From IMG/VR virus record IMGVR_UViG_3300013121_000008, positions 1 to 64,000 of that record: a DNA stretch of 64,000 nt; one strand, given 5' to 3'. The number at the start of each line of letters is the position of its first letter. Position 1 is the first letter of the stretch. Source of the stretch: a virus (taxonomy: Duplodnaviria > Heunggongvirae > Uroviricota > Caudoviricetes). Made by a program: the position numbers and the translations under genes. Shown here one piece after another: positions 1-64,000 of the stretch. The notes below the pieces were generated by a model. That model had not been told where the DNA came from. It saw nothing but the letters and a program-made list of their open reading frames with translations, and made no database searches.

Positions 1-520
1 CCGTCTTCTAATTCAATATCTTCTATATAAACTAATTCTGATTGAAAGTTTTTGTGGTCTGATACTTTTTCTATTATTTGAAATTTAGTAGTATTGTTTC
101 CAAAGAAACCTAAACATTTATATAGTTTATTAGATATTACTTTATACATTATTTTTAATTTTATTATTTTCTGTATAAACAGCAAGCAAAGAAAAGAAAA
201 TAAATGCGAGAAAAGTTGGTATATAAACTGCAGATAAAGATAAAGCAACTCCAAATATACCAGCCGTTGCGTATAATATAGAAATAATTATATATAATTG
301 TGATGGAGATATATTCATTTGGATAGTATAATGATAATTAAAATTATTGATTATATTATTTGTTTGTGTATTATTTATTTCTGGTTGTTCCATTATTAAA
401 TCCATGTTATTGCAAGAAAAAAAGCTACTATTGCAACTAAATAACTATTTAATGCTAAAGCAATAAGCATAGTCATTAAATATAAATTATATATTAGTGT
501 ATAAAGTTCTTTATTATTCA

Positions 521-1732
521 TTAATTTTCCTTATCGTTTATATTTATTATTTCTAAATATAAATTTTCTATTTTATTTAAATCTGGTTTATCTGGAAGAA
601 TTGTTTTCTTTTCTTTAACTAATTGATAAAGATTATATTCTTTCTGTTTTCCAATCTCTAATAACTCATTAAAAGTCATTGAACCATTACGAATATCTTT
701 TAAGAATTTAGCTTTTTCTTCTGGTTGGCGAACATTAAAAGTTCCAGTAGTCAATAATTCTTCACATTGCATTAACAAACGCATTAAATGAAGACCATGC
801 TTACCATCAAAACCATAAGCAGCTTCTAATTCTGCTCTATCTTTGTTTCTATTTTCTTTCCAATTGAGAAATTGTTTATATTCTCTTTTGGCTCTGAAAT
901 AAGCTTTTTCTTTCTTTAGATAATCAGTAAACGAAGTTTCGAATCCTAATGTTTCGCTTAATTCATTAGATATATCTTCTTGTATTTCTATCCAATTGTT
1001 TAAATTGGGATCAAATTTAAATCCTTTATTATCCATTAAAGTAGCCAACAAAGCGGCAACTGAATAGAAAAACTTTTCTTTTGTTTCGTTTGTAGCATTT
1101 ACAAGCCAAGGAGAAATTTCTTCTAAGCTATTTGAAACAAAATTTATAACAGCTTGTAGTTCAGATTCGTTTAATGATTTTTCTGTTTCTAATAAACCGA
1201 AATCACTTCTGGTTGGAACTTTATCCCATTTTTCAATATTGTCTAAATATTTTTTATGAGTTTCAATTCTTTTTAATTGGCTAATAGCATAACCAGTGAA
1301 TGAATATAAAGCTCTATTAGATAGAAATAGATGTTTATTATTTCTAAGTAAATTAGATATTTTTTCATTATGGAAAACAACTAAATTATCTCCAGAAAAT
1401 AATATTTCAATTATATTTGGATTACATTCCGTAGCTAATTTAAAGAATTTTTCTAATGAGAACACAGTAGCTTCATAAAGTTTTTCTTTATCTTTAACTG
1501 TTTCACTTTCTCTACCTGATAATTCTTCAGATTTCCATATGGTTTGCTCAAAGTTTTTAAATAATCTATTTCTATAAGATAATGGAGGAATACATATCCC
1601 TCTATAATCCCAATCAGAGTTTTCTAAATTAGTTCCATAAGCTCTTGATCCACCTAAAACTAATAAAATAGTAGCTTTTTGTAAGTTAAATTCTTGAAAT
1701 GTTTTAGGCCAGTCAAAAGGTATATTATTCAT
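521..1732 (-). CDS. RlaP-like (PF10127-type) predicted nucleotidyltransferase
   Basis: N-terminal LVLGGSRAYGTNLENSDWDYRGI matches the G-S-x-A-Y-G-T...SD-x-D-x-RG signature of the RNA-repair-associated nucleotidyltransferase family; 403 aa ORF. Confidence 0.5.
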   Translation of the reverse strand: MNNIPFDWPKTFQEFNLQKATILLVLGGSRAYGTNLENSDWDYRGICIPPLSYRNRLFKNFEQTIWKSEELSGRESETVKDKEKLYEATVFSLEKFFKLATECNPNIIEILFSGDNLVVFHNEKISNLLRNNKHLFLSNRALYSFTGYAISQLKRIETHKKYLDNIEKWDKVPTRSDFGLLETEKSLNESELQAVINFVSNSLEEISPWLVNATNETKEKFFYSVAALLATLMDNKGFKFDPNLNNWIEIQEDISNELSETLGFETSFTDYLKKEKAYFRAKREYKQFLNWKENRNKDRAELEAAYGFDGKHGLHLMRLLMQCEELLTTGTFNVRQPEEKAKFLKDIRNGSMTFNELLEIGKQKEYNLYQLVKEKKTILPDKPDLNKIENLYLEIININDKEN

Positions 1733-2281
1733 TATTATTTCTTTCCGGTAGTTTTTCTAATAGGAATCGAACCTATATAATATTCTCATTTGGTTTTGAA
1801 TATCCGATGGTTTTTGCCTTGAACCAAGAATTATAATTTTACAACTATAATCCATTCTTTAATCGGCTTGACCTTATCTCCTTCTTCCATTTCAGGCATA
1901 GAGAAATAAAGAAATATTTGTGTAAATATTAGATATTATTTATAAATAATATTACAGACTATAGATAATCTGTTTATTAGCTTTTATCACATAGTTTTAT
2001 ATACTTATATATGTTAGTAATTACTATGTATTTGGTTTTAACACAAATATTTAAACTGTTATTATGTTTTTTTAAAATGGGAAGTTAGTGTATAATTATA
2101 TTTTAAAATCTGAAAGATTTTAATAGCATTTAATTAAATGTGACATTTAATCCTGCTATTTTTAATTATACTAGTATAATTATAATTATCCAGGATAATT
2201 ATCTTATAGCTTTTATCGTATAGACTATTTAGTTAATTCTATACATTTAGTTTTATCACTAACTTCTAAATTTGTTTGTTT

Positions 2282-2641
2282 TTAAAATTCTTTATTGAAT
2301 TTTTTGAATAGAGTATTATAAAGTTTTAAAGCTTCAACTATATCTATTTTTAATATTTCTATAATTTTTTTAACTGCTAATATTTTTTCTTTTGGAAGAG
2401 ACTCAAAAAATAGTTTTAATTCTTCGTTTTCTCTTTTAATTTTAGCTCTTGGATCTACATAAGGATTTCTTTCAATCCATTCATTATGTTCTTCTTCTTT
2501 TAGAAGTAATGAACTATCAAAATTTAGCATATTAACACAACCCATACAAGAGCAAGCATGTGACTCACACCATACATATCTAAAATCATATATTAAGGAT
2601 TGTATTTTTTCGTTTATTTCTTTATATCTTTCTTCGGTCAT
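2282..2641 (-). CDS. hypothetical Cys-rich protein (CxxHxC / CxxC cluster)
   Basis: 119 aa ORF; WCESHACSCMGC motif suggests metal binding. Confidence 0.35.
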   Translation of the reverse strand: MTEERYKEINEKIQSLIYDFRYVWCESHACSCMGCVNMLNFDSSLLLKEEEHNEWIERNPYVDPRAKIKRENEELKLFFESLPKEKILAVKKIIEILKIDIVEALKLYNTLFKKFNKEF

Positions 2642-2949
2642 TATATTCTTGAAAATCCCTTTACAAGTTTATCGGCTCTTTCGGAATCTATATTATAAAT
2701 ATGATCAATAATATAATTAATAATTATATGTTTATCGGGTTTTATTAAGTTTACCATAGTAAGTAAAGCTACAGAAGCATAGGTATCTAATTTATATACT
2801 TCTATTTCGTTTAGGAGTTCAAATAATTCTTCTTTTTGATTATTTTCTAATAATTCATCTATATAACTAATAATTGGATAAGCACAATGACTACCGCCTT
2901 TATAGAGATATTCTAAAAATTTCTTTTTATTTATTGGTTCTTCCATCAT
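2641..2949 (-). CDS. hypothetical protein
   Basis: 102 aa ORF contiguous with its neighbours on the minus strand (4-nt overlaps typical of phage operons). Confidence 0.35.
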   Translation of the reverse strand: MMEEPINKKKFLEYLYKGGSHCAYPIISYIDELLENNQKEELFELLNEIEVYKLDTYASVALLTMVNLIKPDKHIIINYIIDHIYNIDSERADKLVKGFSRI

Positions 2950-3480
2950 TTATTTTATTCTTATAAAATCATATGGATTAATATAATACATTCCTCTTTT
3001 GTAGTCTGCATAACCTTCTATTCTTTTAAAACGCGAAGGTTTTCCATCTTCTCTTTTAGGGGCATTAGGTAAATCTGTAACTGGTTTAATTTGCCAATAT
3101 ACTTTTACGGGCAGAGGAGCATCAAATAATACTTCTTTTTTAGTGAAATTTCCTATTTTTACAGGAGGAACTCTTTTAATTATTCTTGGATAACACCAAT
3201 AATAATAGAATTTGGCTTCAGATTCTAAAGGCAATTTTTCTGGTAATTCATCATTAAATTTACCTTTTAATGGAAATAAAATATTTTCTTTTTCCATTTC
3301 TATATATGGTCCATGGTCGCCATAAACAACTCTATTGTAGCCTCTACAAATAGGCTCTAAGACATCTTTAACAAAGAACTCGGTATTGGTATTACCTTCT
3401 TCTTGAAGTGCCTTAAAACGCCATTCAAGGTCCCTTTTATCAATGAGTCTATTGGGATATATAGCGGTAGTTTGAAACAT
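2950..3480 (-). CDS. hypothetical protein
   Basis: 176 aa ORF, abutting the neighbouring ORFs. Confidence 0.4.
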   Translation of the reverse strand: MFQTTAIYPNRLIDKRDLEWRFKALQEEGNTNTEFFVKDVLEPICRGYNRVVYGDHGPYIEMEKENILFPLKGKFNDELPEKLPLESEAKFYYYWCYPRIIKRVPPVKIGNFTKKEVLFDAPLPVKVYWQIKPVTDLPNAPKREDGKPSRFKRIEGYADYKRGMYYINPYDFIRIK

Positions 3481-3812
3481 TATTTATAACCATACGATAC
3501 CCAATCAATTTCTATTTTCTTTGAAGAATTTGTATCTTTTGTTATTTTTATGCTATAACCAAAATTGTCTCTTAAAGTTTCTATAAGTGGAATTTCAAAA
3601 GGCATGATTAATTCATTTTTTATAGATTTAATTATATTAAATTTTCCTTTAGATATAGCATTTTTAATATCTTCTGATAGATATGTATTTATAAATTCAT
3701 TAACTTTTAATTGTTCTTGTTCTTTTAATTCACTTAATATTTTCATAGAACTTTTATAGGCTTCATTTGCATTAGGAATATTTAATTTATTTTTATTTAT
3801 TGATTCTATCAT
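3480..3812 (-). CDS. hypothetical protein
   Basis: 110 aa ORF. Confidence 0.35.
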   Translation of the reverse strand: MIESINKNKLNIPNANEAYKSSMKILSELKEQEQLKVNEFINTYLSEDIKNAISKGKFNIIKSIKNELIMPFEIPLIETLRDNFGYSIKITKDTNSSKKIEIDWVSYGYK

Positions 3813-4215
3813 TGAAATTTTTACCTCTAATATTCGATTGAATTTGACTTTTTTAATTATATGTTTATACCAATGATCAGTAGCCCAATCTAAAGATTCA
3901 TTAATAGAATATAATTTTGCGTCAATAATAAAAGAGCTAACAATTAATTCTTGTGTTTGGTTTTCTTTTCCGGTACAATAATAAATATTACCTTCTTAAT
4001 CTATTGTTTCTATTATATTTGCATAATGTATTTCTATTTTAGATCCTTAAAATTTAACTTGAGAGAGTCTAATCTTATAAGTGGAGTTTATCACTCTTGC
4101 CGATCTTATAAGTTTGTCTGATAGATGACATTGTCTGTAATTACTTTAGACTACATTTAATTTTTTCTCTCAAGTTTCTATAAATAAAGAATGCACTTTT
4201 ATTTATAGAAGTATA

Positions 4216-4296
4216 GCGGGAACAATGGGATTCGAACCCATGATGTTTTATTATTGATTTAGAATCAATCTTCTTCGACCTCTTGAATATATTCCC
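4216..4296 (-). tRNA. tRNA with anticodon CUA (candidate amber suppressor); CCA not encoded
   Basis: Minus-strand cloverleaf: acceptor GGGAATA/TGTTCCC, D-arm with GG, anticodon stem ATTGA/TCAAT with loop TTCTAAA (anticodon CTA), T-arm ATGGG-TTCGAAT-CCCAT. The 11-nt variable region is unusual. Confidence 0.45.
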
Positions 4297-4303
4297 TTAT
4301 AGG

Positions 4304-4438
4304 AAGGCATAACAGGATTCGAACCTGCGAAACATTCTAGTAATGTAGTTAATTTCCAATATATTTATAATTGAACTACTAGAATATCAATTATAAATAA
4401 TCTTAGTTAACTCTCTTTGACCTCTTGAATATATGCCT
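4304..4438 (-). ncRNA. tRNA-like element with ~55-nt insertion in the anticodon region (intron-containing tRNA or pseudogene)
   Basis: Perfect 7-bp acceptor (AGGCATA/TATGCCT) and T-arm GCAGG-TTCGAAT-CCTGT. The 5' part is near-identical to the tRNA at 4216-4296. The anticodon-stem halves GTTAA...TTAAC are separated by a long AT-rich hairpin. Confidence 0.3.
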
Positions 4439-4453
4439 ATATTGTTTAGTAAA

Positions 4454-4533
4454 TGGCAGGGGCGTCAGGATTCGAACCTAAGTCTTCTGTCTGTTTTGGA
4501 ATCAGAAATTCTGGACCACTGAACTACACCCCT
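4454..4533 (-). tRNA. tRNA-Trp(CCA), CCA encoded
   Basis: Acceptor AGGGGTG/CGCCCCT, D-arm GTTC-AGTGGTCCA-GAAT, anticodon loop TTCCAAA, T-loop TTCGAAT, 3' CCA. Confidence 0.55.
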
Positions 4534-4536
4534 ATT

Positions 4537-4612
4537 TGGAGCGGGAGACGGGACTCGAACCCGCGACCCTCAGCTTGGAAGGCTGATGCTCTACCAACTG
4601 AGCTACTCCCGC
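4537..4612 (-). tRNA. tRNA-Gly(TCC), CCA encoded
   Basis: GCGGGAG TA GCTCAGTTGGTAGAGC ... anticodon stem TCAGC/GCTGA with loop CTTCCAA; T-arm GCGGG-TTCGAGT-CCCGT; perfect acceptor. Confidence 0.65.
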
Positions 4613-4618
4613 AGAAGA

Positions 4619-4704
4619 TGGTGGGCAGAGGTGGATTCGAACCACCGTAGGCGTAAGCCGGCGGGTTTACAGCCCGCTCCCATTGGCCACTCGGGCATCT
4701 GCCC
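4619..4704 (-). tRNA. tRNA-Tyr(GTA), class II long variable arm, CCA encoded
   Basis: GGGCAGA TG CCCGAGTGGCCAATGGGAG CGGGCTGTAAACCCGC + long variable arm + GGTGG-TTCGAAT-CCACC + TCTGCCC-A-CCA. Confidence 0.7.
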
Positions 4705-4705
4705 T

Positions 4706-5044
4706 TTAAATTATTTGTTTTTTTGTTATTGATAAATTACCTTTATTATTGTTTTCGTTTAACGAAATTTGTCCTGCTTCTTTAGGGGCTGGTTCTTTTG
4801 GTAACAAGAATATAACTCTTTCTATTTTTGAAGTATTAGGAATAATAATACTTTTATATAATCTTTCTAAAAAATCTATAAATAATAAAAAACTTATTCC
4901 AGGAATAAATGCTATAACAAGATCACCTGGACGATAATAACTTTCTATTTTTTTTATTCTGCTATTTCTAATATCCCACCAAATATAGGGAGTAATAAAA
5001 ATACCTATGTCCATCATTATGAAAGAAATATATAAATATATCAT
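4706..5044 (-). CDS. hypothetical membrane protein
   Basis: 112 aa ORF with hydrophobic N-terminal segments. Confidence 0.35.
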   Translation of the reverse strand: MIYLYISFIMMDIGIFITPYIWWDIRNSRIKKIESYYRPGDLVIAFIPGISFLLFIDFLERLYKSIIIPNTSKIERVIFLLPKEPAPKEAGQISLNENNNKGNLSITKKQII

Positions 5045-5116
5045 TGTTAAACCAAAGTTATTCTTATTTTTGAGGTATTACAGCACTGTTACTAACTACT
5101 GTGCTATGGGGATATA

Positions 5117-5194
5117 TGGTGCCGATGACAGGATTTGAACCTGTGACCTATCGCTTACAAGGCGATTGCTCTGGCCAGACTGAGCTACAAGGGC
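5117..5194 (-). tRNA. tRNA-Thr(TGT)-like, CCA encoded (two acceptor-stem mismatches)
   Basis: D-arm GCTC-AGTCTGGCC-AGAGC, anticodon stem ATCGC/GCGAT with loop CTTGTAA, T-arm ACAGG-TTCAAAT-CCTGT. Acceptor GCCCTTG/CATCGGC has C-C and T-T mispairs. Confidence 0.45.
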
Positions 5195-5817
5195 GGTATT
5201 GTTATTGTTCCTTTTTCTTTAGCCAAAGATAATTTTCCTTGTGAATCTTCTAAAGTAATAGCTCCTTGTAGTTCTTTAAATTTTTGATAATCACTAGTTC
5301 TTACGGCTTTTTTCAATTTTTCTAATTCTTCTTCTCTTTCTTTTTCTCTTCTATTTTTTTCTTCTTCTAATACTCTTCTCGTTTTTACTGTATTAAAAAT
5401 TAAGAGCTTTAAATACCATTTAGAAACAAATATATTTTCAATTAATGTTCTAAGAGAAGGATTTTTACTTATTACTTCTATTGGAGGTTTTTCAATTTTA
5501 TTATATAGTTTATAAAAATCAGTATTATAAACTTTTTCTATATTTTTGAATATTATTCCATCGTGTTCTATATTTATAAATTCTTCTATTATTTTATAAG
5601 ACCCTGAAATTCTTAAAGAGGTTAAACCTTCAATTATTTCTCGTTCGGTTAAAAAATAATCATTATGTTCTTTTAAAGAGGGATTATATTTTTTCAATAA
5701 ATCCTCATAGGTATCTCTTTTTTCTACATTTCTAAATTCATCTGTAACACTAATTATTCCACTAATTAATAATATAAAAAAGGGAAGAGAAATTAAAGCT
5801 ATTATAATAGAAGTCAT
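5185..5817 (-). CDS. hypothetical membrane-anchored coiled-coil protein
   Basis: 210 aa ORF; N-terminal TM helix (IIIALISLPFFILLISGII) and K/E-rich C-terminus. Confidence 0.4.
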   Translation of the reverse strand: MTSIIIALISLPFFILLISGIISVTDEFRNVEKRDTYEDLLKKYNPSLKEHNDYFLTEREIIEGLTSLRISGSYKIIEEFINIEHDGIIFKNIEKVYNTDFYKLYNKIEKPPIEVISKNPSLRTLIENIFVSKWYLKLLIFNTVKTRRVLEEEKNRREKEREEELEKLKKAVRTSDYQKFKELQGAITLEDSQGKLSLAKEKGTITIPPL

Positions 5818-5857
5818 ATATTTTAATCTTTTTAGAATTTAGTTTAATAAATTGAAA

Positions 5858-5934
5858 TGGTGCCCCCGGTAGGATTCGAACCTACGACCTTGAGATTAAA
5901 AGTCTCCCGCTCTAACCAACTGAGCTACAAGGGC
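5858..5934 (-). tRNA. tRNA-Lys(TTT), CCA encoded
   Basis: GCCCTTG TA GCTCAGTTGGTTAGAGC GGGAGACTTTTAATCTC...GTAGG-TTCGAAT-CCTAC-CGGGGGC-A-CCA. Confidence 0.7.
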
Positions 5935-6193
5935 ATATATTATATTGGTGACCGAAGAAGGATTCGAACCTTCGTGAAAATACTTACTATAGATTATATC
6001 TTCGCGCTCTGCCATCCCAAGTGCCGCTATTGTCCACTTCGCGTATTCAGTCTAAAAAGTAAGAGATTAGGGTAATCTCTCTTTTGATTCTCAGCAAGAG
6101 CCATCAATTCTTGCTTAACCCACTCTTGGAGGTTGTTATGTGTTAGAGGAGAATCTTCAGCCTTTCAATTACTCCAGAAGACCACGTTGGAGA

Positions 6194-7591
6194 CTACATC
6201 ATATTTTCAAATTGATTTGAAACAATGATTCCTTTTAGTTGTTGATCTTTGTATAAGCCCCAAAAAAGTTCGCGCAACTTCTTTTCGTGAAAATCTACTA
6301 ATATTTTTTCACTCATTTTCTTGCATTTAACTTCTTCTGGCTCTTCACCTTCGTTACAAACAATACTAACTTTCTTGTTGGTGTAACGTTTTCCTGCACT
6401 AAAATCAATAACCTGGAGAATAGATAGACCATTCCAACGATGTCCCTCTTTTCTAACTCTAAAGTTATGGAAATTAATTTCTTTTAAGAAAAGATTCTGC
6501 ATCCAATTTCCAATCTTTTCAGCTTCCTTCAAAGATTTTGTAGATTCTTCATAAGAATTCTTCTTATAGAATATTTGTTTTTCTACTCCATCACTTTCGT
6601 AAGTGTAGGTATTGTAACACATGTTGAATTCATATTCTCCATTAGAATTTTGAATCATTCTAATTAAGTCAGAGTAATCTAATGTGTAATGCGGCCCGTC
6701 AATAGAATCTTTTTCTTGTAGGTCAAGAGGTTCTTCACCGTCAGTAACTGATTCTACTCTTTGCTTAGAGAATAAAGACCACCAACTATATTTATTTACT
6801 GCTTGGCAGAAACTAATAAAATCTTCACGCTCTAATGGAATATTCATTATTGGGAAACTTGCGTTGAAACCAATACTTAAAAGTCCAAGTAGTGAGAAAA
6901 TTAGACGTGCCTCTTCTTTAGCAACTTTTCGTTTGTGTTTAGAAGAAATAGTTTTAATTAACTTGTTGCCTAATTCTAAAGTTAAAGCAGAAGCTTTTTC
7001 TTTAACTTCTAAATCTTCATGTTTAACGAATTCTTGACCAATTTTTTCGGTCCAATTTGCAGGACATCCAATTTTAGTGTAACAAGGTACAGAAACTTCA
7101 ATTATGTATTTAACATATTTGTCAGTATTGTCACCCCAGAATTCTCTTAATTTTTCTATTCTTTCCACAAGTTTAGAAGAAATAGTAAACCAACGAATTA
7201 AATCAGAAGAAATGGTATGAGAGTAGTCGGTTACCATTTCAAAGTTTTGGCTTCTTAGTTCTTCGTCGCCATCGTTTTTATAGAATAGAATGACGCTTTT
7301 GTTAATTCTATTTTCAAGAAGATTAACGATTCTAGGTCCATATTCTCCTAATAGAATATTGAGGGTGTAAATAGAGTCTTCAAGAGCCATTGACATTCTT
7401 TCGTCGATTGGAGGTTTATTGACAATATTTTGCTCTTCTTTTTCGAGCATTTCTTGCCAACTGCCATATTCGGTACTTGAATCATCAAATTTTTCAATGT
7501 ATTTTGATTGGCCTTCGGTAAAAACAGTAAAACCAAGTTCGAAATCTTTGAAATCGATTCCGTTTGAAGCGTGAGGAATTAGTTCAATCAT
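6194..7591 (-). CDS. hypothetical protein (weak KxDG nucleotidyltransferase-like motif)
   Basis: 465 aa ORF. Contains ...ILFYKNDGDEEL... (K-x-D-G as in ligase motif I) at about residue 105 and a later ESDGVEKQIFYKKNSY segment. The similarity is speculative. Confidence 0.4.
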   Translation of the reverse strand: MIELIPHASNGIDFKDFELGFTVFTEGQSKYIEKFDDSSTEYGSWQEMLEKEEQNIVNKPPIDERMSMALEDSIYTLNILLGEYGPRIVNLLENRINKSVILFYKNDGDEELRSQNFEMVTDYSHTISSDLIRWFTISSKLVERIEKLREFWGDNTDKYVKYIIEVSVPCYTKIGCPANWTEKIGQEFVKHEDLEVKEKASALTLELGNKLIKTISSKHKRKVAKEEARLIFSLLGLLSIGFNASFPIMNIPLEREDFISFCQAVNKYSWWSLFSKQRVESVTDGEEPLDLQEKDSIDGPHYTLDYSDLIRMIQNSNGEYEFNMCYNTYTYESDGVEKQIFYKKNSYEESTKSLKEAEKIGNWMQNLFLKEINFHNFRVRKEGHRWNGLSILQVIDFSAGKRYTNKKVSIVCNEGEEPEEVKCKKMSEKILVDFHEKKLRELFWGLYKDQQLKGIIVSNQFENMM

Positions 7592-7690
7592 TTTGTACCT
7601 AGAGAATAAATAGGTTAAATAGAATAAAAACAGCTAATAAAAGAAAACTAATTATTAAATTGTTTATTAATAGATAGGTTAAGTATAAAA

Positions 7691-8044
7691 TCATGATAAA
7701 TCTTTTACACTTCCTAATAACATTTGAGTAGATGGCATGAAGTTAAAAGAAATAGCAGAATCGCTATCATCAGTTATAATTATTTGAAACTCTTCTTTAA
7801 CTTCAAATGATAATTCTTTTGGAGAATAGTTTGTATAATAAGATATTTGATTAACAAATTCTATTATTGCATCAACGCCAGAAATTGTCATTGTTGGAGT
7901 GACCTCTACTCCAGTATATACAAAAAGTAAACTTTCAGAGGTTAATGAATTTTCTATCTCTTTTAATTCGGTGTTGCTTATCATTTTTTTTCCTTTTAAA
8001 GTGGTGGAGATAACGGGACTCGACAATTTATCCTTTATTTTCAT
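7691..8044 (-). CDS. hypothetical protein
   Basis: 117 aa ORF. Confidence 0.35.
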   Translation of the reverse strand: MKIKDKLSSPVISTTLKGKKMISNTELKEIENSLTSESLLFVYTGVEVTPTMTISGVDAIIEFVNQISYYTNYSPKELSFEVKEEFQIIITDDSDSAISFNFMPSTQMLLGSVKDLS

Positions 8045-8724
8045 AAAGGTATGGACTATTCCTTTATCTTGGAGATATAACCTTAATCCAAGATAGGAGG
8101 CATTTATGAAAGAAACCGATATCGATTTTTTCCATCCTAGTGCTAGTGCAACTTAATGTCGCTAGCCTATAAGTCTCTAGACAGCTTCAAAACTTTCGTT
8201 TTTAACTGTACGGTGTTGGCACCGGCATAACCCGCTGAGCTTTCGCCGTTTGAGCCTCCTTTGCGAACAAGCATCACTGCTTATTGGGGCACGTTTTACC
8301 CGTGTCTTAAATACTTCTATACTTCTCAGTTCGTAGCCTTTTTAGTTATTTTTAATTGCTAAACCAATTAGTTATTCTATTCATAACAGTCAATTAGTTT
8401 AATTTAAATTTTATAAAATAACTTTTCTAAAATTTTATAAAATCGAGGTTTAATACAAGCCCTTTAAAGTTCAACCATCTCTTTAAAAGACTCCAGTATT
8501 TCTACTGGTCCTTAAACTAAGCGTAAGCTATAGCTGAAGGAGCGACAACAAAGTCGGCACTTACAATTTTGAATTTTCAAAGCTTTTCTGCTTGCCACGC
8601 TAATAATACTTTAGTACCTAATCGATTCCTAAATATCCCCTAATTTTATTTTTTTAAATACAGATAAACACAACAATCTAATAGTATTAGTATTAGAAAA
8701 ATTGAATATATTGACGCCATCATT

Positions 8725-8949
8725 TTAATCACTATTCATATATCTTTGACCAGTTGATGTATAAAGATTATTTTTTTCAATTATTCCAGTAAATGTCGTC
8801 TGATATGATTGAGGTGGGTAATCTTTTAATATTTTTTCAATTTCTTTTTTAATTTCTTCTAAGTTTTCTGATTCTAAATTATAATATACTTTAAAATCAA
8901 AATTTTTTATTTCTTTCTTTATCATTTTTATTTGAATTCCTATAGACAT
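8725..8949 (-). CDS. hypothetical protein
   Basis: 74 aa ORF. Confidence 0.3.
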   Translation of the reverse strand: MSIGIQIKMIKKEIKNFDFKVYYNLESENLEEIKKEIEKILKDYPPQSYQTTFTGIIEKNNLYTSTGQRYMNSD

Positions 8950-8988
8950 TTAATCTATAATAGCTTTATCAACTTAACGAGGTTTTAA

Positions 8989-10173
8989 ATGTTTAATCCT
9001 TTTCTCAGTATTTTAGCTATGAAAGCAAAAGCCATAAAAAATTATTTTCTTGTTTCTCAAGAAGAAAGTAGACTAAATTCTTTAGGTTCTAATAAGCCTG
9101 TTGGCGGAGTTATTGGAGACGGAGCTTTAACTGAAGTTCCAGTTGAAGATCCAATTCCTGTTGAGGAACCAGTTTTAGAAGAAACTGGAAATGTAGAACA
9201 AGAAGATGAAGTATTGGTATCTGATGAAACAGGTGAAGTAGTTGAGCCTGTTGAGGAACCAGTCGTAGAAATTCCTACAGTAATTGAAGACGTTCATTCT
9301 TTAGATTTTTCTCCTGCTTTAAGTTTAAAAACAGATTCCTTAACTCTTAATGGAAAAGTTACTAGCGTAATTGCTTTTCATATGGATACTGGATCTTATT
9401 GGGAAAATATTTCTAATAAAACAGTTTTAGAAGGATATTTATCTGATTTTGAAGCAGTAACTCAAGAAGCTATTGATCATGGATTAAAATTACATATTAG
9501 TCCAACAACCGCAATTGCAAAAACTATGTCTAGTGTAAAAATTGGTGGTGTGCCACTTCCACAATACTTAAGTGATTCTGGTGTTTGGTTAGTTGACGCT
9601 CGTGCTCACAAAACTGAAAGCGCTGCAGAATGTGCTTATTGGCTTTATGAAGTTGGCGGTGCTAAATGGACTGGTGTTTTAGGAAGCTTTGAATCTTTAA
9701 ACGATTATAAGGGATTTAAAACTTATAATGGTAAAAGTTACAAATGGGGAATTTTAACAGGTTATCGTCCTTCACTTCATGCTAATGAAAGTTACGAAAC
9801 AGGTTTAATGGAAACTGGTTTTGGACAAATTAATATTCTTCCTGGTAGAGCTGATACAGTTGCTTTATCTAACTTAGCTAATAGATCAGTTTTATCTGGT
9901 TATTGTCCTTTCGTAGTAAGAACATGGAGATTTAATGTTCAAGCTCCATCTGATGGAAGTATTGGAAGATTCTTCTCGCCTAAAAGACACAACGATCCAA
10001 CAAAATCTTATTACTGGTTAGATGATGTTTTGATGACTTTAGATTTAGCAACTCCAAGAAATCCATTACAACTTTCTGATTATATTAGCGTTGCTAATGC
10101 GGCCATGAAAGAGAAGCTTTTAAATATCATTGTTGACGAATCAAAATATCCCGGAGCTTCTCCAGTAGAATAA
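8989..10173 (+). CDS. hypothetical protein with acidic PVEEP-repeat linker
   Basis: 394 aa; the only plus-strand gene in the left arm; N-terminal repeats EVPVEDPIPVEEPV...VEPVEEPVVEIP; followed by an intrinsic terminator. Confidence 0.5.
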   Translation: MFNPFLSILAMKAKAIKNYFLVSQEESRLNSLGSNKPVGGVIGDGALTEVPVEDPIPVEEPVLEETGNVEQEDEVLVSDETGEVVEPVEEPVVEIPTVIEDVHSLDFSPALSLKTDSLTLNGKVTSVIAFHMDTGSYWENISNKTVLEGYLSDFEAVTQEAIDHGLKLHISPTTAIAKTMSSVKIGGVPLPQYLSDSGVWLVDARAHKTESAAECAYWLYEVGGAKWTGVLGSFESLNDYKGFKTYNGKSYKWGILTGYRPSLHANESYETGLMETGFGQINILPGRADTVALSNLANRSVLSGYCPFVVRTWRFNVQAPSDGSIGRFFSPKRHNDPTKSYYWLDDVLMTLDLATPRNPLQLSDYISVANAAMKEKLLNIIVDESKYPGASPVE

Positions 10174-10200
10174 TAAAGATTAGGTTTAAGATTACATTAA

Positions 10201-10231
10201 AGAACCCGGCTTTCGCCGGGCTTCTTTTTAT
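10201..10231 (+). terminator. rho-independent terminator (bidirectional hairpin)
   Basis: AACCCGGCTTTCGCCGGGCTTCTTTTT: GC stem-loop plus T-tract directly after the stop of 8989..10173. Confidence 0.6.
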
Positions 10232-10329
10232 CTATTATTATTGCTTTAGGAACTAACTATGTTTTTTCAATTAGACTTTAATACAGTTTTCAATTATATT
10301 ATTTTCTAATTTGTAAACTTTTTAGTATT

Positions 10330-10785
10330 TTAAACTACGGCTACAGTTAGAACATCAGCAGTTGGCATGGCGTTCACTACCAATGCTTGTTCGTGGAGAT
10401 AGTTTGCTCTACCAATCGATAGGAAACCAACATCTGCTCTACGCCAACGAGTGTCAGCGGCAAGGTCTTCGTGTGTTTTGTAACGACGATAGCGAGGGTG
10501 CGTTGCGAGGAAGTGTTTGATAACGCTCTCGGCAAAAAGATTTTCAGTTCCACGAGGAATTTCACCATCGATATCCCCATTTGCAAGTCTTCCTCCGGCG
10601 ATTAAGCGAGCGATTCTTTTGCTGAAGAAGTCTACTCGCTTAAGACTGTCGCCTCGACCAGAAGCCTCTACGCAAAAAGCATGAGAGTATCTAATAATAT
10701 TATCTTCTACAGTGTAACTAAGAGTTACCGTACCGAATGAGTTACCAGACCGAACTAGATGAATGTAAGCATAACGTGTGTTCAT
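10330..10785 (-). CDS. hypothetical protein (GC-elevated gene)
   Basis: 151 aa ORF; GC content clearly higher than neighbours. Confidence 0.4.
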   Translation of the reverse strand: MNTRYAYIHLVRSGNSFGTVTLSYTVEDNIIRYSHAFCVEASGRGDSLKRVDFFSKRIARLIAGGRLANGDIDGEIPRGTENLFAESVIKHFLATHPRYRRYKTHEDLAADTRWRRADVGFLSIGRANYLHEQALVVNAMPTADVLTVAVV

Positions 10786-10948
10786 TTTATTTTATTCCTT
10801 TATATTATTTGTTAACTTTTGACGTGAATTCGAACTTCATACCCCTAAAGTGTTCGGAGTGCCTAAAGAACTCTTTACCTTTAAAAGTAAATGGGCCTTC
10901 ATAGTTGTATTGAATCTCTTCTTCTTTTTTCTTTTTAAAAAGTGACAT

Positions 10949-11197
10949 TTACGACCTTAAGTAATAGAAACTACCATCTGCTTTTCTTCTCGTGACGTTA
11001 GGAATAGCATTACGATAATTTCTCTCATGAACGAATAAAAGAGGTTCGTTACCTTCTCTATTGATAATGAGGTCTAATTTAATCGAAGCTTGACCCTTAG
11101 ATTCACTTTTGCCACCATTATTGGCATGTTTTCTTTTTCTTGCTCTTTTAACATATTTTCTGAAAGGTTCAGGAATTGCTCCGTTCTTTTGTGCCAT
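10949..11197 (-). CDS. hypothetical basic protein
   Basis: 82 aa, K/R-rich. Confidence 0.3.
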   Translation of the reverse strand: MAQKNGAIPEPFRKYVKRARKRKHANNGGKSESKGQASIKLDLIINREGNEPLLFVHERNYRNAIPNVTRRKADGSFYYLRS

Positions 11198-11408
11198 AAT
11201 TGCTCCTATTAAATTCTTGTTTTACAAATTCTTCATGTTTCATAGATTTTAAATCTTTATTTTCTTTTTCTAATTCTTTAATTCTTTTATCTTTTGACAT
11301 TTCTTCTTTAAAGAATATTAAAGTAGATTTAATCATTGGAACGAAAAAATTAACAATTAGAAGAGAAATTACAATTAAAAGTATAAAACTAATAGTACCT
11401 GTGGTCAT
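11169..11408 (-). CDS. hypothetical membrane protein
   Basis: 79 aa, N-terminal TM helix and charged coiled tail. Confidence 0.3.
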   Translation of the reverse strand: MTTGTISFILLIVISLLIVNFFVPMIKSTLIFFKEEMSKDKRIKELEKENKDLKSMKHEEFVKQEFNRSNYGTKERSNS

Positions 11409-11409
11409 T

Positions 11410-12306
11410 TTACTCTATTTCGATGAATGGAACTGCAGAGCCTGGAGGCATTGTAGTGGGTAATGAGCCAGACCATTTGTTGATTGCTGCTTCTTGAATT
11501 TCTAATCTACGAAGCTGCAGAACGTTTGGAGTTACTGAACGTGATAGTAAATCATTCATTTCTGCTTGTGCTCTTGCTTGAATGAGTTGTGCTTCTGCTT
11601 CTGCTTGGGCTTGAGCTAAGCGTTTCTCGCCCTCAGCTCTAACCGTTGCTACTTCATTACGAGCTTGAATAGCCGTCTGCGTTGCTACGTTAGCATTAGC
11701 CATTGCAGTCTTAATTGATTCTGGAAGTCTTACATCAGAGGTTAAAGTAACTCGTGTAATAAGTAAACCGTAATCATGGTAAGTCTTTGCAGTGCGTTCG
11801 GTAACACAAAGCATTAATTCTTGTTTACCTTCGCCATATATCTGTTCAACAGTCATATGTGACGCACACATGTTTAATGAGTCACGAACTGTATCTCTAA
11901 CTCGACCGTCTATGGTTTGATTGAGATTTGGTCCATAAGTACGAACCATTCGAATGATTGTGTCGTCATTAGTCGTATCGATACGATAAGCAACACCAAC
12001 ATCAATATTAACTGGCTGTCCGTCTTTACCAGCGAAGGTGATACTCTCATCAGTTTCAGAACCTTCATCTTCGGAACGAGTCCAAACGGCTCGTTCCTCC
12101 ATTACTGGTAGAGGATAGTAATCAGTATTTGGCGAAAATCCTGGCCAATAGCGACCGCCACGACGAATTGAGTATCTACTGTCTTCACTTGCAGAGTTTA
12201 GCTTTACTTCTAAGATTACGTGTCCCGGCTCAGTTGATGCACAACCGGGGACAAAAGACATTAGAATTGCAAACATAGCCATTGAAAAGAAACTTAGATG
12301 ACGCAT
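11410..12306 (-). CDS. SPFH/Band-7 (prohibitin/HflKC-like) domain lipoprotein
   Basis: Signal peptide with lipobox-like VPGC, an SPFH-like core (YGPNLNQTIDGRVRDTVRD...EQIYG.GKQEL...ITRVTLTSDVRLPESIKTAM) and an Ala/Gln-rich coiled coil (AQAQAEAEAQLIQARAQAE). Confidence 0.55.
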   Translation of the reverse strand: MRHLSFFSMAMFAILMSFVPGCASTEPGHVILEVKLNSASEDSRYSIRRGGRYWPGFSPNTDYYPLPVMEERAVWTRSEDEGSETDESITFAGKDGQPVNIDVGVAYRIDTTNDDTIIRMVRTYGPNLNQTIDGRVRDTVRDSLNMCASHMTVEQIYGEGKQELMLCVTERTAKTYHDYGLLITRVTLTSDVRLPESIKTAMANANVATQTAIQARNEVATVRAEGEKRLAQAQAEAEAQLIQARAQAEMNDLLSRSVTPNVLQLRRLEIQEAAINKWSGSLPTTMPPGSAVPFIEIE

Positions 12307-12337
12307 TTTTTATAATTCTCCTTAATTTTTTAATACT

Positions 12338-12706
12338 TTATAGTTCACTTATTTTGAAATTATTCCAATTTCCATCATTATCAATGTAATAAATTTTATT
12401 CAATTCGGTTCTTTTTATATGTTGAAGACAATGAAAACACGGTTTAGATATGGCTGGATTACCATTCTTTGAAAATCTTATAACATATAAATCCAAACCT
12501 TTTAGTGAACCAAACTTTTTAGAAGCTTTATCTATTGCATCCATTTCGGCATGAGCGCAATAAGCTTCTCCATTTCTATAAACTCTTTTGAACTTAGTAG
12601 ACTTTCTTTGTCCATTAACTCCAAAAACAGTAGTATTACCCTTTTGAATCCATGCAGTTAAATGAAAAGCATGATTATTATTTAATGCAATTTTACGAAC
12701 GTTGTC
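12338..12706 (-). CDS. deoxycytidylate/cytidine deaminase-like (zinc CDA fold); no canonical start codon upstream of catalytic motif
   Basis: In-frame region encodes ...TAWIQKGNTTVFGVNG...YCAHAEMDAI...PCFHC... (HAE and PCxxC zinc motifs). The first ATG lies after the HAE motif. The frame is open to a TAG at 12707-12709 and contains no ATG/GTG/TTG before it. Confidence 0.45.
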   Translation of the reverse strand, partial: DNVRKIALNNNHAFHLTAWIQKGNTTVFGVNGQRKSTKFKRVYRNGEAYCAHAEMDAIDKASKKFGSLKGLDLYVIRFSKNGNPAISKPCFHCLQHIKRTELNKIYYIDNDGNWNNFKISEL

Positions 12707-12721
12707 CTAGACGCACCTTCA

Positions 12722-12979
12722 TTATAAATCCTTAAATTCGTTGTTCATGTCATTTTTGGCATCATAGAATCCTTTGCCAAAGCCTTCTTTAAATTCTTTA
12801 TAATGTCTTTTTAAATCTTCTAAAGTTGTATCGTTTGCTATTCCAGCAAGATAAACAAGTAAAACTAATAGTAATCCTATGCCTATCGAAATAAGTTTAA
12901 CTCCAACAAATTTAATCTGAATGATTAAAAAGGTAATTATTAAGACGATTAAAGAGATAAAAGAATATAAATTATTCAT
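12722..12979 (-). CDS. hypothetical membrane protein
   Basis: 85 aa, two TM helices. Confidence 0.35.
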   Translation of the reverse strand: MNNLYSFISLIVLIITFLIIQIKFVGVKLISIGIGLLLVLLVYLAGIANDTTLEDLKRHYKEFKEGFGKGFYDAKNDMNNEFKDL

Positions 12980-13007
12980 AATTATCCTAATTTGATATTA
13001 ATATATT

Positions 13008-13223
13008 TTAATAGTAATATACTTTCCAACCTTTTTTGGTTTTTATAATAGAATGAATTTTCCATTTATTTTTTATTAAATTCTTTACTATCGAATCATA
13101 ATCAGAAAAAGAATTCATTTCTATGTATTGTGAAGAAGTTGGGCGCTTTATTAAGTGCCCAATTCTTCTTTTTACTATTTCTATAATTAGATTTAAAACT
13201 CTAATTATATTATCTTGTTCCAT
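13008..13223 (-). CDS. hypothetical protein
   Basis: 71 aa ORF. Confidence 0.25.
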   Translation of the reverse strand: MEQDNIIRVLNLIIEIVKRRIGHLIKRPTSSQYIEMNSFSDYDSIVKNLIKNKWKIHSIIKTKKGWKVYYY

Positions 13224-13348
13224 TGCTTTTCGCAGGAATATTTTTCTTTGCGTATTGTGAATCTAATTTCTTGGGGTCGCCTTTCCAATCGCCATTGGCA
13301 ATCTTTTTAGCTTTCCAATTTTCAAACCCATTATCAGTAGCTTTAACG

Positions 13349-13654
13349 TTATCCATTTTTATTTTTCTCCTTTTTATATATACTAATTATCAAAAACGAT
13401 GAATATAAAACTCCTATGATTCTTCCGATATCTTTTGAAAGTTTATATTCAACATACCAGAATAAGGCAAAAAGTACCATTTTCTGAATTATATTTGTAA
13501 TTCCTAATACCAAAATTATTGGTGGGAATATTACAAATAAAACATAGGTAAGAAAAGCAAAAGAAACCATTGTTGTAAATAATACAAGCGTTCCTATCGA
13601 TTGTAGAGTTTCTGAATCCTTTCGTATTTCATCAGAAGTTTCTTTTAAGGTCAT
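13349..13654 (-). CDS. hypothetical membrane protein
   Basis: 101 aa, multiple TM helices. Confidence 0.3.
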   Translation of the reverse strand: MTLKETSDEIRKDSETLQSIGTLVLFTTMVSFAFLTYVLFVIFPPIILVLGITNIIQKMVLFALFWYVEYKLSKDIGRIIGVLYSSFLIISIYKKEKNKNG

Positions 13655-13768
13655 TCTTGTTCTCTCATTTCTTTTCTTGCTTGTTTTTCTAATTTCTTTC
13701 TTTTTTTATCCTCATGAGGGCCGGCACCACTTCTTTGAAAAGCATCTACAGCCCAAGGGTTTGCATAT

Positions 13769-14149
13769 TTAATTTTCTTTTTCATTTTCTTTTTCATATA
13801 TTTTACTAAATTTTTGGAACTCTTCTATAATAGCTTTTTCAAAATTAGTTTTATTTTCAACTTGATAAGCAGTTAAGAATATTCTTCCTATATATTTCAT
13901 TATTAAGTCATCAAATAAATAAGAATTGTAAACAATTTTATTTAATTCATCTACTGCTAATTTTTCTATTTCTTCTTCTGGAATGCTTAGAGTAATGAAT
14001 TTATTTGTTTGATAATATATTCTTCTGTTTCCTTCTAATTGACTTAAAGTTCTTTCAGGAAATTCAGTAATAACTTCTGCTAAAATTATTGGCCCTAATT
14101 TAACTATTAAAAGAAATATTTTGTTTTCATTTCTAATTATTTTATTCAT
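13769..14149 (-). CDS. hypothetical protein
   Basis: 126 aa ORF. Confidence 0.35.
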   Translation of the reverse strand: MNKIIRNENKIFLLIVKLGPIILAEVITEFPERTLSQLEGNRRIYYQTNKFITLSIPEEEIEKLAVDELNKIVYNSYLFDDLIMKYIGRIFLTAYQVENKTNFEKAIIEEFQKFSKIYEKENEKEN

Positions 14150-14390
14150 TTTTTAATAAAATTTCTCCATATATAAAGAAATGATTTTTATATAATTCAA
14201 ATACTTCTTTATTATCCAGTTCAATCATATAAGAATAATAATATTCTTTAATGCCATCTGGAATATTTACTTTAATTATTTTTCCTTCTTGATTTCTTAA
14301 TTCGTGTGGAACATTGCCTTTCAGAATTATTCTATCGTTTTCTTTTAAAACATTAGGATTTAATAATTTTATCAATTCTTCTTTTTTCAT
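14142..14390 (-). CDS. hypothetical protein
   Basis: 82 aa ORF, 8-nt overlap with downstream gene. Confidence 0.3.
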   Translation of the reverse strand: MKKEELIKLLNPNVLKENDRIILKGNVPHELRNQEGKIIKVNIPDGIKEYYYSYMIELDNKEVFELYKNHFFIYGEILLKNE

Positions 14391-14405
14391 TTAATTCCAT
14401 TAAGA

Positions 14406-14481
14406 TGGCGGGAGAACATGGATTCGAACCAAGGACCCGCAGATTAACAATCTGCTGCTCTGCCTGCTGAGCTATACTCCC
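14406..14481 (-). tRNA. tRNA-Asn(GTT), CCA encoded
   Basis: GGGAGTA TA GCTCAGCAGGCAGAGC A GCAGATTGTTAATCTGC ... TTCGAAT ... CCA. Confidence 0.6.
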
Positions 14482-14879
14482 TAAGATAGATTTTCTCTAT
14501 TATTTAATAAAAATTCTTTTAACTTTTCTCTTGAATCTATATTATTTATCTTTAAAGCTTGGCTTAAAGGAAACCATGCCTCTTGTATTTTTACATATAC
14601 GGTTAGACCCTTAATTTTTGCCCAATCTCTTACTAAATTAGGCAAATAAACTCCATTATAGATTCTATCAGAACCGTATTCTGTTATTTTGCCGTATACA
14701 TTTGATTTATTAGTTCTTATTTCTACAATTCCATCTTTTAAGGCAGCTAAACAAATTAATCCTTCTGGATTATAAGTATCTGATTTTATAATATGGAAAA
14801 AGAATTGATCTTGACAAATAATGTTTAATGAATTATCTTCTATTAATTCAATCCATCTTTCAAATACATATTCATTCAT
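14481..14879 (-). CDS. hypothetical protein
   Basis: 132 aa ORF. Confidence 0.35.
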   Translation of the reverse strand: MNEYVFERWIELIEDNSLNIICQDQFFFHIIKSDTYNPEGLICLAALKDGIVEIRTNKSNVYGKITEYGSDRIYNGVYLPNLVRDWAKIKGLTVYVKIQEAWFPLSQALKINNIDSREKLKEFLLNNRENLS

Positions 14880-14910
14880 TTATCTGCCTTTCAGTTATGT
14901 AATTTTAATA

Positions 14911-14987
14911 TGGTAATCCCAACGAGATTTGAACTCGTGCTACCGGGGTGAAGGCCCAGCGTTCTAACCTGGCTAAACTATAGGATC
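14911..14987 (-). tRNA. tRNA-Glu(TTC), CCA encoded
   Basis: GATCCTA TA GTTTAGCCAGGTTAGAAC G CTGGGCCTTCACCCCGG ... ACGAG-TTCAAAT-CTCGT-TGGGATT-A-CCA. Confidence 0.55.
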
Positions 14988-15407
14988 ATATTTTGTGATT
15001 TTATTCAATAATGGACAAATGTATTTTATGTTATCTTTTTTCTTATTTTCAAAATACCATACAATATAGTCCATTATAAAACTATCTAATTCGTTTATTA
15101 AGTTTTTTTGAAACATTAAACCTATAACTGCTTCAAAAATAGTTCCAATTGAATGTTCGCTGGTAATTGTGTATCTATCCATAATACTATTTTTAATTTT
15201 TAAGTCAGAGATAAATTGATTCATACTCTGATTACGAACTATTTCATCGTAAATAGTACCCTTTTCTTTTTCGAGTAGAGAAAGAAGAATTAATCTTACT
15301 TTGAGGTTTATATAGGAATCACCTAACCATGCTAAATCTTTTCTTTGGTTTCTGTTTGTTTTTTGTAATTCAGATAGATAAATCTCAAAATTTTTAAAGG
15401 TTTTCAT
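14973..15407 (-). CDS. mini-RNase III-like (ribonuclease III catalytic domain only)
   Basis: LAWLGDSYINLKVRLILL resembles the RNase III signature E-x-L-E-F-LGD; later FEAVIGLMF resembles FEALIGAIY; 144 aa, no dsRBD. Confidence 0.45.
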   Translation of the reverse strand: MKTFKNFEIYLSELQKTNRNQRKDLAWLGDSYINLKVRLILLSLLEKEKGTIYDEIVRNQSMNQFISDLKIKNSIMDRYTITSEHSIGTIFEAVIGLMFQKNLINELDSFIMDYIVWYFENKKKDNIKYICPLLNKITKYDPIV

Positions 15408-15966
15408 TTCCTTTTTCTTTTAGTTCGTTTCTAATTTTCATTAGAAGTATTCCAAGATGATTGGAACCCTTTCCGTTACATACTCCCCAGAAAGTATCTC
15501 CCCAGGTATTGCCTTCTATTAGTTTTGCGTCGCCAGTTTCCAAAAGCATTTTAGCCAGTTCGGTGTTTGGTGCAAATTTTTGACGAAGTAAATCTTCCAT
15601 TACTATAAGTCTACGACTATCCCAATCCTTAGAGGCATTAGTAAGCCCCTTTGGAGGAGCAGAACCTAATCTTTTAGCGAGGCCAGGAGAATCAACTTCT
15701 CTTATTCTTTTTCTTATAGCGGAGTCGTAAGATTTAGCAGCCTGATAGGCATGTTCAGTAGATGGATAGGTTTCGCCTTCGAATTCAACATCTACAAGAT
15801 GAAAATTAGAAAGAAATCTATATTTAAATCTAAAATCATCTATAACATTTGCTTTATTTTTCATTACTTCTTTTCTCGCCAATTCTTTTTCTTGATCAAT
15901 TAACTTATGTATTTCTTCTTTTGTAATTTTATCTTTCGACATTGATTTGTTTTCTATAGCGTTCAC
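15394..15966 (-). CDS. NADAR (YbiA-like, DUF1768) domain protein
   Basis: FLSNFHLVDVEFEGETYPSTEHAYQAAK...EGNTWGDTFWGVC...HLGILLMKIR matches the characteristic NADAR motifs. Confidence 0.75.
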   Translation of the reverse strand: MNAIENKSMSKDKITKEEIHKLIDQEKELARKEVMKNKANVIDDFRFKYRFLSNFHLVDVEFEGETYPSTEHAYQAAKSYDSAIRKRIREVDSPGLAKRLGSAPPKGLTNASKDWDSRRLIVMEDLLRQKFAPNTELAKMLLETGDAKLIEGNTWGDTFWGVCNGKGSNHLGILLMKIRNELKEKGNENL

Positions 15967-16216
15967 AATTTTTATTTGCGTTTTTACAAGGAATACAATC
16001 TATACTTGTACCTTGATAAGTAACAGTTATATAACAAATAACATCTTCGTTTACAACATTGTGTAAATCTACACGATTGTCTGATGCATTATTTACTCTA
16101 CCTAAATAATTACCAATTTTATCTGTAGATTGAAGACTGAATGCAGAAGTAGCATTTTGTGTAGGGACGCAAGAAGTTAAAATTAGAATTATGAATGCAA
16201 CGATAACATATTTCAT
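15929..16216 (-). CDS. hypothetical lipoprotein
   Basis: 95 aa; signal peptide ending in LTSC lipobox. Confidence 0.35.
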   Translation of the reverse strand: MKYVIVAFIILILTSCVPTQNATSAFSLQSTDKIGNYLGRVNNASDNRVDLHNVVNEDVICYITVTYQGTSIDCIPCKNANKNCERYRKQINVER

Positions 16217-16228
16217 TTTACAAACTCT

Positions 16229-16552
16229 TTAACTTAATTTATAATTATTAGCCATTAAAACCAAAGTCACAGCATGGCAAGGATTGGGAACACACCAGCA
16301 AATTAAATCTTTACCTTCTAATTTAGGTAATTCTTTAATTAATTCAGTTTGTCCATATAACCAATTTCGATGAGCTTCAACTGCTTCTTCTGGTGTTTTA
16401 ACTCTATTTTTAGCTAAGCCATAGTTTAAATGAGTAAAATTGTTTCCCCATTTACTAGGTCTTCCCACATAAATAGCATTTTTAGGAATGAATTTATCTG
16501 TTTTTTTATTATAGACTTTAATAGGACCTTTATTTGTTTCTATTATAATCAT
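16229..16552 (-). CDS. DUF4326-like protein
   Basis: YVGRPSKWGNNF ... LICWCVPNPCHA pattern typical of DUF4326, a family found in NAD/ADP-ribose gene contexts. Confidence 0.45.
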   Translation of the reverse strand: MIIIETNKGPIKVYNKKTDKFIPKNAIYVGRPSKWGNNFTHLNYGLAKNRVKTPEEAVEAHRNWLYGQTELIKELPKLEGKDLICWCVPNPCHAVTLVLMANNYKLS

Positions 16553-17085
16553 AAACTTCCTATATCTATATGTATTTTGTTAGGAGTAGTAGCCATATCC
16601 CAAGTATGTTTAGTTCCACCATCTTTAGGAATATTACCATTATTATAGGTTAAAGCTATTATGTATTGAGACTTAGCGACTCTACTGTTCCGAGCCTTAA
16701 ATCCAGGCCAATTACAAACGACAGCCTTTTGATCAATAGCCATCCACAATTGGAATAAAGAATCAACTCCCATATTATCTGAAAACTTTTTGTGGTAATA
16801 ATTAGATATTTCAGCATCTTTACTACCAACAAAACATCTTTTATCCATATCGAACTTAGCAGGTAAATGTAGAATAAGCTGTTTTGCAAATCCATTTAGA
16901 TACTGAATAACAGCAACATGGTCGGCCCAAGCTGCTCCACCAGATACTAATATTCTATCCTCTCTAGAACCAATATCACAAAGAATTTCATTTACCTTGA
17001 TATTCATCTTAGTAAAGACACCTTGATTTAACTTTGCGGCATCATCATTTCTTCCAGCAGTTCCAATGATAGAAATAGAAGTCAT
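16549..17085 (-). CDS. SLOG-superfamily (LOG/DprA-like Rossmann) protein, putative
   Basis: ISIIGTAGRND...ILVSGGAAWADHVAV resembles the nucleotide-binding motifs of LOG/SLOG proteins. Confidence 0.35.
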   Translation of the reverse strand: MTSISIIGTAGRNDDAAKLNQGVFTKMNIKVNEILCDIGSREDRILVSGGAAWADHVAVIQYLNGFAKQLILHLPAKFDMDKRCFVGSKDAEISNYYHKKFSDNMGVDSLFQLWMAIDQKAVVCNWPGFKARNSRVAKSQYIIALTYNNGNIPKDGGTKHTWDMATTPNKIHIDIGSL

Positions 17086-17238
17086 TTATGTCCTTACTCT
17101 TGATTAATAGGAAAACCAATTAGTTGTAACCATTTTGTAAAATAGATATATAATTATTCCAGCTATTATTGTATTGAGTAACATATATATAAAAAATATA
17201 GTTAACAATGTACTAGATATTGTCATTTGTTTTCCTCT

Positions 17239-17955
17239 TTATTTTTCTTTAAAAGTAGGCATTAACCAAAGACCACTATCGAAAAAGAATTCAGAATATT
17301 CGTGATCTATTTTATGCAGAGTTTTTAATGTTTTAACTGTATTGTAATTAAAACACTTGTATAATTCTTCTCTTATTCTTTCTTTTGATGTTGATTCTAA
17401 TTTAGGAATCCAATAAGAAGACTCAAAAAATACTTGGTTAAAGATTTCTTTTACAGGAATCAAATCTTTTGTAATCCAAAATCTTAGTGCCCTAATGATT
17501 CTAAGAGAATCTTCATTGAATCTTTTATTTAGATCGCCAACAGTTCTAAGCTGTTTATTATCGATGTCTATTAAACCATTATGAGGGTCTATATAGTTAC
17601 CTTGTTCATCTATAGCAATAGCGTTTACGGTGAAATCACGACGCGCTAAATCATCGAGTATAGTACCCGAATTTACATAATCAGGTCTTCTACCATCGGT
17701 ATAAGGTCCATCTATACGACAATAGACATAATCTACTGCTCCCATTTTAGGATGTAAAGCTCTAATTGTAAAATATTCGTCATTGATTAAGTATATTTCA
17801 TTATATTTACGAATATACTCTTTCATTTCTTCCCAGGAAGGAGCTTCAACTGCAAAATCTATATCTTTAGATTTTATCCCTAATATTTGGTCTCTTACAG
17901 AGCCACCAACTTGATATATTTTAATAGACATTTTTACTCTTGTTGGCAAGAACAT
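17239..17955 (-). CDS. tRNA nucleotidyltransferase (CCA-adding enzyme) head domain
   Basis: IYQVGGSVRDQILGIKSKDIDFAV is the Pol-beta-type GG-x-VRD...D-x-D signature of CCA-adding enzymes / poly(A) polymerases; 238 aa. Confidence 0.6.
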   Translation of the reverse strand: MFLPTRVKMSIKIYQVGGSVRDQILGIKSKDIDFAVEAPSWEEMKEYIRKYNEIYLINDEYFTIRALHPKMGAVDYVYCRIDGPYTDGRRPDYVNSGTILDDLARRDFTVNAIAIDEQGNYIDPHNGLIDIDNKQLRTVGDLNKRFNEDSLRIIRALRFWITKDLIPVKEIFNQVFFESSYWIPKLESTSKERIREELYKCFNYNTVKTLKTLHKIDHEYSEFFFDSGLWLMPTFKEK

Positions 17956-18146
17956 TCTCTTCTATCAGCATAATATCTGTAAGGTCCTTTGCAAAGTTCT
18001 AAACATTTTTGTTCTTGTTGTTGATGCATTTCATCATTAGTTTTTATATACGAACAAACATTAGGAACAAATATAATAAAAGCTGTTAAAATTGATATTA
18101 TTAAAATATTCCCCCTATCCAAAATAATTTCAAATATACGAATCAT
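17934..18146 (-). CDS. hypothetical small membrane Cys-rich protein
   Basis: 70 aa ORF. Confidence 0.3.
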   Translation of the reverse strand: MIRIFEIILDRGNILIISILTAFIIFVPNVCSYIKTNDEMHQQQEQKCLELCKGPYRYYADRRECSCQQE

Positions 18147-18169
18147 TTTGTTTCCTTTTTAAATTAAAG

Positions 18170-18246
18170 TGGTGTATCCGGAGGGACTTGAACCCACAAC
18201 CTACAGGGTAGAAACCTGTTGCTCTATCCAATTGAGCTACGGATAC
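18170..18246 (-). tRNA. tRNA-Arg(TCT), CCA encoded
   Basis: GTATCCG TA GCTCAATTGGATAGAGC A ACAGGTTTCTACCCTGT ... GTGGG-TTCAAGT-CCCTC-CGGATAC-A-CCA; perfect acceptor. Confidence 0.65.
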
Positions 18247-18553
18247 TTAATTATGGCCTAGGAAATCACCATACGCTGCGTTTCTCCTTTCGACAGGGTT
18301 TTCGCCTGCTTGTGATTGGGAGCATCCAACCTACGTTCTTCAGAATGCTAATTTTCGTGGAATTATGAAAATAAAAAAATAAAAAAACTCCACTATCTTT
18401 GAACGGCGAATTACAGTTATCCAATTTTTGCTTTATGAATCAGGATAATTGGCAATCCTGTTTATATTCGACGGTGCAATTTACCCAACCGTGACGGGCT
18501 CAGTCTTTCCTGAGAGTCAAGGGGCGACTTCCGCCGCCCTCCACCACTTCCGA

Positions 18554-18919
18554 TTACTCGGGAAGCTCAACATCTGGAGTAGAAGTTGCAGAAGACTGAC
18601 CAGCAGGATGGGCAACAAAGAGAGGAATGCCAACGACAAGCCACTCAGTAATGTACACATCATTGTCTGCGCCTTCAGGTCGCCACTTTCGAGTCTGGGG
18701 ACGAAGACTCATACTAAAGGCATCACCCTTGCTGTACTTATTGATGAATCCAGCCTGGGACTCCCAAAAGACAACTCGGAAGGCAGTCGGAGGATTATCG
18801 TCACCGCTGTTCACGAGGAAGGTACAAGTGGCACAACGCTTACCAGAGGTGGTGTCGCGAAGTTCGGGGTCAGCGGCTAACCGCGCATTGAACAGATGAA
18901 GCATAGCAGAGCTAATCAT
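18554..18919 (-). CDS. ssb: single-stranded DNA-binding protein (OB-fold SSB); GC-elevated
   Basis: Aligns with bacterial SSB: LHLFNARLAADPELRDTTSGKRCATCTFLV ... AFRVVFWESQAGFINKYSKGDAFSMSLRPQTRKW ... DVYITEWLV (compare E. coli ...VYIEGQLRTRKW...). The ORF as tracked starts at a TTG; the ATG at 18919 is the likelier start. Confidence 0.65.
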   Translation of the reverse strand: MISSAMLHLFNARLAADPELRDTTSGKRCATCTFLVNSGDDNPPTAFRVVFWESQAGFINKYSKGDAFSMSLRPQTRKWRPEGADNDVYITEWLVVGIPLFVAHPAGQSSATSTPDVELPE

Positions 18920-18944
18920 TTTATTTCTCCTTAATTTACTTAAT

Positions 18945-20459
18945 TTACTTGCCGAAATTGACAATTTTTTCCTTCAATTCATCAGACAAAACGTGGGGAT
19001 ACCAAGAAGGACGAGCATCCCATTCACGATCCAAACGCTCTCGCATTTCACTAAAATCTTCGAACTTGTACTCAACAGGACCAAAATCCCAAACGGTTTC
19101 AAGTAAGTTATGAGTATCTATAATATGGTCACGCCAAGTAGAAGAAGTTTCAGGATATACACTAATTCCATTTCCACGATTGTAAACAGTCAGTCGGCCA
19201 GGAAGAGAATTCTTTAGAGGGTCAGTCTTAGGAGTCTTACGAATATCATAACGAATATTGTTTAGAACTCGCTCTGAAACCTTCGATGCAACCTTCAGGC
19301 TATCTCGATTCTGCTTCTGAAGCAACCCACCGCCCATACCGTATGCAACATTCTGAGCGGAAAACTGCATAGACTCTACAGCATCAGCAATCCTAAAGAG
19401 TTCAGTGATATCGATACCATCACCCTGAATGACCGCAGCACCATCAAGAACCATGAATCCCTTGCTGTTTACTCGGAAACCGAAATGCTTCTTGAGATAG
19501 TGAAGTCCGTTCTCAACACAAGCGATTGGGTCACCAGAGTCAGGACGAGCTACGAAAAGAATATTCTTTTGCTTTGCAAGACGAACAATATCAGGAGGAA
19601 GATTTCGAAGACATTCATCGTAATCACGACTATCTGCAACGAAACTACAGATACAGTTTTCAGGAAGCTTCTTAAGAATTGCTCGCATAGCTTCATAGTC
19701 GCTAAAGTATGAAGTCATAACAGAGTGCTCAGAAGCGTAAACAGAAAAACCTACAGGCTTATCGTTGTTCCAACGCTTTCCAATCCAAGCGGCAGGAAGA
19801 GTGTCAGTTCCCTCAAAAGTAAGCAGATGAGCAAGACCAGTTACCATAGCAGTTTCAACAGAGCTTACGCCTCGATAACCGAAATCGTGAAGACGAGAGC
19901 GAAGTAGAAACATCAAATCGTCTTCAACACTATTCTTAAACTTTTCGCGAAGATACTGATAAACAATACGAGACTTAGTAGCCGTAGTAGTTGCGGACCA
20001 GGCGTGAGTCCAAGTACCTTCGAAATAAGTGATTAGGTCTTCAAATCCATCAGCAGCCTGAATCTGAAGTAGAGGAACATGGGGGTAAACAACAGAGCCG
20101 TCACGAACCATTTGAATCTTGAAAGGCAGATAGCCACCTTCATTAACTACTCGCTGAAAAAGCTCACGAGGCCACATGTAAGGCTGACTACCAACGTGAT
20201 GGTCCTTCCAAACATAATCAGCTTCGTCAATATCTTGCTGAGTAATTCGGCGTGAAATTAGAGTATCGAAAATGTAGCGGAAACCAGAGGCAACGATACG
20301 ATGGTCATTCGTTACTTCGGGAAGAGGTCCACGAGCTTCCATATAAGCACTAAATTCATCAGCTTCGTTAAGCATGAAAAAGTGTCCACCCTTATAACTA
20401 TCAGTCCGAAGGAGGAAAGGAACATCATAAACATTACTACGAGTAGGAAAAGGATACAT
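18945..20459 (-). CDS. nadV: nicotinamide phosphoribosyltransferase (NAMPT/NadV)
   Basis: N-terminal LLRTDSYKGGHF is the NAMPT TDSYK signature; 504 aa, the usual size. Confidence 0.8.
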   Translation of the reverse strand: MYPFPTRSNVYDVPFLLRTDSYKGGHFFMLNEADEFSAYMEARGPLPEVTNDHRIVASGFRYIFDTLISRRITQQDIDEADYVWKDHHVGSQPYMWPRELFQRVVNEGGYLPFKIQMVRDGSVVYPHVPLLQIQAADGFEDLITYFEGTWTHAWSATTTATKSRIVYQYLREKFKNSVEDDLMFLLRSRLHDFGYRGVSSVETAMVTGLAHLLTFEGTDTLPAAWIGKRWNNDKPVGFSVYASEHSVMTSYFSDYEAMRAILKKLPENCICSFVADSRDYDECLRNLPPDIVRLAKQKNILFVARPDSGDPIACVENGLHYLKKHFGFRVNSKGFMVLDGAAVIQGDGIDITELFRIADAVESMQFSAQNVAYGMGGGLLQKQNRDSLKVASKVSERVLNNIRYDIRKTPKTDPLKNSLPGRLTVYNRGNGISVYPETSSTWRDHIIDTHNLLETVWDFGPVEYKFEDFSEMRERLDREWDARPSWYPHVLSDELKEKIVNFGK

Positions 20460-20476
20460 TTTTTTATTTCCTTAAT

Positions 20477-21511
20477 TTAAGTTAATTTTTCATTAAAATA
20501 CATATAGTTGATTATGTCTAGATGGTCTTCATGTACTAAACCAATCTTTGAAAATCTCCATATGTCATAGTAGTCGAACCAAGCGACAGCGATAGCATCG
20601 TCTCCTGCTCTTACCTCACTCACGTCAAAAGAATCTTCTAATTCAAACAGAAAAGCTTTACTTGTTTTTCTATTGGGACTTCTTCCTGGACTATCGAAAT
20701 CTTGAATTTTCTTAACCATATTGACAGTTAAAGATAAGTTAGTTTCTTCCTTCAATTCACGAAGGATTCCATTTACATATCTTTCATCAGCGTTTAGATG
20801 ACCACCCGGAAGTGCCAGTTTTCCATTATCTTCTCTTTTAACCGTTAGTATCTTATTTTTATAAACCACAACAGCATCAACACAAGGGAATATTGGATCC
20901 CAAGGCATATATTTATTATCTTTACTTCTTACGATACTGTATTCGTTTTTCTTTTCCATTTGAGCCAAATAATCTTTATGGGAATAATTTGTATTAAATG
21001 GATCAGAGGAACACAATATAGAATAAGTGCTGTTTGGAACCTTATTTATTAGGTAATGAAGTTGTTGATGGAAAATATAAGGTCTTAAATCAGAAGCATG
21101 GAAATCCGACTTGTGTTCCTTAAAAACCTTTTTCCAGTTAGGAAATAAATTCAGATAATAACTACTATCATCAGAATGCGTTCCTATTAGAGTAAAGTAA
21201 TTGCCAAACAATTCATTCGAAACAGCTCGATAGATTTCAAATTCCCACATTCTGTCGGAATAAGGATAATCGTTTGCGTGAATGAAATAAATTGGCTTAT
21301 TAGATATTGTACTCCAATAATCACTAATCATCTGTTCGCGCTGCGCGATTGAGAAAGGATTTTTGAAATCAATTCGATTACAAGACCCTAAAACTACAAT
21401 TAAATACTTATATTTAGCAGCTTCTATAAATAGATGTAGGTGATTATTGTGAAGAGGCTGGAACCTACCAATAATTACAGCAACACTATTGCTTTCTACT
21501 TCGTTAATCAT
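20477..21511 (-). CDS. natV: bifunctional NMN adenylyltransferase / Nudix hydrolase (NatV/NadM-Nudix)
   Basis: N-terminal VIIGRFQPLHNNH (nucleotidyltransferase motif); C-terminal Nudix box LPGGHLNADERYVNGILRELKEETNL. Confidence 0.75.
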   Translation of the reverse strand: MINEVESNSVAVIIGRFQPLHNNHLHLFIEAAKYKYLIVVLGSCNRIDFKNPFSIAQREQMISDYWSTISNKPIYFIHANDYPYSDRMWEFEIYRAVSNELFGNYFTLIGTHSDDSSYYLNLFPNWKKVFKEHKSDFHASDLRPYIFHQQLHYLINKVPNSTYSILCSSDPFNTNYSHKDYLAQMEKKNEYSIVRSKDNKYMPWDPIFPCVDAVVVYKNKILTVKREDNGKLALPGGHLNADERYVNGILRELKEETNLSLTVNMVKKIQDFDSPGRSPNRKTSKAFLFELEDSFDVSEVRAGDDAIAVAWFDYYDIWRFSKIGLVHEDHLDIINYMYFNEKLT

Positions 21512-21700
21512 TTAAATTCCAACTGTAACTTCAAAAGAATTTATTACGCTAATTTTATTTAGAAAGTGAGTTTCATTAATCTTGGGGACACGAGTTAAAA
21601 GAAGCTTGATTGCTTCTTCTTCATCTTCACCAACAATATTAACAGCATATTCACTATTATCTTCCATGGAGATCATGCTTATGTTATAGATCTTCTTCAT
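21512..21700 (-). CDS. hypothetical protein
   Basis: 62 aa ORF. Confidence 0.25.
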   Translation of the reverse strand: MKKIYNISMISMEDNSEYAVNIVGEDEEEAIKLLLTRVPKINETHFLNKISVINSFEVTVGI

Positions 21701-21945
21701 TGTTTCATTCTCTCCAGAAGTTTATTACTGTAAGATTTATTTGGAAATTGTTTATTTACAAAGGAGTCATTGAAATCAGTTTTAACTAATTTTCTTTTTA
21801 ATCTTTTTTCTAAACAATCTATACACAACATTCCTTCTTTGGAGTTATGTATAGAGAACCATATTTCATCTTTTAACATGTAAAATTCATTAACTTTTCC
21901 AGTATCAATTTTACAATCTAAGCAAAGAAATTTGATTCTTGACAT
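21697..21945 (-). CDS. hypothetical zinc-ribbon protein
   Basis: 82 aa; CLDC...CIDC pairs. Confidence 0.3.
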   Translation of the reverse strand: MSRIKFLCLDCKIDTGKVNEFYMLKDEIWFSIHNSKEGMLCIDCLEKRLKRKLVKTDFNDSFVNKQFPNKSYSNKLLERMKQ

Positions 21946-21961
21946 TTAGTTTACCTTTAAA

Positions 21962-22037
21962 TGGTCCCCCCAGAAGGATTTGAACCTTCGACCGTCGGAT
22001 TAAGAGCCCGCTGCTCTACCAACTGAGCTATAGGAGG
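21962..22037 (-). tRNA. tRNA-Lys(CTT)-like, CCA encoded (anticodon assignment tentative)
   Basis: CCTCCTA TA GCTCAGTTGGTAGAGC ... loop CTCTTAA ... GAAGG-TTCAAAT-CCTTC-TGGGGGG-A-CCA; acceptor has G-U pairs. Confidence 0.45.
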
Positions 22038-22182
22038 GTTTTAATTTTACGAATTCCTATTTTAGTAAATACAACTGGTACTGCTGCAATTGTGAGAATT
22101 GCATTTGGTAGTGCCTTTGTGAAAGCTGCTACAGAAGCAGTAGCGAATAAAATAGAAAGTTTCATTTGTTTCTCATTTTAAG

Positions 22183-22268
22183 TGGTGGCCTAGGTGGGAC
22201 TTGAACCCACACTCCCATACGGGAATCAGATTTTGAGTCTGACGCGTCTACCATTCCGCCACACGGCC
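22183..22268 (-). tRNA. tRNA-Leu(CAA), class II, CCA encoded
   Basis: GGCCGTG TG GCGGAATGGTAGACGCG TCAGACTCAAAATCTGA + long variable arm + GTGGG-TTCAAGT-CCCAC ... CCA; two acceptor-stem mispairs. Confidence 0.5.
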
Positions 22269-22273
22269 ATTAT

Positions 22274-22462
22274 TTATTTATATTTCCATTCATCATCTGG
22301 ATCACCTGTATGTTTTATTATGACAGGTGTTTTCTTTTCAATTAGATTTCCTTTTGAATCTGTAATGAAATAGCTTGAATGCCCACAATTCAACATGGGA
22401 CCATCTCCCATTCTTCCATCTTCGTATGCTTCTTCTTTACATATAGGACATATCTTTTTCAT
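22274..22462 (-). CDS. hypothetical zinc-ribbon protein
   Basis: 62 aa; CPICK...NCGH. Confidence 0.3.
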   Translation of the reverse strand: MKKICPICKEEAYEDGRMGDGPMLNCGHSSYFITDSKGNLIEKKTPVIIKHTGDPDDEWKYK

Positions 22463-22479
22463 TTGAATCCTTTTCTAAA

Positions 22480-22553
22480 TGGCAGGGGTAGTAGGATTCG
22501 AACCTACGCATGGGAGGGTCAAAGCCTCCTGCCTTACCGCTTGGCTATACCCC
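22480..22553 (-). tRNA. tRNA-Gln(TTG), CCA encoded
   Basis: TGGGGTA TA GCCAAGCGGTAAGGC AGGAGGCTTTGACCCTCC ... GTAGG-TTCGAAT-CCTAC-TACCCCT-G-CCA. Confidence 0.55.
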
Positions 22554-22698
22554 ATCGAGTATGAAGCCAAAAGAGGGAATGAATGAATCTTTTGGATAGT
22601 AAAGTAAATAGAGATCACAAGGTAAACTAAAGATTCCAGAGAAGATTTTGAATTTCTTATAGCCTGTATTTTGTCTACCTTGTTCCCATTTCATTTAT

Positions 22699-23001
22699 TT
22701 ACTCAAGTGTAATTTTTTGGTTTGCATTGCATTTTCGGCAAACCAAGTATTGAGAACCATCCAAATTTCGCGAGACGCCATTCCATCTCCAATCATGTTC
22801 GCAAATTGCCTGCAAAGCTTTTATTTTTTCTTGAAGAATATTTATCATTTCATCATGAAAAGATATTAAAGGAACAATAATATCTATTTTTTCAATAAGA
22901 TTTTTACTTTTATAAAACAAACGGAGTCTATTAAGTTCACATACGAAATCTCTATGTTGGTCTATTTCGTTTTTCAAACTTATTATCTCTTTGTTTTTCA
23001 T
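22699..23001 (-). CDS. hypothetical protein with C-terminal zinc ribbon
   Basis: 100 aa ORF. Confidence 0.3.
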   Translation of the reverse strand: MKNKEIISLKNEIDQHRDFVCELNRLRLFYKSKNLIEKIDIIVPLISFHDEMINILQEKIKALQAICEHDWRWNGVSRNLDGSQYLVCRKCNANQKITLE

Positions 23002-23004
23002 TTT

Positions 23005-23379
23005 TTATCGGGGAATCATATTGTAATCCGGAACTACAACCTTACAGTTCGTATTCTGACCCATAGGCGCCCAATTCAGGTCATAACCACACTCAATTGG
23101 TCGTGTAACGTTGTTGGAGTCAAGATAAGAACAAGAAACGTAGCCGTCTCCATCACTATCCCTACCGGAACAAGTAACACGAATGGCATCACGATCCATT
23201 CCCATATCTCGGGCCCAATTTCGAGCATTGCGAGTTGCACTCTGGATATTGCTGTCAACACTCGTGAATCGTGCCACGCCTCCCAGAGCAATTAAAGCAA
23301 GAATACCGAGAATAGCAACGACGACCATTAGCTCGATAAGGGAGAAACCATTCTGCCCTTCGCCCCAGAAATTATACAT
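23005..23379 (-). CDS. type IV pilin / pseudopilin-like protein (class III signal peptide)
   Basis: Leader MYNFWGEGQNG followed by FSLIELMVVVAILGILALIALG, the prepilin cleavage/methylation consensus with Glu at +5. The Cys-rich C-terminal domain resembles pilin disulfide bonding. The ORF track extends to 23574 with a TTG start; the ATG at 23379 gives a leader of pilin-like length. Confidence 0.55.
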   Translation of the reverse strand: MYNFWGEGQNGFSLIELMVVVAILGILALIALGGVARFTSVDSNIQSATRNARNWARDMGMDRDAIRVTCSGRDSDGDGYVSCSYLDSNNVTRPIECGYDLNWAPMGQNTNCKVVVPDYNMIPR

Positions 23380-23595
23380 GGGAATCTGAGCGGGAGTAGG
23401 AACATGATTGAAAAGAGTAATCTGTTCCGGCTCTTCTGTAAAGTTATGCATGGGAATCTGAGATACAAGAACACCCTTTTCAGTTAGATTATCCTCAAAT
23501 CGAGGACCATCCAAAGCGTCAGCGATGAAAGAAGGAGCAGAAAGAAGAATACCAAGCATACGAAGAATGAACATTATTACCTCTATTTGAGTGTT

Positions 23596-24147
23596 TTAAG
23601 AAACAAGATGCTTAAAGTTTTGATGAAAATGATGGAAAATGATTGAACCAACGGCGCTTACGTTCATACTATTAACAGGTCCACACATTTCTACGTGCCA
23701 AACAATAGAATTGTAAAGAATCTCTACGGGAACCCCATGAGTTTCGTGACCCAAACAAATACAAACCTTATTGGTAGGAAATTCTCCTATATTTTCAGAT
23801 TCATCATTCTTTTCCATTGAAATTAGAGTGATGTCGTTATCCCTACAAAATCCAATGAAATCAGAAGGTCGCTTGAAGTTTTTAATTGTAATTACATTGT
23901 TAGTACCACAACTAATCTTACGAAGAGTTTTGTACTCAGGTTTAGCTCCAATTATATAGCAAGTCTCTATTCCGAATGCAACAGCACTACGGATTAGAGC
24001 AGCAATATTTTCTTCACTATTAAGATTTGGAATACAGAACGATGAACCTGGAATTACTTTACGCTTTCCTCCATTTTCAGCAAGAAGCCTCACGGCAATT
24101 TCAGCCCGAGTCTCAGTACGAGGAGGAATGTAACAACTGATATCCAT
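23596..24147 (-). CDS. SpoU/TrmH-family (SPOUT) RNA 2'-O-methyltransferase
   Basis: C-terminal CLGHETHGVPVEIL...NSMNVSAVGSIIFHHF resembles the SpoU motifs LGxExxGL...SLNVSVAAxI. Confidence 0.55.
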   Translation of the reverse strand: MDISCYIPPRTETRAEIAVRLLAENGGKRKVIPGSSFCIPNLNSEENIAALIRSAVAFGIETCYIIGAKPEYKTLRKISCGTNNVITIKNFKRPSDFIGFCRDNDITLISMEKNDESENIGEFPTNKVCICLGHETHGVPVEILYNSIVWHVEMCGPVNSMNVSAVGSIIFHHFHQNFKHLVS

Positions 24148-24174
24148 TTTTAATTCCTTATGAATATAAGCTAA

Positions 24175-24672
24175 TTAAGAGTATAAACTAATTGAATAGT
24201 TTGTATCTTCGAAAGTTTTAACAATCATAGGCTCAACTTTTGCCCAGTTAAGTCCGCCGTTGCCACAACCCAATCGAGGTATACTAATTGTTAAAGGATC
24301 AGATATACCAGTTATAAGATCTACAAAAGTTCCTTCTGGAAACTCTCTCTTCAAAAACTTTTTGAATCTTATTAGACCAGCTTCAATCCATTCATATTTT
24401 GATGGATCTTTCCAATGATTTTTTGTAGCAAAGTTAATGATTAACTTTTCTTTTAAACTCAAAGGATCTTTAAGTGTTAGAGGATATATACCGCCCGCAA
24501 CAAGAATCTTTTTGCTACAAGCATTTCTATATGGAAGCATGAGTGAGTTACCATACCTTTCTTTAAAAGCTAAGGCAACTCCTTTTCCCATGACTCCAAC
24601 ACAATTTACCGTATTAACCAATATGTAATCATTTGAATCTACAATGTTACCAGTGCTGTAAATGATTTTCAT
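24175..24672 (-). CDS. Macro domain protein (ADP-ribose binding/processing, Macro_2/TARG1-like)
   Basis: ILVNTVNCVGVMGKGVALAFKERY is the diagnostic glycine-rich macro-domain motif; 165 aa. Confidence 0.6.
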   Translation of the reverse strand: MKIIYSTGNIVDSNDYILVNTVNCVGVMGKGVALAFKERYGNSLMLPYRNACSKKILVAGGIYPLTLKDPLSLKEKLIINFATKNHWKDPSKYEWIEAGLIRFKKFLKREFPEGTFVDLITGISDPLTISIPRLGCGNGGLNWAKVEPMIVKTFEDTNYSISLYS

Positions 24673-24685
24673 TTTGATTCCTTAT

Positions 24686-24711
24686 GCGCTCGCTTCGCTC
24701 GCGCTTCGCGC
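24686..24711. repeat. GC-rich 19-mer repeat copy 1 (GCGCTCGCTTCGCTCGCGC)
   Basis: Sits 15-40 nt upstream of the Macro-domain gene start, followed by the hairpin GCGCTTCGCGC. Confidence 0.5.
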
Positions 24712-24716
24712 TTTCA

Positions 24717-25016
24717 TTAGATAAACTTGTGCTTTCGAAGAAGCTCCCTATCTTCCTTTTTCATATTTGACAAAAGAACGTTGCTCATAAGATATCGACA
24801 CCTAGTCAATTCTAAATTCTTTTGAGCTTCCTTAGCTTTCCTACGAGCATCTTCTTCCTTGTGCTCGTGCCACCATTCATCGAGTGAAGGATTTAGAGCA
24901 AAGTTATGACTGTAAGTTTCTAAGGAAGAACAAGCCGAACACAAAAGAACCTTTAAGTCTTCAATTTTCTTTTTATCCTGATAATAATAATCTGGAGGAT
25001 CAGTACGACACGGCAT
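24717..25016 (-). CDS. hypothetical Cys-containing protein (paralog of 25042..25302)
   Basis: 99 aa; shares the C-terminal ...TRCRYLMSN...RELLRKHKFI pattern with the adjacent ORF. Confidence 0.35.
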   Translation of the reverse strand: MPCRTDPPDYYYQDKKKIEDLKVLLCSACSSLETYSHNFALNPSLDEWWHEHKEEDARRKAKEAQKNLELTRCRYLMSNVLLSNMKKEDRELLRKHKFI

Positions 25017-25041
25017 GTTTATTTCCTTTTTGAAACAGTTT

Positions 25042-25302
25042 TTAATCAGTGAAACCGTGCTTGCTCAACAAACGCTTAGTTTCATAAGACATATCCTTGT
25101 AGAGAATATACTTTATCTGCTCTTGACAATGCTTAATCTCAAGAGCTTCCTGAGCATCTCGAAAAGCTTTCTTTCGAATTTCAGTAACAGCATTTTTTGC
25201 ACTGTCGGTAACAGCATTTTTCGCATCGTAAGAATTAAAAAATACATAACAAGTACAAGAATCACCAGTAAAACGTTTGCAACAATGAGAACAGTAATTC
25301 AT
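25042..25302 (-). CDS. hypothetical Cys-containing protein (paralog of 24717..25016)
   Basis: 86 aa; ...HCQEQIKYILYKDMS...RLLSKHGFTD; internal AKNAVT duplication. Confidence 0.35.
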   Translation of the reverse strand: MNYCSHCCKRFTGDSCTCYVFFNSYDAKNAVTDSAKNAVTEIRKKAFRDAQEALEIKHCQEQIKYILYKDMSYETKRLLSKHGFTD

Positions 25303-25354
25303 TTTATTTTATTCTTTTTTGAATTGGATGGTATTTATTAGTAGACGATGTTAA

Positions 25355-25954
25355 TTAAATAGAAATCTCGCCAATTCGCATTTTTCTACCTACTTCACAC
25401 CACAACTGAAAGTGATTATTGCGAGTGTTCCTAATTAGTTCAGAACAAATACTTTTGTATGATTCATTTTCAATTTTCTTACGAGCATTGTTAGCTCGAA
25501 TTTCCTTTATACGCTTAATTTCAAGCTCATAGTCTCTTGACAAGCGCTGGTAATCACGATTTTGATATTCATGAATAATACGAGCAGAAGGCTTTTGAGC
25601 TTCCTCGACATATTCAGTGACGATACAGATTTCTTCCCCTGAACTCCTGTCGTATTCATAGTCTTTATCTATATAAGTATATTCTTCATTTTCAGAAGTA
25701 TAAACTACACTCAAAGAAAGCGTAACAGAATATGGACCCTTCCTGTGCTTCGCCGCAATCATCCTCATCGTTTCATCAATACTTACACCAGATTCTACTT
25801 CATAAACCTCAACAATGGTTTCAGAAGGAATAGAAGGAGTCTTAGGAACATCTTGAATTGCTTTCATCTTGGGAAGATTAACAAGTCCAAGTTCACGATA
25901 ATTAATACACAAGTAGTTATAAATATCTTGGTCAGTAAATTTAGTCTTAGACAT
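25355..25954 (-). CDS. hypothetical protein
   Basis: 199 aa ORF. Confidence 0.4.
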   Translation of the reverse strand: MSKTKFTDQDIYNYLCINYRELGLVNLPKMKAIQDVPKTPSIPSETIVEVYEVESGVSIDETMRMIAAKHRKGPYSVTLSLSVVYTSENEEYTYIDKDYEYDRSSGEEICIVTEYVEEAQKPSARIIHEYQNRDYQRLSRDYELEIKRIKEIRANNARKKIENESYKSICSELIRNTRNNHFQLWCEVGRKMRIGEISI

Positions 25955-26204
25955 ATTGGATTTTCCATCCTTTCATTATATTAAGAAATTCTTCTAAAGA
26001 ATCTATGTTGTAGATGTCTGGGCCGCAAGCATCTGCCATAATTGTTCCATCTTCTTTTATATAGTAAGCAAGCCTATAATCACATACTAATTTCTTAGTA
26101 ATATTATAAGTAGCTACTACATATATAGAATCTTTATCTTTGAAATAATAATGAATTAAATTATCTTTATTATCATTTTCGTCAGGACAAAGAAAGAATT
26201 CCAT
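25947..26204 (-). CDS. hypothetical protein
   Basis: 85 aa ORF overlapping upstream gene by 8 nt. Confidence 0.3.
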   Translation of the reverse strand: MEFFLCPDENDNKDNLIHYYFKDKDSIYVVATYNITKKLVCDYRLAYYIKEDGTIMADACGPDIYNIDSLEEFLNIMKGWKIQYV

Positions 26205-26225
26205 TATTATTTATTTCCTCTATAT

Positions 26226-26990
26226 TTAAGTCCTATATTCCATAAAAGGAGTACGATCAGGACCAGGAGAAGTAATTGGAACAACACCAGTTATATTCTT
26301 AGTGTATGGCCAATGATAGGGAGCATTAGAAGGCATAGAAATTCGAAGAATCTGCCTCTTAGTGTCATGAGGAACATGAACAGCCTCATGAACACAGAGT
26401 CCAGAACACCACCATGCTTCATTGTCTTTGAAATCAATAGGAATCTTACACTGATTACGAAGATGTTCACAATCACCTTCATTACCAGGCAATCCATCAA
26501 AATTCTGAATGTAGCTTCGAGTTCCATTGTTAGAAGCAAGAAGAATCATCCCACCCTTATTACCTTTTGAAGAAGCGTAAGCGGAACCTCCACCACCGTA
26601 TGGAGCATATCCACCGCCATAAGGATTAAAATTACGATTTCTATAGTAAGAACCATAGGGGGAATCTTGAGTAATACCTCCACCGTAGGGATTACCACCA
26701 CCGTATGCCGAGCAAGAAACGCCATCAACATGGAGTCCAGGGCGTCGATGAGTAGTTCCCGCAACAACCTCTGCCTCATCGATAGTAAGATAACCAATTC
26801 CCTTATTCGCACCGTTATTTATAATCTTATTCATACGAATCAAATCATAAACCAAATCTGCATAACCACCAACCTGATCTTTACTAAGAGAACTCTTATC
26901 GTTAAAATCAAAAGGCATCATCATTACCCTCAAACCTGTGTAAGAAGGCATAGTAAAGTTACCAAGACGAAACGCTTCAGATTTAAACAT
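26226..26990 (-). CDS. hypothetical protein with Gly/Tyr-rich (PYGGG) repeat region and HxD motif
   Basis: 254 aa; HRRPGLHVDG (possible 2OG-Fe(II) oxygenase-like H-x-D) followed by GGNPYGGG...NPYGGGYAPYGGGG low-complexity region. Confidence 0.4.
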   Translation of the reverse strand: MFKSEAFRLGNFTMPSYTGLRVMMMPFDFNDKSSLSKDQVGGYADLVYDLIRMNKIINNGANKGIGYLTIDEAEVVAGTTHRRPGLHVDGVSCSAYGGGNPYGGGITQDSPYGSYYRNRNFNPYGGGYAPYGGGGSAYASSKGNKGGMILLASNNGTRSYIQNFDGLPGNEGDCEHLRNQCKIPIDFKDNEAWWCSGLCVHEAVHVPHDTKRQILRISMPSNAPYHWPYTKNITGVVPITSPGPDRTPFMEYRT

Positions 26991-27002
26991 TATTATTCCT
27001 TA

Positions 27003-27091
27003 TATTTAAGTACCGAAAGTAAGATTCGAACTTACATCTACGAGGTAAGATTGGATACTCACTGGCATGTATATAATAACCCAATTATATG
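27003..27091 (-). ncRNA. tRNA-like element (canonical acceptor + T-arm, aberrant core)
   Basis: Perfect acceptor ACCGAAA/TTTCGGT and T-arm GTAAG-TTCGAAT-CTTAC, but no canonical anticodon arm could be folded by eye. Confidence 0.3.
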
Positions 27092-27514
27092 ATTTCGGTT
27101 CATATGAATTTAACTAAACTTGTGGAACAGTTAAATTATATTTAGCTGCAATTTTTTTTCATTCTTTCTTGCCAACTAATTACACCAATTTTCATATCGA
27201 TATCATGTGCGTTTTGAAGACTCATCAATAAATCTTCATCAATTCCTTCTAAAGAAGAAGGAAAAAGTTTAGCCTCCCACAACTAGAAGATTAAGATTAT
27301 ATAGTAGAAGGACCTATATATGGAAGAAGAGACTTATATGGAAATGGAAGAAAGACCTGGTATCTCCCCTCTATAAAAATATTTTTTTCCTATATCTCGC
27401 GTAATAGATAAAGGCTTTTTTACTTCATTTTTGTACCTACATAGAATCCAATCATGTAAGTAATGAAACCCATTAGAAAGTATACAGTGAAGGTAGTCAT
27501 TTTTATTTATTCCT

Positions 27515-27736
27515 TTATTTCTTACGTGCTTCCATATAGAAAGTTTCTTTATGCGCTCGCTTCGCTCGCGCGCTCCACACAAACTTTTTGTATTTACGTT
27601 CGCGCTTCCAGGGTCTATTTTCTTCTTTATTTGAAGTTTGTCTATCGGGATTGAAATAGAAAGCAGAGGAAAGAATTAGAAGTATAGCACCGATACAGGG
27701 AATTACTATTAGTAGAGTTTGTATAAATGCTATCAT
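27515..27736 (-). CDS. hypothetical small membrane protein (LLIVIP family)
   Basis: 73 aa; N-terminal TM helix TLLIVIPCIGAILLIL; the C-terminus is encoded by the GC-rich 19-mer repeat. Confidence 0.3.
   Translation of the reverse strand: MIAFIQTLLIVIPCIGAILLILSSAFYFNPDRQTSNKEENRPWKRERKYKKFVWSARAKRAHKETFYMEARKK
27553..27576. repeat. GC-rich 19-mer repeat copy 2
   Basis: GCGCTCGCTTCGCTCGCGCGCTCC; overlaps the 3' end of small ORF 27515..27736. Confidence 0.5.
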
Positions 27737-28027
27737 TCTTATTACCTTTAACTTTTAGTGTTATATTGTGCGCCATACACTCGAAACGGTTCTAATTACC
27801 TTATTTCCCATTAATATCTATTTTTATCCCTTTTTACCCCTATTTAGATATCAATTTGTTGTGTTTTTGCGGCGCACTCTCTCTCTTTATTTCCTATTGT
27901 TATCTTTTTTTATTCTCTGGATGTGTCCATTAAGGTAATTAGTATACCTGTAGAGACTGGAATTACTATTAGTAGGATAGTTAGTAGTTCTGTATCTATT
28001 GGTTTATCTTTTGTTTTTTGTTTTAGT

Positions 28028-28050
28028 ACGCTCGCTTCGCTCGCTCGCGT
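28028..28050. repeat. GC-rich 19-mer repeat copy 3
   Basis: ACGCTCGCTTCGCTCGCTCGCGT, next to the aberrant tRNA-like gene at 28061-28135. Confidence 0.5.
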
Positions 28051-28060
28051 ATCTTGTTTT

Positions 28061-28135
28061 TGGTGTATGCAGCAGGATTCGAACCTACGTTTCCTTGCGG
28101 GTGCAAGGTGTCCTAGTCCTCTAGACGATACATAC
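28061..28135 (-). tRNA. tRNA-like (Gly/Glu-type body, aberrant 6-nt anticodon loop); possible pseudogene
   Basis: Acceptor GTATGTA/TGCATAC, D-arm GTCTAGAGGACTAGGAC, T-arm GTAGG-TTCGAAT-CCTGC. The anticodon stem CCTTG/CAAGG encloses only 6 nt. Confidence 0.35.
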
Positions 28136-28390
28136 ATATAAGAATAGAAACCTCACTTTATGTATAAGCCAAGGTTTATGGCTACCGATGCTCTTATTCA
28201 GGCTCAGTTATTTTCTATTTTCTTTGTGCTATTCTTATATATGGTGTCGGTTATCCCACATGAACCCCTACCGACAAACTAGGGTGCGTTTCGTGACTGG
28301 GACTAATCACGCAGTATCTCTACTGGCATGTTTTACATAGGATCTTATTAGAAGTCATGCTCTTCTTGGGTAGATCAACCCATTCTTAAA

Positions 28391-28466
28391 GTGGTGGGCC
28401 CGGTAGGGATTGAACCTACGACCTTTGGTATATAAGACCACTGCTCTAACCACTGCGCTACAGGCC
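28391..28466 (-). tRNA. tRNA-Ile(TAT)-like, CCA encoded
   Basis: GGGCCTG TA GCGCAGTGGTTAGAGC ... loop CTTATAT ... GTAGG-TTCAATC-CCTAC-CGGGCCC-A-CCA. Confidence 0.5.
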
Positions 28467-28540
28467 CATTAGGGATTTCAGTGATTATTTTACAAATGCA
28501 GATTTACGGTCTTCACAAAGTCTAGCGTATACTTATTATC

Positions 28541-28618
28541 TGGTGGCCCCGCAGGGATTCGAACCCTGGACCCTCGGATTAAAAGTCCGGTGCTCTGACC
28601 TGACTGAGCTACAAGGCC
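28541..28618 (-). tRNA. tRNA-Lys(TTT), second divergent copy, CCA encoded
   Basis: GGCCTTG TA GCTCAGTCAGGTCAGAGC A CCGGACTTTTAATCCGA ... CAGGG-TTCGAAT-CCCTG-CGGGGCC-A-CCA; about 70% identical to the copy at 5858-5934. Confidence 0.6.
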
Positions 28619-28673
28619 CTATTGGCTTTTACAAGGCTTTCTCTTCTCTACATAGGCTCCACTACCTTTCTTC

Positions 28674-28928
28674 TTAGTGGACAGCCTGTGTTGCCGTTGT
28701 AGGCCCTGTATGCTCCTTTTCCTCGTACTTGGCGTAACGCCACTTGAGAGGATTGAAACCATTGCCCTTCACTTCGATCCAGAATTTCTTTCTGTCATTG
28801 GTGTACAGCGACATATAGTAGTCTAGGACTTGGTGAAGCCAACCAGCCATCCAGAATCCGAAACCCAGACCCACACCGTACATGAGGGCTTTTGCCAAGA
28901 ATACAAGTACCAGTCCGATGGTCTTCAT
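28674..28928 (-). CDS. hypothetical membrane protein
   Basis: 84 aa; two TM helices. Confidence 0.35.
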   Translation of the reverse strand: MKTIGLVLVFLAKALMYGVGLGFGFWMAGWLHQVLDYYMSLYTNDRKKFWIEVKGNGFNPLKWRYAKYEEKEHTGPTTATQAVH

Positions 28929-29048
28929 TATCGAACCGGGGCCGCCTTAGAATATCCCGGCTTATCGATTGGGCCCTTCCACTCACCGGCCTTTACCTTA
29001 TCTGCCTTCCACTTTGAAAAATCGAAAGAGCCGTCTGCCTTCGTGTAC

Positions 29049-29378
29049 TTAGGGTCGTGCTTGATCGGTGCGTCCATTCATTTTCTCCTTAGCAGCTTCC
29101 ATGCCGCGTTTGTACTCTTCAATGAGTTCGTTCATTTTATTGTTGATAGAGGCCATGATTCCCTTGAGAGATTCGATGTCCCCAGCGTTCCCCGATAGAA
29201 ACGCAAATGTCATCATAAGAAAGAGAAGTACGTAGAGCAGAAGCCCCTTTACTCCCTTGATTACGATGAATACTCCCGTCATTACTGATAAGAGCAGGTA
29301 GAGGTATGACCTCACTAGTCTTCCAGAGAGATCAGGAGGTCGATCTCGTCGTTGGTGAGTTTCTCGTAGGGAATGCAT
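29049..29378 (-). CDS. hypothetical membrane protein
   Basis: 109 aa ORF with TM segment VFIVIKGVKGLLLYVLLFLMMTFAFL; the true start may be an internal Met. Confidence 0.3.
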   Translation of the reverse strand: MHSLRETHQRRDRPPDLSGRLVRSYLYLLLSVMTGVFIVIKGVKGLLLYVLLFLMMTFAFLSGNAGDIESLKGIMASINNKMNELIEEYKRGMEAAKEKMNGRTDQARP

Positions 29379-29542
29379 TCACCAACGTAGGTGGTACACT
29401 CTTCACGAGGGGTGTCGGTTGCCTCACAGTTCTCCGGGTCACGATGGATGTAGTGAACCACCCACTCAGGAGCGAACGGAGTGAAATCCGCCACTGACAT
29501 CTCCGGAGGACCAGAACAGGCGAAAAGGAAAAGAAACAACAT
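29315..29542 (-). CDS. hypothetical lipoprotein
   Basis: 75 aa; signal peptide MLFLFLFACSG with lipobox. Confidence 0.3.
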   Translation of the reverse strand: MLFLFLFACSGPPEMSVADFTPFAPEWVVHYIHRDPENCEATDTPREECTTYVGECIPYEKLTNDEIDLLISLED

Positions 29543-29550
29543 GTAACCTC

Positions 29551-29868
29551 CTACTTCATCTTGTGGAATCGGGCAGTCGAGCCCGGCTTCTGGAATCCAC
29601 GAACGGTGTTCGGAAACCGCGACTCCATGACGAAATCACAGAATTCCTTGTTCGTGGTCTTGCTGCTGTTGTTGTAGCGAGCCAGCTTCTTCGTGCTCGG
29701 GAAACGGTTGATGGTTCGCTCCTTGCCGCCTCGGACAAGGGTGAGGAAGGGCTTTCCCGGACCAGGGAATGGGGAACTCATCTTTGCGGCTTCGTCATGC
29801 GGAGTCGAAGTGATGAATGAGTGAGAGGCGGGAGACTCCCAATTGTTCCAAGAGTACGAGTGCGACAT
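29551..29868 (-). CDS. hypothetical protein
   Basis: 105 aa; preceded by SD AAGGAG 8 nt upstream of ATG. Confidence 0.4.
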   Translation of the reverse strand: MSHSYSWNNWESPASHSFITSTPHDEAAKMSSPFPGPGKPFLTLVRGGKERTINRFPSTKKLARYNNSSKTTNKEFCDFVMESRFPNTVRGFQKPGSTARFHKMK

Positions 29869-29897
29869 TTTTATTTACTCCTTGTTTTTTCGTTGAG

Positions 29898-30239
29898 TGG
29901 TGCCCCGAGCGGGACTTGAACCCGCACGATCTTTTAATCGGAAGATTTTCGTCCCAACTATTGCTTTCGCAACTAAGATAATGGTAATCTTATTTGTGGG
30001 CTGGACTATGCCTTCACCCTTCTCATTGAGTTAGGGTGCGCTCCGTCTAGTCTCTACACTTTTCTTAGGGAAATTAATGTCTAAATATACTTATGACGAA
30101 GATAGTCTTCGTGAAAACCTAAGACTTAGCTCGGCGTTGTCATTTCAGATTTCACCGAATTTGAAGCGATTCACATATGAAATTTCTTTCATAGTGCTCA
30201 ATTTATAAGTCTCCCGCGTCTACCATTCCGCCACCAGGG
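29898..30239 (-). tRNA. trnL: tRNA-Leu(TAA) interrupted by a group I intron in the anticodon loop (exons 30207..30239 and 29898..29949)
   Basis: The 5' exon reads GCCCTGG TG GCGGAATGGTAGACGCG GGAGA CTT (ends at U34). The 3' exon reads AAAATCTTC + variable stem-loop CGATTAAAAGATCG + GCGGG-TTCAAGT-CCCGC + TCGGGGC-A-CCA. The acceptor pairs perfectly and the spliced anticodon loop would be CTTAAAA. Confidence 0.6.
29950..30206 (-). ncRNA. group I intron (tRNA-Leu(UAA) anticodon-loop type, cyanobacterial/plastid-like)
   Basis: About 257 nt inserted between anticodon positions 34/35. The 5' end is ATAAATTGAGCACTATGAAAGAAATT and the 3' end is ...GGGACG (terminal G). Core elements AGTGTAGAGACTAGACGGAGCGCACCCTAAC and GAAGGCATAGTCCAGCC resemble the conserved R/S (P7/P3) elements of trnL(UAA) group I introns as recalled from memory. 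A GCGAAAGC GNRA-loop lies near the 3' end. Confidence 0.55.
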
Positions 30240-30763
30240 CCTAAAGTTCTTTTTGGGTTTTCTTTTGTACTCAGCACTAGCGCTGTCACGGATCAACCTA
30301 TTTTTTACTTAATAGGTGTACTAACCCAAAACCGTGATTTCTAACATGATACTTATTATGGGCTTTCAACCCTCTGAGTTTCTTAATTGTCTTACTCAGA
30401 GCCGAGACGTTGGAACCTCTTCGAAAAAATGTTCGCAATGTTGATTAGAAAATTACTTGTTGACGAACAAGCCTAACCGCCTAAGACAAGTAGTTTTCAA
30501 GCTTACTTGTTGTTTCTTGCCTTACTTAGACTGGCACTCGTTGTTGCAGACGAGCCTGTCCTCTCATATTTGCGTTCCTTGAGGTAGCGAACTTGATCGT
30601 TAATGAATTGAGCTTGAACTTACACTAGAACGCCTACGCGCCCCCTGACTCCGACAGGACTTTTCGATTACAAGTCGAATGTGCTTGGAACCGACCAAGG
30701 CTCCATGGACTGTTCGTTACCTTTCTTCGCTATTGGTCTAACTAGGAAAGATTGCTCAAAATG

Positions 30764-31015
30764 TTAGAAGCTTCTGCGTAGCTCTTCTCGAAGATACTCT
30801 TTATCTTGCTGGAGCCTCTCTACAGAAGTTTGTAGCCTACTAATTTGGATTTGCTGCTTTTCGATGATTTTGTTCGCGATATCGGTGATTTCGATTAGTT
30901 TTCCGAAGGCCACATGAAGAGCAACAATGTCTTTTTCCATCTTGCTAATTCTTTGATCTTGATCCATTGTAGCTCCTATGTTACGGATCGCTGGTGTCAC
31001 ACGGAGAGCCACCAC
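30764..31015 (-). CDS. hypothetical coiled-coil protein
   Basis: 83 aa ORF. Confidence 0.3.
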   Translation of the reverse strand: MVALRVTPAIRNIGATMDQDQRISKMEKDIVALHVAFGKLIEITDIANKIIEKQQIQISRLQTSVERLQQDKEYLREELRRSF

Positions 31016-31259
31016 TGCTACGACTCATCTCGTACTGGACATCGACATCCGATGCCTGATATGCACGAGCATGGAAGCCATGACACTGACGACCATCCTT
31101 CTTGTAGGCGCCATAGTCTACTACTTGATTGCCCGTGGTTTTGGCTTCGAACATAGCCGGTCGAATTAGTTCGGCAGCTCGCTTCGGGTCCGGAGTGGGA
31201 TCCATTGGACAGTCGACAACCGAATTGAAAGCTTGACGGGCGGCATTGGTGATAATCAT
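30981..31259 (-). CDS. hypothetical protein
   Basis: 92 aa ORF. Confidence 0.3.
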   Translation of the reverse strand: MIITNAARQAFNSVVDCPMDPTPDPKRAAELIRPAMFEAKTTGNQVVDYGAYKKDGRQCHGFHARAYQASDVDVQYEMSRSSGGSPCDTSDP

Positions 31260-32973
31260 CTTAGACTCCGCTATTTGATTTTATTTTTGTTTAAGGGTAA
31301 AGAGTGTTTGTTTTTGATGAGGTCCTTGCCATCTCAAGAATGAAGATGTCTTCAAAAAAAACAACAGGAAACAAACAACCTTGTCGAGAGGATTTATCTA
31401 CACTGATAAGTATGTTAAGCGTAGGTTTCAGTCTCTCAATTATTCATTGAGATTTATAGCCTTTCACCAATTGGAGGGGCCGCTTAAACCCTAACAGAAT
31501 CTTTCCGCAGTCTGTTAACTGGCCGTGTCGTGATCGCGTCACGGGTAGATTGTACACACATTAGCTATTGTTTCCCACTCACTGCTGGTTGACTCTATTT
31601 AACATAAGAGGTTATGTCTCTCTATGAGAGATCTCCGGCGCATTGTGTACTGGTGAGTATTTGTCGAGTTCTGTAGGATATCCAAAAGTGCTGATTACTC
31701 TATTCTACGGCTAGCCCAACTTGAAGCCATCAGACACTACTCGACTATTGGTTGCCCAATCATTTGCATGACCCGCACTCGGTTGCTACCAGCCACCTTT
31801 CTAACTGGTATTCATCGTTCTAAGGGCCGCTAAGCCATTGAGGTCAAAGTGAACGATTACGGAACCTATTGGACTGGAGTGCATTGGGCGTAAGAAGGTT
31901 ACCTTGATTTGCGTCTCTTAGGTTCTTCTTTTAAGGGGTCGCCCAACCCTTTTTGATTTGTTCAGATGGATACGTCCTGACTGTGATTCCATCTTTTTCA
32001 TAAACAGTAGTAAAGTCAGTTTGTTCGCTACTGTTGAATTCCCAGTTTTCTCTGGTCTTAATATCAAGCTTTACGTACTTGATGTAAAAACCCACTTATT
32101 TTTCAAAGTAAGGTCGAGATATATTTCAATCTCTCTTTAATCACGGCCTGCACGACCCTTCGGCTGAGTTTCTGGTCTAATCAATTAGACCAAGGTTTTA
32201 TGGGATTGACGCATTGGGACTTGAACCCTTCGTGATATTGAACGTTAATCACAACATTCATTCTCAGAACATCCAGGAGGTGACTCTCCATTTGTGATGC
32301 GCCATGAAATTTGCGAAGTCAAGGTTAAAGTTTCCTTCGCCGGAACTACCAAATAGCCGAATCTTGTCGGTCACAAAGCTCTTACGAGACGATAGTATTT
32401 AAGTTCTTTATGGTTTTCGCGTCCCCACCATCAAAGCAGTCAGGAGCTACCTGACAATGAATCACAGTGTTTAAATCTCTATACAGAAGAAGACTCTAGA
32501 GAGAATGATTTTTACCAGACTTATCTCTTCTTAGCGTTACTGGTAACTGTGAAGATTTTGCTGGACTACCAGCCAGTCCCTTTATTTACGGCATATACCG
32601 ATATTTTGGAACGTCTTAGCCAGGGTATTAATGCACCCTGTAAAAATGTGAGGTGAAGACTATCCCTCGTCCCGGCTTTCGTCACCCTGTACAGTTATCA
32701 GGGCCCGGTTTGAGCATCTATTTATTTTTGAGGCTTTTCTGTTTACCCTCTCCGTCAGTAGCTGTATAGATGCTAGTTCTACTGAGTTTATGTACAGTCT
32801 CGTTACATCCTGTACGTGGTAGTTCCCTAACCGTTGTACTACTTTATAGTGTCGTCGTAAGGACTTATCCTAGGTTGTCCTGGTTTGCTAAACCCACACT
32901 CAACAGAGCCCGGCGGCACGTCTCCGATTTGCTTTCGCGTACCCTTTTGAGCGATGTTGATTTTCATGGCTTC

Positions 32974-33198
32974 CTACTTGCTAGGGACGACTTCGAATTC
33001 GATTTCGACCCAAGTAACTAGTGTATCGTTGTTAAAATTATACATGTCACCAGTTGTGAGTTCGACTGCGCGCTTTTGATGCAATTGTGCGCTGAGGGGC
33101 GTCATGAGATAGTATTCATTATTCGTGAAGAAAGTATCTCCAGGCTCGACGTACTGAATACACATTTCCTTACCAGAGATATTTTGCTTATATTTCAT
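32974..33198 (-). CDS. hypothetical protein
   Basis: 74 aa ORF. Confidence 0.3.
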   Translation of the reverse strand: MKYKQNISGKEMCIQYVEPGDTFFTNNEYYLMTPLSAQLHQKRAVELTTGDMYNFNNDTLVTWVEIEFEVVPSK

Positions 33199-33749
33199 GG
33201 TTTCTCCTTGTGGTGAAGGGCGTAGGTCGCTTCCCCTTCGTAAGCCCCATAGGTTACCTCAGAAGAGCTAGTTACTCTCTGTAGGGGATCCTACTGCTCT
33301 AGATTACAGTAGTTATTTGATTGTCCCGCAAGCGCGCCAATTGGGACAAAATGTTGTAGAGTAATAGAGGATTTGAAGGACCCAGGAACCTGCGTAATAG
33401 CTTACGCGCAAGCTTCTTACCTCTACAAACTGTCCACTCTACAAAAATGTTGTGCGGTTATTGAATATCCACGGTAGAGCGAAGCTCACCTACCCACCGC
33501 AAGTCCTGTATTTCGAATTACTCACGATATTCGCAGGGCATATGACCTCCCTACGCCGCAGGTTTCGCGCACGCCTGTTGTTCGGATAGATAGGATTTAA
33601 TGGAGCCTTTCGGTTATCCAAATCCAGCGAGGTATCCTTTGAACTCTACTGGTGAAATTCATCAGGTTTCCAACGTTACCTGAATCACCCTTTTCTATTT
33701 TGATTGACCAAAGAGTTTCGGAACTCTTTAGGTAAGGGATTGTGACTTG

Positions 33750-33980
33750 TTAAGTCAGGTTGGGGAAGCACCTGTTACAGCCGTGGTTTCCACACATGGC
33801 CGTCAGGTGCATGTGCTTCTGCATGTTGAAGCCACTACCCTTGGTGGTCTTCTTCTTCCTCTTTCCGTCCCGTCCCTGAGAGGCGTAGAGAGCCTTTCGA
33901 GCCTCTCGTGCCTGGATACGTTCCTTCTTGCGGCGTTCCTTGTTCTTGGCGCGACTTCCACGCCCACCCTTGAGTGCCAT
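33750..33980 (-). CDS. hypothetical basic protein with C-terminal Cys/His cluster (putative nucleic-acid binding)
   Basis: 76 aa; K/R-rich N-terminus and HMHLTAMCGNHGCNRC. Confidence 0.4.
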   Translation of the reverse strand: MALKGGRGSRAKNKERRKKERIQAREARKALYASQGRDGKRKKKTTKGSGFNMQKHMHLTAMCGNHGCNRCFPNLT

Positions 33981-33983
33981 TTT

Positions 33984-34289
33984 TTACTCCGTTTCCTTAG
34001 TGTCGTCCCAGTCGTTGTAGACCGGGAACTCGTCCACGATGTCGAACATGGGCACGGCGGGCCGGTTGCGCGCCAGCGGCTCCGTGTCGTAGAACGCCAT
34101 CTCGGGAACCTTCTCGGTCCGGTCCCCATGCTTCAGATGAACCCGCACGTTCAACATGGAGATGCAGCCTTCGTTGTAGATGTCGAGCACGGTGTAGCGG
34201 TTGCCGCCGCTGGTGATGATCTTGTCGTTCTTGTTCATGACTACTTCATCCGGGTGTGATTGGGAACCGGAACCCAGGCGGTGCTCCAC
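33984..34289 (-). CDS. hypothetical protein
   Basis: 101 aa ORF in the GC-rich island. Confidence 0.35.
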   Translation of the reverse strand: MEHRLGSGSQSHPDEVVMNKNDKIITSGGNRYTVLDIYNEGCISMLNVRVHLKHGDRTEKVPEMAFYDTEPLARNRPAVPMFDIVDEFPVYNDWDDTKETE

Positions 34290-34823
34290 TGGTTGTCTCG
34301 ATCCTTCCCGACTCCAGGAGCCGGGGGATGGGCAGGACCCTTCAGGTAGGTCTTGTTCTTCTGCTGCGAGGCAGGTCCACCCTGCTTCTGTCGGTCGTTG
34401 TACCGCTCCTCGTAGCCTTCGCGGTTCTTTCGGCGGTTGGAACCCAACCAGGTGTGCTTGCTCATGTTGCTACTCCCAGATGAAGCGGGCAATGAAGCAG
34501 AACACCACGGCACTGGTCGTGGACGAAATCCCGAGCATGTACCACAGGAATGCGTTTACGTTGTTGTTTTCCATTTTCTTAGCTCCACAGGTAGTAGATG
34601 ATGGAGATGAACATGATGATCGAGGCGATTCCCGCCAAGATCACGAAAAACAGGAGGATGGCTTCCGTCAGAGTGAAGCCCTTGCGATTGAACATTGTCT
34701 TTTAACCCTCTACTTAAACCCAATAGTGAGGAACGAAATTGTTCTCTGTCTTCGGGTGGGAGCCTAGGTATTCGCACTCCACTTATTTTGTAGTTTGTCC
34801 CCACATTTCTATGGGGTTTGGCA

Positions 34824-35057
34824 TCACATCGCGAGGAATACGATGCCCTTCTTTTCTGCTTCGTTGTACTTTCGAAGCACTTCCTTCTCCGACGGCTCGG
34901 GCTCTCCCCACCCTCGGTTGTTCTTGATGGCTCTGAGGGCCTCTTCCCTCGTTAGCCTACGACCGTGTGGGATAGAACGTTCCTGTTCTTCTACCTCGTC
35001 CCCACAAACGAGAATCTCCTCGTTTACGGGAAGGTAGATTACCTGAAGGTTCGGCAT
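34824..35057 (-). CDS. hypothetical protein
   Basis: 77 aa ORF. Confidence 0.3.
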   Translation of the reverse strand: MPNLQVIYLPVNEEILVCGDEVEEQERSIPHGRRLTREEALRAIKNNRGWGEPEPSEKEVLRKYNEAEKKGIVFLAM

Positions 35058-35074
35058 CTGTCACCTCTAGTTAT

Positions 35075-36142
35075 TTACTGGGTTTCCTGTCGGTACTCCC
35101 AGTTCTCCATCTCCAGTCGCTGCCAGTCAGCCTTCTCGCGAACGAAGAGGGCGCTCCAGGGGGTTTTGAGTGAAGTAGGGGCATCGATGCCCAGTTCCTC
35201 ACCCTGACGCTCCTTGAGGGCCTCCAGACGCTCCAACGAAGCCATGGCGTAGATATACTGCTTGATGCAGTACAGCTTGGAGGACTTGGGGTTCTTGCTT
35301 CCCATCTCCTGCCATTCGTACCAGAAGATGGTACGAAACCAACCAGAAAGCTCCTTCTTCTTCGTCGGAGTCAGAGTCCCGTTGATCTCTTTCAGCAGCG
35401 TCACCATGGGCGCATTGTTGAACTCGATCCAGCGGCCATCTTCGAATCGTCCGTTCTGCCCCACACTGTAGGCCAGAGAGAAGATTGGCTCCATGTTGAT
35501 GGATTCCCCAGCGGCCTCGTTGATGGAACGAATCTTCTTCGCCATCGTCACGAAGTTGTCCAGCTCTCCTCGCACCTTCTTCCAGATCTTTCGACCCTTG
35601 AATGTGGGAGACTTGTTTCCGAAGACGGCCAGGATCCAGGACTTGATGCCCCGAATCGCCATCTCGTACTTGTAGGTGGCCTTGTCGACCTCCTCGTCAG
35701 TGAACGTACCCACGAATTCGAGAACGTCCTCGTCTCCGGTGATGACGGTCTTGATTCGCTCGAAGTCCGCATCGAGGGAGACGAGTTTGTCCTCCATCTC
35801 CCATTCCTGCATCTTGGACGCCCAGAAGCACGCCCGACGAAGGAACATTTCTTCCGGAGAGTCCTTGCTCCAGTGATTCGTCCCGATCTCGCCACCATCG
35901 CCGCTCTTTCGAACGGGGATGATGTTCCCGTCCTTGTCCTTGAGCGCGACCTTGTGGATAATTCCGTTCTTGTCAGGAACGTTCTTGTGGTACGCGCAGA
36001 CCTGAAGGATCGACTGCAGGTCCATGTTGTGCCAGTCGGGCAGGTCGCCTAGAGCGTCAGTTCGCTCGGACGTATCCTCCACTACGGACCCCATCTCCAG
36101 CTTGTCCTCGTGTTCGTTCTCGACTTCGACTTCGATTTCCAT
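35075..36142 (-). CDS. hypothetical protein, paralog family A/B (with 39160..40524)
   Basis: 355 aa; shares LPDW..M.L..I..VC...DG....P..D..GN.IPVRK and downstream blocks with the 454-aa ORF; preceded by SD AGGAGACA. Confidence 0.55.
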   Translation of the reverse strand: MEIEVEVENEHEDKLEMGSVVEDTSERTDALGDLPDWHNMDLQSILQVCAYHKNVPDKNGIIHKVALKDKDGNIIPVRKSGDGGEIGTNHWSKDSPEEMFLRRACFWASKMQEWEMEDKLVSLDADFERIKTVITGDEDVLEFVGTFTDEEVDKATYKYEMAIRGIKSWILAVFGNKSPTFKGRKIWKKVRGELDNFVTMAKKIRSINEAAGESINMEPIFSLAYSVGQNGRFEDGRWIEFNNAPMVTLLKEINGTLTPTKKKELSGWFRTIFWYEWQEMGSKNPKSSKLYCIKQYIYAMASLERLEALKERQGEELGIDAPTSLKTPWSALFVREKADWQRLEMENWEYRQETQ

Positions 36143-36555
36143 CGCTGTCTCCTGTGAAATTGTTATGTGCCACGGCTTTTACTTTGAAAACCCTCCTGCA
36201 CATTCTCCAATGGGACTTGAACCTTTGTCTTTATGGAGTTTTCGCCTGAGTATGCATCCCAGGCCCAAGAACTCTTCTTTACTTGCTTAAGGTAAAGATC
36301 TATCTTGGTTATATTTCTTTTGCAGGTTTTGTTGATTACATTTGTCCTGCACTCAACGAGTATTGATTTTCAACATCCCGTCAAAGTCTATTTCGTAACC
36401 AATTAAACTGAAGACTGAAATAAACTAAATATCTTCAGAGTGTTGTCTTTCGCGTGGTTCTTTGCCTTCAGGCTGGTTGCCCACCAAAGATACTCTACTG
36501 GCTAGTCGTTTGACCTTTGTAGAGGTTATCGTTATTTCCTCCTGTGACTAGTTGA

Positions 36556-36894
36556 CTAGTAGCGGGCGTGAACGTAGAAGTCCACGACCCTCACGATGGT
36601 GCCCTCCGGAAGTGAGAGGATGTCGACATCGGCGTTCGAGATGCTTTCGTGGAGCTTGATGGAGACGAGGGCCTTGGCCAGCTGGGCGTTGTGCTTCCCG
36701 ACGGTGAAATCGGTGATGCAGGATGGCTCCTGACCCGGTTCGGTGACGATGTAGTCCTCGACGTTCTCGGGCACCAAGTTGCCGGAGTAGCAGGTCTTTC
36801 GGAAGACGCGCCGGCTGGGACGAGACGGAACCTTGACGGTGATGATGGTGGTGGTGGTCAGCGTGGGCTTGAGCTTGGACATATTTTTCTCCAC
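36556..36894 (-). CDS. hypothetical protein
   Basis: 112 aa; SD GAGGTGGAG upstream of ATG. Confidence 0.45.
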   Translation of the reverse strand: MEKNMSKLKPTLTTTTIITVKVPSRPSRRVFRKTCYSGNLVPENVEDYIVTEPGQEPSCITDFTVGKHNAQLAKALVSIKLHESISNADVDILSLPEGTIVRVVDFYVHARY

Positions 36895-37682
36895 CTCTAC
36901 TTTAACTTGGTCGATTCATTCAAACCAAGTAGTGGCCTAGGATTTCGCACCACTTTATTTTGTAGATTAACCGTATTGTTTGACGGGCGGCAGCTCTACA
37001 TTCTGTTATTTTTGTTTTTTCTATTATTTTTTATTTTTGGGGCTTAGCTTTCTATCTCCATCGTCCACTTGGATTGCTATACTTAATTATGTATTGAGTA
37101 CGTGGGTTCTTTACCTTACAATTCATTGGGCCCGGGTTCTCAGATGAACTTACTCAGCGCTAAGTAAGTGCTGCTCCACCTTCGCTCACAGCTTCCCCGA
37201 CTTCGCTTGGCACCCAAAACATTAACCTATCAGTTTACTGAAAACTACCACAAACTAACTAACGAATGGCTGATCGCATTATGCTCTCCGATTATCGTTG
37301 AAGTTATTCCCTGAAAAAACTTAGTCTCTTTGAAATCCAATTAAAAAAGAAACTAGTCCATGGCACACCTCCAAGTTACTATTAGTTAGCAGCTACGTTA
37401 ATCTATTAGCCCCTACAGTGCCGATCATTGGGGTTCGGAGGTTATTTAGCCACGGGGCACTCTGTAGCTACATCCCGTAGTAGCAGTAGTCGATTCGCCC
37501 CAGGATGTTCTGGATGACGATGCCATCCTTCATCGTCCCGCCGCAAACCTTTCCACTGATGATTTCGTTGAAGTCATCGTCTACTCCATCTTTTTTTTGT
37601 AAGTCCCGCTAACCCCTTCAGTTCCCCTAACCTTAGAAGCTAAACTTACTTACTGACACAATAAAAACAATCAATAAAATAA

Positions 37683-37810
37683 TAAGAGAAGGTATTTAGG
37701 TATTTAGAAGGTCTTTTAGGTATTTAAAGGTGATTATAGGTATTTGAGGTAGTTTAGGTATTTGAGGGTGATTAGGGTATTTTGGGTATTTAAAGGTATT
37801 TTGGTATTTG
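37683..37810. repeat. tandem iteron-like repeats (GGTATTT core, ~10 copies at 11-12 bp spacing)
   Basis: AGGTATTTAGGTATTTAGAAGGTCTTTTAGGTATTTAAAGGTGATTATAGGTATTTGAGGTAGTTTAGGTATTTGAGGGTGATTAGGGTATTTTGGGTATTTAAAGGTATTTTGGTATTTG, located in a roughly 0.9 kb ORF-free gap. Confidence 0.6.
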
Positions 37811-38068
37811 TTTCGAAGTGGGGCGTATGCCCCTAAACCGAAAAAAGAAAGTAAAAGAAAAAGGGAGGATCTCTCCTCCCTCTTTCAGTGTGCCTACCGC
37901 TCGGCAAGCACGATGTACGTCGTATCCGGATATTCGATGATATCCCACCACCACTTGCGGCGGTTATACGTAGCCATGAACGACTCCAGAGAGCCTTCCC
38001 AGTTCATCTCACCACCCTTGTACATGATCACGATCTTCATGATTGGCTCCTATGCATACGGAATGTAT

Positions 38069-38108
38069 GCATTTAAAAAGGAAATGGCCCCGAAGGGCCA
38101 AATCCTAG
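38069..38108 (-). promoter_or_regulatory. island cassette copy 1: stop-proximal GC hairpin (GGCCCTTCGGGGCC) + TTTCCTTTTTAAATG box
   Basis: Plus strand CATTTAAAAAGGAAATGGCCCCGAAGGGCCAAATCCTAG; on the coding strand it is followed by the second hairpin TGCATAC..GTATGCA, SD and ATG. Confidence 0.55.
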
Positions 38109-38112
38109 AGTT

Positions 38113-38343
38113 CTAGTAGACGTAGGACTGCGAACCCTCCATCAAATACTCCTCCAACTCACCGCAAGCATTGTTGCTCCATCCCTTGCTCCCGAGGAGA
38201 TAGAGGACGCCGTTCACCTTGACCCTAACGATGTGGGGGTCCGCGAACAGCCTCGCGATCCCAGAGGGATGCATCTCCCTCTTCTCGATCCCTTCGTAGA
38301 CCACGCTATCCTGGATGAACGAGTACATGTAAGACACCTTGAA
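38113..38343 (-). CDS. hypothetical protein
   Basis: The ATG at 38343 is preferred (AGGAGG 5 nt upstream) over the ORF-track start at 38364. Confidence 0.4.
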   Translation of the reverse strand, partial: FKVSYMYSFIQDSVVYEGIEKREMHPSGIARLFADPHIVRVKVNGVLYLLGSKGWSNNACGELEEYLMEGSQSYVY

Positions 38344-38373
38344 CATTCTACCTCCTATGAGCATGATTGCTCA

Positions 38374-38410
38374 TTTAAAACGAAATGGGGAGTTTCACGT
38401 CCCCATTCCG
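38374..38410 (-). promoter_or_regulatory. island cassette copy 2
   Basis: CATTTAAAACGAAATGGGGAGTTTCACGTCCCCATTCCG; second hairpin ATGAGCA..TGCTCAT, then AGGAGG. Confidence 0.5.
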
Positions 38411-38418
38411 TCGTCTCG

Positions 38419-39003
38419 CTAGTCGTCCCACTCCGAGTCACACTCGAAGCACGGAGTTCCCAATTCCGTGCCGTGAACGCACGTCTCGATCTTCTTGGTC
38501 TTCCGACGCACGTTCTTCACGATCCGGGGCTGGAATAGGGCTTCCTGCTCGGACTTCTGCTCCTCGACGGCAGGCGGTTCCTCTCGCACCACCGGCTTCG
38601 GCACCACCGGCTTCTCGACCGGCTTCGTGGGTTCCGTCCCCATCTTCGGGAACGGAAGGAGGAAGATCCAGAAGGGCGCCCCGTGGAAGGACAGGGGGAT
38701 GCCCCGCCGATTGGTCTTCATCTTCTCGACGGCTCCCGCGAACCACCGGTTCCCGCCCTGCCAGTAGTCCTGGCGATCAAAGGACACTTTCACCACGCGA
38801 GTGTTGCTGTCCCAGGCCACAATGGCCCGGTTGTGCCACTCAACCCCGCACCACTTGAACAAGATCTTGATCTTCTCCAGCTCCTCCACCGTGGGCTGAC
38901 GGAGGGTCACTCGGGACAGGATGTGCCCCACCTTCTCCTGCGAGGTCAACTCACGGTTGAAGCTGATCTGAGCGAGGTCCTGGTTGTACACGAATTCACG
39001 CAT
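38419..39003 (-). CDS. hypothetical protein with Pro-rich linker and C-terminal zinc ribbon
   Basis: C-terminal CVHGTELGTPCFEC; PKPVVREEPPAVEE linker; the ATG at 39003 is preceded by GGGAG. Confidence 0.45.
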   Translation of the reverse strand: MREFVYNQDLAQISFNRELTSQEKVGHILSRVTLRQPTVEELEKIKILFKWCGVEWHNRAIVAWDSNTRVVKVSFDRQDYWQGGNRWFAGAVEKMKTNRRGIPLSFHGAPFWIFLLPFPKMGTEPTKPVEKPVVPKPVVREEPPAVEEQKSEQEALFQPRIVKNVRRKTKKIETCVHGTELGTPCFECDSEWDD

Positions 39004-39088
39004 GACTGACTCCCGTATGATTGTGTCATACACACAGACCTTGTTGATCCAGTAAGTTCTACACTATGTAGATCCTGGTACGGTTGGT

Positions 39089-39121
39089 CCAGTTAAAAGA
39101 AAAGGTGGGTTGTTATCCCAC
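39089..39121 (-). promoter_or_regulatory. island cassette copy 3
   Basis: CCAGTTAAAAGAAAAGGTGGGTTGTTATCCCAC; second hairpin TCTACAtagTGTAGA. Confidence 0.5.
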
Positions 39122-39159
39122 AATTTCTTCACCCCTTATAGCTCAGGGGGTCACGAGTT

Positions 39160-40524
39160 CTACTTAGCCAGGAAGCGCTCACGCTCCTCGCTGGTCATGT
39201 GGACGTTCTTCACGTCCACCGTCCAGTGGTCAGGGCGCCGGATCTCCTCCAGCCACTTGTGGTTGAAGAGGTCGAACTTGAAGCCCGACTTCTCGTTCCG
39301 GCCCTCGCTGAGCCACGACCAGTCCATCTCCTCCTTGCGGAAGTAGTCGGACCAGTTGGTCTTCATGAGGTTCACCGTCTCACGGTCGACGTGCTTGTCT
39401 TCGGCCAGAGCCTCCAACAGCGCGATCTGGATGAGCGAACCCATCCAGCGGAGCAGGGTGCCCTTGACGGCATCCGACATCCCCGTCCGGACCTCAGCCC
39501 AGAACCAACGCTTGAAGAAGCCGTTGAACTTCTTCTTCGTGTCGTTCTGGACGTAGCCGCCCGTGGGGAGGTGCTTCTCCACGCTCGACCAGATGTGGGG
39601 CCCGTTGGCCTTCTCCCACTTCTGATCGATGTAGAGGCCACCCCACTGGAGGATGGAGATCACGGCACACTTCTCGTCGAAGTCCACCGCGAACTCCTTG
39701 GCCTCCTGCACGGCGCAGTAGAACGTGGTCTTCACGTCCTTCCACACCTTCTTGGCCGTCTCCTTGCCGAAGACGCGGACCAGCCAGCGACGGAACTCCA
39801 GCGAGTCCCGCTCCAGCTTCTCCTGTTCCCGGAGGGTCATCGCCTCCAGGATGTCCTCGGCCGAGGTGAACGGGGACTTCTCCCACACGGACTGCGAGGC
39901 GCAGGCCACCTCGATGTCGTGCAGGAACTTGTCCACGTCGTAGCCCCATTCCATGAGCAGGAACTCGGCCCGCGCTGCCCGGTTCAGGGCCACGTCGCTC
40001 GGGGACTCCTCACCCCAGGTGTTCTTGCCCATCGAGGGCTCGTACACCGGATCCTTGCGGACGGGGATGAGGTTGCCCTCGTTGTCCCGCATCGGGGTCC
40101 GGATGACGATGCCATCCTTCGCCTCCGACTTGACGTAACAGACGCCTAGGATGATCTCCTCCAACGTCATGCTACCCCAATCGGGAAGCGCCTTGAAGAC
40201 GTCATCGCCGTCCTGGTCCTCGTCGGCCTCCACCGCCACGATCCCGGTCGGGGAGTCCTTGTAGTCCATCTCGGGCTGGACCACCTCCTCCTGCGCGAAG
40301 GACTTGTTGCGGCCCCACAGCGCGAAGAGGTCGAGGACGACTCCCTTCGCCACCATCCGACCCGTCTTCAGGTCGCGGTAGCGGTCCCCGGAGATCGCGA
40401 TGTCCATCTCGGCCAGGAAGAGCGCCAGAGGCCCGAAGGCCTTGGTGGCGGCCTGGGAGACGACGGAGGGGACGGTGTTGATGATCTTGGACATTGCTGA
40501 CTCCACAATGCGTACTGCCGGCAC
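39160..40524 (-). CDS. hypothetical protein, paralog family A/B (with 35075..36142)
   Basis: 454 aa; collinear similarity to the 355-aa ORF across several blocks. Confidence 0.55.
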   Translation of the reverse strand: MPAVRIVESAMSKIINTVPSVVSQAATKAFGPLALFLAEMDIAISGDRYRDLKTGRMVAKGVVLDLFALWGRNKSFAQEEVVQPEMDYKDSPTGIVAVEADEDQDGDDVFKALPDWGSMTLEEIILGVCYVKSEAKDGIVIRTPMRDNEGNLIPVRKDPVYEPSMGKNTWGEESPSDVALNRAARAEFLLMEWGYDVDKFLHDIEVACASQSVWEKSPFTSAEDILEAMTLREQEKLERDSLEFRRWLVRVFGKETAKKVWKDVKTTFYCAVQEAKEFAVDFDEKCAVISILQWGGLYIDQKWEKANGPHIWSSVEKHLPTGGYVQNDTKKKFNGFFKRWFWAEVRTGMSDAVKGTLLRWMGSLIQIALLEALAEDKHVDRETVNLMKTNWSDYFRKEEMDWSWLSEGRNEKSGFKFDLFNHKWLEEIRRPDHWTVDVKNVHMTSEERERFLAK

Positions 40525-40735
40525 GCGCGGTTGGCCGTTTGGCCGAAATCATTTTGATGACACTATGTCACCTGACGACAGTTGGTCTTCTGCCGAGTGT
40601 TACTCACTACAGGATCTTACCCAAGGATCAATGGGCCTTGAGGACTTACGAGCTACTGCCTCTATCCCGGTTTGTCGGTTAAGAAAAACAAAAGGGGCAA
40701 ACTAGTGCCCCAGTTGTTTCGATGTCTTGCTTTCG

Positions 40736-40954
40736 CTAAGACATCTTCCACGCGAGGCGGTCCGAACCGCTGCGGCGGCGCTCGTTGTAGTCTCCCGAGG
40801 AGTCCAGGGTGTTCACGATGGAGGCCAACTCAGAGCTCGCCACGCGCCTGTCTTTCCTCGACGCCAACTTCTTCTCCTCCTTCCACGAGTGACGCTGGCC
40901 CTTACAGGGCTTCGAACGAGAAACGGAGCCGTGGGCGATGTTAGAACGGGACAT
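40736..40954 (-). CDS. hypothetical basic protein
   Basis: The ATG at 40954 is preceded by AAGGAGA; the longer ORF-track start would overlap the upstream regulatory cassette. Confidence 0.4.
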   Translation of the reverse strand: MSRSNIAHGSVSRSKPCKGQRHSWKEEKKLASRKDRRVASSELASIVNTLDSSGDYNERRRSGSDRLAWKMS

Positions 40955-40987
40955 CTCTATCTCCTTGTGAACTGGAGCGGGATTGCT

Positions 40988-41025
40988 CCATTTAAAAGGA
41001 AAAACCAGTGTACAAAGCCCACTGG
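40988..41025 (-). promoter_or_regulatory. island cassette copy 4
   Basis: CCATTTAAAAGGAAAAACCAGTGTACAAAGCCCACTGG; second hairpin TGGAGC..GCTCCA, then AAGGAGA. Confidence 0.5.
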
Positions 41026-41041
41026 CAGGCATAGGACAGAC

Positions 41042-41158
41042 TACATCTTGTCACCATAGAAGTAGTCGGTGATCAGAATACCCACCACGATCAGGGCAAC
41101 GTAGCCGCAGAGCCAGATCATCCCGGCATCCGGGGACCAATCGATGTTGGGGAACATT
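41042..41158 (-). CDS. hypothetical small membrane protein (38 aa)
   Basis: MFPNIDWSPDAGMIWLCGYVALIVVGILITDYFYGDKM; SD GGAGA upstream; flanked by cassette motifs on both sides. Confidence 0.35.
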
Positions 41159-41198
41159 CAATCTCCATGAATAGCTGTACTTGATTGTACAATGCTAT

Positions 41199-41237
41199 CC
41201 AGTTAAAAAGAAAATGAGCAGTTTATAGTCTTGCTCA
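41199..41237 (-). promoter_or_regulatory. island cassette copy 5
   Basis: CCAGTTAAAAAGAAAATGAGCAGTTTATAGTCTTGCTCA; second hairpin ATAGC..GCTAT, then GGAGA. Confidence 0.5.
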
Positions 41238-41254
41238 GGACTTGGGAAACTACT

Positions 41255-41411
41255 TGTTCTCTTCGTAGAAGGCCTGCGCGGCCTCCTCGGTGAAGAACGA
41301 GTAGCAGCTAATCCCCGGGTTCAAGCCCTCCGGGAAGTCGCGCTTCAACTGCTCGTGGTTGCCGAACCAGAAGGCGACGCTAGAAGAGGTCAAAACGAAG
41401 AACTTGAGCAT
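41255..41411 (-). CDS. hypothetical small protein (52 aa)
   Basis: MLKFFVLTSSSVAFWFGNHEQLKRDFPEGLNPGISCYSFFTEEAAQAFYEENK; flanked by cassette motifs. Confidence 0.35.
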
Positions 41412-41442
41412 GTTTACTCCAAGCAGGTTGGTTAGGCTCCTG

Positions 41443-41513
41443 CGTTTAAAAGAAAGGGCCTGTCTATGAAGCCGACAGGCAGGCTATAGGCCCCGAAGGG
41501 CCAAATGCTAAGC
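41443..41513 (-). promoter_or_regulatory. island cassette copy 6 (double terminator hairpin)
   Basis: GCGTTTAAAAGAAAGGGCCTGTC..GACAGGC...GGCCCCGAAGGGCC; second hairpin GCAGG..CCTGC, then TGGAG. Confidence 0.5.
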
Positions 41514-41515
41514 GA

Positions 41516-41767
41516 CTAGAACAACCGCAGCTCCATGTAGCCATCGGGCACCCACACGGACACCCGAATCTTGTGCTCCCGGGCCATGGCGATGATCTCC
41601 ATCGCCTTCTCGGGTTCGATGTCCAGGATCATCAACTGGTCGTTACCGTCGATGACGGTACAAGTCCCGAAGGTCTTGGAGAAACTAATCTCCAAGTGGG
41701 ACCCGATCTGGGCCGCCAACGACTGGATGATAATGCCGAAGTTCTTCATGTTGAGGTGGCAGTGCAT
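41516..41767 (-). CDS. hypothetical protein (paralog of 41859..42098)
   Basis: 83 aa; NFGIIIQSLAAQ...AMEIIAMAREHKIRVSVWVPDGYMELRLF parallels NINMIAALELGV...GRKLIEKAKSLGVKVITFTFDGRDFTLA. Confidence 0.5.
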   Translation of the reverse strand: MHCHLNMKNFGIIIQSLAAQIGSHLEISFSKTFGTCTVIDGNDQLMILDIEPEKAMEIIAMAREHKIRVSVWVPDGYMELRLF

Positions 41768-41811
41768 TTCTGGCTCCAGTATCGGACATAGTGAATCTAT
41801 GTCTAGCGATA

Positions 41812-41850
41812 CCAGTTAAAAGGAAAAGGCCCCCGAAGAGGCCTAATCCT
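41812..41850 (-). promoter_or_regulatory. island cassette copy 7
   Basis: CCAGTTAAAAGGAAAAGGCCCCCGAAGAGGCCTAATCCT immediately after the stop of 41859..42098; second hairpin GACATAG..CTATGTC, then TGGAG. Confidence 0.6.
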
Positions 41851-41858
41851 TAGTGTCC

Positions 41859-42098
41859 CTACGCCAAGGTGAAGTCGCGGCCGTCGAAGGTGAACGTGAT
41901 AACCTTGACCCCCAAGCTCTTCGCCTTCTCGATGAGCTTCCTCCCCTCCTCGAAGGGGACTTCTTCGCAGATGGCCCAAACCACACCATTCTTCGCGAGG
42001 CAAAGGCTGTTGCGAAGGGGCCCAATGCACACCTCGTCCACAACTCCCAACTCCAGGGCCGCGATCATGTTGATGTTACCGGTCATCTTGTACTCCAA
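41859..42098 (-). CDS. hypothetical protein (paralog of 41516..41767)
   Basis: 79 aa; SD TGGAG upstream. Confidence 0.5.
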   Translation of the reverse strand: MEYKMTGNINMIAALELGVVDEVCIGPLRNSLCLAKNGVVWAICEEVPFEEGRKLIEKAKSLGVKVITFTFDGRDFTLA

Positions 42099-42125
42099 GT
42101 GAAGACAATCGTTAGTTCATGTCTT

Positions 42126-42165
42126 CAGTTAAAAGGAAAAGGCCCCCGAAGAGGCCTAATCCTAG
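42126..42165 (-). promoter_or_regulatory. island cassette copy 8 (38-nt identical to copy 7)
   Basis: CAGTTAAAAGGAAAAGGCCCCCGAAGAGGCCTAATCCTAG; second hairpin GAAGACA..TGTCTTC, then TGGAG. Confidence 0.6.
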
Positions 42166-42184
42166 TTTCTGCTTCGTTTAACGC

Positions 42185-42532
42185 CTAGCAGTAGGCGAGG
42201 TCGTCCCACCTGTAGGGCAGAACCCTACTGTGGGACTGGAGGAACCTCCACTCGCGGTGGAGGCTGTCGATCTCTTCCACGAGCGGGAAGAGTTCCGTCG
42301 TGTCGCAGCCCTGCTTGTAGCAGAACTGCAACACCCTCACGGCCGCACCGATCTCTCGGGCAACCTCCGACCCCTGCAGCGTTGCCGCTACAGAGATCAG
42401 CTCCCGTGCCTCCGCCCGACACAAGGCCGGACGGTCTTCGATCCACGTTGCGACTTCCGCCGCAACCACGACGACCCCACCCAGCATCGCGAGGATGCAG
42501 GTGAGGACGCAGAGCAGAGACGCGAACGCCAT
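42185..42532 (-). CDS. hypothetical membrane protein
   Basis: The ATG at 42532 (MAFASLLCVLTCILAMLGGVVVVAA, TM helix) is preferred. The ORF-track extension runs through the GTTGCTGGTTGTT tandem repeat. Confidence 0.4.
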   Translation of the reverse strand: MAFASLLCVLTCILAMLGGVVVVAAEVATWIEDRPALCRAEARELISVAATLQGSEVAREIGAAVRVLQFCYKQGCDTTELFPLVEEIDSLHREWRFLQSHSRVLPYRWDDLAYC

Positions 42533-43187
42533 CTTCTCTCCTTTTTTGTTGCTGGTTGTTGTTGCTGGTTGTTGGTTGGGGTTGAACGGCTTTAGAGTAC
42601 CGTTCGCCTCTGTAGAGGACTCAGGGGTTGAAGGATTCATGCCTATTCCCTTCATGGCACTCGGTTTTCCATAGACCGAGAACTGTTACTTCTCTACTTG
42701 CATAGAGCGGTGAGCGTGCTTCGGGGACTTTCACCCCAGGATGCTCACGTAGCCTGCTTAATAGCGCCCTTCCGCGAAGAGCATCTATCGACCTGTTACC
42801 CAGGTTCCAGCCGTTACTAGTGAAGGGGGAGACTATCATCTACCGTATGGCATCCAGTAGATGTAGCAATCACGTTCGCGGTCTGGCGGCATACTGGTAC
42901 ACCTGTCCCTTCAGGACTATTCACAATCTCCAGTGCTAGAAGACTGCTGTTTGCAGGTGGGTACGTGTGGCACACATACCTTCCTCTGATGTGGCAAGCA
43001 TCAGGCTACCTGTATCGTCACCTGGGGGTATCCCCAAGCCTCCGTTACCATTTCTGGTGTAGGGTGAACCCCTACCAGTAGCATATCCCGTATACTAGTA
43101 GCACCGTAGTACCACTAGTCTTACTGTATGTTGTGTGCATACAGAGGACTGGGCTTGTACCCGCAAGGACTACTGTTCAGTAGTCTG

Positions 43188-43229
43188 CCATGTAAAAAGA
43201 AAAGGTAGAGTATACACATACACTCTACC
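43188..43229 (-). promoter_or_regulatory. island cassette copy 9
   Basis: CCATGTAAAAAGAAAAGGTAGAGTATACACATACACTCTACC. Confidence 0.45.
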
Positions 43230-43367
43230 TGATCCGCTCTACGCAAAGAGCAAGATCCCCATCATAATAAGCCCAACAAGGGCCATCACAATGGACTTCC
43301 CATCGTACTGAGACATACTAACTCCTTCTTGAGTTGATAGTGAGCATAGCACCATGCTATACTACTT

Positions 43368-43400
43368 CAGTTAAAAGAAAAGACAGAGATGTACTCTGTG
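43368..43400 (-). promoter_or_regulatory. island cassette copy 10 (left of the island/structural-arm junction)
   Basis: CAGTTAAAAGAAAAGACAGAGATGTACTCTGTG; second hairpin ATAGCA..TGCTAT, then AAGGAG and a 26-aa TM ORF (43249..43326). Confidence 0.45.
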
Positions 43401-43542
43401 TAGACCCCCGGGGGCTCGGAAAGATAGGGACTCCTACCATTCCATATTAATACTAGGTCTATCCATAAATTTTTCATTTTTTAGAAATCTCTATTAAGAA
43501 TTTTTTATTATTTTTAATTATTATTACTTTTAATTATCGACA

Positions 43543-43863
43543 ATGATTATATTTCCAAATCGAGGCGCCGCAACAATGAAAATAGCAGAACAAGATATAA
43601 TTATTTATAAATATTCAAAATTGCTTAAATTAGCATTAGATTTTACTAAATTATTAAACAATAATGAAACTTGCAAAGATATATATAAATTTTCTACACT
43701 AGTAGATAGCTCTCCTAGAAAATTCGACTGTACTAATGCTCAATCTTTAAAGAGAGAAATTTTAAAAAAAATAAAAACTGAAGATATAGAAGATGATTTA
43801 AATATAATAGAAGAGCTTTTAAAGATAGATGATAAATATTTTGATGATGAATGGCGAAAATAA
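43543..43863 (+). CDS. hypothetical protein (first gene of plus-strand arm)
   Basis: 106 aa ORF following an AT-rich divergent region. Confidence 0.4.
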   Translation: MIIFPNRGAATMKIAEQDIIIYKYSKLLKLALDFTKLLNNNETCKDIYKFSTLVDSSPRKFDCTNAQSLKREILKKIKTEDIEDDLNIIEELLKIDDKYFDDEWRK

Positions 43864-43878
43864 TAATGAGTAATAATA

Positions 43879-44697
43879 ATGAGTAATAGTTTAACAAGTA
43901 AAAATAAAAATCCGCAATTTGGAATAATAGATTACGAAAATAATAGTATCGCCAAGACAGAAAGACAAAATGAATTATTTAATAATATTTCATTAAGTGA
44001 AGAGTCTAATAAGAAATTGTTTGTAAAATATAATAATAAACAAGTTGAAAAATTTAAAAAAACTTTAAATAGATATAAATACGGATTAAACGCTTCTGCC
44101 CCTATAATTTGTATGGGACCAGAAAAATGTCCCTTTTTTCATGCCTGTCCAATTGGAAATGGCATTAAAGTAGATCCAGTAATTAATAAAAAAGTACCTA
44201 TTTATGATTCTTTACAAGATTTCCCTATTGGAGAGATGTGTTCTTTAGAGTTGAATTTTATGGAAGATAGATTAAAGTCTTATTTGAATGAGTTCGACGT
44301 TGATCCTATAAATGCATCAGAATTGGCTTTAGTTAATGATTTATCTTTGGTTGATTTGTATAAAAATAGATGTGTTCTTTACCTTAGTGCGGGCGATCTT
44401 CAAAATGAAGGTATAGATTTCTTTAAATCTGAAGAAGCTTATGATTTACAAGGCAATTTAATTAATAGAAAATATCAAGAGCATCCTATTTTAAATGTTA
44501 TGGAAAAACTAGAAAAAAGAAGACATAGAATTTTAGAAGAATTAATAGCTACTAGAAAATCAAAGATGAATATAATGGTTAAGATAAAAGAATCACAAGA
44601 GGATTCTAGAATGTTAACCGAAATAGAAACGATTAGAAAAGCTTTAGAATCTTCTGATAATGAATCTAAAGACGATATCATTATTGAAATAGAATAA
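43879..44697 (+). CDS. hypothetical protein
   Basis: 272 aa ORF. Confidence 0.45.
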   Translation: MSNSLTSKNKNPQFGIIDYENNSIAKTERQNELFNNISLSEESNKKLFVKYNNKQVEKFKKTLNRYKYGLNASAPIICMGPEKCPFFHACPIGNGIKVDPVINKKVPIYDSLQDFPIGEMCSLELNFMEDRLKSYLNEFDVDPINASELALVNDLSLVDLYKNRCVLYLSAGDLQNEGIDFFKSEEAYDLQGNLINRKYQEHPILNVMEKLEKRRHRILEELIATRKSKMNIMVKIKESQEDSRMLTEIETIRKALESSDNESKDDIIIEIE

Positions 44698-44728
44698 AAA
44701 TTGAAATAGAATAAAAATAGAATAAAAA

Positions 44729-46108
44729 ATGCGAAACCAGAATGATTTAAAAAATAGATTTACTATAGGAAGCAAAATACATGGTTTTTCTGACCAGGGT
44801 ATAGCTTTTATGTCTAGAAAATCTAATACTGATTTTGGTTCTCCCTGGCAAGGTTTAAATAATTCTACTTCATTATTTATGTTAAATAATATGTCAAATA
44901 ATTCTACTCCAGCTTTTGCCGCTAATAGCATTCCAATTGATCAACGAGTGGCTGATTTTAGACAATTTGACTATCAAACACCCTTACAAAAGAGACTTAT
45001 AGAAGCAGAATTCACTAAAAAGAATATACAATCCATTGATAGAATGTACTTTTTAGATCCTGCTTTAACGACCCCTTTAGCGTCGGAAGACTATGCTAAA
45101 TATGGTCTAAATACTAGTAAAAAGTTACAAGTAATAGACATTACTAAAAATAATTATAGTGTTGAAGACGCTGATACTATTTTATTTAAGAGTTTTGGTG
45201 GAGAAGCAGCCGTTCGTTTAACAGGTATAGATGCTCCAGAAGTTAGTCATAGTATTTTCTCTGATAAATTTTCCCTTTCTGATAGACAACCCTATGGCGA
45301 AGAAGCTAAAAATTATTTAAGAGATAAATTAAAAGCTGCAAAGTCTGTTAAATTAGTATTAGATCCTCAACAAGATACCTATGGTAGATCGTTGGGTGTT
45401 GTTATAGCTGATGGAGAAAATCTTAATTTAGATTTAGTTAAGAAAGGTTTTGCTTTAAGTTTGCCATTCGGAGATCCAAAAGAAGATTTAATGTCTCGTT
45501 CTGCTATAAGTAATTTTGAAAATATGGCCTATAGAAATAAAGAAGGTCTTTGGAAGAGTAGTTACTGGCAAATATATAAACAAACAATGTCAGATAGAGC
45601 TAGAGTCACAAACGTTTCTCTTCAAAGAGTTGATAGATTAGCTAAAAATTTGAATTTAGCGGGTTTACAGTCTACAATGGAATATGCAGAGGCAAATAGC
45701 ATTAATGATCATATTAAAGCCGCCTCTTCTATATTAAGACCTAAAATGCAAAATATAAATGAAAAAAAGGAATATGAAGAAAGAAATAAGTTAAAATTAA
45801 ATTATGGTTTTAGTCAAAATAAGATTCAAAGTCAATTATTAGTTGAAACAAAAGAATTTATGAACTATAATTCTTCTATGAATACAAAGAAAAATAACTT
45901 ATATGAATCTAATATGAGTAAATTAAGGCTTAATAAATCATCTATAATAGATTCTACTTATCAATCAACATCTTCGTATAGAGAAGCCCCTTCATTTTAT
46001 GTTCAAGAATATAATAAAAAATTAAAAAGAAAAAAAAGAACTGGTCAAGCTCAAAGAATGGCCAACAAAACAATGAACTCGAATACGCAAAATGCTTCTG
46101 CGTGGTAA
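44729..46108 (+). CDS. staphylococcal-nuclease (SNase/thermonuclease)-domain protein
   Basis: Central ...AAVRLTGIDAPEVSH...RQPYGEEAKNYLRDKL...VKLVLDPQQDTYGRSLGVVIADGENLNLDLVKKGFA matches the SNase motifs (GIDAPE, catalytic R/E, D.YGR). Confidence 0.6.
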   Translation: MRNQNDLKNRFTIGSKIHGFSDQGIAFMSRKSNTDFGSPWQGLNNSTSLFMLNNMSNNSTPAFAANSIPIDQRVADFRQFDYQTPLQKRLIEAEFTKKNIQSIDRMYFLDPALTTPLASEDYAKYGLNTSKKLQVIDITKNNYSVEDADTILFKSFGGEAAVRLTGIDAPEVSHSIFSDKFSLSDRQPYGEEAKNYLRDKLKAAKSVKLVLDPQQDTYGRSLGVVIADGENLNLDLVKKGFALSLPFGDPKEDLMSRSAISNFENMAYRNKEGLWKSSYWQIYKQTMSDRARVTNVSLQRVDRLAKNLNLAGLQSTMEYAEANSINDHIKAASSILRPKMQNINEKKEYEERNKLKLNYGFSQNKIQSQLLVETKEFMNYNSSMNTKKNNLYESNMSKLRLNKSSIIDSTYQSTSSYREAPSFYVQEYNKKLKRKKRTGQAQRMANKTMNSNTQNASAW

Positions 46109-46118
46109 AAGGATTTAA

Positions 46119-46913
46119 ATGGATAGACCAACGTTTTCTGATATCTCAATAAAAGAAGTTTTAGGATTTACTTTTTCTCCTAAAGGTGCTGGCGCATGGG
46201 AAGGTTGGGGAGGCCAATGGATTAGTGGAAATCAAATCCCTTCATTTCAACAACCCTCAAACTCTTTAGAATCATTATTAAATATAAGAAAAATAGGAAA
46301 CGCTGGCCCCGGTAATACTTTGATGTCATCTTTCAGAGTTTTTAGTGGTGTTCAAAGTGTTTTAACTGGCTTTTCCGATGGCGGTTTTGGAGGTGCTTTA
46401 GCTTGGGGCGCATCAGAAGTAATTACATCTGGTATAGTGGGCTCTGCTGCTGCGTCTGGTGTCAGTACAGGTGGTCAAATTGGTATTGGCATTGGAGGGG
46501 GAATAGGAACCATACTGTCTGGTGGATCTCCTATTGGTAATATTGTTGGACAAGCCACTGCCTCCTTTCTTATGCAAAGCAGTGCAGGAGGCGCTCTAGC
46601 TGGTGCCGCAATAGGCATAGGCGGTCCTTTGATGCTTGGTGCAGCAACAGCACTGGGAGCCACCTATTTGGCCGGTAGAGGCTCTTATGAGGTCATGAAG
46701 GCGGGATACGCAAGAAGACAAAGACTAACTCATAGTATTGATACTGCAGGTTCTATGGCCGCTTTTATGAACAAAAATGCCTTCACCATGAGAGGAAAAG
46801 CTATAGCAGCAATAAGAAATAATCACTTGAATGCTAGATCTGCTTTTGGTCAAGAAGCGAAAAGAGTTCATTTCTCCTCTTCTCGTAAATTTATTAATAA
46901 TGGACTATACTAA
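46119..46913 (+). CDS. glycine-zipper membrane protein
   Basis: 264 aa; long GxxxG-rich hydrophobic stretch (GIGIGGGIGTILSGG...AGGALAGAAIGIGGPLMLGAATALG). Confidence 0.45.
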   Translation: MDRPTFSDISIKEVLGFTFSPKGAGAWEGWGGQWISGNQIPSFQQPSNSLESLLNIRKIGNAGPGNTLMSSFRVFSGVQSVLTGFSDGGFGGALAWGASEVITSGIVGSAAASGVSTGGQIGIGIGGGIGTILSGGSPIGNIVGQATASFLMQSSAGGALAGAAIGIGGPLMLGAATALGATYLAGRGSYEVMKAGYARRQRLTHSIDTAGSMAAFMNKNAFTMRGKAIAAIRNNHLNARSAFGQEAKRVHFSSSRKFINNGLY

Positions 46914-49117
46914 TGGAATTGAATTTAGAACAAGAACTAGATAAAATATATGAAACAAATAAATATAATTATAAATTTTTAAGATTTGATAGACAGCCTT
47001 CGGAAGAGTTAGTTAACTATTATGTTGATAACTTCAACATTAATACAGATTGTCATTATAGTTGTGTGACTTGTCAAATAGACTATATAAATAAATATAG
47101 AGATCAATTAGAGATTTTAAATGAAAAAACTAAATCTTTAACGGGCCAAAAATTAAAAAAATGGTTTCTAATTAAATGTAATTTCATTCCCAAGGGTTTA
47201 AGCGGTATCAATAAAGACAAATTTGATGCTTTAATAGAAAGCGGCGTAGAAAAAAGAAGAGCATTAAGAATTCTTTTATCTACTATAGATTCTGCTGCTT
47301 GGGCTGAATTAATGATTGGTTTTGATGATGAAACTAAAAAAGAAGAAATCGGTGAACAATTTTACTTAAGATGGTATCAAAAACATATTATTAGGTGTAC
47401 TGCTGACAGAAAAGTGTTAAGACAAGGACGTAGATCTGGAAAGACTGCTGCTGTTTGTGTATCTCTAATAGATAAAGTTTTTAATCATAAAGTATATAAA
47501 GGCATTGATATCAATACTAAAGAAAAGATTTATGGTGGACCTAAAATAGCTATTATTACCCCTTTCCAGTCTCAAGTTTCTGTTATATTCGAACAATTAG
47601 AAGACTATATTAGACGTAATAAAGATTTAGAAAAACAAATCGTTCAAAGAGGTTCAAAACTATATAAACAAACTCCTCCTATGTTGATGGAGTTTAAAAA
47701 CGGAGCTTCTATAACTGGCTTTGTAACGGGAGCGAATAATAAAGAAGACGGAACGGCTGGTGGTGCTATTCGTGGTATTACTGGTGATATTATTTATTTA
47801 GACGAAATGGACATGATTCCAGAGAATATCTATAAAAAAGTTATAGAACCATTAAAACTGTCTAAGCCTCAAACCTATTTTATTGGCTCTTCTACCCCTA
47901 TTGGTAAAAAAGCTACCTTCTATAAATGGTGTAAAGAAGATTTAAAATATAAGGAATTTTATGTTCCTTCTACCGCACTTCCTCATTGGGAACTTGAAGA
48001 AGATCAATACTTATCTGAATCAACTGGTGAGTCTTTTAGAGCAGAATATATGGCTGACTTTATAGTGGACTCTTATGGTGTGTTTAAAAATCCACTTATA
48101 GTAGCAGCTAGAATGAACTATACTTATGATCAAACTAATAATCCACAATTTTGGCTAAATGAGTTTGGAGAAGATTATTATAAGTTCATAAAATGTATTG
48201 GAGTCGACTGGAATAAAACTGTAGGAACAGAATTCTCGGTAGTGGCTTACTCTCCATCGACTGGAAGATATTGGACGTTAGAGAATTATTTAATGCCACC
48301 AACCGAATATTCTAGTGAAGGATATAAAGAAAAACTAAAAGATTTAAATTTCAAATGGGATCCTAAGTATATTTATGCAGATGAAGGATACGGACATACT
48401 ATTTTAGAGAATTTACAATTAGATTCTATGTATATCTCTAAAATGAGAGAAAAAACAGCATTTGACATATCAGTTGCTAAAATTAAAGATAAATTAAAAA
48501 TAATTAATTTTTCTTCTAAATTAGAGTTGTTTAATCGCGCTGTGAACCATAAATTTGAAAAACATGCTAAATCTTTTTTGATTGAAAATGCAGTACAAAT
48601 ATTCGAAAGAGAAGCAATAGGGTTTTCTGAATCTGATTTTAGCTTAATCAAACAATTAGGTAACTATATAGAGAAAGAAAAAAAGGATAATGGAAGAGTA
48701 ATCTATGCTATGGAAAATGATAGTATAGGAGATCATAGACTAGATGCTCTTTGTTTGGGTTTGGCGGGGTTAGTTATAGAGGAATCTTTATTCTCTGTTA
48801 ATTATAGAGATTTATCCACTCCAAGATATATCCCGAATAATGAAACTCAAAATTCTAATGCCGATGAATTAATCCTAAAGGATATTTTTGATTATAGAAA
48901 CTATATAAAAGATAAAGCTAAAAATTCATTGAGACGCTCTCAAATTGATAGATCTTTACAAGAAAAACAAGATGAAGGTTATTTTTCAGAAAAAGGATTG
49001 GCTACTTTTGTAAAAACTGATAGAAAACAAGATTATGATGGTAGTTATGGTGTAAAATATACTCCAAAAACAATAGGCAAGAGAAGAGGCGCCTCTATAA
49101 AGCGAAAAGGATTCTAA
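46913..49117 (+). CDS. terL: terminase large subunit
   Basis: Walker A LRQGRRSGKTAAV, Walker B-like IIYLDEMD, the 734 aa size, and a C-terminal acidic nuclease-like region. Confidence 0.75.
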   Translation: MELNLEQELDKIYETNKYNYKFLRFDRQPSEELVNYYVDNFNINTDCHYSCVTCQIDYINKYRDQLEILNEKTKSLTGQKLKKWFLIKCNFIPKGLSGINKDKFDALIESGVEKRRALRILLSTIDSAAWAELMIGFDDETKKEEIGEQFYLRWYQKHIIRCTADRKVLRQGRRSGKTAAVCVSLIDKVFNHKVYKGIDINTKEKIYGGPKIAIITPFQSQVSVIFEQLEDYIRRNKDLEKQIVQRGSKLYKQTPPMLMEFKNGASITGFVTGANNKEDGTAGGAIRGITGDIIYLDEMDMIPENIYKKVIEPLKLSKPQTYFIGSSTPIGKKATFYKWCKEDLKYKEFYVPSTALPHWELEEDQYLSESTGESFRAEYMADFIVDSYGVFKNPLIVAARMNYTYDQTNNPQFWLNEFGEDYYKFIKCIGVDWNKTVGTEFSVVAYSPSTGRYWTLENYLMPPTEYSSEGYKEKLKDLNFKWDPKYIYADEGYGHTILENLQLDSMYISKMREKTAFDISVAKIKDKLKIINFSSKLELFNRAVNHKFEKHAKSFLIENAVQIFEREAIGFSESDFSLIKQLGNYIEKEKKDNGRVIYAMENDSIGDHRLDALCLGLAGLVIEESLFSVNYRDLSTPRYIPNNETQNSNADELILKDIFDYRNYIKDKAKNSLRRSQIDRSLQEKQDEGYFSEKGLATFVKTDRKQDYDGSYGVKYTPKTIGKRRGASIKRKGF

Positions 49118-49545
49118 TGTTAAGATTTTACGATGAAAATAGAGAATTACTTACTAGTGCTCTTAGATTCACAGCGGATGGTAATTTAGGAGCTTCAAAG
49201 CAAAAAATCATTTATATTAAAAATGATGATTTAACAAAATATTATACAAATATAGTTTTATCGGCTACATCTACTAATTATGAAGATGTTTTAGGGGAGT
49301 GGGCTGAAACAGGTTTTGGTGTTAAGTTTTTATACGGTGAAAGACAACCGACGGAAACAGAATGGGACCAAGTAAAATCTGGTGAATCTATTATTTTACC
49401 AGATATAGGAGACTCTGACGCGGCTGACACAGCTAATTACTATCCTATTTGGATTAGAGTTTTAATTCCCGGAAAAACTTCAGCCCAAAGAAAAACAGAT
49501 ATAGGATTTAAAGTAACTGCTTCTCCTCAATTAGTCGGTGTTTAA
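49117..49545 (+). CDS. hypothetical protein
   Basis: 142 aa, start overlaps terL stop (ATGA). Confidence 0.45.
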   Translation: MLRFYDENRELLTSALRFTADGNLGASKQKIIYIKNDDLTKYYTNIVLSATSTNYEDVLGEWAETGFGVKFLYGERQPTETEWDQVKSGESIILPDIGDSDAADTANYYPIWIRVLIPGKTSAQRKTDIGFKVTASPQLVGV

Positions 49546-49985
49546 TGTCTATAGTGATTAAAAAAATAGAAGACGTTAATACACGTACAGATCTTATCAA
49601 TAGAAGAAAAACTAAAACAATCGTTTCCGACTCTATAGATAAAGAAAATGTCATATCATTTGATAGTGCGGTTAAAGATTTTCTAGATTCGACTAGCCTG
49701 ACTGATTCCGAAAAAGAAAAACTTTCGGAAGAATGGAATGCCGTAAATGAATTAAAAACAAAAATTAAAACTAATAATTCTTTAGTGGCTTCTGTAACTA
49801 ATAAAATAAATAAAGAGTTAGCTGATTTTGAATTTGAATTCGATATATCCGATCAACCTATACTAAAAAAAGCTGTTAAAAAAATATTTAAAAAGAATTT
49901 GAATAAAATTAATTATGAAATGTATTTAAGAGCGAAAGAAGAGTTAGCAAAAATACATTTGGATAAGATAAAAGAGGTAGAGTAA
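49545..49985 (+). CDS. hypothetical protein
   Basis: 146 aa, overlapping start/stop. Confidence 0.45.
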   Translation: MSIVIKKIEDVNTRTDLINRRKTKTIVSDSIDKENVISFDSAVKDFLDSTSLTDSEKEKLSEEWNAVNELKTKIKTNNSLVASVTNKINKELADFEFEFDISDQPILKKAVKKIFKKNLNKINYEMYLRAKEELAKIHLDKIKEVE

Positions 49986-50221
49986 TGGACGAAGAAAATA
50001 TTGCAGAATTATATGCAAAATTATTTCCATATATTGTAAAAGACTTCCCGTTCAAAGAAGATCTAAAAACAATACTTTTAGCCTTTAATATGCCAAATCC
50101 CTCTATTTTTGCACTAGACTCTTCTCCAGAAGGCTTCAAAAAGGCTATTTTCTTAAAAAGTATAATAGATTCTGGTGATGACGAATTGACAAAAAAGATA
50201 AAACCAATAATTAAAATATAA
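49985..50221 (+). CDS. hypothetical protein
   Basis: 78 aa. Confidence 0.35.
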   Translation: MDEENIAELYAKLFPYIVKDFPFKEDLKTILLAFNMPNPSIFALDSSPEGFKKAIFLKSIIDSGDDELTKKIKPIIKI

Positions 50222-51580
50222 ATGGAATTTACTCAAAAAGAAATAAATTTAGGTTTGATTACTTCTAAATATGAAGAAGCTTTATTAAAAAGTGAAGATA
50301 AAAAAGCTTTTAAAGTTATGTTGGCTTCTACTATCAAGGATTTAGATTTTATTAATCAGATAACTGAGAACTCTATAAATAAGTTTCCGGGGACAAAGTA
50401 TTCAGATACCGTTCCTTCAAAGAAACAATCTCAAGAAACTGTATCTTTGGAAGTTTTAGAAAATCTAAATCTTAAAAATGTAGATCCAAATAAATTATTA
50501 AACTATATAGAGAAATGTCTTGATTGTGATAATAGAATAAAATTTGATTTTCAATTGAATCCAGATTTAAATCTATCTGAATCTTTTAGTAATTTAATGT
50601 CAGATGTTAATCAAAGTCTTTCCTTAATAGACGAAACGTTCTCTAAAGAAAGAGACTTATCTCAAATTTGTGCCTTATTAAGACTATTTGAGGGCATTAC
50701 TTGTCCACAAGACATACTTATGATGATTATATCTTTCAAATTAGCGTTAAAGCAGTACGCTAGCCAAGGTTTGTCTTTGAAATTTGACTGGCTTACCTTA
50801 TTCGGTCCAATAATTCAAGGAATAGCTCAATTGTTAGCGGCACTGACGAACACAATGTTTTCTATTATTGAAAACCCATTAGATTGTCTGATGTCTAAGA
50901 TTTATGCTAATTTAGACTTGCTAAAACAAATAAATCCAGACATGTTTAACGGCTCAGATCCCAATATATTAAATATATCAACTGTATCTTCAACAAAAGA
51001 TGGTTTTAAACAGAATACATTAACTTTAGAGCAGTTTGACGAGAAAATTAATCAAAAAAATTCTGTTCCGACTGGTTTTGATTTAAACTTTAATCTAATT
51101 GATTTTATAAATCTAAATGGTTCAGATTCTTTTTCTAAATTGTCTCTTCCAGATAAATTTGTCTTAGCTTTTCAAGACGCAAGAAATACAATTGCTAGAT
51201 TAAAAAATAAAATATTAGAATTGATAAATAATATAAATGGTTTGGTAAAGAACGGGAAATTGTTAGAAATTAAAAACATATCAATTATATTATTTATTAC
51301 AGATATACTTTCTTTCCTTGGTGAATTTATAAATCTTGATTTTGATAATCTTTATCAACTTTGTGAAAATAATCCTTCAAAACTAGAAGATTTGGTAAAA
51401 TCATTATATAATGATGTTGATACCTCTGTAAAAAGAGTTGATAATGGTTTTGAAATTATATTATCTTCTAACGATGAGGATAGAAAGATTTATGTTAATA
51501 GTTGTGCTACAGTGAAATCTGAAAGTCTTAACTATCTCAATAACTTAATAGATGACATAGAGAGCAAACTGAATGGATAA
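50222..51580 (+). CDS. hypothetical structural/assembly protein
   Basis: 452 aa ORF in morphogenesis block. Confidence 0.45.
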   Translation: MEFTQKEINLGLITSKYEEALLKSEDKKAFKVMLASTIKDLDFINQITENSINKFPGTKYSDTVPSKKQSQETVSLEVLENLNLKNVDPNKLLNYIEKCLDCDNRIKFDFQLNPDLNLSESFSNLMSDVNQSLSLIDETFSKERDLSQICALLRLFEGITCPQDILMMIISFKLALKQYASQGLSLKFDWLTLFGPIIQGIAQLLAALTNTMFSIIENPLDCLMSKIYANLDLLKQINPDMFNGSDPNILNISTVSSTKDGFKQNTLTLEQFDEKINQKNSVPTGFDLNFNLIDFINLNGSDSFSKLSLPDKFVLAFQDARNTIARLKNKILELINNINGLVKNGKLLEIKNISIILFITDILSFLGEFINLDFDNLYQLCENNPSKLEDLVKSLYNDVDTSVKRVDNGFEIILSSNDEDRKIYVNSCATVKSESLNYLNNLIDDIESKLNG

Positions 51581-53345
51581 AGATTTAATCGAAATTTTTA
51601 ACAATTTAAACTTGTTGAATGATGCCGTTTCTACTTCTTATAGTAAAATAAAGCCTCTTCGAAACCCAGTTAACAGTTATGGCCGCAATTTAGGTATTTT
51701 CTCAAAACCAGCTTTTAATTTTGGTAATATAAAATCTGCTCAACAAACAGACAGTTATCTTTCTAGAGCTATTGAAAAGAAAACTCTTAAATTCTTATTG
51801 GGCGGTTATGAATTCAATGGCGAAAATCATAAAACTGTTACTTATATATTGAAAAGAATAAAGCAATTTGAAATAGCTTCTAAAAAACCATGGACAATTT
51901 TATTAAAAGAAACTGCTCATGATTTGTTTAGATATCAAAATGCTATGTGGCTTTTAGTTAGAGACGAAAATAATTCTGGTGGAAGAGTATATAAGCAGAA
52001 CGGAAAAGAAATAAAACCAATCGCTGGTATATTTATACTACCTTTCGAAGCACTTGAATTCAAAAGAAAGTCTAATGGCGAAATAGAAAAGGTAAAACTA
52101 AACGTTCCTGGCGCAAAAACATCTCCCGAATGGCCAATAGAGAATATTATTCATTTTTATGTTAACAAAAACCCAGGAGATATAGTAGCAAATCCAATTC
52201 TATTCTCATGTATCGAAGATTTAACATTTTTAAGAAGAATTGAAGAAAACGTATTAGAATTAATAGAATCTAATTTATTTCCTCTATTTCACTATAAAAT
52301 TGGCACTGATGACTATCCAGAAGTAATAAATCCAAAAACTGGTATGAGAGAAGCAGAAGAAATGGCAGAGGTATTAGAATATATGCCGTCCTCTGGATTG
52401 TATATCTCTGACTGGAGACATAGTATAGAAGCTATAGGTTCTGAGGGCAGGGCCCTTAATATCGATAACTACTTAGAATACTTTAAGAAAAGAGTTTTTG
52501 CCGCACTAGGAATGTCAGCTACTGACTTTGGTGAGGGTGACACTTCTAATAGAAGCACCGCACAAACTCAATCTAAGTCTTTAACGGAAGCTGTAGAAGC
52601 CGTTCAAATCGTTATAAAGACTTTTATAGATACCTATTTAATTCCACAATTATTAATAGAAAGTGTTTTTAAATTTGATGTAAGTGCTCCAGAAAATTTA
52701 GTAGAAATTAATTTTAATAAAATTGATATATCTGAACAAATTTTAATGGAAAACAACGGTAAGGAACTGTATAACTCTAATGCTATTACTTACGAAGAAT
52801 ATAGAAAGCATATTGGTAAAAAACCGCTTAAAGAAGAACAAGAAAGTTCTCTTATGTATCATAAATTTCCCAATAGAGCAGAGATTGCTAAAGTAGAACA
52901 AATTAAATCTGGAAGTGCTTCTAGCACAACTGCACAAAATCAACACGGTAAGGCTAGAAAAAAGACTAGTTCTCAAAAAGATAATAGATTAATAAAATTA
53001 TTTGAAAATATAAAATTGGACTTTATTTTAAAAACAAAATCTGAAATAGATTCAAATATAATTGATAATTATGTCAATGAACTATATAATATTTACAATC
53101 TTAAATATTTTGGCTATAAATACAATTTTGAAGAGCAAGATTACGATACAAAGATAAACTTGTATAGACAATCTGCTGATAAAATTATAGAATTTATTGA
53201 TTTAATAAATAAAAAAGTTGAATTTTCTGATCAGTTTTCTATTAAATTAGAAATGTTAATAGATAATACTGTATGGTATTTCGAAGATATTCAAAAAGAA
53301 TTAGAATCTTTCAATAAAAAAATAGAACAAGAAGAGAATTTATAA
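51573..53345 (+). CDS. putative portal protein (assigned by size and position only)
   Basis: 590 aa; downstream of terL and upstream of capsid candidates; no motif verified. Confidence 0.35.
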   Translation: MDKDLIEIFNNLNLLNDAVSTSYSKIKPLRNPVNSYGRNLGIFSKPAFNFGNIKSAQQTDSYLSRAIEKKTLKFLLGGYEFNGENHKTVTYILKRIKQFEIASKKPWTILLKETAHDLFRYQNAMWLLVRDENNSGGRVYKQNGKEIKPIAGIFILPFEALEFKRKSNGEIEKVKLNVPGAKTSPEWPIENIIHFYVNKNPGDIVANPILFSCIEDLTFLRRIEENVLELIESNLFPLFHYKIGTDDYPEVINPKTGMREAEEMAEVLEYMPSSGLYISDWRHSIEAIGSEGRALNIDNYLEYFKKRVFAALGMSATDFGEGDTSNRSTAQTQSKSLTEAVEAVQIVIKTFIDTYLIPQLLIESVFKFDVSAPENLVEINFNKIDISEQILMENNGKELYNSNAITYEEYRKHIGKKPLKEEQESSLMYHKFPNRAEIAKVEQIKSGSASSTTAQNQHGKARKKTSSQKDNRLIKLFENIKLDFILKTKSEIDSNIIDNYVNELYNIYNLKYFGYKYNFEEQDYDTKINLYRQSADKIIEFIDLINKKVEFSDQFSIKLEMLIDNTVWYFEDIQKELESFNKKIEQEENL

Positions 53346-55126
53346 TGGAATTTGATAAGAAACAAAATCAACTTAATTTTTTCATCAAATTAGATGAGAA
53401 AATAGCTAATCTTTCCTCAAAAGATAAAGTTGCGTTTATAGATAATTTGATAAAAAATGGAAATTCAATAAATATTAATTTTCCGTTTTCTCACTCAGGT
53501 AGATTGATTAATCGTAGAATTTACTCGAAGAAAGGTCAGAAACAAGTAATACATGATTTGGTGAATCCCACTCCGGCTCCAATTACTTTAGACCACGAAG
53601 ATAAAACAAGTAATATAATTGGAAGAATTGTCAAGGCTGATTATGTGGATACATTTGCAGAGGCTAAGGCTTTTTTCGATAATAAAAAAATAAATCCTGC
53701 TTATCTTAATGACATTGAAGATGGATTAAAGAAATTAGATTATGAAAAGCTTTCAAACGCCTATCATAAGAGTAAAGTTTTAATGTTTAGAGACTGGAAA
53801 GGTACTGGCTTCATTAAAACTCTAGGCCGCATTTCAGATCCAGACGCAATAGTCAAATTCATTGATCAAAGATACTTAAATCTTTCAGCCGAGCAAAATA
53901 GTGATGTACATGTATGTTCTATTTGTTTGTTAGATTGGAAAAAAGATGGCTTGTGCGAGCATCTCCCTGGAAGAGTATACGATGGCAAAATGGCCTTTAG
54001 TCTTTGCGGTAACATGACAGGATATGGAACTTCTGTTGTTGTAAATGGGGCTGATCCCGATTCATTTGTTAATGAAATAACGTTAAACGACAGTGAAGGA
54101 AATTCTTTAGAAGAAATTTCTGTTAGATTACTTGATAATTTAATAGTTGATTCTTCAATATATGTAGAGGAAAATAATAAAATGAATTTAATTGAATCCT
54201 ATTTAAAAGGCGAAGAATTAACTAAAGATCAACTATTTGATTTATTTTTAGAAGTTTCTGGAGAAACTCTAAATAGAAGCGAATTTGATGGCCTTTCAGA
54301 TTCTATAAAAGTAAACGGATTACCAGTTCTTTCTGTAAAAATTAAAGAAAAACTAGAATCTTTAGAATTAGAAGATTCTTTAAAAGCAGAAGGTTCAGTG
54401 TTTAGTAATTTAATGGCTAAGATTCAACTTTTTGAAGATGAGTCGGCCGAAGAACTTAAAGACACAAAGATTAATCCTGAAACTATAGTAGATTTCTTAA
54501 CTGTTGAGTCCCTAAAAGATGAAAATAATGTTGTATTATTGGATAGAGTAAAAGAAATTGTAAATCAATTAAATTTGATTCCAGATTCAGTCTCTACAGA
54601 ACTAGAAGAAGTTAAAAATAAATTACAACAATTAGAAAATGCTAAAGTTGATTTAGAAAAAGATTCAGTTCTTTTGAGAGAGAAAGAAAAAAATAGAATC
54701 ATAATGATTGATTATAGAAATCTTTTAAGAGATCATGTTAATTTAGTAAAGAATTTTGATAGTCAAAAAGAAAAACTTGATAACTTACTTGAAAAAAGTA
54801 TACCTATTTTTAGTACAATCTTTTCAGATAAAGATTTTTCTGAAATAAATTTTGAAAAAGTTATTGAAATAGTAGATTCTTTTGATAAAGATACTTTAGA
54901 ATCAAAATTAAACGACGGTTTAGCAAATAAAAAAATTGAACCAATAGAATTAGAAGACAATATTAATAACACTTCAATAGAGTCTTTAACTTCATACGAA
55001 AAGAAAGTATTAAGTAATTTCAAAAGCATATTAGATAGTGACGGTGAACAGGCAGCTAAAGCTTATTTCAAAAAAGTAAAGATATACTGCTCAAAAGATT
55101 TCGATCCAAATAAATTTTCGGAGTAA
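53345..55126 (+). CDS. putative scaffolding / assembly protein (acidic, coiled-coil rich)
   Basis: 593 aa; C-terminal half is E/K/L-rich heptad-like (ELEEVKNKLQQLENAKVDLEKD...). Confidence 0.35.
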   Translation: MEFDKKQNQLNFFIKLDEKIANLSSKDKVAFIDNLIKNGNSININFPFSHSGRLINRRIYSKKGQKQVIHDLVNPTPAPITLDHEDKTSNIIGRIVKADYVDTFAEAKAFFDNKKINPAYLNDIEDGLKKLDYEKLSNAYHKSKVLMFRDWKGTGFIKTLGRISDPDAIVKFIDQRYLNLSAEQNSDVHVCSICLLDWKKDGLCEHLPGRVYDGKMAFSLCGNMTGYGTSVVVNGADPDSFVNEITLNDSEGNSLEEISVRLLDNLIVDSSIYVEENNKMNLIESYLKGEELTKDQLFDLFLEVSGETLNRSEFDGLSDSIKVNGLPVLSVKIKEKLESLELEDSLKAEGSVFSNLMAKIQLFEDESAEELKDTKINPETIVDFLTVESLKDENNVVLLDRVKEIVNQLNLIPDSVSTELEEVKNKLQQLENAKVDLEKDSVLLREKEKNRIIMIDYRNLLRDHVNLVKNFDSQKEKLDNLLEKSIPIFSTIFSDKDFSEINFEKVIEIVDSFDKDTLESKLNDGLANKKIEPIELEDNINNTSIESLTSYEKKVLSNFKSILDSDGEQAAKAYFKKVKIYCSKDFDPNKFSE

Positions 55127-55133
55127 TTAGAAA

Positions 55134-56441
55134 ATGTCAGTAACAAAAAATTATAACAGAAGTTTAAAAACCAGAAACGATTTAGCTCCAAGCTTAAATC
55201 CTTTAGTTTTTCTATCAAACCCAGTAGATAGACCAGTTGCTGGCTATACATCTATGATTCCTGCTCCATGGCTTCCTGTTGAGTGGCAAAGTGAAATCTC
55301 CAAAGATTGGTTTGTTATTTCATCGGGTAAAGTTGTAGCTTGGACTAGAGACGGATTTATCGTCCCTGCCGGTTTCAAATTAAGATGGGCCGCTTCAACA
55401 GGCGTTACCTACACTGCTAATGATTATGCAAACAAAACAATGGATATTACAACTGGTGCAGAGTACGCTACAAATGGTACTACTACATATTCAGTAGCTA
55501 ATATCACTACAGCCTTAAGAGCAAGAGGTTTAATCTTAGCTTCTGAGGATTGTGACGATTTCATTTCACAACCAGTTGGCGCTATTCTTTACGATGTATT
55601 TGCATTCGCTGGTGGACCTAACGGCTGGAACCCTGCTTTCTATAAGTTCCAAAACTATACAAAGCAACAAGGTGTTCAATTTACATCCGCATCACAAATA
55701 ATCCTGCCTATCGTGCCAGCATTACACGCTTCGGTTAGCGTTCCAGGTGCCTTAACAGGTGCTACCTTATCAGTTGGCTCAGGTAATATTTACAACGCTA
55801 CAAATACTTTAGCTGCAAATAGATACAGCGAAGCTACAAATACAGATATCGTTGCTTGGGCTATCGCAGACTACCCAATTGCTACAGATACAGATAGAAC
55901 TCCAGTAACTGGCTCCTCAACTGATTTCTTAGTTAGAGAAATTAAAGTAGATTTTGCTGCTGCCGCAACTTCAGAAGAAGCCTTGGGCGCCGCAATTGAC
56001 AGATTGACTACTGCTGGTGATTTCTTCATCGATTATGAAGCCGGTGTTATCTTCATTTACGCTGCTGGTGGAACTGCTATTCCTTCAAACGCTACTGGCG
56101 AAAGTATAACATTCTATTCATATGCTGCTGCTCCCGCTTCAGTAGAAAGATACACATGTATTGTGGGCAATCCTCATCCTGGAGATTGGTTAAAGGTTGA
56201 TTCAAATTCTAACTTCCAAGTCTGGACAACTTCTGACGCTGATACCGACAGAATTGCTAGAGTTCACAGAATAGAATTCGAACCAAAAGATTTACTTGAT
56301 AGAGTACAAACTGCTTGGAAAGGTAGTGAGTTCGGCGCAAAACAACAAATGACTGGTTCTGCTTCGAAAGGTTATAGCTCTACAGTAACTTATTCAAACG
56401 CTGCTGATAAAGTAGCCAGAATTGTGTTAAACATTAGATAA
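55134..56441 (+). CDS. major virion structural protein (capsid candidate 1)
   Basis: 435 aa, Ala/Thr/Gly-rich; GC and codon usage look like a highly expressed gene; adjacent to a second protein of similar size. Confidence 0.4.
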   Translation: MSVTKNYNRSLKTRNDLAPSLNPLVFLSNPVDRPVAGYTSMIPAPWLPVEWQSEISKDWFVISSGKVVAWTRDGFIVPAGFKLRWAASTGVTYTANDYANKTMDITTGAEYATNGTTTYSVANITTALRARGLILASEDCDDFISQPVGAILYDVFAFAGGPNGWNPAFYKFQNYTKQQGVQFTSASQIILPIVPALHASVSVPGALTGATLSVGSGNIYNATNTLAANRYSEATNTDIVAWAIADYPIATDTDRTPVTGSSTDFLVREIKVDFAAAATSEEALGAAIDRLTTAGDFFIDYEAGVIFIYAAGGTAIPSNATGESITFYSYAAAPASVERYTCIVGNPHPGDWLKVDSNSNFQVWTTSDADTDRIARVHRIEFEPKDLLDRVQTAWKGSEFGAKQQMTGSASKGYSSTVTYSNAADKVARIVLNIR

Positions 56442-56464
56442 TAAGGCAAAGGAGCTTATAAAAA

Positions 56465-57775
56465 ATGTATAAGTTTAAATTAAACGACGGAAAAGAACTA
56501 GAGTTACCAGTTGGTGAAGCTACTGATCCAAAAGCCAAGAAAAGAACTGCTGCTAAGTTCTTGGCAGACACTTGGAAAAATCACGGCTTTACTCCAGAAG
56601 GCGACTATTTAGAATTTGGTAAAATTGTAGACTTAATTTCTACTACAGAAATGTCTGAATTGTTACCTATTGCTACCGAATGGATCTTAAGAGAACCTGT
56701 TGAGCCAATATTAGCCATCACTAGTCTTTACACTAGAGTTATGGCAAAAGGTCTTAGCCAGAATATCGTTATGGGTGCTTTAGGTGCTATCGCTGCTGGC
56801 GATGCTGATGAAGGCGGTAACTACCCTGAAGTATCATTCGATACCGGCGGTGCCGTGACTACAGCTACCATCGGTAAAAGTGGTATTCAAGCCTCATTTA
56901 CTGATGAAGCTTTAAGATACATCCCATGGGATATCATGGCTATCCAATTAAGATTAATGAGACAAGCAGTCTTAAGACACACTGAATACAAAGCTATTAA
57001 ATTCTTATTGGCTATGGGTCAAGTCTTATTCGACAATGCTAATCCTACTTCATCTTTATTCGGTGTGACTACTGGTAGAGCAATGGACGGTTCAGCAAAC
57101 GGTTCATTAATCATGGACGATATTTTGACTGCCTATACTCACATGGTAGAAACTGGATACACTCCTGATACATTAGTTATGTCTCCTCAATTCTACTTTA
57201 TGTGGGTTAAAGATCCTGTATTGAAATACTTATTCATGGAAGGATCAGGAAGAGGCGTCTACTTTGCAACCTATACTGGTAATCCTGCTCCTCTTCCAAA
57301 TTGGAGTAACGGTGCTCTAGGCGCAATGGGTCCTTCAAATGGCTACAACGTAATTCCTATGGGTAACGCTGCTGGCGAAACTGCTACTGGATTAGAAGAA
57401 ACTTCTCCAGTTGCTAACTCTGCTCCAGTAATTCCTAACTACTTAGGTCTTCCATTAAGAATTATAGTCTCTCCATTGATGCCATACGATCCTACTACAA
57501 AATTAGGTCATATCTTCTTGGTTGCTTCTGGTAGAGTAGGTTATCACTTAATTGATGAAGAACCATCTACTACAGAATGGCGTGACGAAGATAGAGAATT
57601 AATCAAAGTCAAAATTAAGCAAAGAGATAGTTTTGCAGTTGTTGATGATGGAAACGGTATCTGTGTGTTCAGAAACGTAAAGAACGTTGAAAACTACTAC
57701 CACGGTCATGTTCAATTGACACAAACAGTTTCAGGACAAATTACTGAAATTGATCCAGACACTGCTGTAGTCTAA
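56465..57775 (+). CDS. major capsid protein candidate
   Basis: 436 aa; strong SD (AAGGAG) 7 nt upstream; the composition and size are typical of HK97-fold capsid proteins; followed by the hairpin GGGCCCCTGAGGCCC. Confidence 0.45.
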   Translation: MYKFKLNDGKELELPVGEATDPKAKKRTAAKFLADTWKNHGFTPEGDYLEFGKIVDLISTTEMSELLPIATEWILREPVEPILAITSLYTRVMAKGLSQNIVMGALGAIAAGDADEGGNYPEVSFDTGGAVTTATIGKSGIQASFTDEALRYIPWDIMAIQLRLMRQAVLRHTEYKAIKFLLAMGQVLFDNANPTSSLFGVTTGRAMDGSANGSLIMDDILTAYTHMVETGYTPDTLVMSPQFYFMWVKDPVLKYLFMEGSGRGVYFATYTGNPAPLPNWSNGALGAMGPSNGYNVIPMGNAAGETATGLEETSPVANSAPVIPNYLGLPLRIIVSPLMPYDPTTKLGHIFLVASGRVGYHLIDEEPSTTEWRDEDRELIKVKIKQRDSFAVVDDGNGICVFRNVKNVENYYHGHVQLTQTVSGQITEIDPDTAVV

Positions 57776-57809
57776 TCAAGCTTAGTGATTAGATTTGAAT
57801 TAGGGCCCC

Positions 57810-57833
57810 TGAGGCCCTAATTTTATATGGAGA
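57810..57833 (+). terminator. putative intrinsic terminator after capsid gene
   Basis: TTAGGGCCCCTGAGGCCCTAATTTTAT: perfect GC hairpin followed by a T-run. Confidence 0.5.
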
Positions 57834-57995
57834 TTAGATAAATGAAATTCTTTCAAAATGATTTCGAAGTTTTTGAAATTGAACCATCAATGAGCCTTGA
57901 AGGTGACTCCTTTCAGTTAAAAAATATGTTTTCTAAAATTGAATATGAAGAAGAGACAGTTGTATTATTAAAAGATAAAGAGGAACTAGAAAAAG

Positions 57996-59087
57996 ATGGC
58001 TCCAACAGTAAGTAATATATATCCTTCCGATACAGCTACCGGTGTTCCTATTGGTATTGATATACTAATTACTTTTGACTCAGAAATCGATGAAGAGACA
58101 GCACGCAATAATATAATGGTTTTTGGTGCCGATTTCGATGAAACCTCGGGTCCTGATTCCGTAAAATGGGTAGACCCAGCTATCGGTTATAATCCTTATT
58201 TCTTAAATTCTCCTGGCTTTAACGGTGATTTGAGATATGATATGTATTTCGAGCTATTGAATTCTGATAATACTGTTTTCTCGGGGTTAGATTATGAGTC
58301 TGGATCCCCTAATTACAAAACAAGAGTAAGAATTAAACCCAAAAAGCCTTTAGCTCCAAGCACTATCTATAAAGTTTACGTTATTGGAAATTCAGACTCT
58401 TCTGATGGTGTAATTAGAGGGATAGCTTCCAGAACTGTTTATTCTACTACTTTCGGAGCAAATTTAGGTTCTGGAAACTGTGTGTTTCGCGGAGGCTACA
58501 GAGGAGACACAGAAGATACAGTTACTATAGAGATAACTGAAGCCGGTAATATTGGAACTGCAGAGTATATATGGTATTTAGCGTCCAATCCTTCATTGGT
58601 TTATAGTGGAGTTACTTCTAGAAAATACAGAAGTCTTACCGATATGAATATCGATGTTAGATTTACTGGAAGTGATTTTAATGTTGGGGATAAATTTTCT
58701 GTTAAAATATATCCTCCAGAGTATATGGAAGATTCTTTTCTATACTCCTTTACTACTGGAACTGGAAATATATCAGCTATACCAACCACTACAAGCACTT
58801 CTGTGTTGGGAGATATAGCTACTTCTTCTGAGATTACTGATGAGTTTGAAGTAACGTATACTGATCCAGAAACCCAAGCAATGAAACAGAGCATTAATAT
58901 AAGAGTTATTAAGGTTGTTTTCAGCAACAATATAGATGCTTCGACAATAAATGATAAAACTGTTAAAGTTGAAGCTACTTCTGCTGTTGGTTACGATCCA
59001 ACAACTACAAATCTAGGAAAACTTAATAAATTCTTATATGTTGATGGTAAAAACCTATATATCTTACTACAGACTGGAGAAGAATAA
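57996..59087 (+). CDS. virion structural protein (possible head decoration / Ig-like)
   Basis: 363 aa, Thr/Ser/Gly-rich beta-type composition. Confidence 0.4.
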   Translation: MAPTVSNIYPSDTATGVPIGIDILITFDSEIDEETARNNIMVFGADFDETSGPDSVKWVDPAIGYNPYFLNSPGFNGDLRYDMYFELLNSDNTVFSGLDYESGSPNYKTRVRIKPKKPLAPSTIYKVYVIGNSDSSDGVIRGIASRTVYSTTFGANLGSGNCVFRGGYRGDTEDTVTIEITEAGNIGTAEYIWYLASNPSLVYSGVTSRKYRSLTDMNIDVRFTGSDFNVGDKFSVKIYPPEYMEDSFLYSFTTGTGNISAIPTTTSTSVLGDIATSSEITDEFEVTYTDPETQAMKQSINIRVIKVVFSNNIDASTINDKTVKVEATSAVGYDPTTTNLGKLNKFLYVDGKNLYILLQTGEE

Positions 59088-60091
59088 TGTCTAGATCTGT
59101 TTTAGCGGGCGAAACTATAAATCTTTACTGTGAAGTCTATTCTTTTGATACGACTGGCAATAAAGTTTTAACTGATCCGGATTCTACTCCCATAGTATCC
59201 ATATTCGATGCTTTTCATGACCCGAGAGAGTCTTCTACTGATTTAGTTACTGATGCATTAGTTTATAGAGCAAATGCTACAAGGGTGACTACTGGAGTTT
59301 ATTATTACTCCTATACTCCCGCCGCATCTGCAATGACTAATTATTGGTTTGATTACTGGGAGATTACTTTGGATTCTGTATCTGGAACTGCTGCTATGCA
59401 GTTCTATGTTATTGGAGAAGAAGCTGGCACAACTCCTTTAGGTAATAATATGTTGGTTGAAATTACCTTAGATGAAAATATATCTGATACTAATGGTAAT
59501 TCTTTGGGTGCTGATTATGTATTTTGGTTTACAACCGAATTCGATCCAATGTATTCAGATCCCAAACTGGTTAGACTATACGCAGGAAACTGGGTGAACG
59601 GCATTCCGGATGAAACTCTTTTCTTAATGCTTTATGAGTCCTCTAAACTTGCTGATGATATCACTCCTACCGGTATATGCATTAATACCTCTCTTTATAA
59701 TAATGCTAGAACAAGATTTGTAACTTTAGATTCTATATTTAGATTACTCTCTATTCCTGTTAACCAGGGAGGTATGACAAAATCACTAGGAGATTTGTTA
59801 GTGAAAAGAGGTGAAGCCTCTTTTATGAATATGTTAGATAGAGCAGCCAAAGAAAGACTAGAATGGAGACGCGTGGTAAATTCAGGTGGCAATATAGGCC
59901 CTGGAGAGTCATATGCGCCTATTTCTGTTGTCAAGGGAGCTAGAGATCCAGATAGACTTAATGCGGGCCGTAGATGGCTTAAACCGGGGAGAAATGATAC
60001 ACCTGGGGTCAATGGTAGAGTATCTTTAAGTGGAAATAGATTACAAAGATATTTCTATATAGAAGATAGCAATAATGAGGATTACGATTAA
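59087..60091 (+). CDS. hypothetical structural protein (neck/head-tail region)
   Basis: 334 aa. Confidence 0.4.
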   Translation: MSRSVLAGETINLYCEVYSFDTTGNKVLTDPDSTPIVSIFDAFHDPRESSTDLVTDALVYRANATRVTTGVYYYSYTPAASAMTNYWFDYWEITLDSVSGTAAMQFYVIGEEAGTTPLGNNMLVEITLDENISDTNGNSLGADYVFWFTTEFDPMYSDPKLVRLYAGNWVNGIPDETLFLMLYESSKLADDITPTGICINTSLYNNARTRFVTLDSIFRLLSIPVNQGGMTKSLGDLLVKRGEASFMNMLDRAAKERLEWRRVVNSGGNIGPGESYAPISVVKGARDPDRLNAGRRWLKPGRNDTPGVNGRVSLSGNRLQRYFYIEDSNNEDYD

Positions 60092-60630
60092 TGAATTTGT
60101 ATCCTAGTTCAAAAATAGAATTAGATTTAAGACAAGAACTAATAGATATGTTTCATGGAACCTCTGGTGAGATTCCTAAGAAAAAGAAATTCCTTTTAAG
60201 AAGAATGAGAAGGGATTCTAATAATTCTTTAATTGAATGTTCTTGTCTGTCGTCCATCACTAAAGAACCAGATACAGAAGACGAGTGCATCTTCTGTTTA
60301 GGTGAGGGATATTATTGGGATGAGATTTGGATCTACGGTTATTCAAGAATAAACGATACAGTAGCTCATTTATCTAATAAAAGAATAGCCGTTCAACCAG
60401 GAAGAGTTAGCACATATGAAAAAATATTTTATTTTGAATACGATAAAATAATAACTAAAGAGGATAAAATAATTGAATTAAAACTTGATTATGATGGAGA
60501 AATTTCAGTACCCTATAAGAGAAATTATATTTATATGCCAGAAACAATTCTGGAATTAAGAAGTGATTTTGGAAGAATAGAGTTTATTGTTGTATATACA
60601 AGTGAAAATCCCGCGGTAAGAACTAGATAA
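60091..60630 (+). CDS. hypothetical structural protein with CxxC...CxxC
   Basis: 179 aa; LIECSCLSS...ECIFCLGEG. Confidence 0.4.
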   Translation: MNLYPSSKIELDLRQELIDMFHGTSGEIPKKKKFLLRRMRRDSNNSLIECSCLSSITKEPDTEDECIFCLGEGYYWDEIWIYGYSRINDTVAHLSNKRIAVQPGRVSTYEKIFYFEYDKIITKEDKIIELKLDYDGEISVPYKRNYIYMPETILELRSDFGRIEFIVVYTSENPAVRTR

Positions 60631-61358
60631 TGAGTAATTTATTTGTTGATATAAATACAGAGCTAATAGAAGCTGCCGAAAAGGACGTAACTTTTTTGAT
60701 AGAAGACGGTGACGGTCAATTAAGATCTTTCAACGTAAATGTTCCTCCTAAATTTGAAAATCCATACAGAATAGATCTTAATCAATTCATTCCTCAAACA
60801 AAAGTATTTAATTTAGATCGTTTTTTTGAACTTGCTTTGCAACTAATTAATAAGGAATCAAATAATTCAGTAAGTTTTGTAGAGGAATACCCACCACAAG
60901 ATATGGAAAGTTTAGGTAAAGAAGTAATTACATTCAGATTAATCAAAAGAGAACCGGCTGCTATGAGCGCCGATGCTACAACCAGAAAACAAAAAGGATT
61001 TAGAAATTATTACGATACCAAAGAAAGCAATTACGGTGATAACGTAATACAAATATACAATAGACCTTTGGATCACGAAATAGAGTTTAGTATTTGGGCA
61101 GTTTCAAATAAGTTAGCAAACAAAAGAGCTATTTGGTTAGAAGATTTATTCGTTAAACATAAATGGGTTTTTACTTCAGAAGGCGCCGATAGATTCTTTT
61201 TTGAAAGAAGATTACAAGATGGCTATTTATTAGTCGGAAAACAAAAATTATTTTACAGACCTCTAAGATTTTCACTAAGATTTAATGATTTTATGATTAG
61301 AGCTAATTACGAAATAAAAGATATAGAGATCGCTTTGAATTTAAAATCGGAGATATAA
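60630..61358 (+). CDS. hypothetical structural protein (tail-completion candidate)
   Basis: 242 aa immediately upstream of the sheath gene. Confidence 0.4.
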   Translation: MSNLFVDINTELIEAAEKDVTFLIEDGDGQLRSFNVNVPPKFENPYRIDLNQFIPQTKVFNLDRFFELALQLINKESNNSVSFVEEYPPQDMESLGKEVITFRLIKREPAAMSADATTRKQKGFRNYYDTKESNYGDNVIQIYNRPLDHEIEFSIWAVSNKLANKRAIWLEDLFVKHKWVFTSEGADRFFFERRLQDGYLLVGKQKLFYRPLRFSLRFNDFMIRANYEIKDIEIALNLKSEI

Positions 61359-63257
61359 ATGGCATACGATAGTGTTCCACAAATTTCAGCAAGATATTTA
61401 GACGGTAATTTTGATATTATCGCTGCAACCTCACAACCTTCAGTTTTGGTTTTAGGAACCGCTACAGATGGAAGAACTGACTCTCTTTACAGAGTTGGCT
61501 CTATTAGTCAAGCCTCCGCAGAATTCAAAAACACTGGTACTCTTATTAAGGGTTTATATGAAGTTTCTGTTGCTGGTGCCAACAATGTTTGGCTTAGAAG
61601 ATTAGCAACAGGTACTCCAGCCGTTTTAACTGGTGTCGGTTCCGATGATGGTTCGGACGGTATTACAATTACTACAGTTCAAGAGGATAATGATGCCGGC
61701 GATAGATACTCTATTTGGTTTACTGCTTCCGATGGTAGATTAGCTATCTATGATAACGAAGACGAAGAATGGATTTACGATACCGCCGAAATATTAGCTA
61801 TTGATACTGGCTTAATCAGTGTTGAAGGTGTTCACGTATTAGGCGAAGGCGTTGACATTGGAACTCAATCAGGCCCTGTAGCCATGAGTGAATGTGAAGA
61901 TATTGATGTAGCTTTATCTTACACTGCCGGAACAGATGGAGATGCTCCTTCTTTCATGGAGTTATATGAAGCACTTGAAGAAGCTTATGAAGAACTCGAT
62001 TGGCAAAAATTAGACTTCATCGTTCCAATGAAAGCGACATTAGATGCTCCAAATATTGAAACATTAACTTCTTCACAAATTACCACATTAGGATTAGACG
62101 GTTTAACTGATTACCCTACTGCCGGTGGCACAAAAGATTATCTTGGTCGTCTTTTCAAACAAGAATACAACGGTAGTTATTACTACTGGTGGGATATGGA
62201 TAATGATGGTGTTGCTGAAATCTATCCATCAGTCGGTTCTGCTTCCGCAACCACTGATATAGATGGAGAAACACTAACAAGCTCTGATTTTCACGAAGTT
62301 AATTTCGCTTATCAATTAGCAGAGTTTTGTAGAAAAGCTTCTACTACATGGCACACCTGTATTGGTTTCGTCGGAGTAGAAGGACCAGACGGTTTCGATA
62401 AGGCTTCTTTGGCTGCATGGATTGGTAAACTTCCTACATATACAGAAATGAACGATGGTTCTATCGTGGTCTCTACGACCGCTAATAACGGAACTGGCTT
62501 ACTTGGAAATAAATTCCTTGCTGGCAAAAAAGATTTCAGAGGTTCTGTAAAAGATGGTGGTTTTATCAAAACTGATAGTGGATTCTTAGACGGCACAGAA
62601 GAATTAGACGCAAACAATAGAGTAATTGATATTGGTAAACACATTGTAATCGCTCCTATGTACTGGGTTCACGTAAATAAATATGTATCTCCAACCTCAA
62701 CTTTAGGTAGACCAGTTCCATATCTAGGTGGAACCGCTACAACTATTGCTGGTAAATATGCTACATTGATCGAATCAGAAGAAGCTAATGGCTTGAATGG
62801 TTTACTCAAAGGTGGTAGATTGGACGGTATAAAGATTCCTGGTAGATTACTTAGTGCCCTAAATAGTATAAGATACGTTTGTATTAAAACTGAGCCTCCA
62901 GTCGGTATCGTTGCCTCTGGCTCCAAGACCGCTGCTAGACCAGAAAGTGATTATGCAAAGATTTCTACTATTAGATCAGTGAATCGTGAATTAAGAGGAT
63001 TAAGATCTATCTTATTCAAATTCCAAGGTAAACCTTTTAATCCTACTACAGAATCGTCTATTTCTACTCTTACTGATTCTTTCTTGTCATCTGAAAGAGA
63101 GATAGGCATAAACAATGGAGCTAGATTCTACTTGACCTCTACTCAAGCTCAGAGAATACTTGGACAATTGAAAGGTAAATTGAAAATGGTCCCACCATTG
63201 GCAATCGAATCAATTGATATCGAAGTAAGTCTTACTGACGATCCCTCTACTTTATAA
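61359..63257 (+). CDS. tail sheath protein
   Basis: 632 aa; N-terminus SVPQISARYLDG...SQPSVLVLGTATDG...YRVGSISQASAEFKN follows the contractile-sheath N-terminal pattern; a tube-sized gene follows directly. Confidence 0.55.
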   Translation: MAYDSVPQISARYLDGNFDIIAATSQPSVLVLGTATDGRTDSLYRVGSISQASAEFKNTGTLIKGLYEVSVAGANNVWLRRLATGTPAVLTGVGSDDGSDGITITTVQEDNDAGDRYSIWFTASDGRLAIYDNEDEEWIYDTAEILAIDTGLISVEGVHVLGEGVDIGTQSGPVAMSECEDIDVALSYTAGTDGDAPSFMELYEALEEAYEELDWQKLDFIVPMKATLDAPNIETLTSSQITTLGLDGLTDYPTAGGTKDYLGRLFKQEYNGSYYYWWDMDNDGVAEIYPSVGSASATTDIDGETLTSSDFHEVNFAYQLAEFCRKASTTWHTCIGFVGVEGPDGFDKASLAAWIGKLPTYTEMNDGSIVVSTTANNGTGLLGNKFLAGKKDFRGSVKDGGFIKTDSGFLDGTEELDANNRVIDIGKHIVIAPMYWVHVNKYVSPTSTLGRPVPYLGGTATTIAGKYATLIESEEANGLNGLLKGGRLDGIKIPGRLLSALNSIRYVCIKTEPPVGIVASGSKTAARPESDYAKISTIRSVNRELRGLRSILFKFQGKPFNPTTESSISTLTDSFLSSEREIGINNGARFYLTSTQAQRILGQLKGKLKMVPPLAIESIDIEVSLTDDPSTL

Positions 63258-63272
63258 TTAAAAGGATAAACA

Positions 63273-63920
63273 ATGGCTTCTAATACTTCTTTTCAATTAG
63301 CTAGAACATTCACTACTTTCGCGGGTGTTGACATTAGCGTTGTCTTCGGCACCGAACTTATAGGTGAAATGCAAGCTCTCTCATTTGCCGTGCAAAGAGA
63401 AAAGGCTCCTCTCTACGTTTTAGGTAGAGTAGATCCTTTGGCATTTGCTAGAGGTAAAAGAGGTATTGCTGGAACTCTTATTTCGTTGCTTTTAGACGAG
63501 CATATTTTATTCAAGAGATTTGCAGATTCTTACTTCGTTGCAGATAATTCAGAAATTCAACCAAATGTTTCTAATAAGTTAGATGTGACTAATGGTTCTT
63601 TAGACACTGTTGGCTCTACAGTCTTCGTGCCTAACGACTTATCACAAAACTTTACAGTAACTAATGCATGGTACGTAGATCAATTACCTCCTATTGACAC
63701 AGCTATTGTTGCCGTTAATGAATATGGTTCTGCCGCCACCATGAGAATATTGGGTATGGAAATTTTGAATGAAGGTTCGGGTTTCTCAATTGACGATACG
63801 ACTATTGAAGATCAAATGACATATGTAGCAAGAACTATTCTTCCATGGCAAAGACTTGGTATGTGGGGTAGCTCAGGTGATACATCCTTGACATCTACTA
63901 GTAGATTTATTCCAGCTTAA
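63273..63920 (+). CDS. tail tube protein
   Basis: 215 aa ORF immediately after the sheath gene (the canonical sheath-tube order). Confidence 0.45.
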   Translation: MASNTSFQLARTFTTFAGVDISVVFGTELIGEMQALSFAVQREKAPLYVLGRVDPLAFARGKRGIAGTLISLLLDEHILFKRFADSYFVADNSEIQPNVSNKLDVTNGSLDTVGSTVFVPNDLSQNFTVTNAWYVDQLPPIDTAIVAVNEYGSAATMRILGMEILNEGSGFSIDDTTIEDQMTYVARTILPWQRLGMWGSSGDTSLTSTSRFIPA

Positions 63921-64000
63921 TTTATTATAATTAAGTTTTTGGAGCAAGATGTTTTACTCGTATTCGGGATCAGATTTTTCTTGCGCGGCTTTCTTTAGTC

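Follow-up and report, generated by a model that had tools for sequence, protein, structure and literature searches.

Terminator-like hairpins joined to a conserved T-rich core separate the small genes of a GC-rich array in an uncultivated phage

Results

A GC-rich array of small genes on the minus strand

The stretch of DNA analyzed here (the window, 64 kb) belongs to the ~158-kb genome of an uncultivated, mostly AT-rich phage and carries on its minus strand, at positions 37894-43316, an array of 10 small genes and one gene of 444 aa (g1 and gA to gJ). The array lies in a GC-rich block whose composition is more than 25 GC points from that of the remaining contig, with AT-rich phage DNA on both sides. 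All 11 array genes end in TAG, and their GC3 is 0.88 compared to 0.22 for the structural genes. The phage tRNAs read AAA, AGA, ATA, ACA, CAA and TTA, codons that the AT-rich genes use often and the array hardly or not at all; codon usage of the leftward block is matched to a GC-rich host. The terminase-portal-capsid module is transcribed divergently from the array, and the terminase is at most 27% identical to that of any deposited phage, the phage being a new lineage that is not T4-like. We infer that the array region forms the hyperplastic head of the leftward block of phage genes, which is presumably expressed early. An earlier note on this DNA had described one unit reiterated for each gene and likened it to phage early-gene or moron arrays; the unit does recur once per gene, and the genes have the look of an early or hyperplastic ORFan array. 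From its head onwards, the array contains the following elements.

43450-43460, minus: head motif AGACCTAGTAT with a -10-like TATTAAT behind it; candidate promoter or operator at the head of the leftward array
43403-43421, minus: conserved hairpin TTCCGAGCCCCCGGGGGTC between head motif and first putative terminator
43367-43399, minus: junction 0, ACAGAG..CTCTGT hairpin and box CTTTTCTTTTAACTGA, upstream of the first gene
43239-43316, minus: g1, 25-aa hydrophobic peptide, TAG stop
43188-43230, minus: junction 1, 12-bp hairpin (-15.4 kcal/mol) and box variant TTTTCTTTTTACATGG
42533-43187, minus: ORF-free, hairpin-dense region of ~655 nt between junction 1 and gA
42185-42532, minus: gA, 115 aa, N-terminal hydrophobic segment, TAG stop
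42125-42157, minus: junction 2, AGGCCTC-TTCG-GGGGCCT hairpin and TTTTCCTTTTAACTGA
41859-42086, minus: gB, 75-aa ORFan, absent from the close relative L001
41812-41844, minus: junction 3, hairpin and box of junction 2 again, perfect consensus TTTTCCTTTTAACTGG, z = -5.1; a 16-bp second hairpin comes next
41516-41767, minus: gC, 83-aa ORFan, absent from L001
41443-41502, minus: junction 4, hairpins GGCCC-TTCG-GGGCC and GCCTGTC..GACAGGC, and CCTTTCTTTTAAACG
41250-41411, minus: gD, 53-aa ORFan, absent from L001
41199-41237, minus: junction 5, hairpin TGAGCA..TGCTCA and TTTTCTTTTTAACTGG
41041-41157, minus: gE, 38-aa membrane peptide, conserved in L001
40988-41026, minus: junction 6, hairpin GCCAGTG..CACTGGT and TTTTCCTTTTAAATGG; the TGGAG of its box is sequestered in a second hairpin, GGAGC..GCTCC
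40736-40954, minus: gF, 72-aa basic protein
40676-40711, minus: junction 7, hairpin GGGGCA..TGCCCC and variant box TTTTGTTTTTCTTAACCG
40495-40675, minus: conserved 5' leader of gG, 181 nt, in place of the second hairpin
39160-40494, minus: gG, 444 aa, array anchor gene without a Pfam or PHROG match; paralogue at 35075-36142
39089-39121, minus: junction 8, hairpin GTGGG..CCCAC and CTTTTCTTTTAACTGG
39004-39088, minus: conserved structured 5' leader of gH, 85 nt, in place of the second hairpin
38419-39003, minus: gH, 194 aa, second anchor gene, 34% identical to positions 11544-12110 of the relative L130
38372-38404, minus: junction 9, hairpin GGGGA..TCCCC, extended by ACGGAAU/AUUUCGU pairing, and ATTTCGTTTTAAATG, z = -5.1
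38113-38346, minus: gI, 77 aa
38069-38100, minus: junction 10, TGGCCC-TTCG-GGGCCA and TTTCCTTTTTAAATGC, z = -5.5
37894-38040, minus: gJ, 48 aa, last array gene
37852-37886, minus: terminal junction, 13-bp hairpin and TTTTTCTTTTACTTTC, left half of the box only

A hairpin, a T-tract and a core in the gaps

Throughout 37852-43399 on the minus strand, a GC hairpin (hairpin 1) is directly followed by a T-tract in 12/12 gaps, in agreement with the earlier description of a hairpin after the stop codon and then a T-rich box, and 11 of the 12 junctions run on into the core TTTTAA(C/A)(T/C)G. The same architecture had been claimed for every gap, which holds for hairpin and T-tract but not for the terminal junction, where the right half of the box is missing; a cassette is moreover present upstream of the first gene (junction 0), beyond the gaps described before. 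Scanning for hairpin plus T-tract scored 11 sites on the coding strand and none on the other, compared to 0.53 ± 0.67 (maximum 3) in 200 dinucleotide shuffles, confirming that the repeated cassette is real. The twelfth site (38387-38404), which was read directly, went unscored only because its stem extends into the T-tract. The right-half motif lies within 22 nt at 10/11 scored sites, against 0.005 in shuffles. As to a motif scan across the window, the pattern TTTTCYTTTTAAMYG with up to two mismatches gave 20 matches (5.1 ± 2.2 expected), nine of them in the 5.4-kb array, where every one is intergenic and on the coding strand; those outside the array are two-mismatch matches in AT-rich DNA.

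The stems of hairpin 1 are GC-rich, measure 5-13 bp (-5.5 to -20.6 kcal/mol), frequently carry a UUCG loop and are followed by at least 6 T in the next 9 nt. In about half of the copies an upstream A-tract is complementary to the U-tract, and at junction 9 this pairing includes a matched CG interruption. The UUCG hairpin family has a covariation score of 0.497 (shuffles, 0.185 ± 0.063; 0/500 as high), and the hairpin after gG, GTGGG/CCCAC in the window, reads GAGGG/CCCTC at the orthologous site of L130, which is a compensatory change. As reported earlier, two copies (41813-41850 and 42126-42163, junctions 3 and 2) are 100% identical over 38 nt, each following an unrelated gene. Being placed just past stop codons and only on the coding strand, hairpin 1 and the left half of the box have every sequence feature of a canonical intrinsic (Rho-independent) terminator, and the terminator part of the earlier proposal is borne out at this level. 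They differ from ordinary terminators in that the tail runs into TTTTAA(C/A)(T/C)GG and in that every gene has its own, a density that would not be tolerated in an ordinary operon. Nine of the 12 strong terminator-like sites of the 64-kb window lie in the array; of the other three, two have a similar tail (CTTCTTTTTA) and none has the core, indicating a generic terminator tail in the left half and array specificity in the right. Two elements make up the box: on its left the U-tract of a terminator, on its right a core that goes with the downstream unit. This division, and the crossover role described below, are absent from the earlier note.

The right half always lies just 5' of the second hairpin or the Shine-Dalgarno sequence. 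In L130 the core stands 6-29 nt past hairpin 1, yet hairpin 2 or the Shine-Dalgarno always follows it immediately, and by this placement the core belongs to the downstream gene or module. In minimal cassettes (X3 of L001; L130) the Shine-Dalgarno begins 2 nt past ...AAC, so that ...AACTGGAGG is the Shine-Dalgarno itself, as are the equivalents CATGGAGG and TACGGAGG in minimal cassettes of L008. The second inverted repeat exists in the examples quoted earlier, but it is not universal: it is missing from the minimal cassettes of L001 X3, L130 and L008, from the gG and gH leaders and from junction 1, where a 658-nt ORF-free region takes its place. Its stems mostly measure 4-9 bp, too short for the RNase III site that had been suggested, and the hairpin is dispensable.

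The distance to the ATG, previously put at about 40-60 nt, is 10-51 nt from the end of the box and 25-66 nt from hairpin 1 (at most 49 nt in 8/13 short cassettes). As to the promoter part of the earlier proposal, a sigma-70-type promoter was sought as -35/-10 elements and found at no cassette, nor would one fit, the hairpin-to-ATG distance being only 25-66 nt. As had been supposed, the box lies at the point where the end of one message and the start of the next would be expected.

The head of the array and the ORF-free region

The motif at the head recurs in the relatives, as AGACCTGGTAT in L002 and L008, AGACCTGGTTAT in L004, GGACCTGGATAT in L130 and GACCAGGATAT in L132; it is only loosely -10-like, and a -35 was sought there and not found. 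The hairpin at 43403-43421 is nearly invariant in all six related heads, across which it shows no covariation. A positional homologue of g1, read by eye, lies at 5197-5277 of L130 (MRYSDNNGKSFVMALVAVVLLTVLFI).

The fold of 42533-43190 reaches -236 kcal/mol (z = -4.6; 0/20 shuffles as stable). The ORF-free region (42533-43187) has no Rfam match; it has positional equivalents of ~0.9-1.4 kb in L002, L004, L008, L130 and L132, without sequence similarity to those of L002, L004 and L008, the ones compared. The box variant of junction 1 also precedes the ORF-free region of L002, as TTTTCTTTTTACGTGG. Since the core stands before the ORF-free regions of the window, L002, L130 and L132, it is not only a translation signal.

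Junctions and leaders are better conserved than the genes

Compared to L001, intergenic leaders are 98-99% identical, dropping to 63-90% at the start codon. Junction 7 and the gG leader (40495-40735) match at 238/240 positions, and the gG coding DNA just past the ATG at 19-26/30; four 30-nt windows from 39105 down to 38986, including the first 18 nt of gH, match at 118/120, and the gH coding DNA is ~85% identical. A 60-nt block of the gG leader is conserved in L130 with compensatory changes at three pairs, the gG proteins being only 34% identical; the gH leader is partly conserved there. The 3' flank of gA, GTTAAACGAAG, is likewise kept in L130 and, with one mismatch, in L001, and the end of the L130 array resembles the terminal junction (TTTTATTTTACTTTAC).

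A junction-built array of small genes occupies the matching place in five independent assemblies, where L002, L004 and L008 have a GC-richer minus-strand block. All five distant relatives (L002, L004, L008, L130 and L132) keep the terminator-per-gene layout, and four keep the core: L002, L008, L130 and L132 retain, at the matching genomic position, a grammar that runs from hairpin and T-tract through the core to the Shine-Dalgarno, with terminases 48-55% identical or gG 34% identical to those of the window, and L004 retains hairpin and T-tract only. Their array genes are almost entirely different, with nothing in common with L002, L004 and L008 and only the anchors shared with L130.

Breakpoints of gene gain and loss fall in the box

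The window and L001 are separated by three indels of 2-3 ORFans each (gB-gD, X1-X2 and X3-X4), and at each of them the homologous blocks overlap in the box only, by 15, 26 and 18 nt. In L001, the right half of junction 5 and gE come straight after gA. The breakpoints are those of one close pair, giving three events. In L130 a tandemly duplicated module is joined in the box, which could be an assembly artefact of a repeat. These breakpoint positions make the box the crossover point at which related phages gain, lose and duplicate genes, probably by short-homology recombination rather than a dedicated recombinase.

Discussion

With a probability of roughly 60%, we favor a model in which insulated ORFan modules are joined by one composite terminator/downstream-core junction whose box is also a crossover point. 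Hairpin 1 and the left half would end and 3'-protect the upstream message, and the core, (C)CTTTTAA(C/A)(T/C)GG, would mark the start of the downstream message 5' of the module's own hairpin or Shine-Dalgarno. With the right half 5' of the downstream hairpin or Shine-Dalgarno and the terminator on the upstream side, each ORF would be bracketed by 5' and 3' hairpins, so that its message would be insulated and stabilized and would have a strong (T)GGAG ribosome-binding site.

How the 5' ends would arise is a separate matter. Tentatively, and at somewhat under even odds, we favor read-through from the head followed by processing in the box over a non-sigma-70 promoter. Transcription would enter at 43450-43460, pass the hairpin at 43403-43421 and read through the terminators, which would be leaky or met by an antiterminated polymerase, and the RNA would then be cut in the single-stranded box. 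The layout is reminiscent of T7-type early operons and of lambda nut or HK022 put systems, with a single conserved entry element, a conserved hairpin just past this element and still ahead of the first terminator, and hairpins between all cistrons that would end up at mRNA ends. T7, in contrast, has one terminator at the operon end and RNase III hairpins of ~20 bp or more; the stems here are short, each followed by a U-tract. No boxA/boxB match was found, and homology to N, Q or put could not be demonstrated. Gene-function inspection (polymerase, sigma factor, antiterminator, recombinase) covered 64 of the ~158 kb. Counting against read-through and processing, terminators behind all genes are more usual in arrays that have a promoter for each gene, such as the T4 PeSLs, than in a single operon; passing 12 terminators needs antitermination, for which the conserved hairpin without covariation is the only hint; and a 10-nt core kept across deep divergence exceeds the needs of a generic RNase E-type site.

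A possible, if doubtful, alternative is that each box is a short AT-rich promoter read by a phage-supplied polymerase or by the host polymerase with a sigma-like phage factor; each module would then carry both terminator and promoter, as a true PeSL analogue. Given the short hairpin-to-ATG distance and a Shine-Dalgarno 2 nt past ...AAC, any promoter would have to be non-sigma-70 and start at the invariant pyrimidine-G step, which always follows TTTA(A/C)N. One terminator per gene, a T/A-rich motif conserved in five arrays across deep divergence, a hairpin beginning right at the predicted 5' end and a core ahead of ORF-free RNA regions would all fit. Precedent exists in polymerase-encoding jumbo phages (phiKZ, AR9), whose early promoters are highly conserved AT-rich motifs of ~10 nt centered near -10 (PMC7598289), likewise reiterated upstream of early units and findable by sequence analysis alone; here, however, the motif is unrelated in sequence, is fused to a terminator and precedes every single gene. 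The ORFs scanned in the 64-kb window of this ~158-kb genome include no recognizable RNA polymerase or sigma-like gene. Moreover, -10 elements of the sigma-70 family are recognized through A(-11)/T(-7), a logic absent from the box; the box is also unlike the conserved motif at the head, which seems to be where transcription really enters, and a minimal-cassette transcript would start inside or at the Shine-Dalgarno.

That the box creates no 5' end at all is unlikely. In its specific form, with the box as a U-tract joined to an A/U-rich standby site and enhancer of translation and kept uniform by concerted evolution through recombination among junctions, this becomes distinctly unlikely. U/A-rich tracts upstream of the Shine-Dalgarno are known enhancers, as in the T7 gene 10 leader, the core of minimal cassettes runs straight into the Shine-Dalgarno, and the two junctions sharing 38 identical nt show homogenization. 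Yet the core, including a TTTTTAC(A/G)TGG variant, is conserved before ORF-free regions in several relatives, and its sharing by phages with anchor proteins only 34% identical is something that within-genome homogenization cannot explain.

An integron-like platform for ORF capture, with the box as core site of a dedicated site-specific recombination, appears very improbable. Like an integron, the array strings together small ORFs that lack promoters, with a hairpin-forming repeat behind each, and at these repeats whole modules are gained or lost; 6/6 breakpoints of the three indels lie in the box, one box flanks each module, head and terminal half-sites are special, and TTTTAAC resembles RYYYAAC, the inverse core of attC. 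However, among the scanned ORFs of the 64-kb window (genome ~158 kb) no integrase or recombinase match, and no IntI gene, was found. A partner GTTRRRY site, the R''/L''-L'/R' architecture and an imperfect attC-type palindrome are missing, and the hairpins, unrelated in sequence, have perfect GC stems of the terminator kind. The crossover falls in the U-tract at crossover junctions 1-2 and anywhere within 18 nt at 3, and such variation is what homologous exchange predicts. Hardly any weight falls to selfish REP-/MITE-like elements or an assembly chimera, suggested by near-identical hairpin 1 and hairpin 2 families among unrelated genes and by the deviant composition of the block, since there is exactly one unit per gap, in one orientation and in register with stops and Shine-Dalgarnos, and since AT-rich phage DNA flanks the block and the matching place holds a GC-richer block in three relatives and an array in five assemblies.

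The closest known counterparts are the PeSL (promoter-early stem-loop) cassettes of T4-type myoviruses (Arbiol et al. 2010, PMC2839356; Comeau et al. 2014, PMC4122927). In both, small composite regulatory units fill every gap of a hyperplastic ORFan region, with a terminator stem-loop first and, behind it, the next ORF's start signals, Shine-Dalgarno and ATG; conservation is higher in these non-coding units than in the ORFs, indel and replacement junctions between close phages fall inside them, and the modules are, here by prediction, transcriptionally insulated. The junctions described here work like PeSL terminator-promoter cassettes but lack their promoter: a sigma-70-like -35/N17/-10 is absent and would have no space, and what is conserved is a 10-16-nt T-rich core that abuts the Shine-Dalgarno or a 5' hairpin. 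The phage, moreover, is not T4-like (terminase at most 27% identical to any deposited phage), and its array lies in a block of GC3 0.88 inside a genome of GC3 0.22. In the model of insulated modules favored here, the same 15-26 nt standing in every gap would make the box also a crossover point, both within a phage and among relatives, for the deletion, insertion, swap and duplication of modules.

Genomic setting of the array and its relatives

The phage studied here is uncultivated and tailed, and its structural genes lie on the plus strand (terminase, 46913-49117; portal, 51573-53345; major head protein, 56465-57775; tail sheath, 61359-63257). Its terminase matches one from a 158-kb JGI contig at full identity and is at most 27% identical to those of deposited phages; the related terminases P0009, P0036, P0068, P0100 and P0113 have 855-1187 aa and carry intein or LAGLIDADG Pfam domains (PF14890, PF14528). 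The gene set of the window includes NAD-salvage enzymes, a CCA-adding enzyme, an RlaP-family protein and 15 tRNA genes, and no lysogeny genes were seen. The GC content is 25-37% over most of the window and 42-59% in a block at 28000-43450, the right-hand 5.6 kb of which is formed by the junction array. All genes of the array lie on the minus strand, divergent from the structural module; there are 11 of them (g1, gA-gF, gG of 444 aa, gH-gJ), and 12 junctions, counted with those ahead of g1 and past gJ.

Of the 11 array proteins, 8 were run against Pfam and 6 against PHROGs, in both cases with no match, and one concatenated query of 13 small ORFans, a design probably poor for the word filter, likewise gave none. 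For gG, a single close homologue was found among 5.8 billion proteins; for the small ORFs there was none. A nucleotide search of a phage collection with the island and the structural block returned no match, and nothing was obtained in scans of viral contigs with gG, the box and the portal protein, or of JGI metagenomes with the gG alignment. The AlphaFold model of gG was unusable (pLDDT 37). We also observed a gG paralogue of 355 aa (27% identical) further down the block at 35075-36142 (-), and a 23-nt piece at 37509-37531, 96% identical to gG coding DNA, within a short ORF (37446-37526).

The gG homologue sits on L001, a 3.9-kb Logan contig and close relative. More distant relatives were reached via terminase homologues of 48-55% identity (L002, L004/L005, L008) or via the gG family, which has 10 members among 1.84 billion representatives (L130/L131, L132).

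Junctions open with a terminator-like hairpin and T-tract

A GC hairpin followed by a T-tract was found on the coding strand in all 12 gaps; the scan scored 11 of these, and the twelfth, missed because its stem runs into the T-tract, was read directly. Against these 11 scored sites, the opposite strand had none, and dinucleotide shuffles gave 0.53 +/- 0.67. The stems of this first hairpin have 5-13 bp and -5.5 to -20.6 kcal/mol, often with a UUCG loop, and what follows is a T-rich box made of two halves, the left one of which, TTTTC(C/T)TTTT, corresponds to the U-tract of a canonical intrinsic terminator. Roughly half the copies have an upstream A-rich run that pairs with this tract, and at junction 9 the pairing matches even a CG interruption (ACGGAAU...AUUUCGU). 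Covariation in the UUCG hairpin family reached 0.497 versus 0.185 +/- 0.063, with 0 of 500 shuffles as high, a score that GC-only stems aligned on the loop can overstate. Judged by sequence, the junctions thus have the make-up of intrinsic terminators (GC stem-loop, then U-rich tract, 3' of the stop codon on the sense strand), and the earlier note's proposal of a terminator in each gap appears well founded.

The right half of the box follows 10 of the 11 scored sites, where 0.005 would be expected from shuffles. A degenerate form of the whole box has 20 matches in the window versus 5.1 +/- 2.2 expected; the 9 that fall in the array are all intergenic and sense. The window holds 12 strong terminator-like sites, 9 of them in the array, and two of the three others have a similar CTTCTTTTTA tail but lack TTAAYTGG.

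Sequence comparison confirmed that two junction copies are identical over 38 nt. The same architecture had been claimed for every gap, which stands for hairpin and T-tract; the second hairpin is not universal. The start codon had been placed 40-60 nt downstream, and our measurement is 10-51 nt past the end of the box.

The core half goes with the downstream unit, and the hairpin-to-ATG spacing leaves no room for a sigma-70 promoter

The right half of the box, with the core (C)CTTTTAA(C/A)(T/C)GG and its invariant YG, belongs to the downstream unit, as read from its position in the window and its relatives. In the window, 0-7 nt separate the core from the second hairpin. The L130 core follows hairpin 1 at a distance of 6-29 nt but in every case immediately precedes either the second hairpin or the Shine-Dalgarno sequence. 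Minimal cassettes run directly into the Shine-Dalgarno (ORF X3 of L001, TTTTAACTGGAGGTATCTGATG; L130, CTTTAACTGGAGGTTAAAGATG; several in L008), such that the TGG of the core is the beginning of it. The core, including a TTTTTAC(A/G)TGG variant, is also found 5' of long ORF-free regions in the window, L002, L130 and L132, and is therefore not merely a translation signal. A (T/A)GGAG lies 5-8 nt ahead of each ATG.

A consensus scan detected no sigma-70 promoter at any junction, and this candidate was dropped. Since hairpin and ATG are only 25-66 nt apart (at most 49 nt in 8 of the 13 short cassettes), there is no space for a -35/-10 promoter plus a Shine-Dalgarno leader; in minimal cassettes the Shine-Dalgarno begins 2 nt past the core. 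Factors of the sigma-70 family require an A at -11. A start at the invariant YG would put TTYYTT at -12 to -7, without A(-11), and a promoter reading of the box therefore requires a non-sigma-70 polymerase or factor. The suggestion that the second hairpin is an RNase III-type site is unlikely to hold, as their stems are mostly 4-9 bp long, with a single one of 16 bp.

Modules are exchanged at the box

L001 is collinear with the window save for three differences: gB, gC and gD are missing, two extra ORFs (X1, X2) lie between gE and gF, and two more (X3, X4) between gG and gH. At these three indels the homologous blocks overlap in the box only (15, 26 and 18 nt), hairpin 1 going with the upstream gene and the second hairpin plus Shine-Dalgarno with the downstream gene. 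As the box makes up ~3% of the array and roughly 18% of a short gap, we infer that six breakpoints are very unlikely to have fallen in it by chance. In L130, a tandem module duplication likewise has its joint in the box, with identical 77-aa ORFs at 12489-12722 and 12821-13054; it stems either from an unequal crossover of recent date or from misassembly of a repeat. The breakpoints directly support a role of the reiterated 15-26 nt as short homologies that would serve module excision, insertion, exchange and duplication, and this recombination role of the box was missed in the earlier note.

The junction grammar is the same in L002, L008, L130 and L132, and consists of hairpin and T-tract only in L004. 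A short form of the core is enriched in L008 (19 matches versus 5.5 +/- 2.3 expected), 9 of them in a 3.9-kb early block, and the half-box at the array end is similar in kind in L130 and the window (TTTTATTTTACTTTAC versus TTTTCTTTTACTTTC). The genes themselves differ almost throughout: the array proteins of the window had no significant match in L002, L004 or L008. Only gG (34%), gH (34%) and X1 of L001 (49%) were detected in L130; reading its sequence also revealed a homologue of g1 and the 3' flank of gA.

Constraint lies on spacers and leaders

Junction-and-leader spacers of the window are 98-99% identical to those of L001, a level that drops to 63-90% precisely at the start codons; the spacers before gG (40495-40735) and gH (38986-39105) are identical at 238 of 240 and 118 of 120 positions, respectively. 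In the hairpin 1 that follows gG, a U-A pair is changed to A-U in L130, so that pairing is preserved, and among second hairpins of the GAGCAATC family the gF copy differs from the gI and X1 copies by a change from G-C to U-A. Because spacers and pairing are kept while ORFs diverge or differ, the aligned sequences mark the non-coding grammar as the most constrained part of the array and the ORFs as its fluid part.

The gG leader (40495-40675, -) is 99% identical to L001 1095-1280. A 60-nt block within it (GGGATAGAGGCAGTAGCTCGTAAGTCCTCAAGGCCCATTGATCCTTGGGTAAG) is kept in L130 at ~9780-9850 despite only 34% protein identity of gG, with compensatory changes at three pairs, which makes this leader a candidate new cis-regulatory RNA; energy alone does not mark it as a stably folded RNA (z = -0.3). 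The gH leader (39004-39088, -) is ~99% identical to L001, compared with ~85% for gH coding DNA, and is partly kept in L130 (11450-11543), where one hairpin differs by loss of a whole base pair.

Right after the first gene lies an ORF-free, hairpin-dense region of ~655 nt (42533-43187, -; z = -4.6), and ORF-free regions of 0.9-1.4 kb are present at the equivalent position in L002, L004, L008, L130 and L132. Those of L002, L004 and L008, which were compared, have no detectable sequence similarity. This region may be a structured RNA that evolves fast, or else a graveyard in which junction hairpins have accumulated. Searches of Rfam at gathering and E-value thresholds gave no match for it (taken as 658 nt), nor for leaders and junctions.

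A conserved head element precedes the first terminator

The relatives have a common map, in which the structural module is followed by an AT-rich divergent gap and a head motif, (A/G)GACC(T/A)GG(A)TAT, ~30 nt past which comes a conserved hairpin, TT(C/T)CGAGCCC(C/A)C(C/G)GGGGTC; then come the first T-tract and box (in L004, a T-tract without core), an ORF-free region of 0.65-1.4 kb and the small-gene modules. This head, common to all relatives and written in short as AGACCTRGTAT, ~30 nt and the hairpin TTCCGAGCCCCCGGGGGTC, is located as follows:

43403-43460 (-), window: head motif and hairpin
2095-2150, L002: the same element
3860-3916, L008: the same element
5060-5110, L130: the same element
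~1480-1550, L132: the same element

The hairpin is kept in six relatives, without covariation, and no boxA/boxB or put similarity was recognised in it by eye. A metagenome scan with it gave at least 120 matches, nearly all chance in GC-rich DNA. Only four contigs among these look related in hairpin context (L055, L061, L071, L093); they are AT-rich, otherwise unrelated-looking and without cassettes.

An exact duplicate of the head motif (AGACCTGGTAT) is found at 27353-27363 (+), at the opposite edge of the GC-rich block and facing inward, preceded by two degenerate copies ~20 nt apart. An inverted terminal repeat of the island was considered for it and dropped, the 11-nt core alone being shared with the head.

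Other elements in the block were noted. Directly downstream of the last array terminator there are 13 copies of a 9-bp unit (37689-37809; AAGGTATTT on the plus and AAATACCTT on the minus strand), whose iteron-like arrangement suggests a possible origin or protein-binding array. Further long ORF-free stretches occur on the minus strand at 31300-32840, 33220-33750, 36160-36555 and 36885-37470, for which Rfam gave no match; two of the stretches contain a T-loop-like GGTTCAAGTCCC motif (~32225 and ~36220). Box-like TTTAATTGG motifs without a preceding hairpin are found at 37337-37352 and 36399-36414.

Codon usage, stops and tRNAs

GC3 reaches 0.88 in the array (37894-43316) and 0.69 elsewhere in the block, compared with 0.22-0.23 for the AT-rich genes (43543-63920 and 521-26990), and the stop is TAG in 11 of 11 array genes versus TAA in 19 of 19 structural genes. 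The phage tRNAs read AAA, AGA, ATA, ACA, CAA, GAA, GGA and, via an intron-containing tRNA-Leu, TTA; the codons they read are frequent in the AT-rich genes, and AAA, AGA, ATA, ACA, CAA and TTA are missing or nearly so from the array. A GC-richer leftward block is also present in L002, L004 and L008. This distribution suggests that the host is GC-rich and that the block would be translated by host tRNAs, and thus early, the remainder being dependent on phage tRNAs. That early and late genes can differ in codon usage is generally known (PMC5683454); the GC3 split seen here is extreme.

The tRNA-Leu(UAA)-like gene (~29920-30240, -) has a group I intron in the anticodon loop (Rfam Intron_gpI, 46.7 bits, E = 2.6e-9, slightly below the gathering score) and was missed by ARAGORN; its exon-intron boundary resembles that of the cyanobacterial tRNA-Leu intron. 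An amber-suppressor tRNA (anticodon CTA) is encoded at 4216-4296 (-), in a genome with an all-TAG array and all-TAA structural genes. No in-frame TAG was seen in structural ORFs, and a reading of the box as in-frame back-up stop for TAG read-through by a suppressor tRNA was rejected, the next in-frame stops being scattered.

Discussion

The junction is a real, highly non-random and evolutionarily conserved element, and a variant, in a new phage lineage, of the principle known from the promoter-early stem-loops (PeSLs) of T4-type phages. Each PeSL combines a terminator stem-loop and a sigma-70 early promoter with a Shine-Dalgarno and ATG; PeSLs are concentrated in hyperplastic ORFan regions, where both the shuffling of modules and the formation of mini-circles are mediated by them (PMC2839356, PMC4122927). 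The array shares with them a terminator-like stem-loop directly after the preceding ORF, as judged from sequence, a Shine-Dalgarno and next start codon at the 3' end of the unit, an ORFan-rich hyperplastic cluster, and indel junctions inside units (the three window/L001 indels and the L130 duplication). It lacks a sigma-70-like promoter (-35, ~17 nt, -10) between stem-loop and Shine-Dalgarno. Having four of the six PeSL features and not the defining promoter, the array would be PeSL-like in working, but not a member sensu stricto. The principle is thus already known; what is new is the sigma-70-independent form, the clean breakpoints, the anchor-and-module architecture and the codon-partitioned setting.

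Other known systems fit less well. A moron is a single promoter-ORF-terminator unit in a prophage late operon, whereas here an 11-module array heads a divergent non-structural block, no sigma-70 promoter was found and lysogeny genes were not seen; the likeness to moron arrays put forward in the earlier note thus did not hold for the moron features tested. T7 RNase III sites are irregular hairpins of ~20 bp with a single terminator at the operon end, in contrast to the short stems and the terminator after every gene found here. Integron attC sites are imperfect palindromes with paired RYYYAAC...GTTRRRY, whereas the junctions have perfect GC stems of unrelated sequence, and TTTTAAC without the paired GTTRRRY; no recombinase was found among ~45 ORFs scanned, within 64 of ~158 kb. 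The attC, MITE and chimera readings were rejected.

As to how the junctions may work, each ORF would have a terminator hairpin on its 3' side and, on its 5' side, a hairpin or leader starting at the core, the layout expected of insulated, nuclease-resistant monocistronic messages, and the box would be the end of one message and the beginning of the next. Twelve serial terminators would exclude passive read-through, as at 50% each fewer than 0.1% of transcripts would reach the end; hence, either every box initiates transcription, or a polymerase resistant to terminators makes an RNA that is then cut in the box. We slightly favour the latter (probability roughly 0.4), with the polymerase being made resistant at the head, because a conserved element with its hairpin precedes the very first terminator, the position of a nut or put site, because the box is unlike the head motif, and because no polymerase- or sigma-like gene was seen among the window ORFs scanned. 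Initiation at every box, for which PeSLs and the AT-rich early promoters of jumbo phages that encode a polymerase (PMC7598289) offer precedents, is a reading to be taken seriously. That the box makes no 5' end whatever, by initiation or by cutting, seems unlikely to us.

It is more doubtful still that the T-rich core is the site of dedicated non-sigma-70 machinery, be it a polymerase or factor supplied by the phage, for which the core would be an early promoter, or a site-specific system of ORF capture. Were this true, the array would serve a lytic phage as a plug-and-play platform on which any core-flanked ORF is automatically expressed, insulated and mobile. Its setting would be a genome that partitions translation in time: the early modules (GC3 0.88, TAG) would run on host tRNAs, and the rest (GC3 0.22, TAA) on the phage's own. 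The codon split, matched by the tRNA set, would be an unusually sharp temporal partition of translation resources.

These results extend the PeSL idea, that of a regulatory cassette serving as recombination joint for ORFan shuffling, beyond T4-type phages to a lineage of uncultivated phages of roughly 150-200 kb found in many metagenomes, and indicate that a sigma-70 promoter is not needed for the principle, terminator and short T-rich core being sufficient. In related phages from metagenomes, the junction grammar could help in the annotation of tiny ORFs and of early regions. Moreover, with the anchors (g1, the ORF-free region, gA, gG and gH) kept while the modules between them turn over, the array provides a natural experiment that may be used to study how genes for host takeover and anti-defence are acquired.
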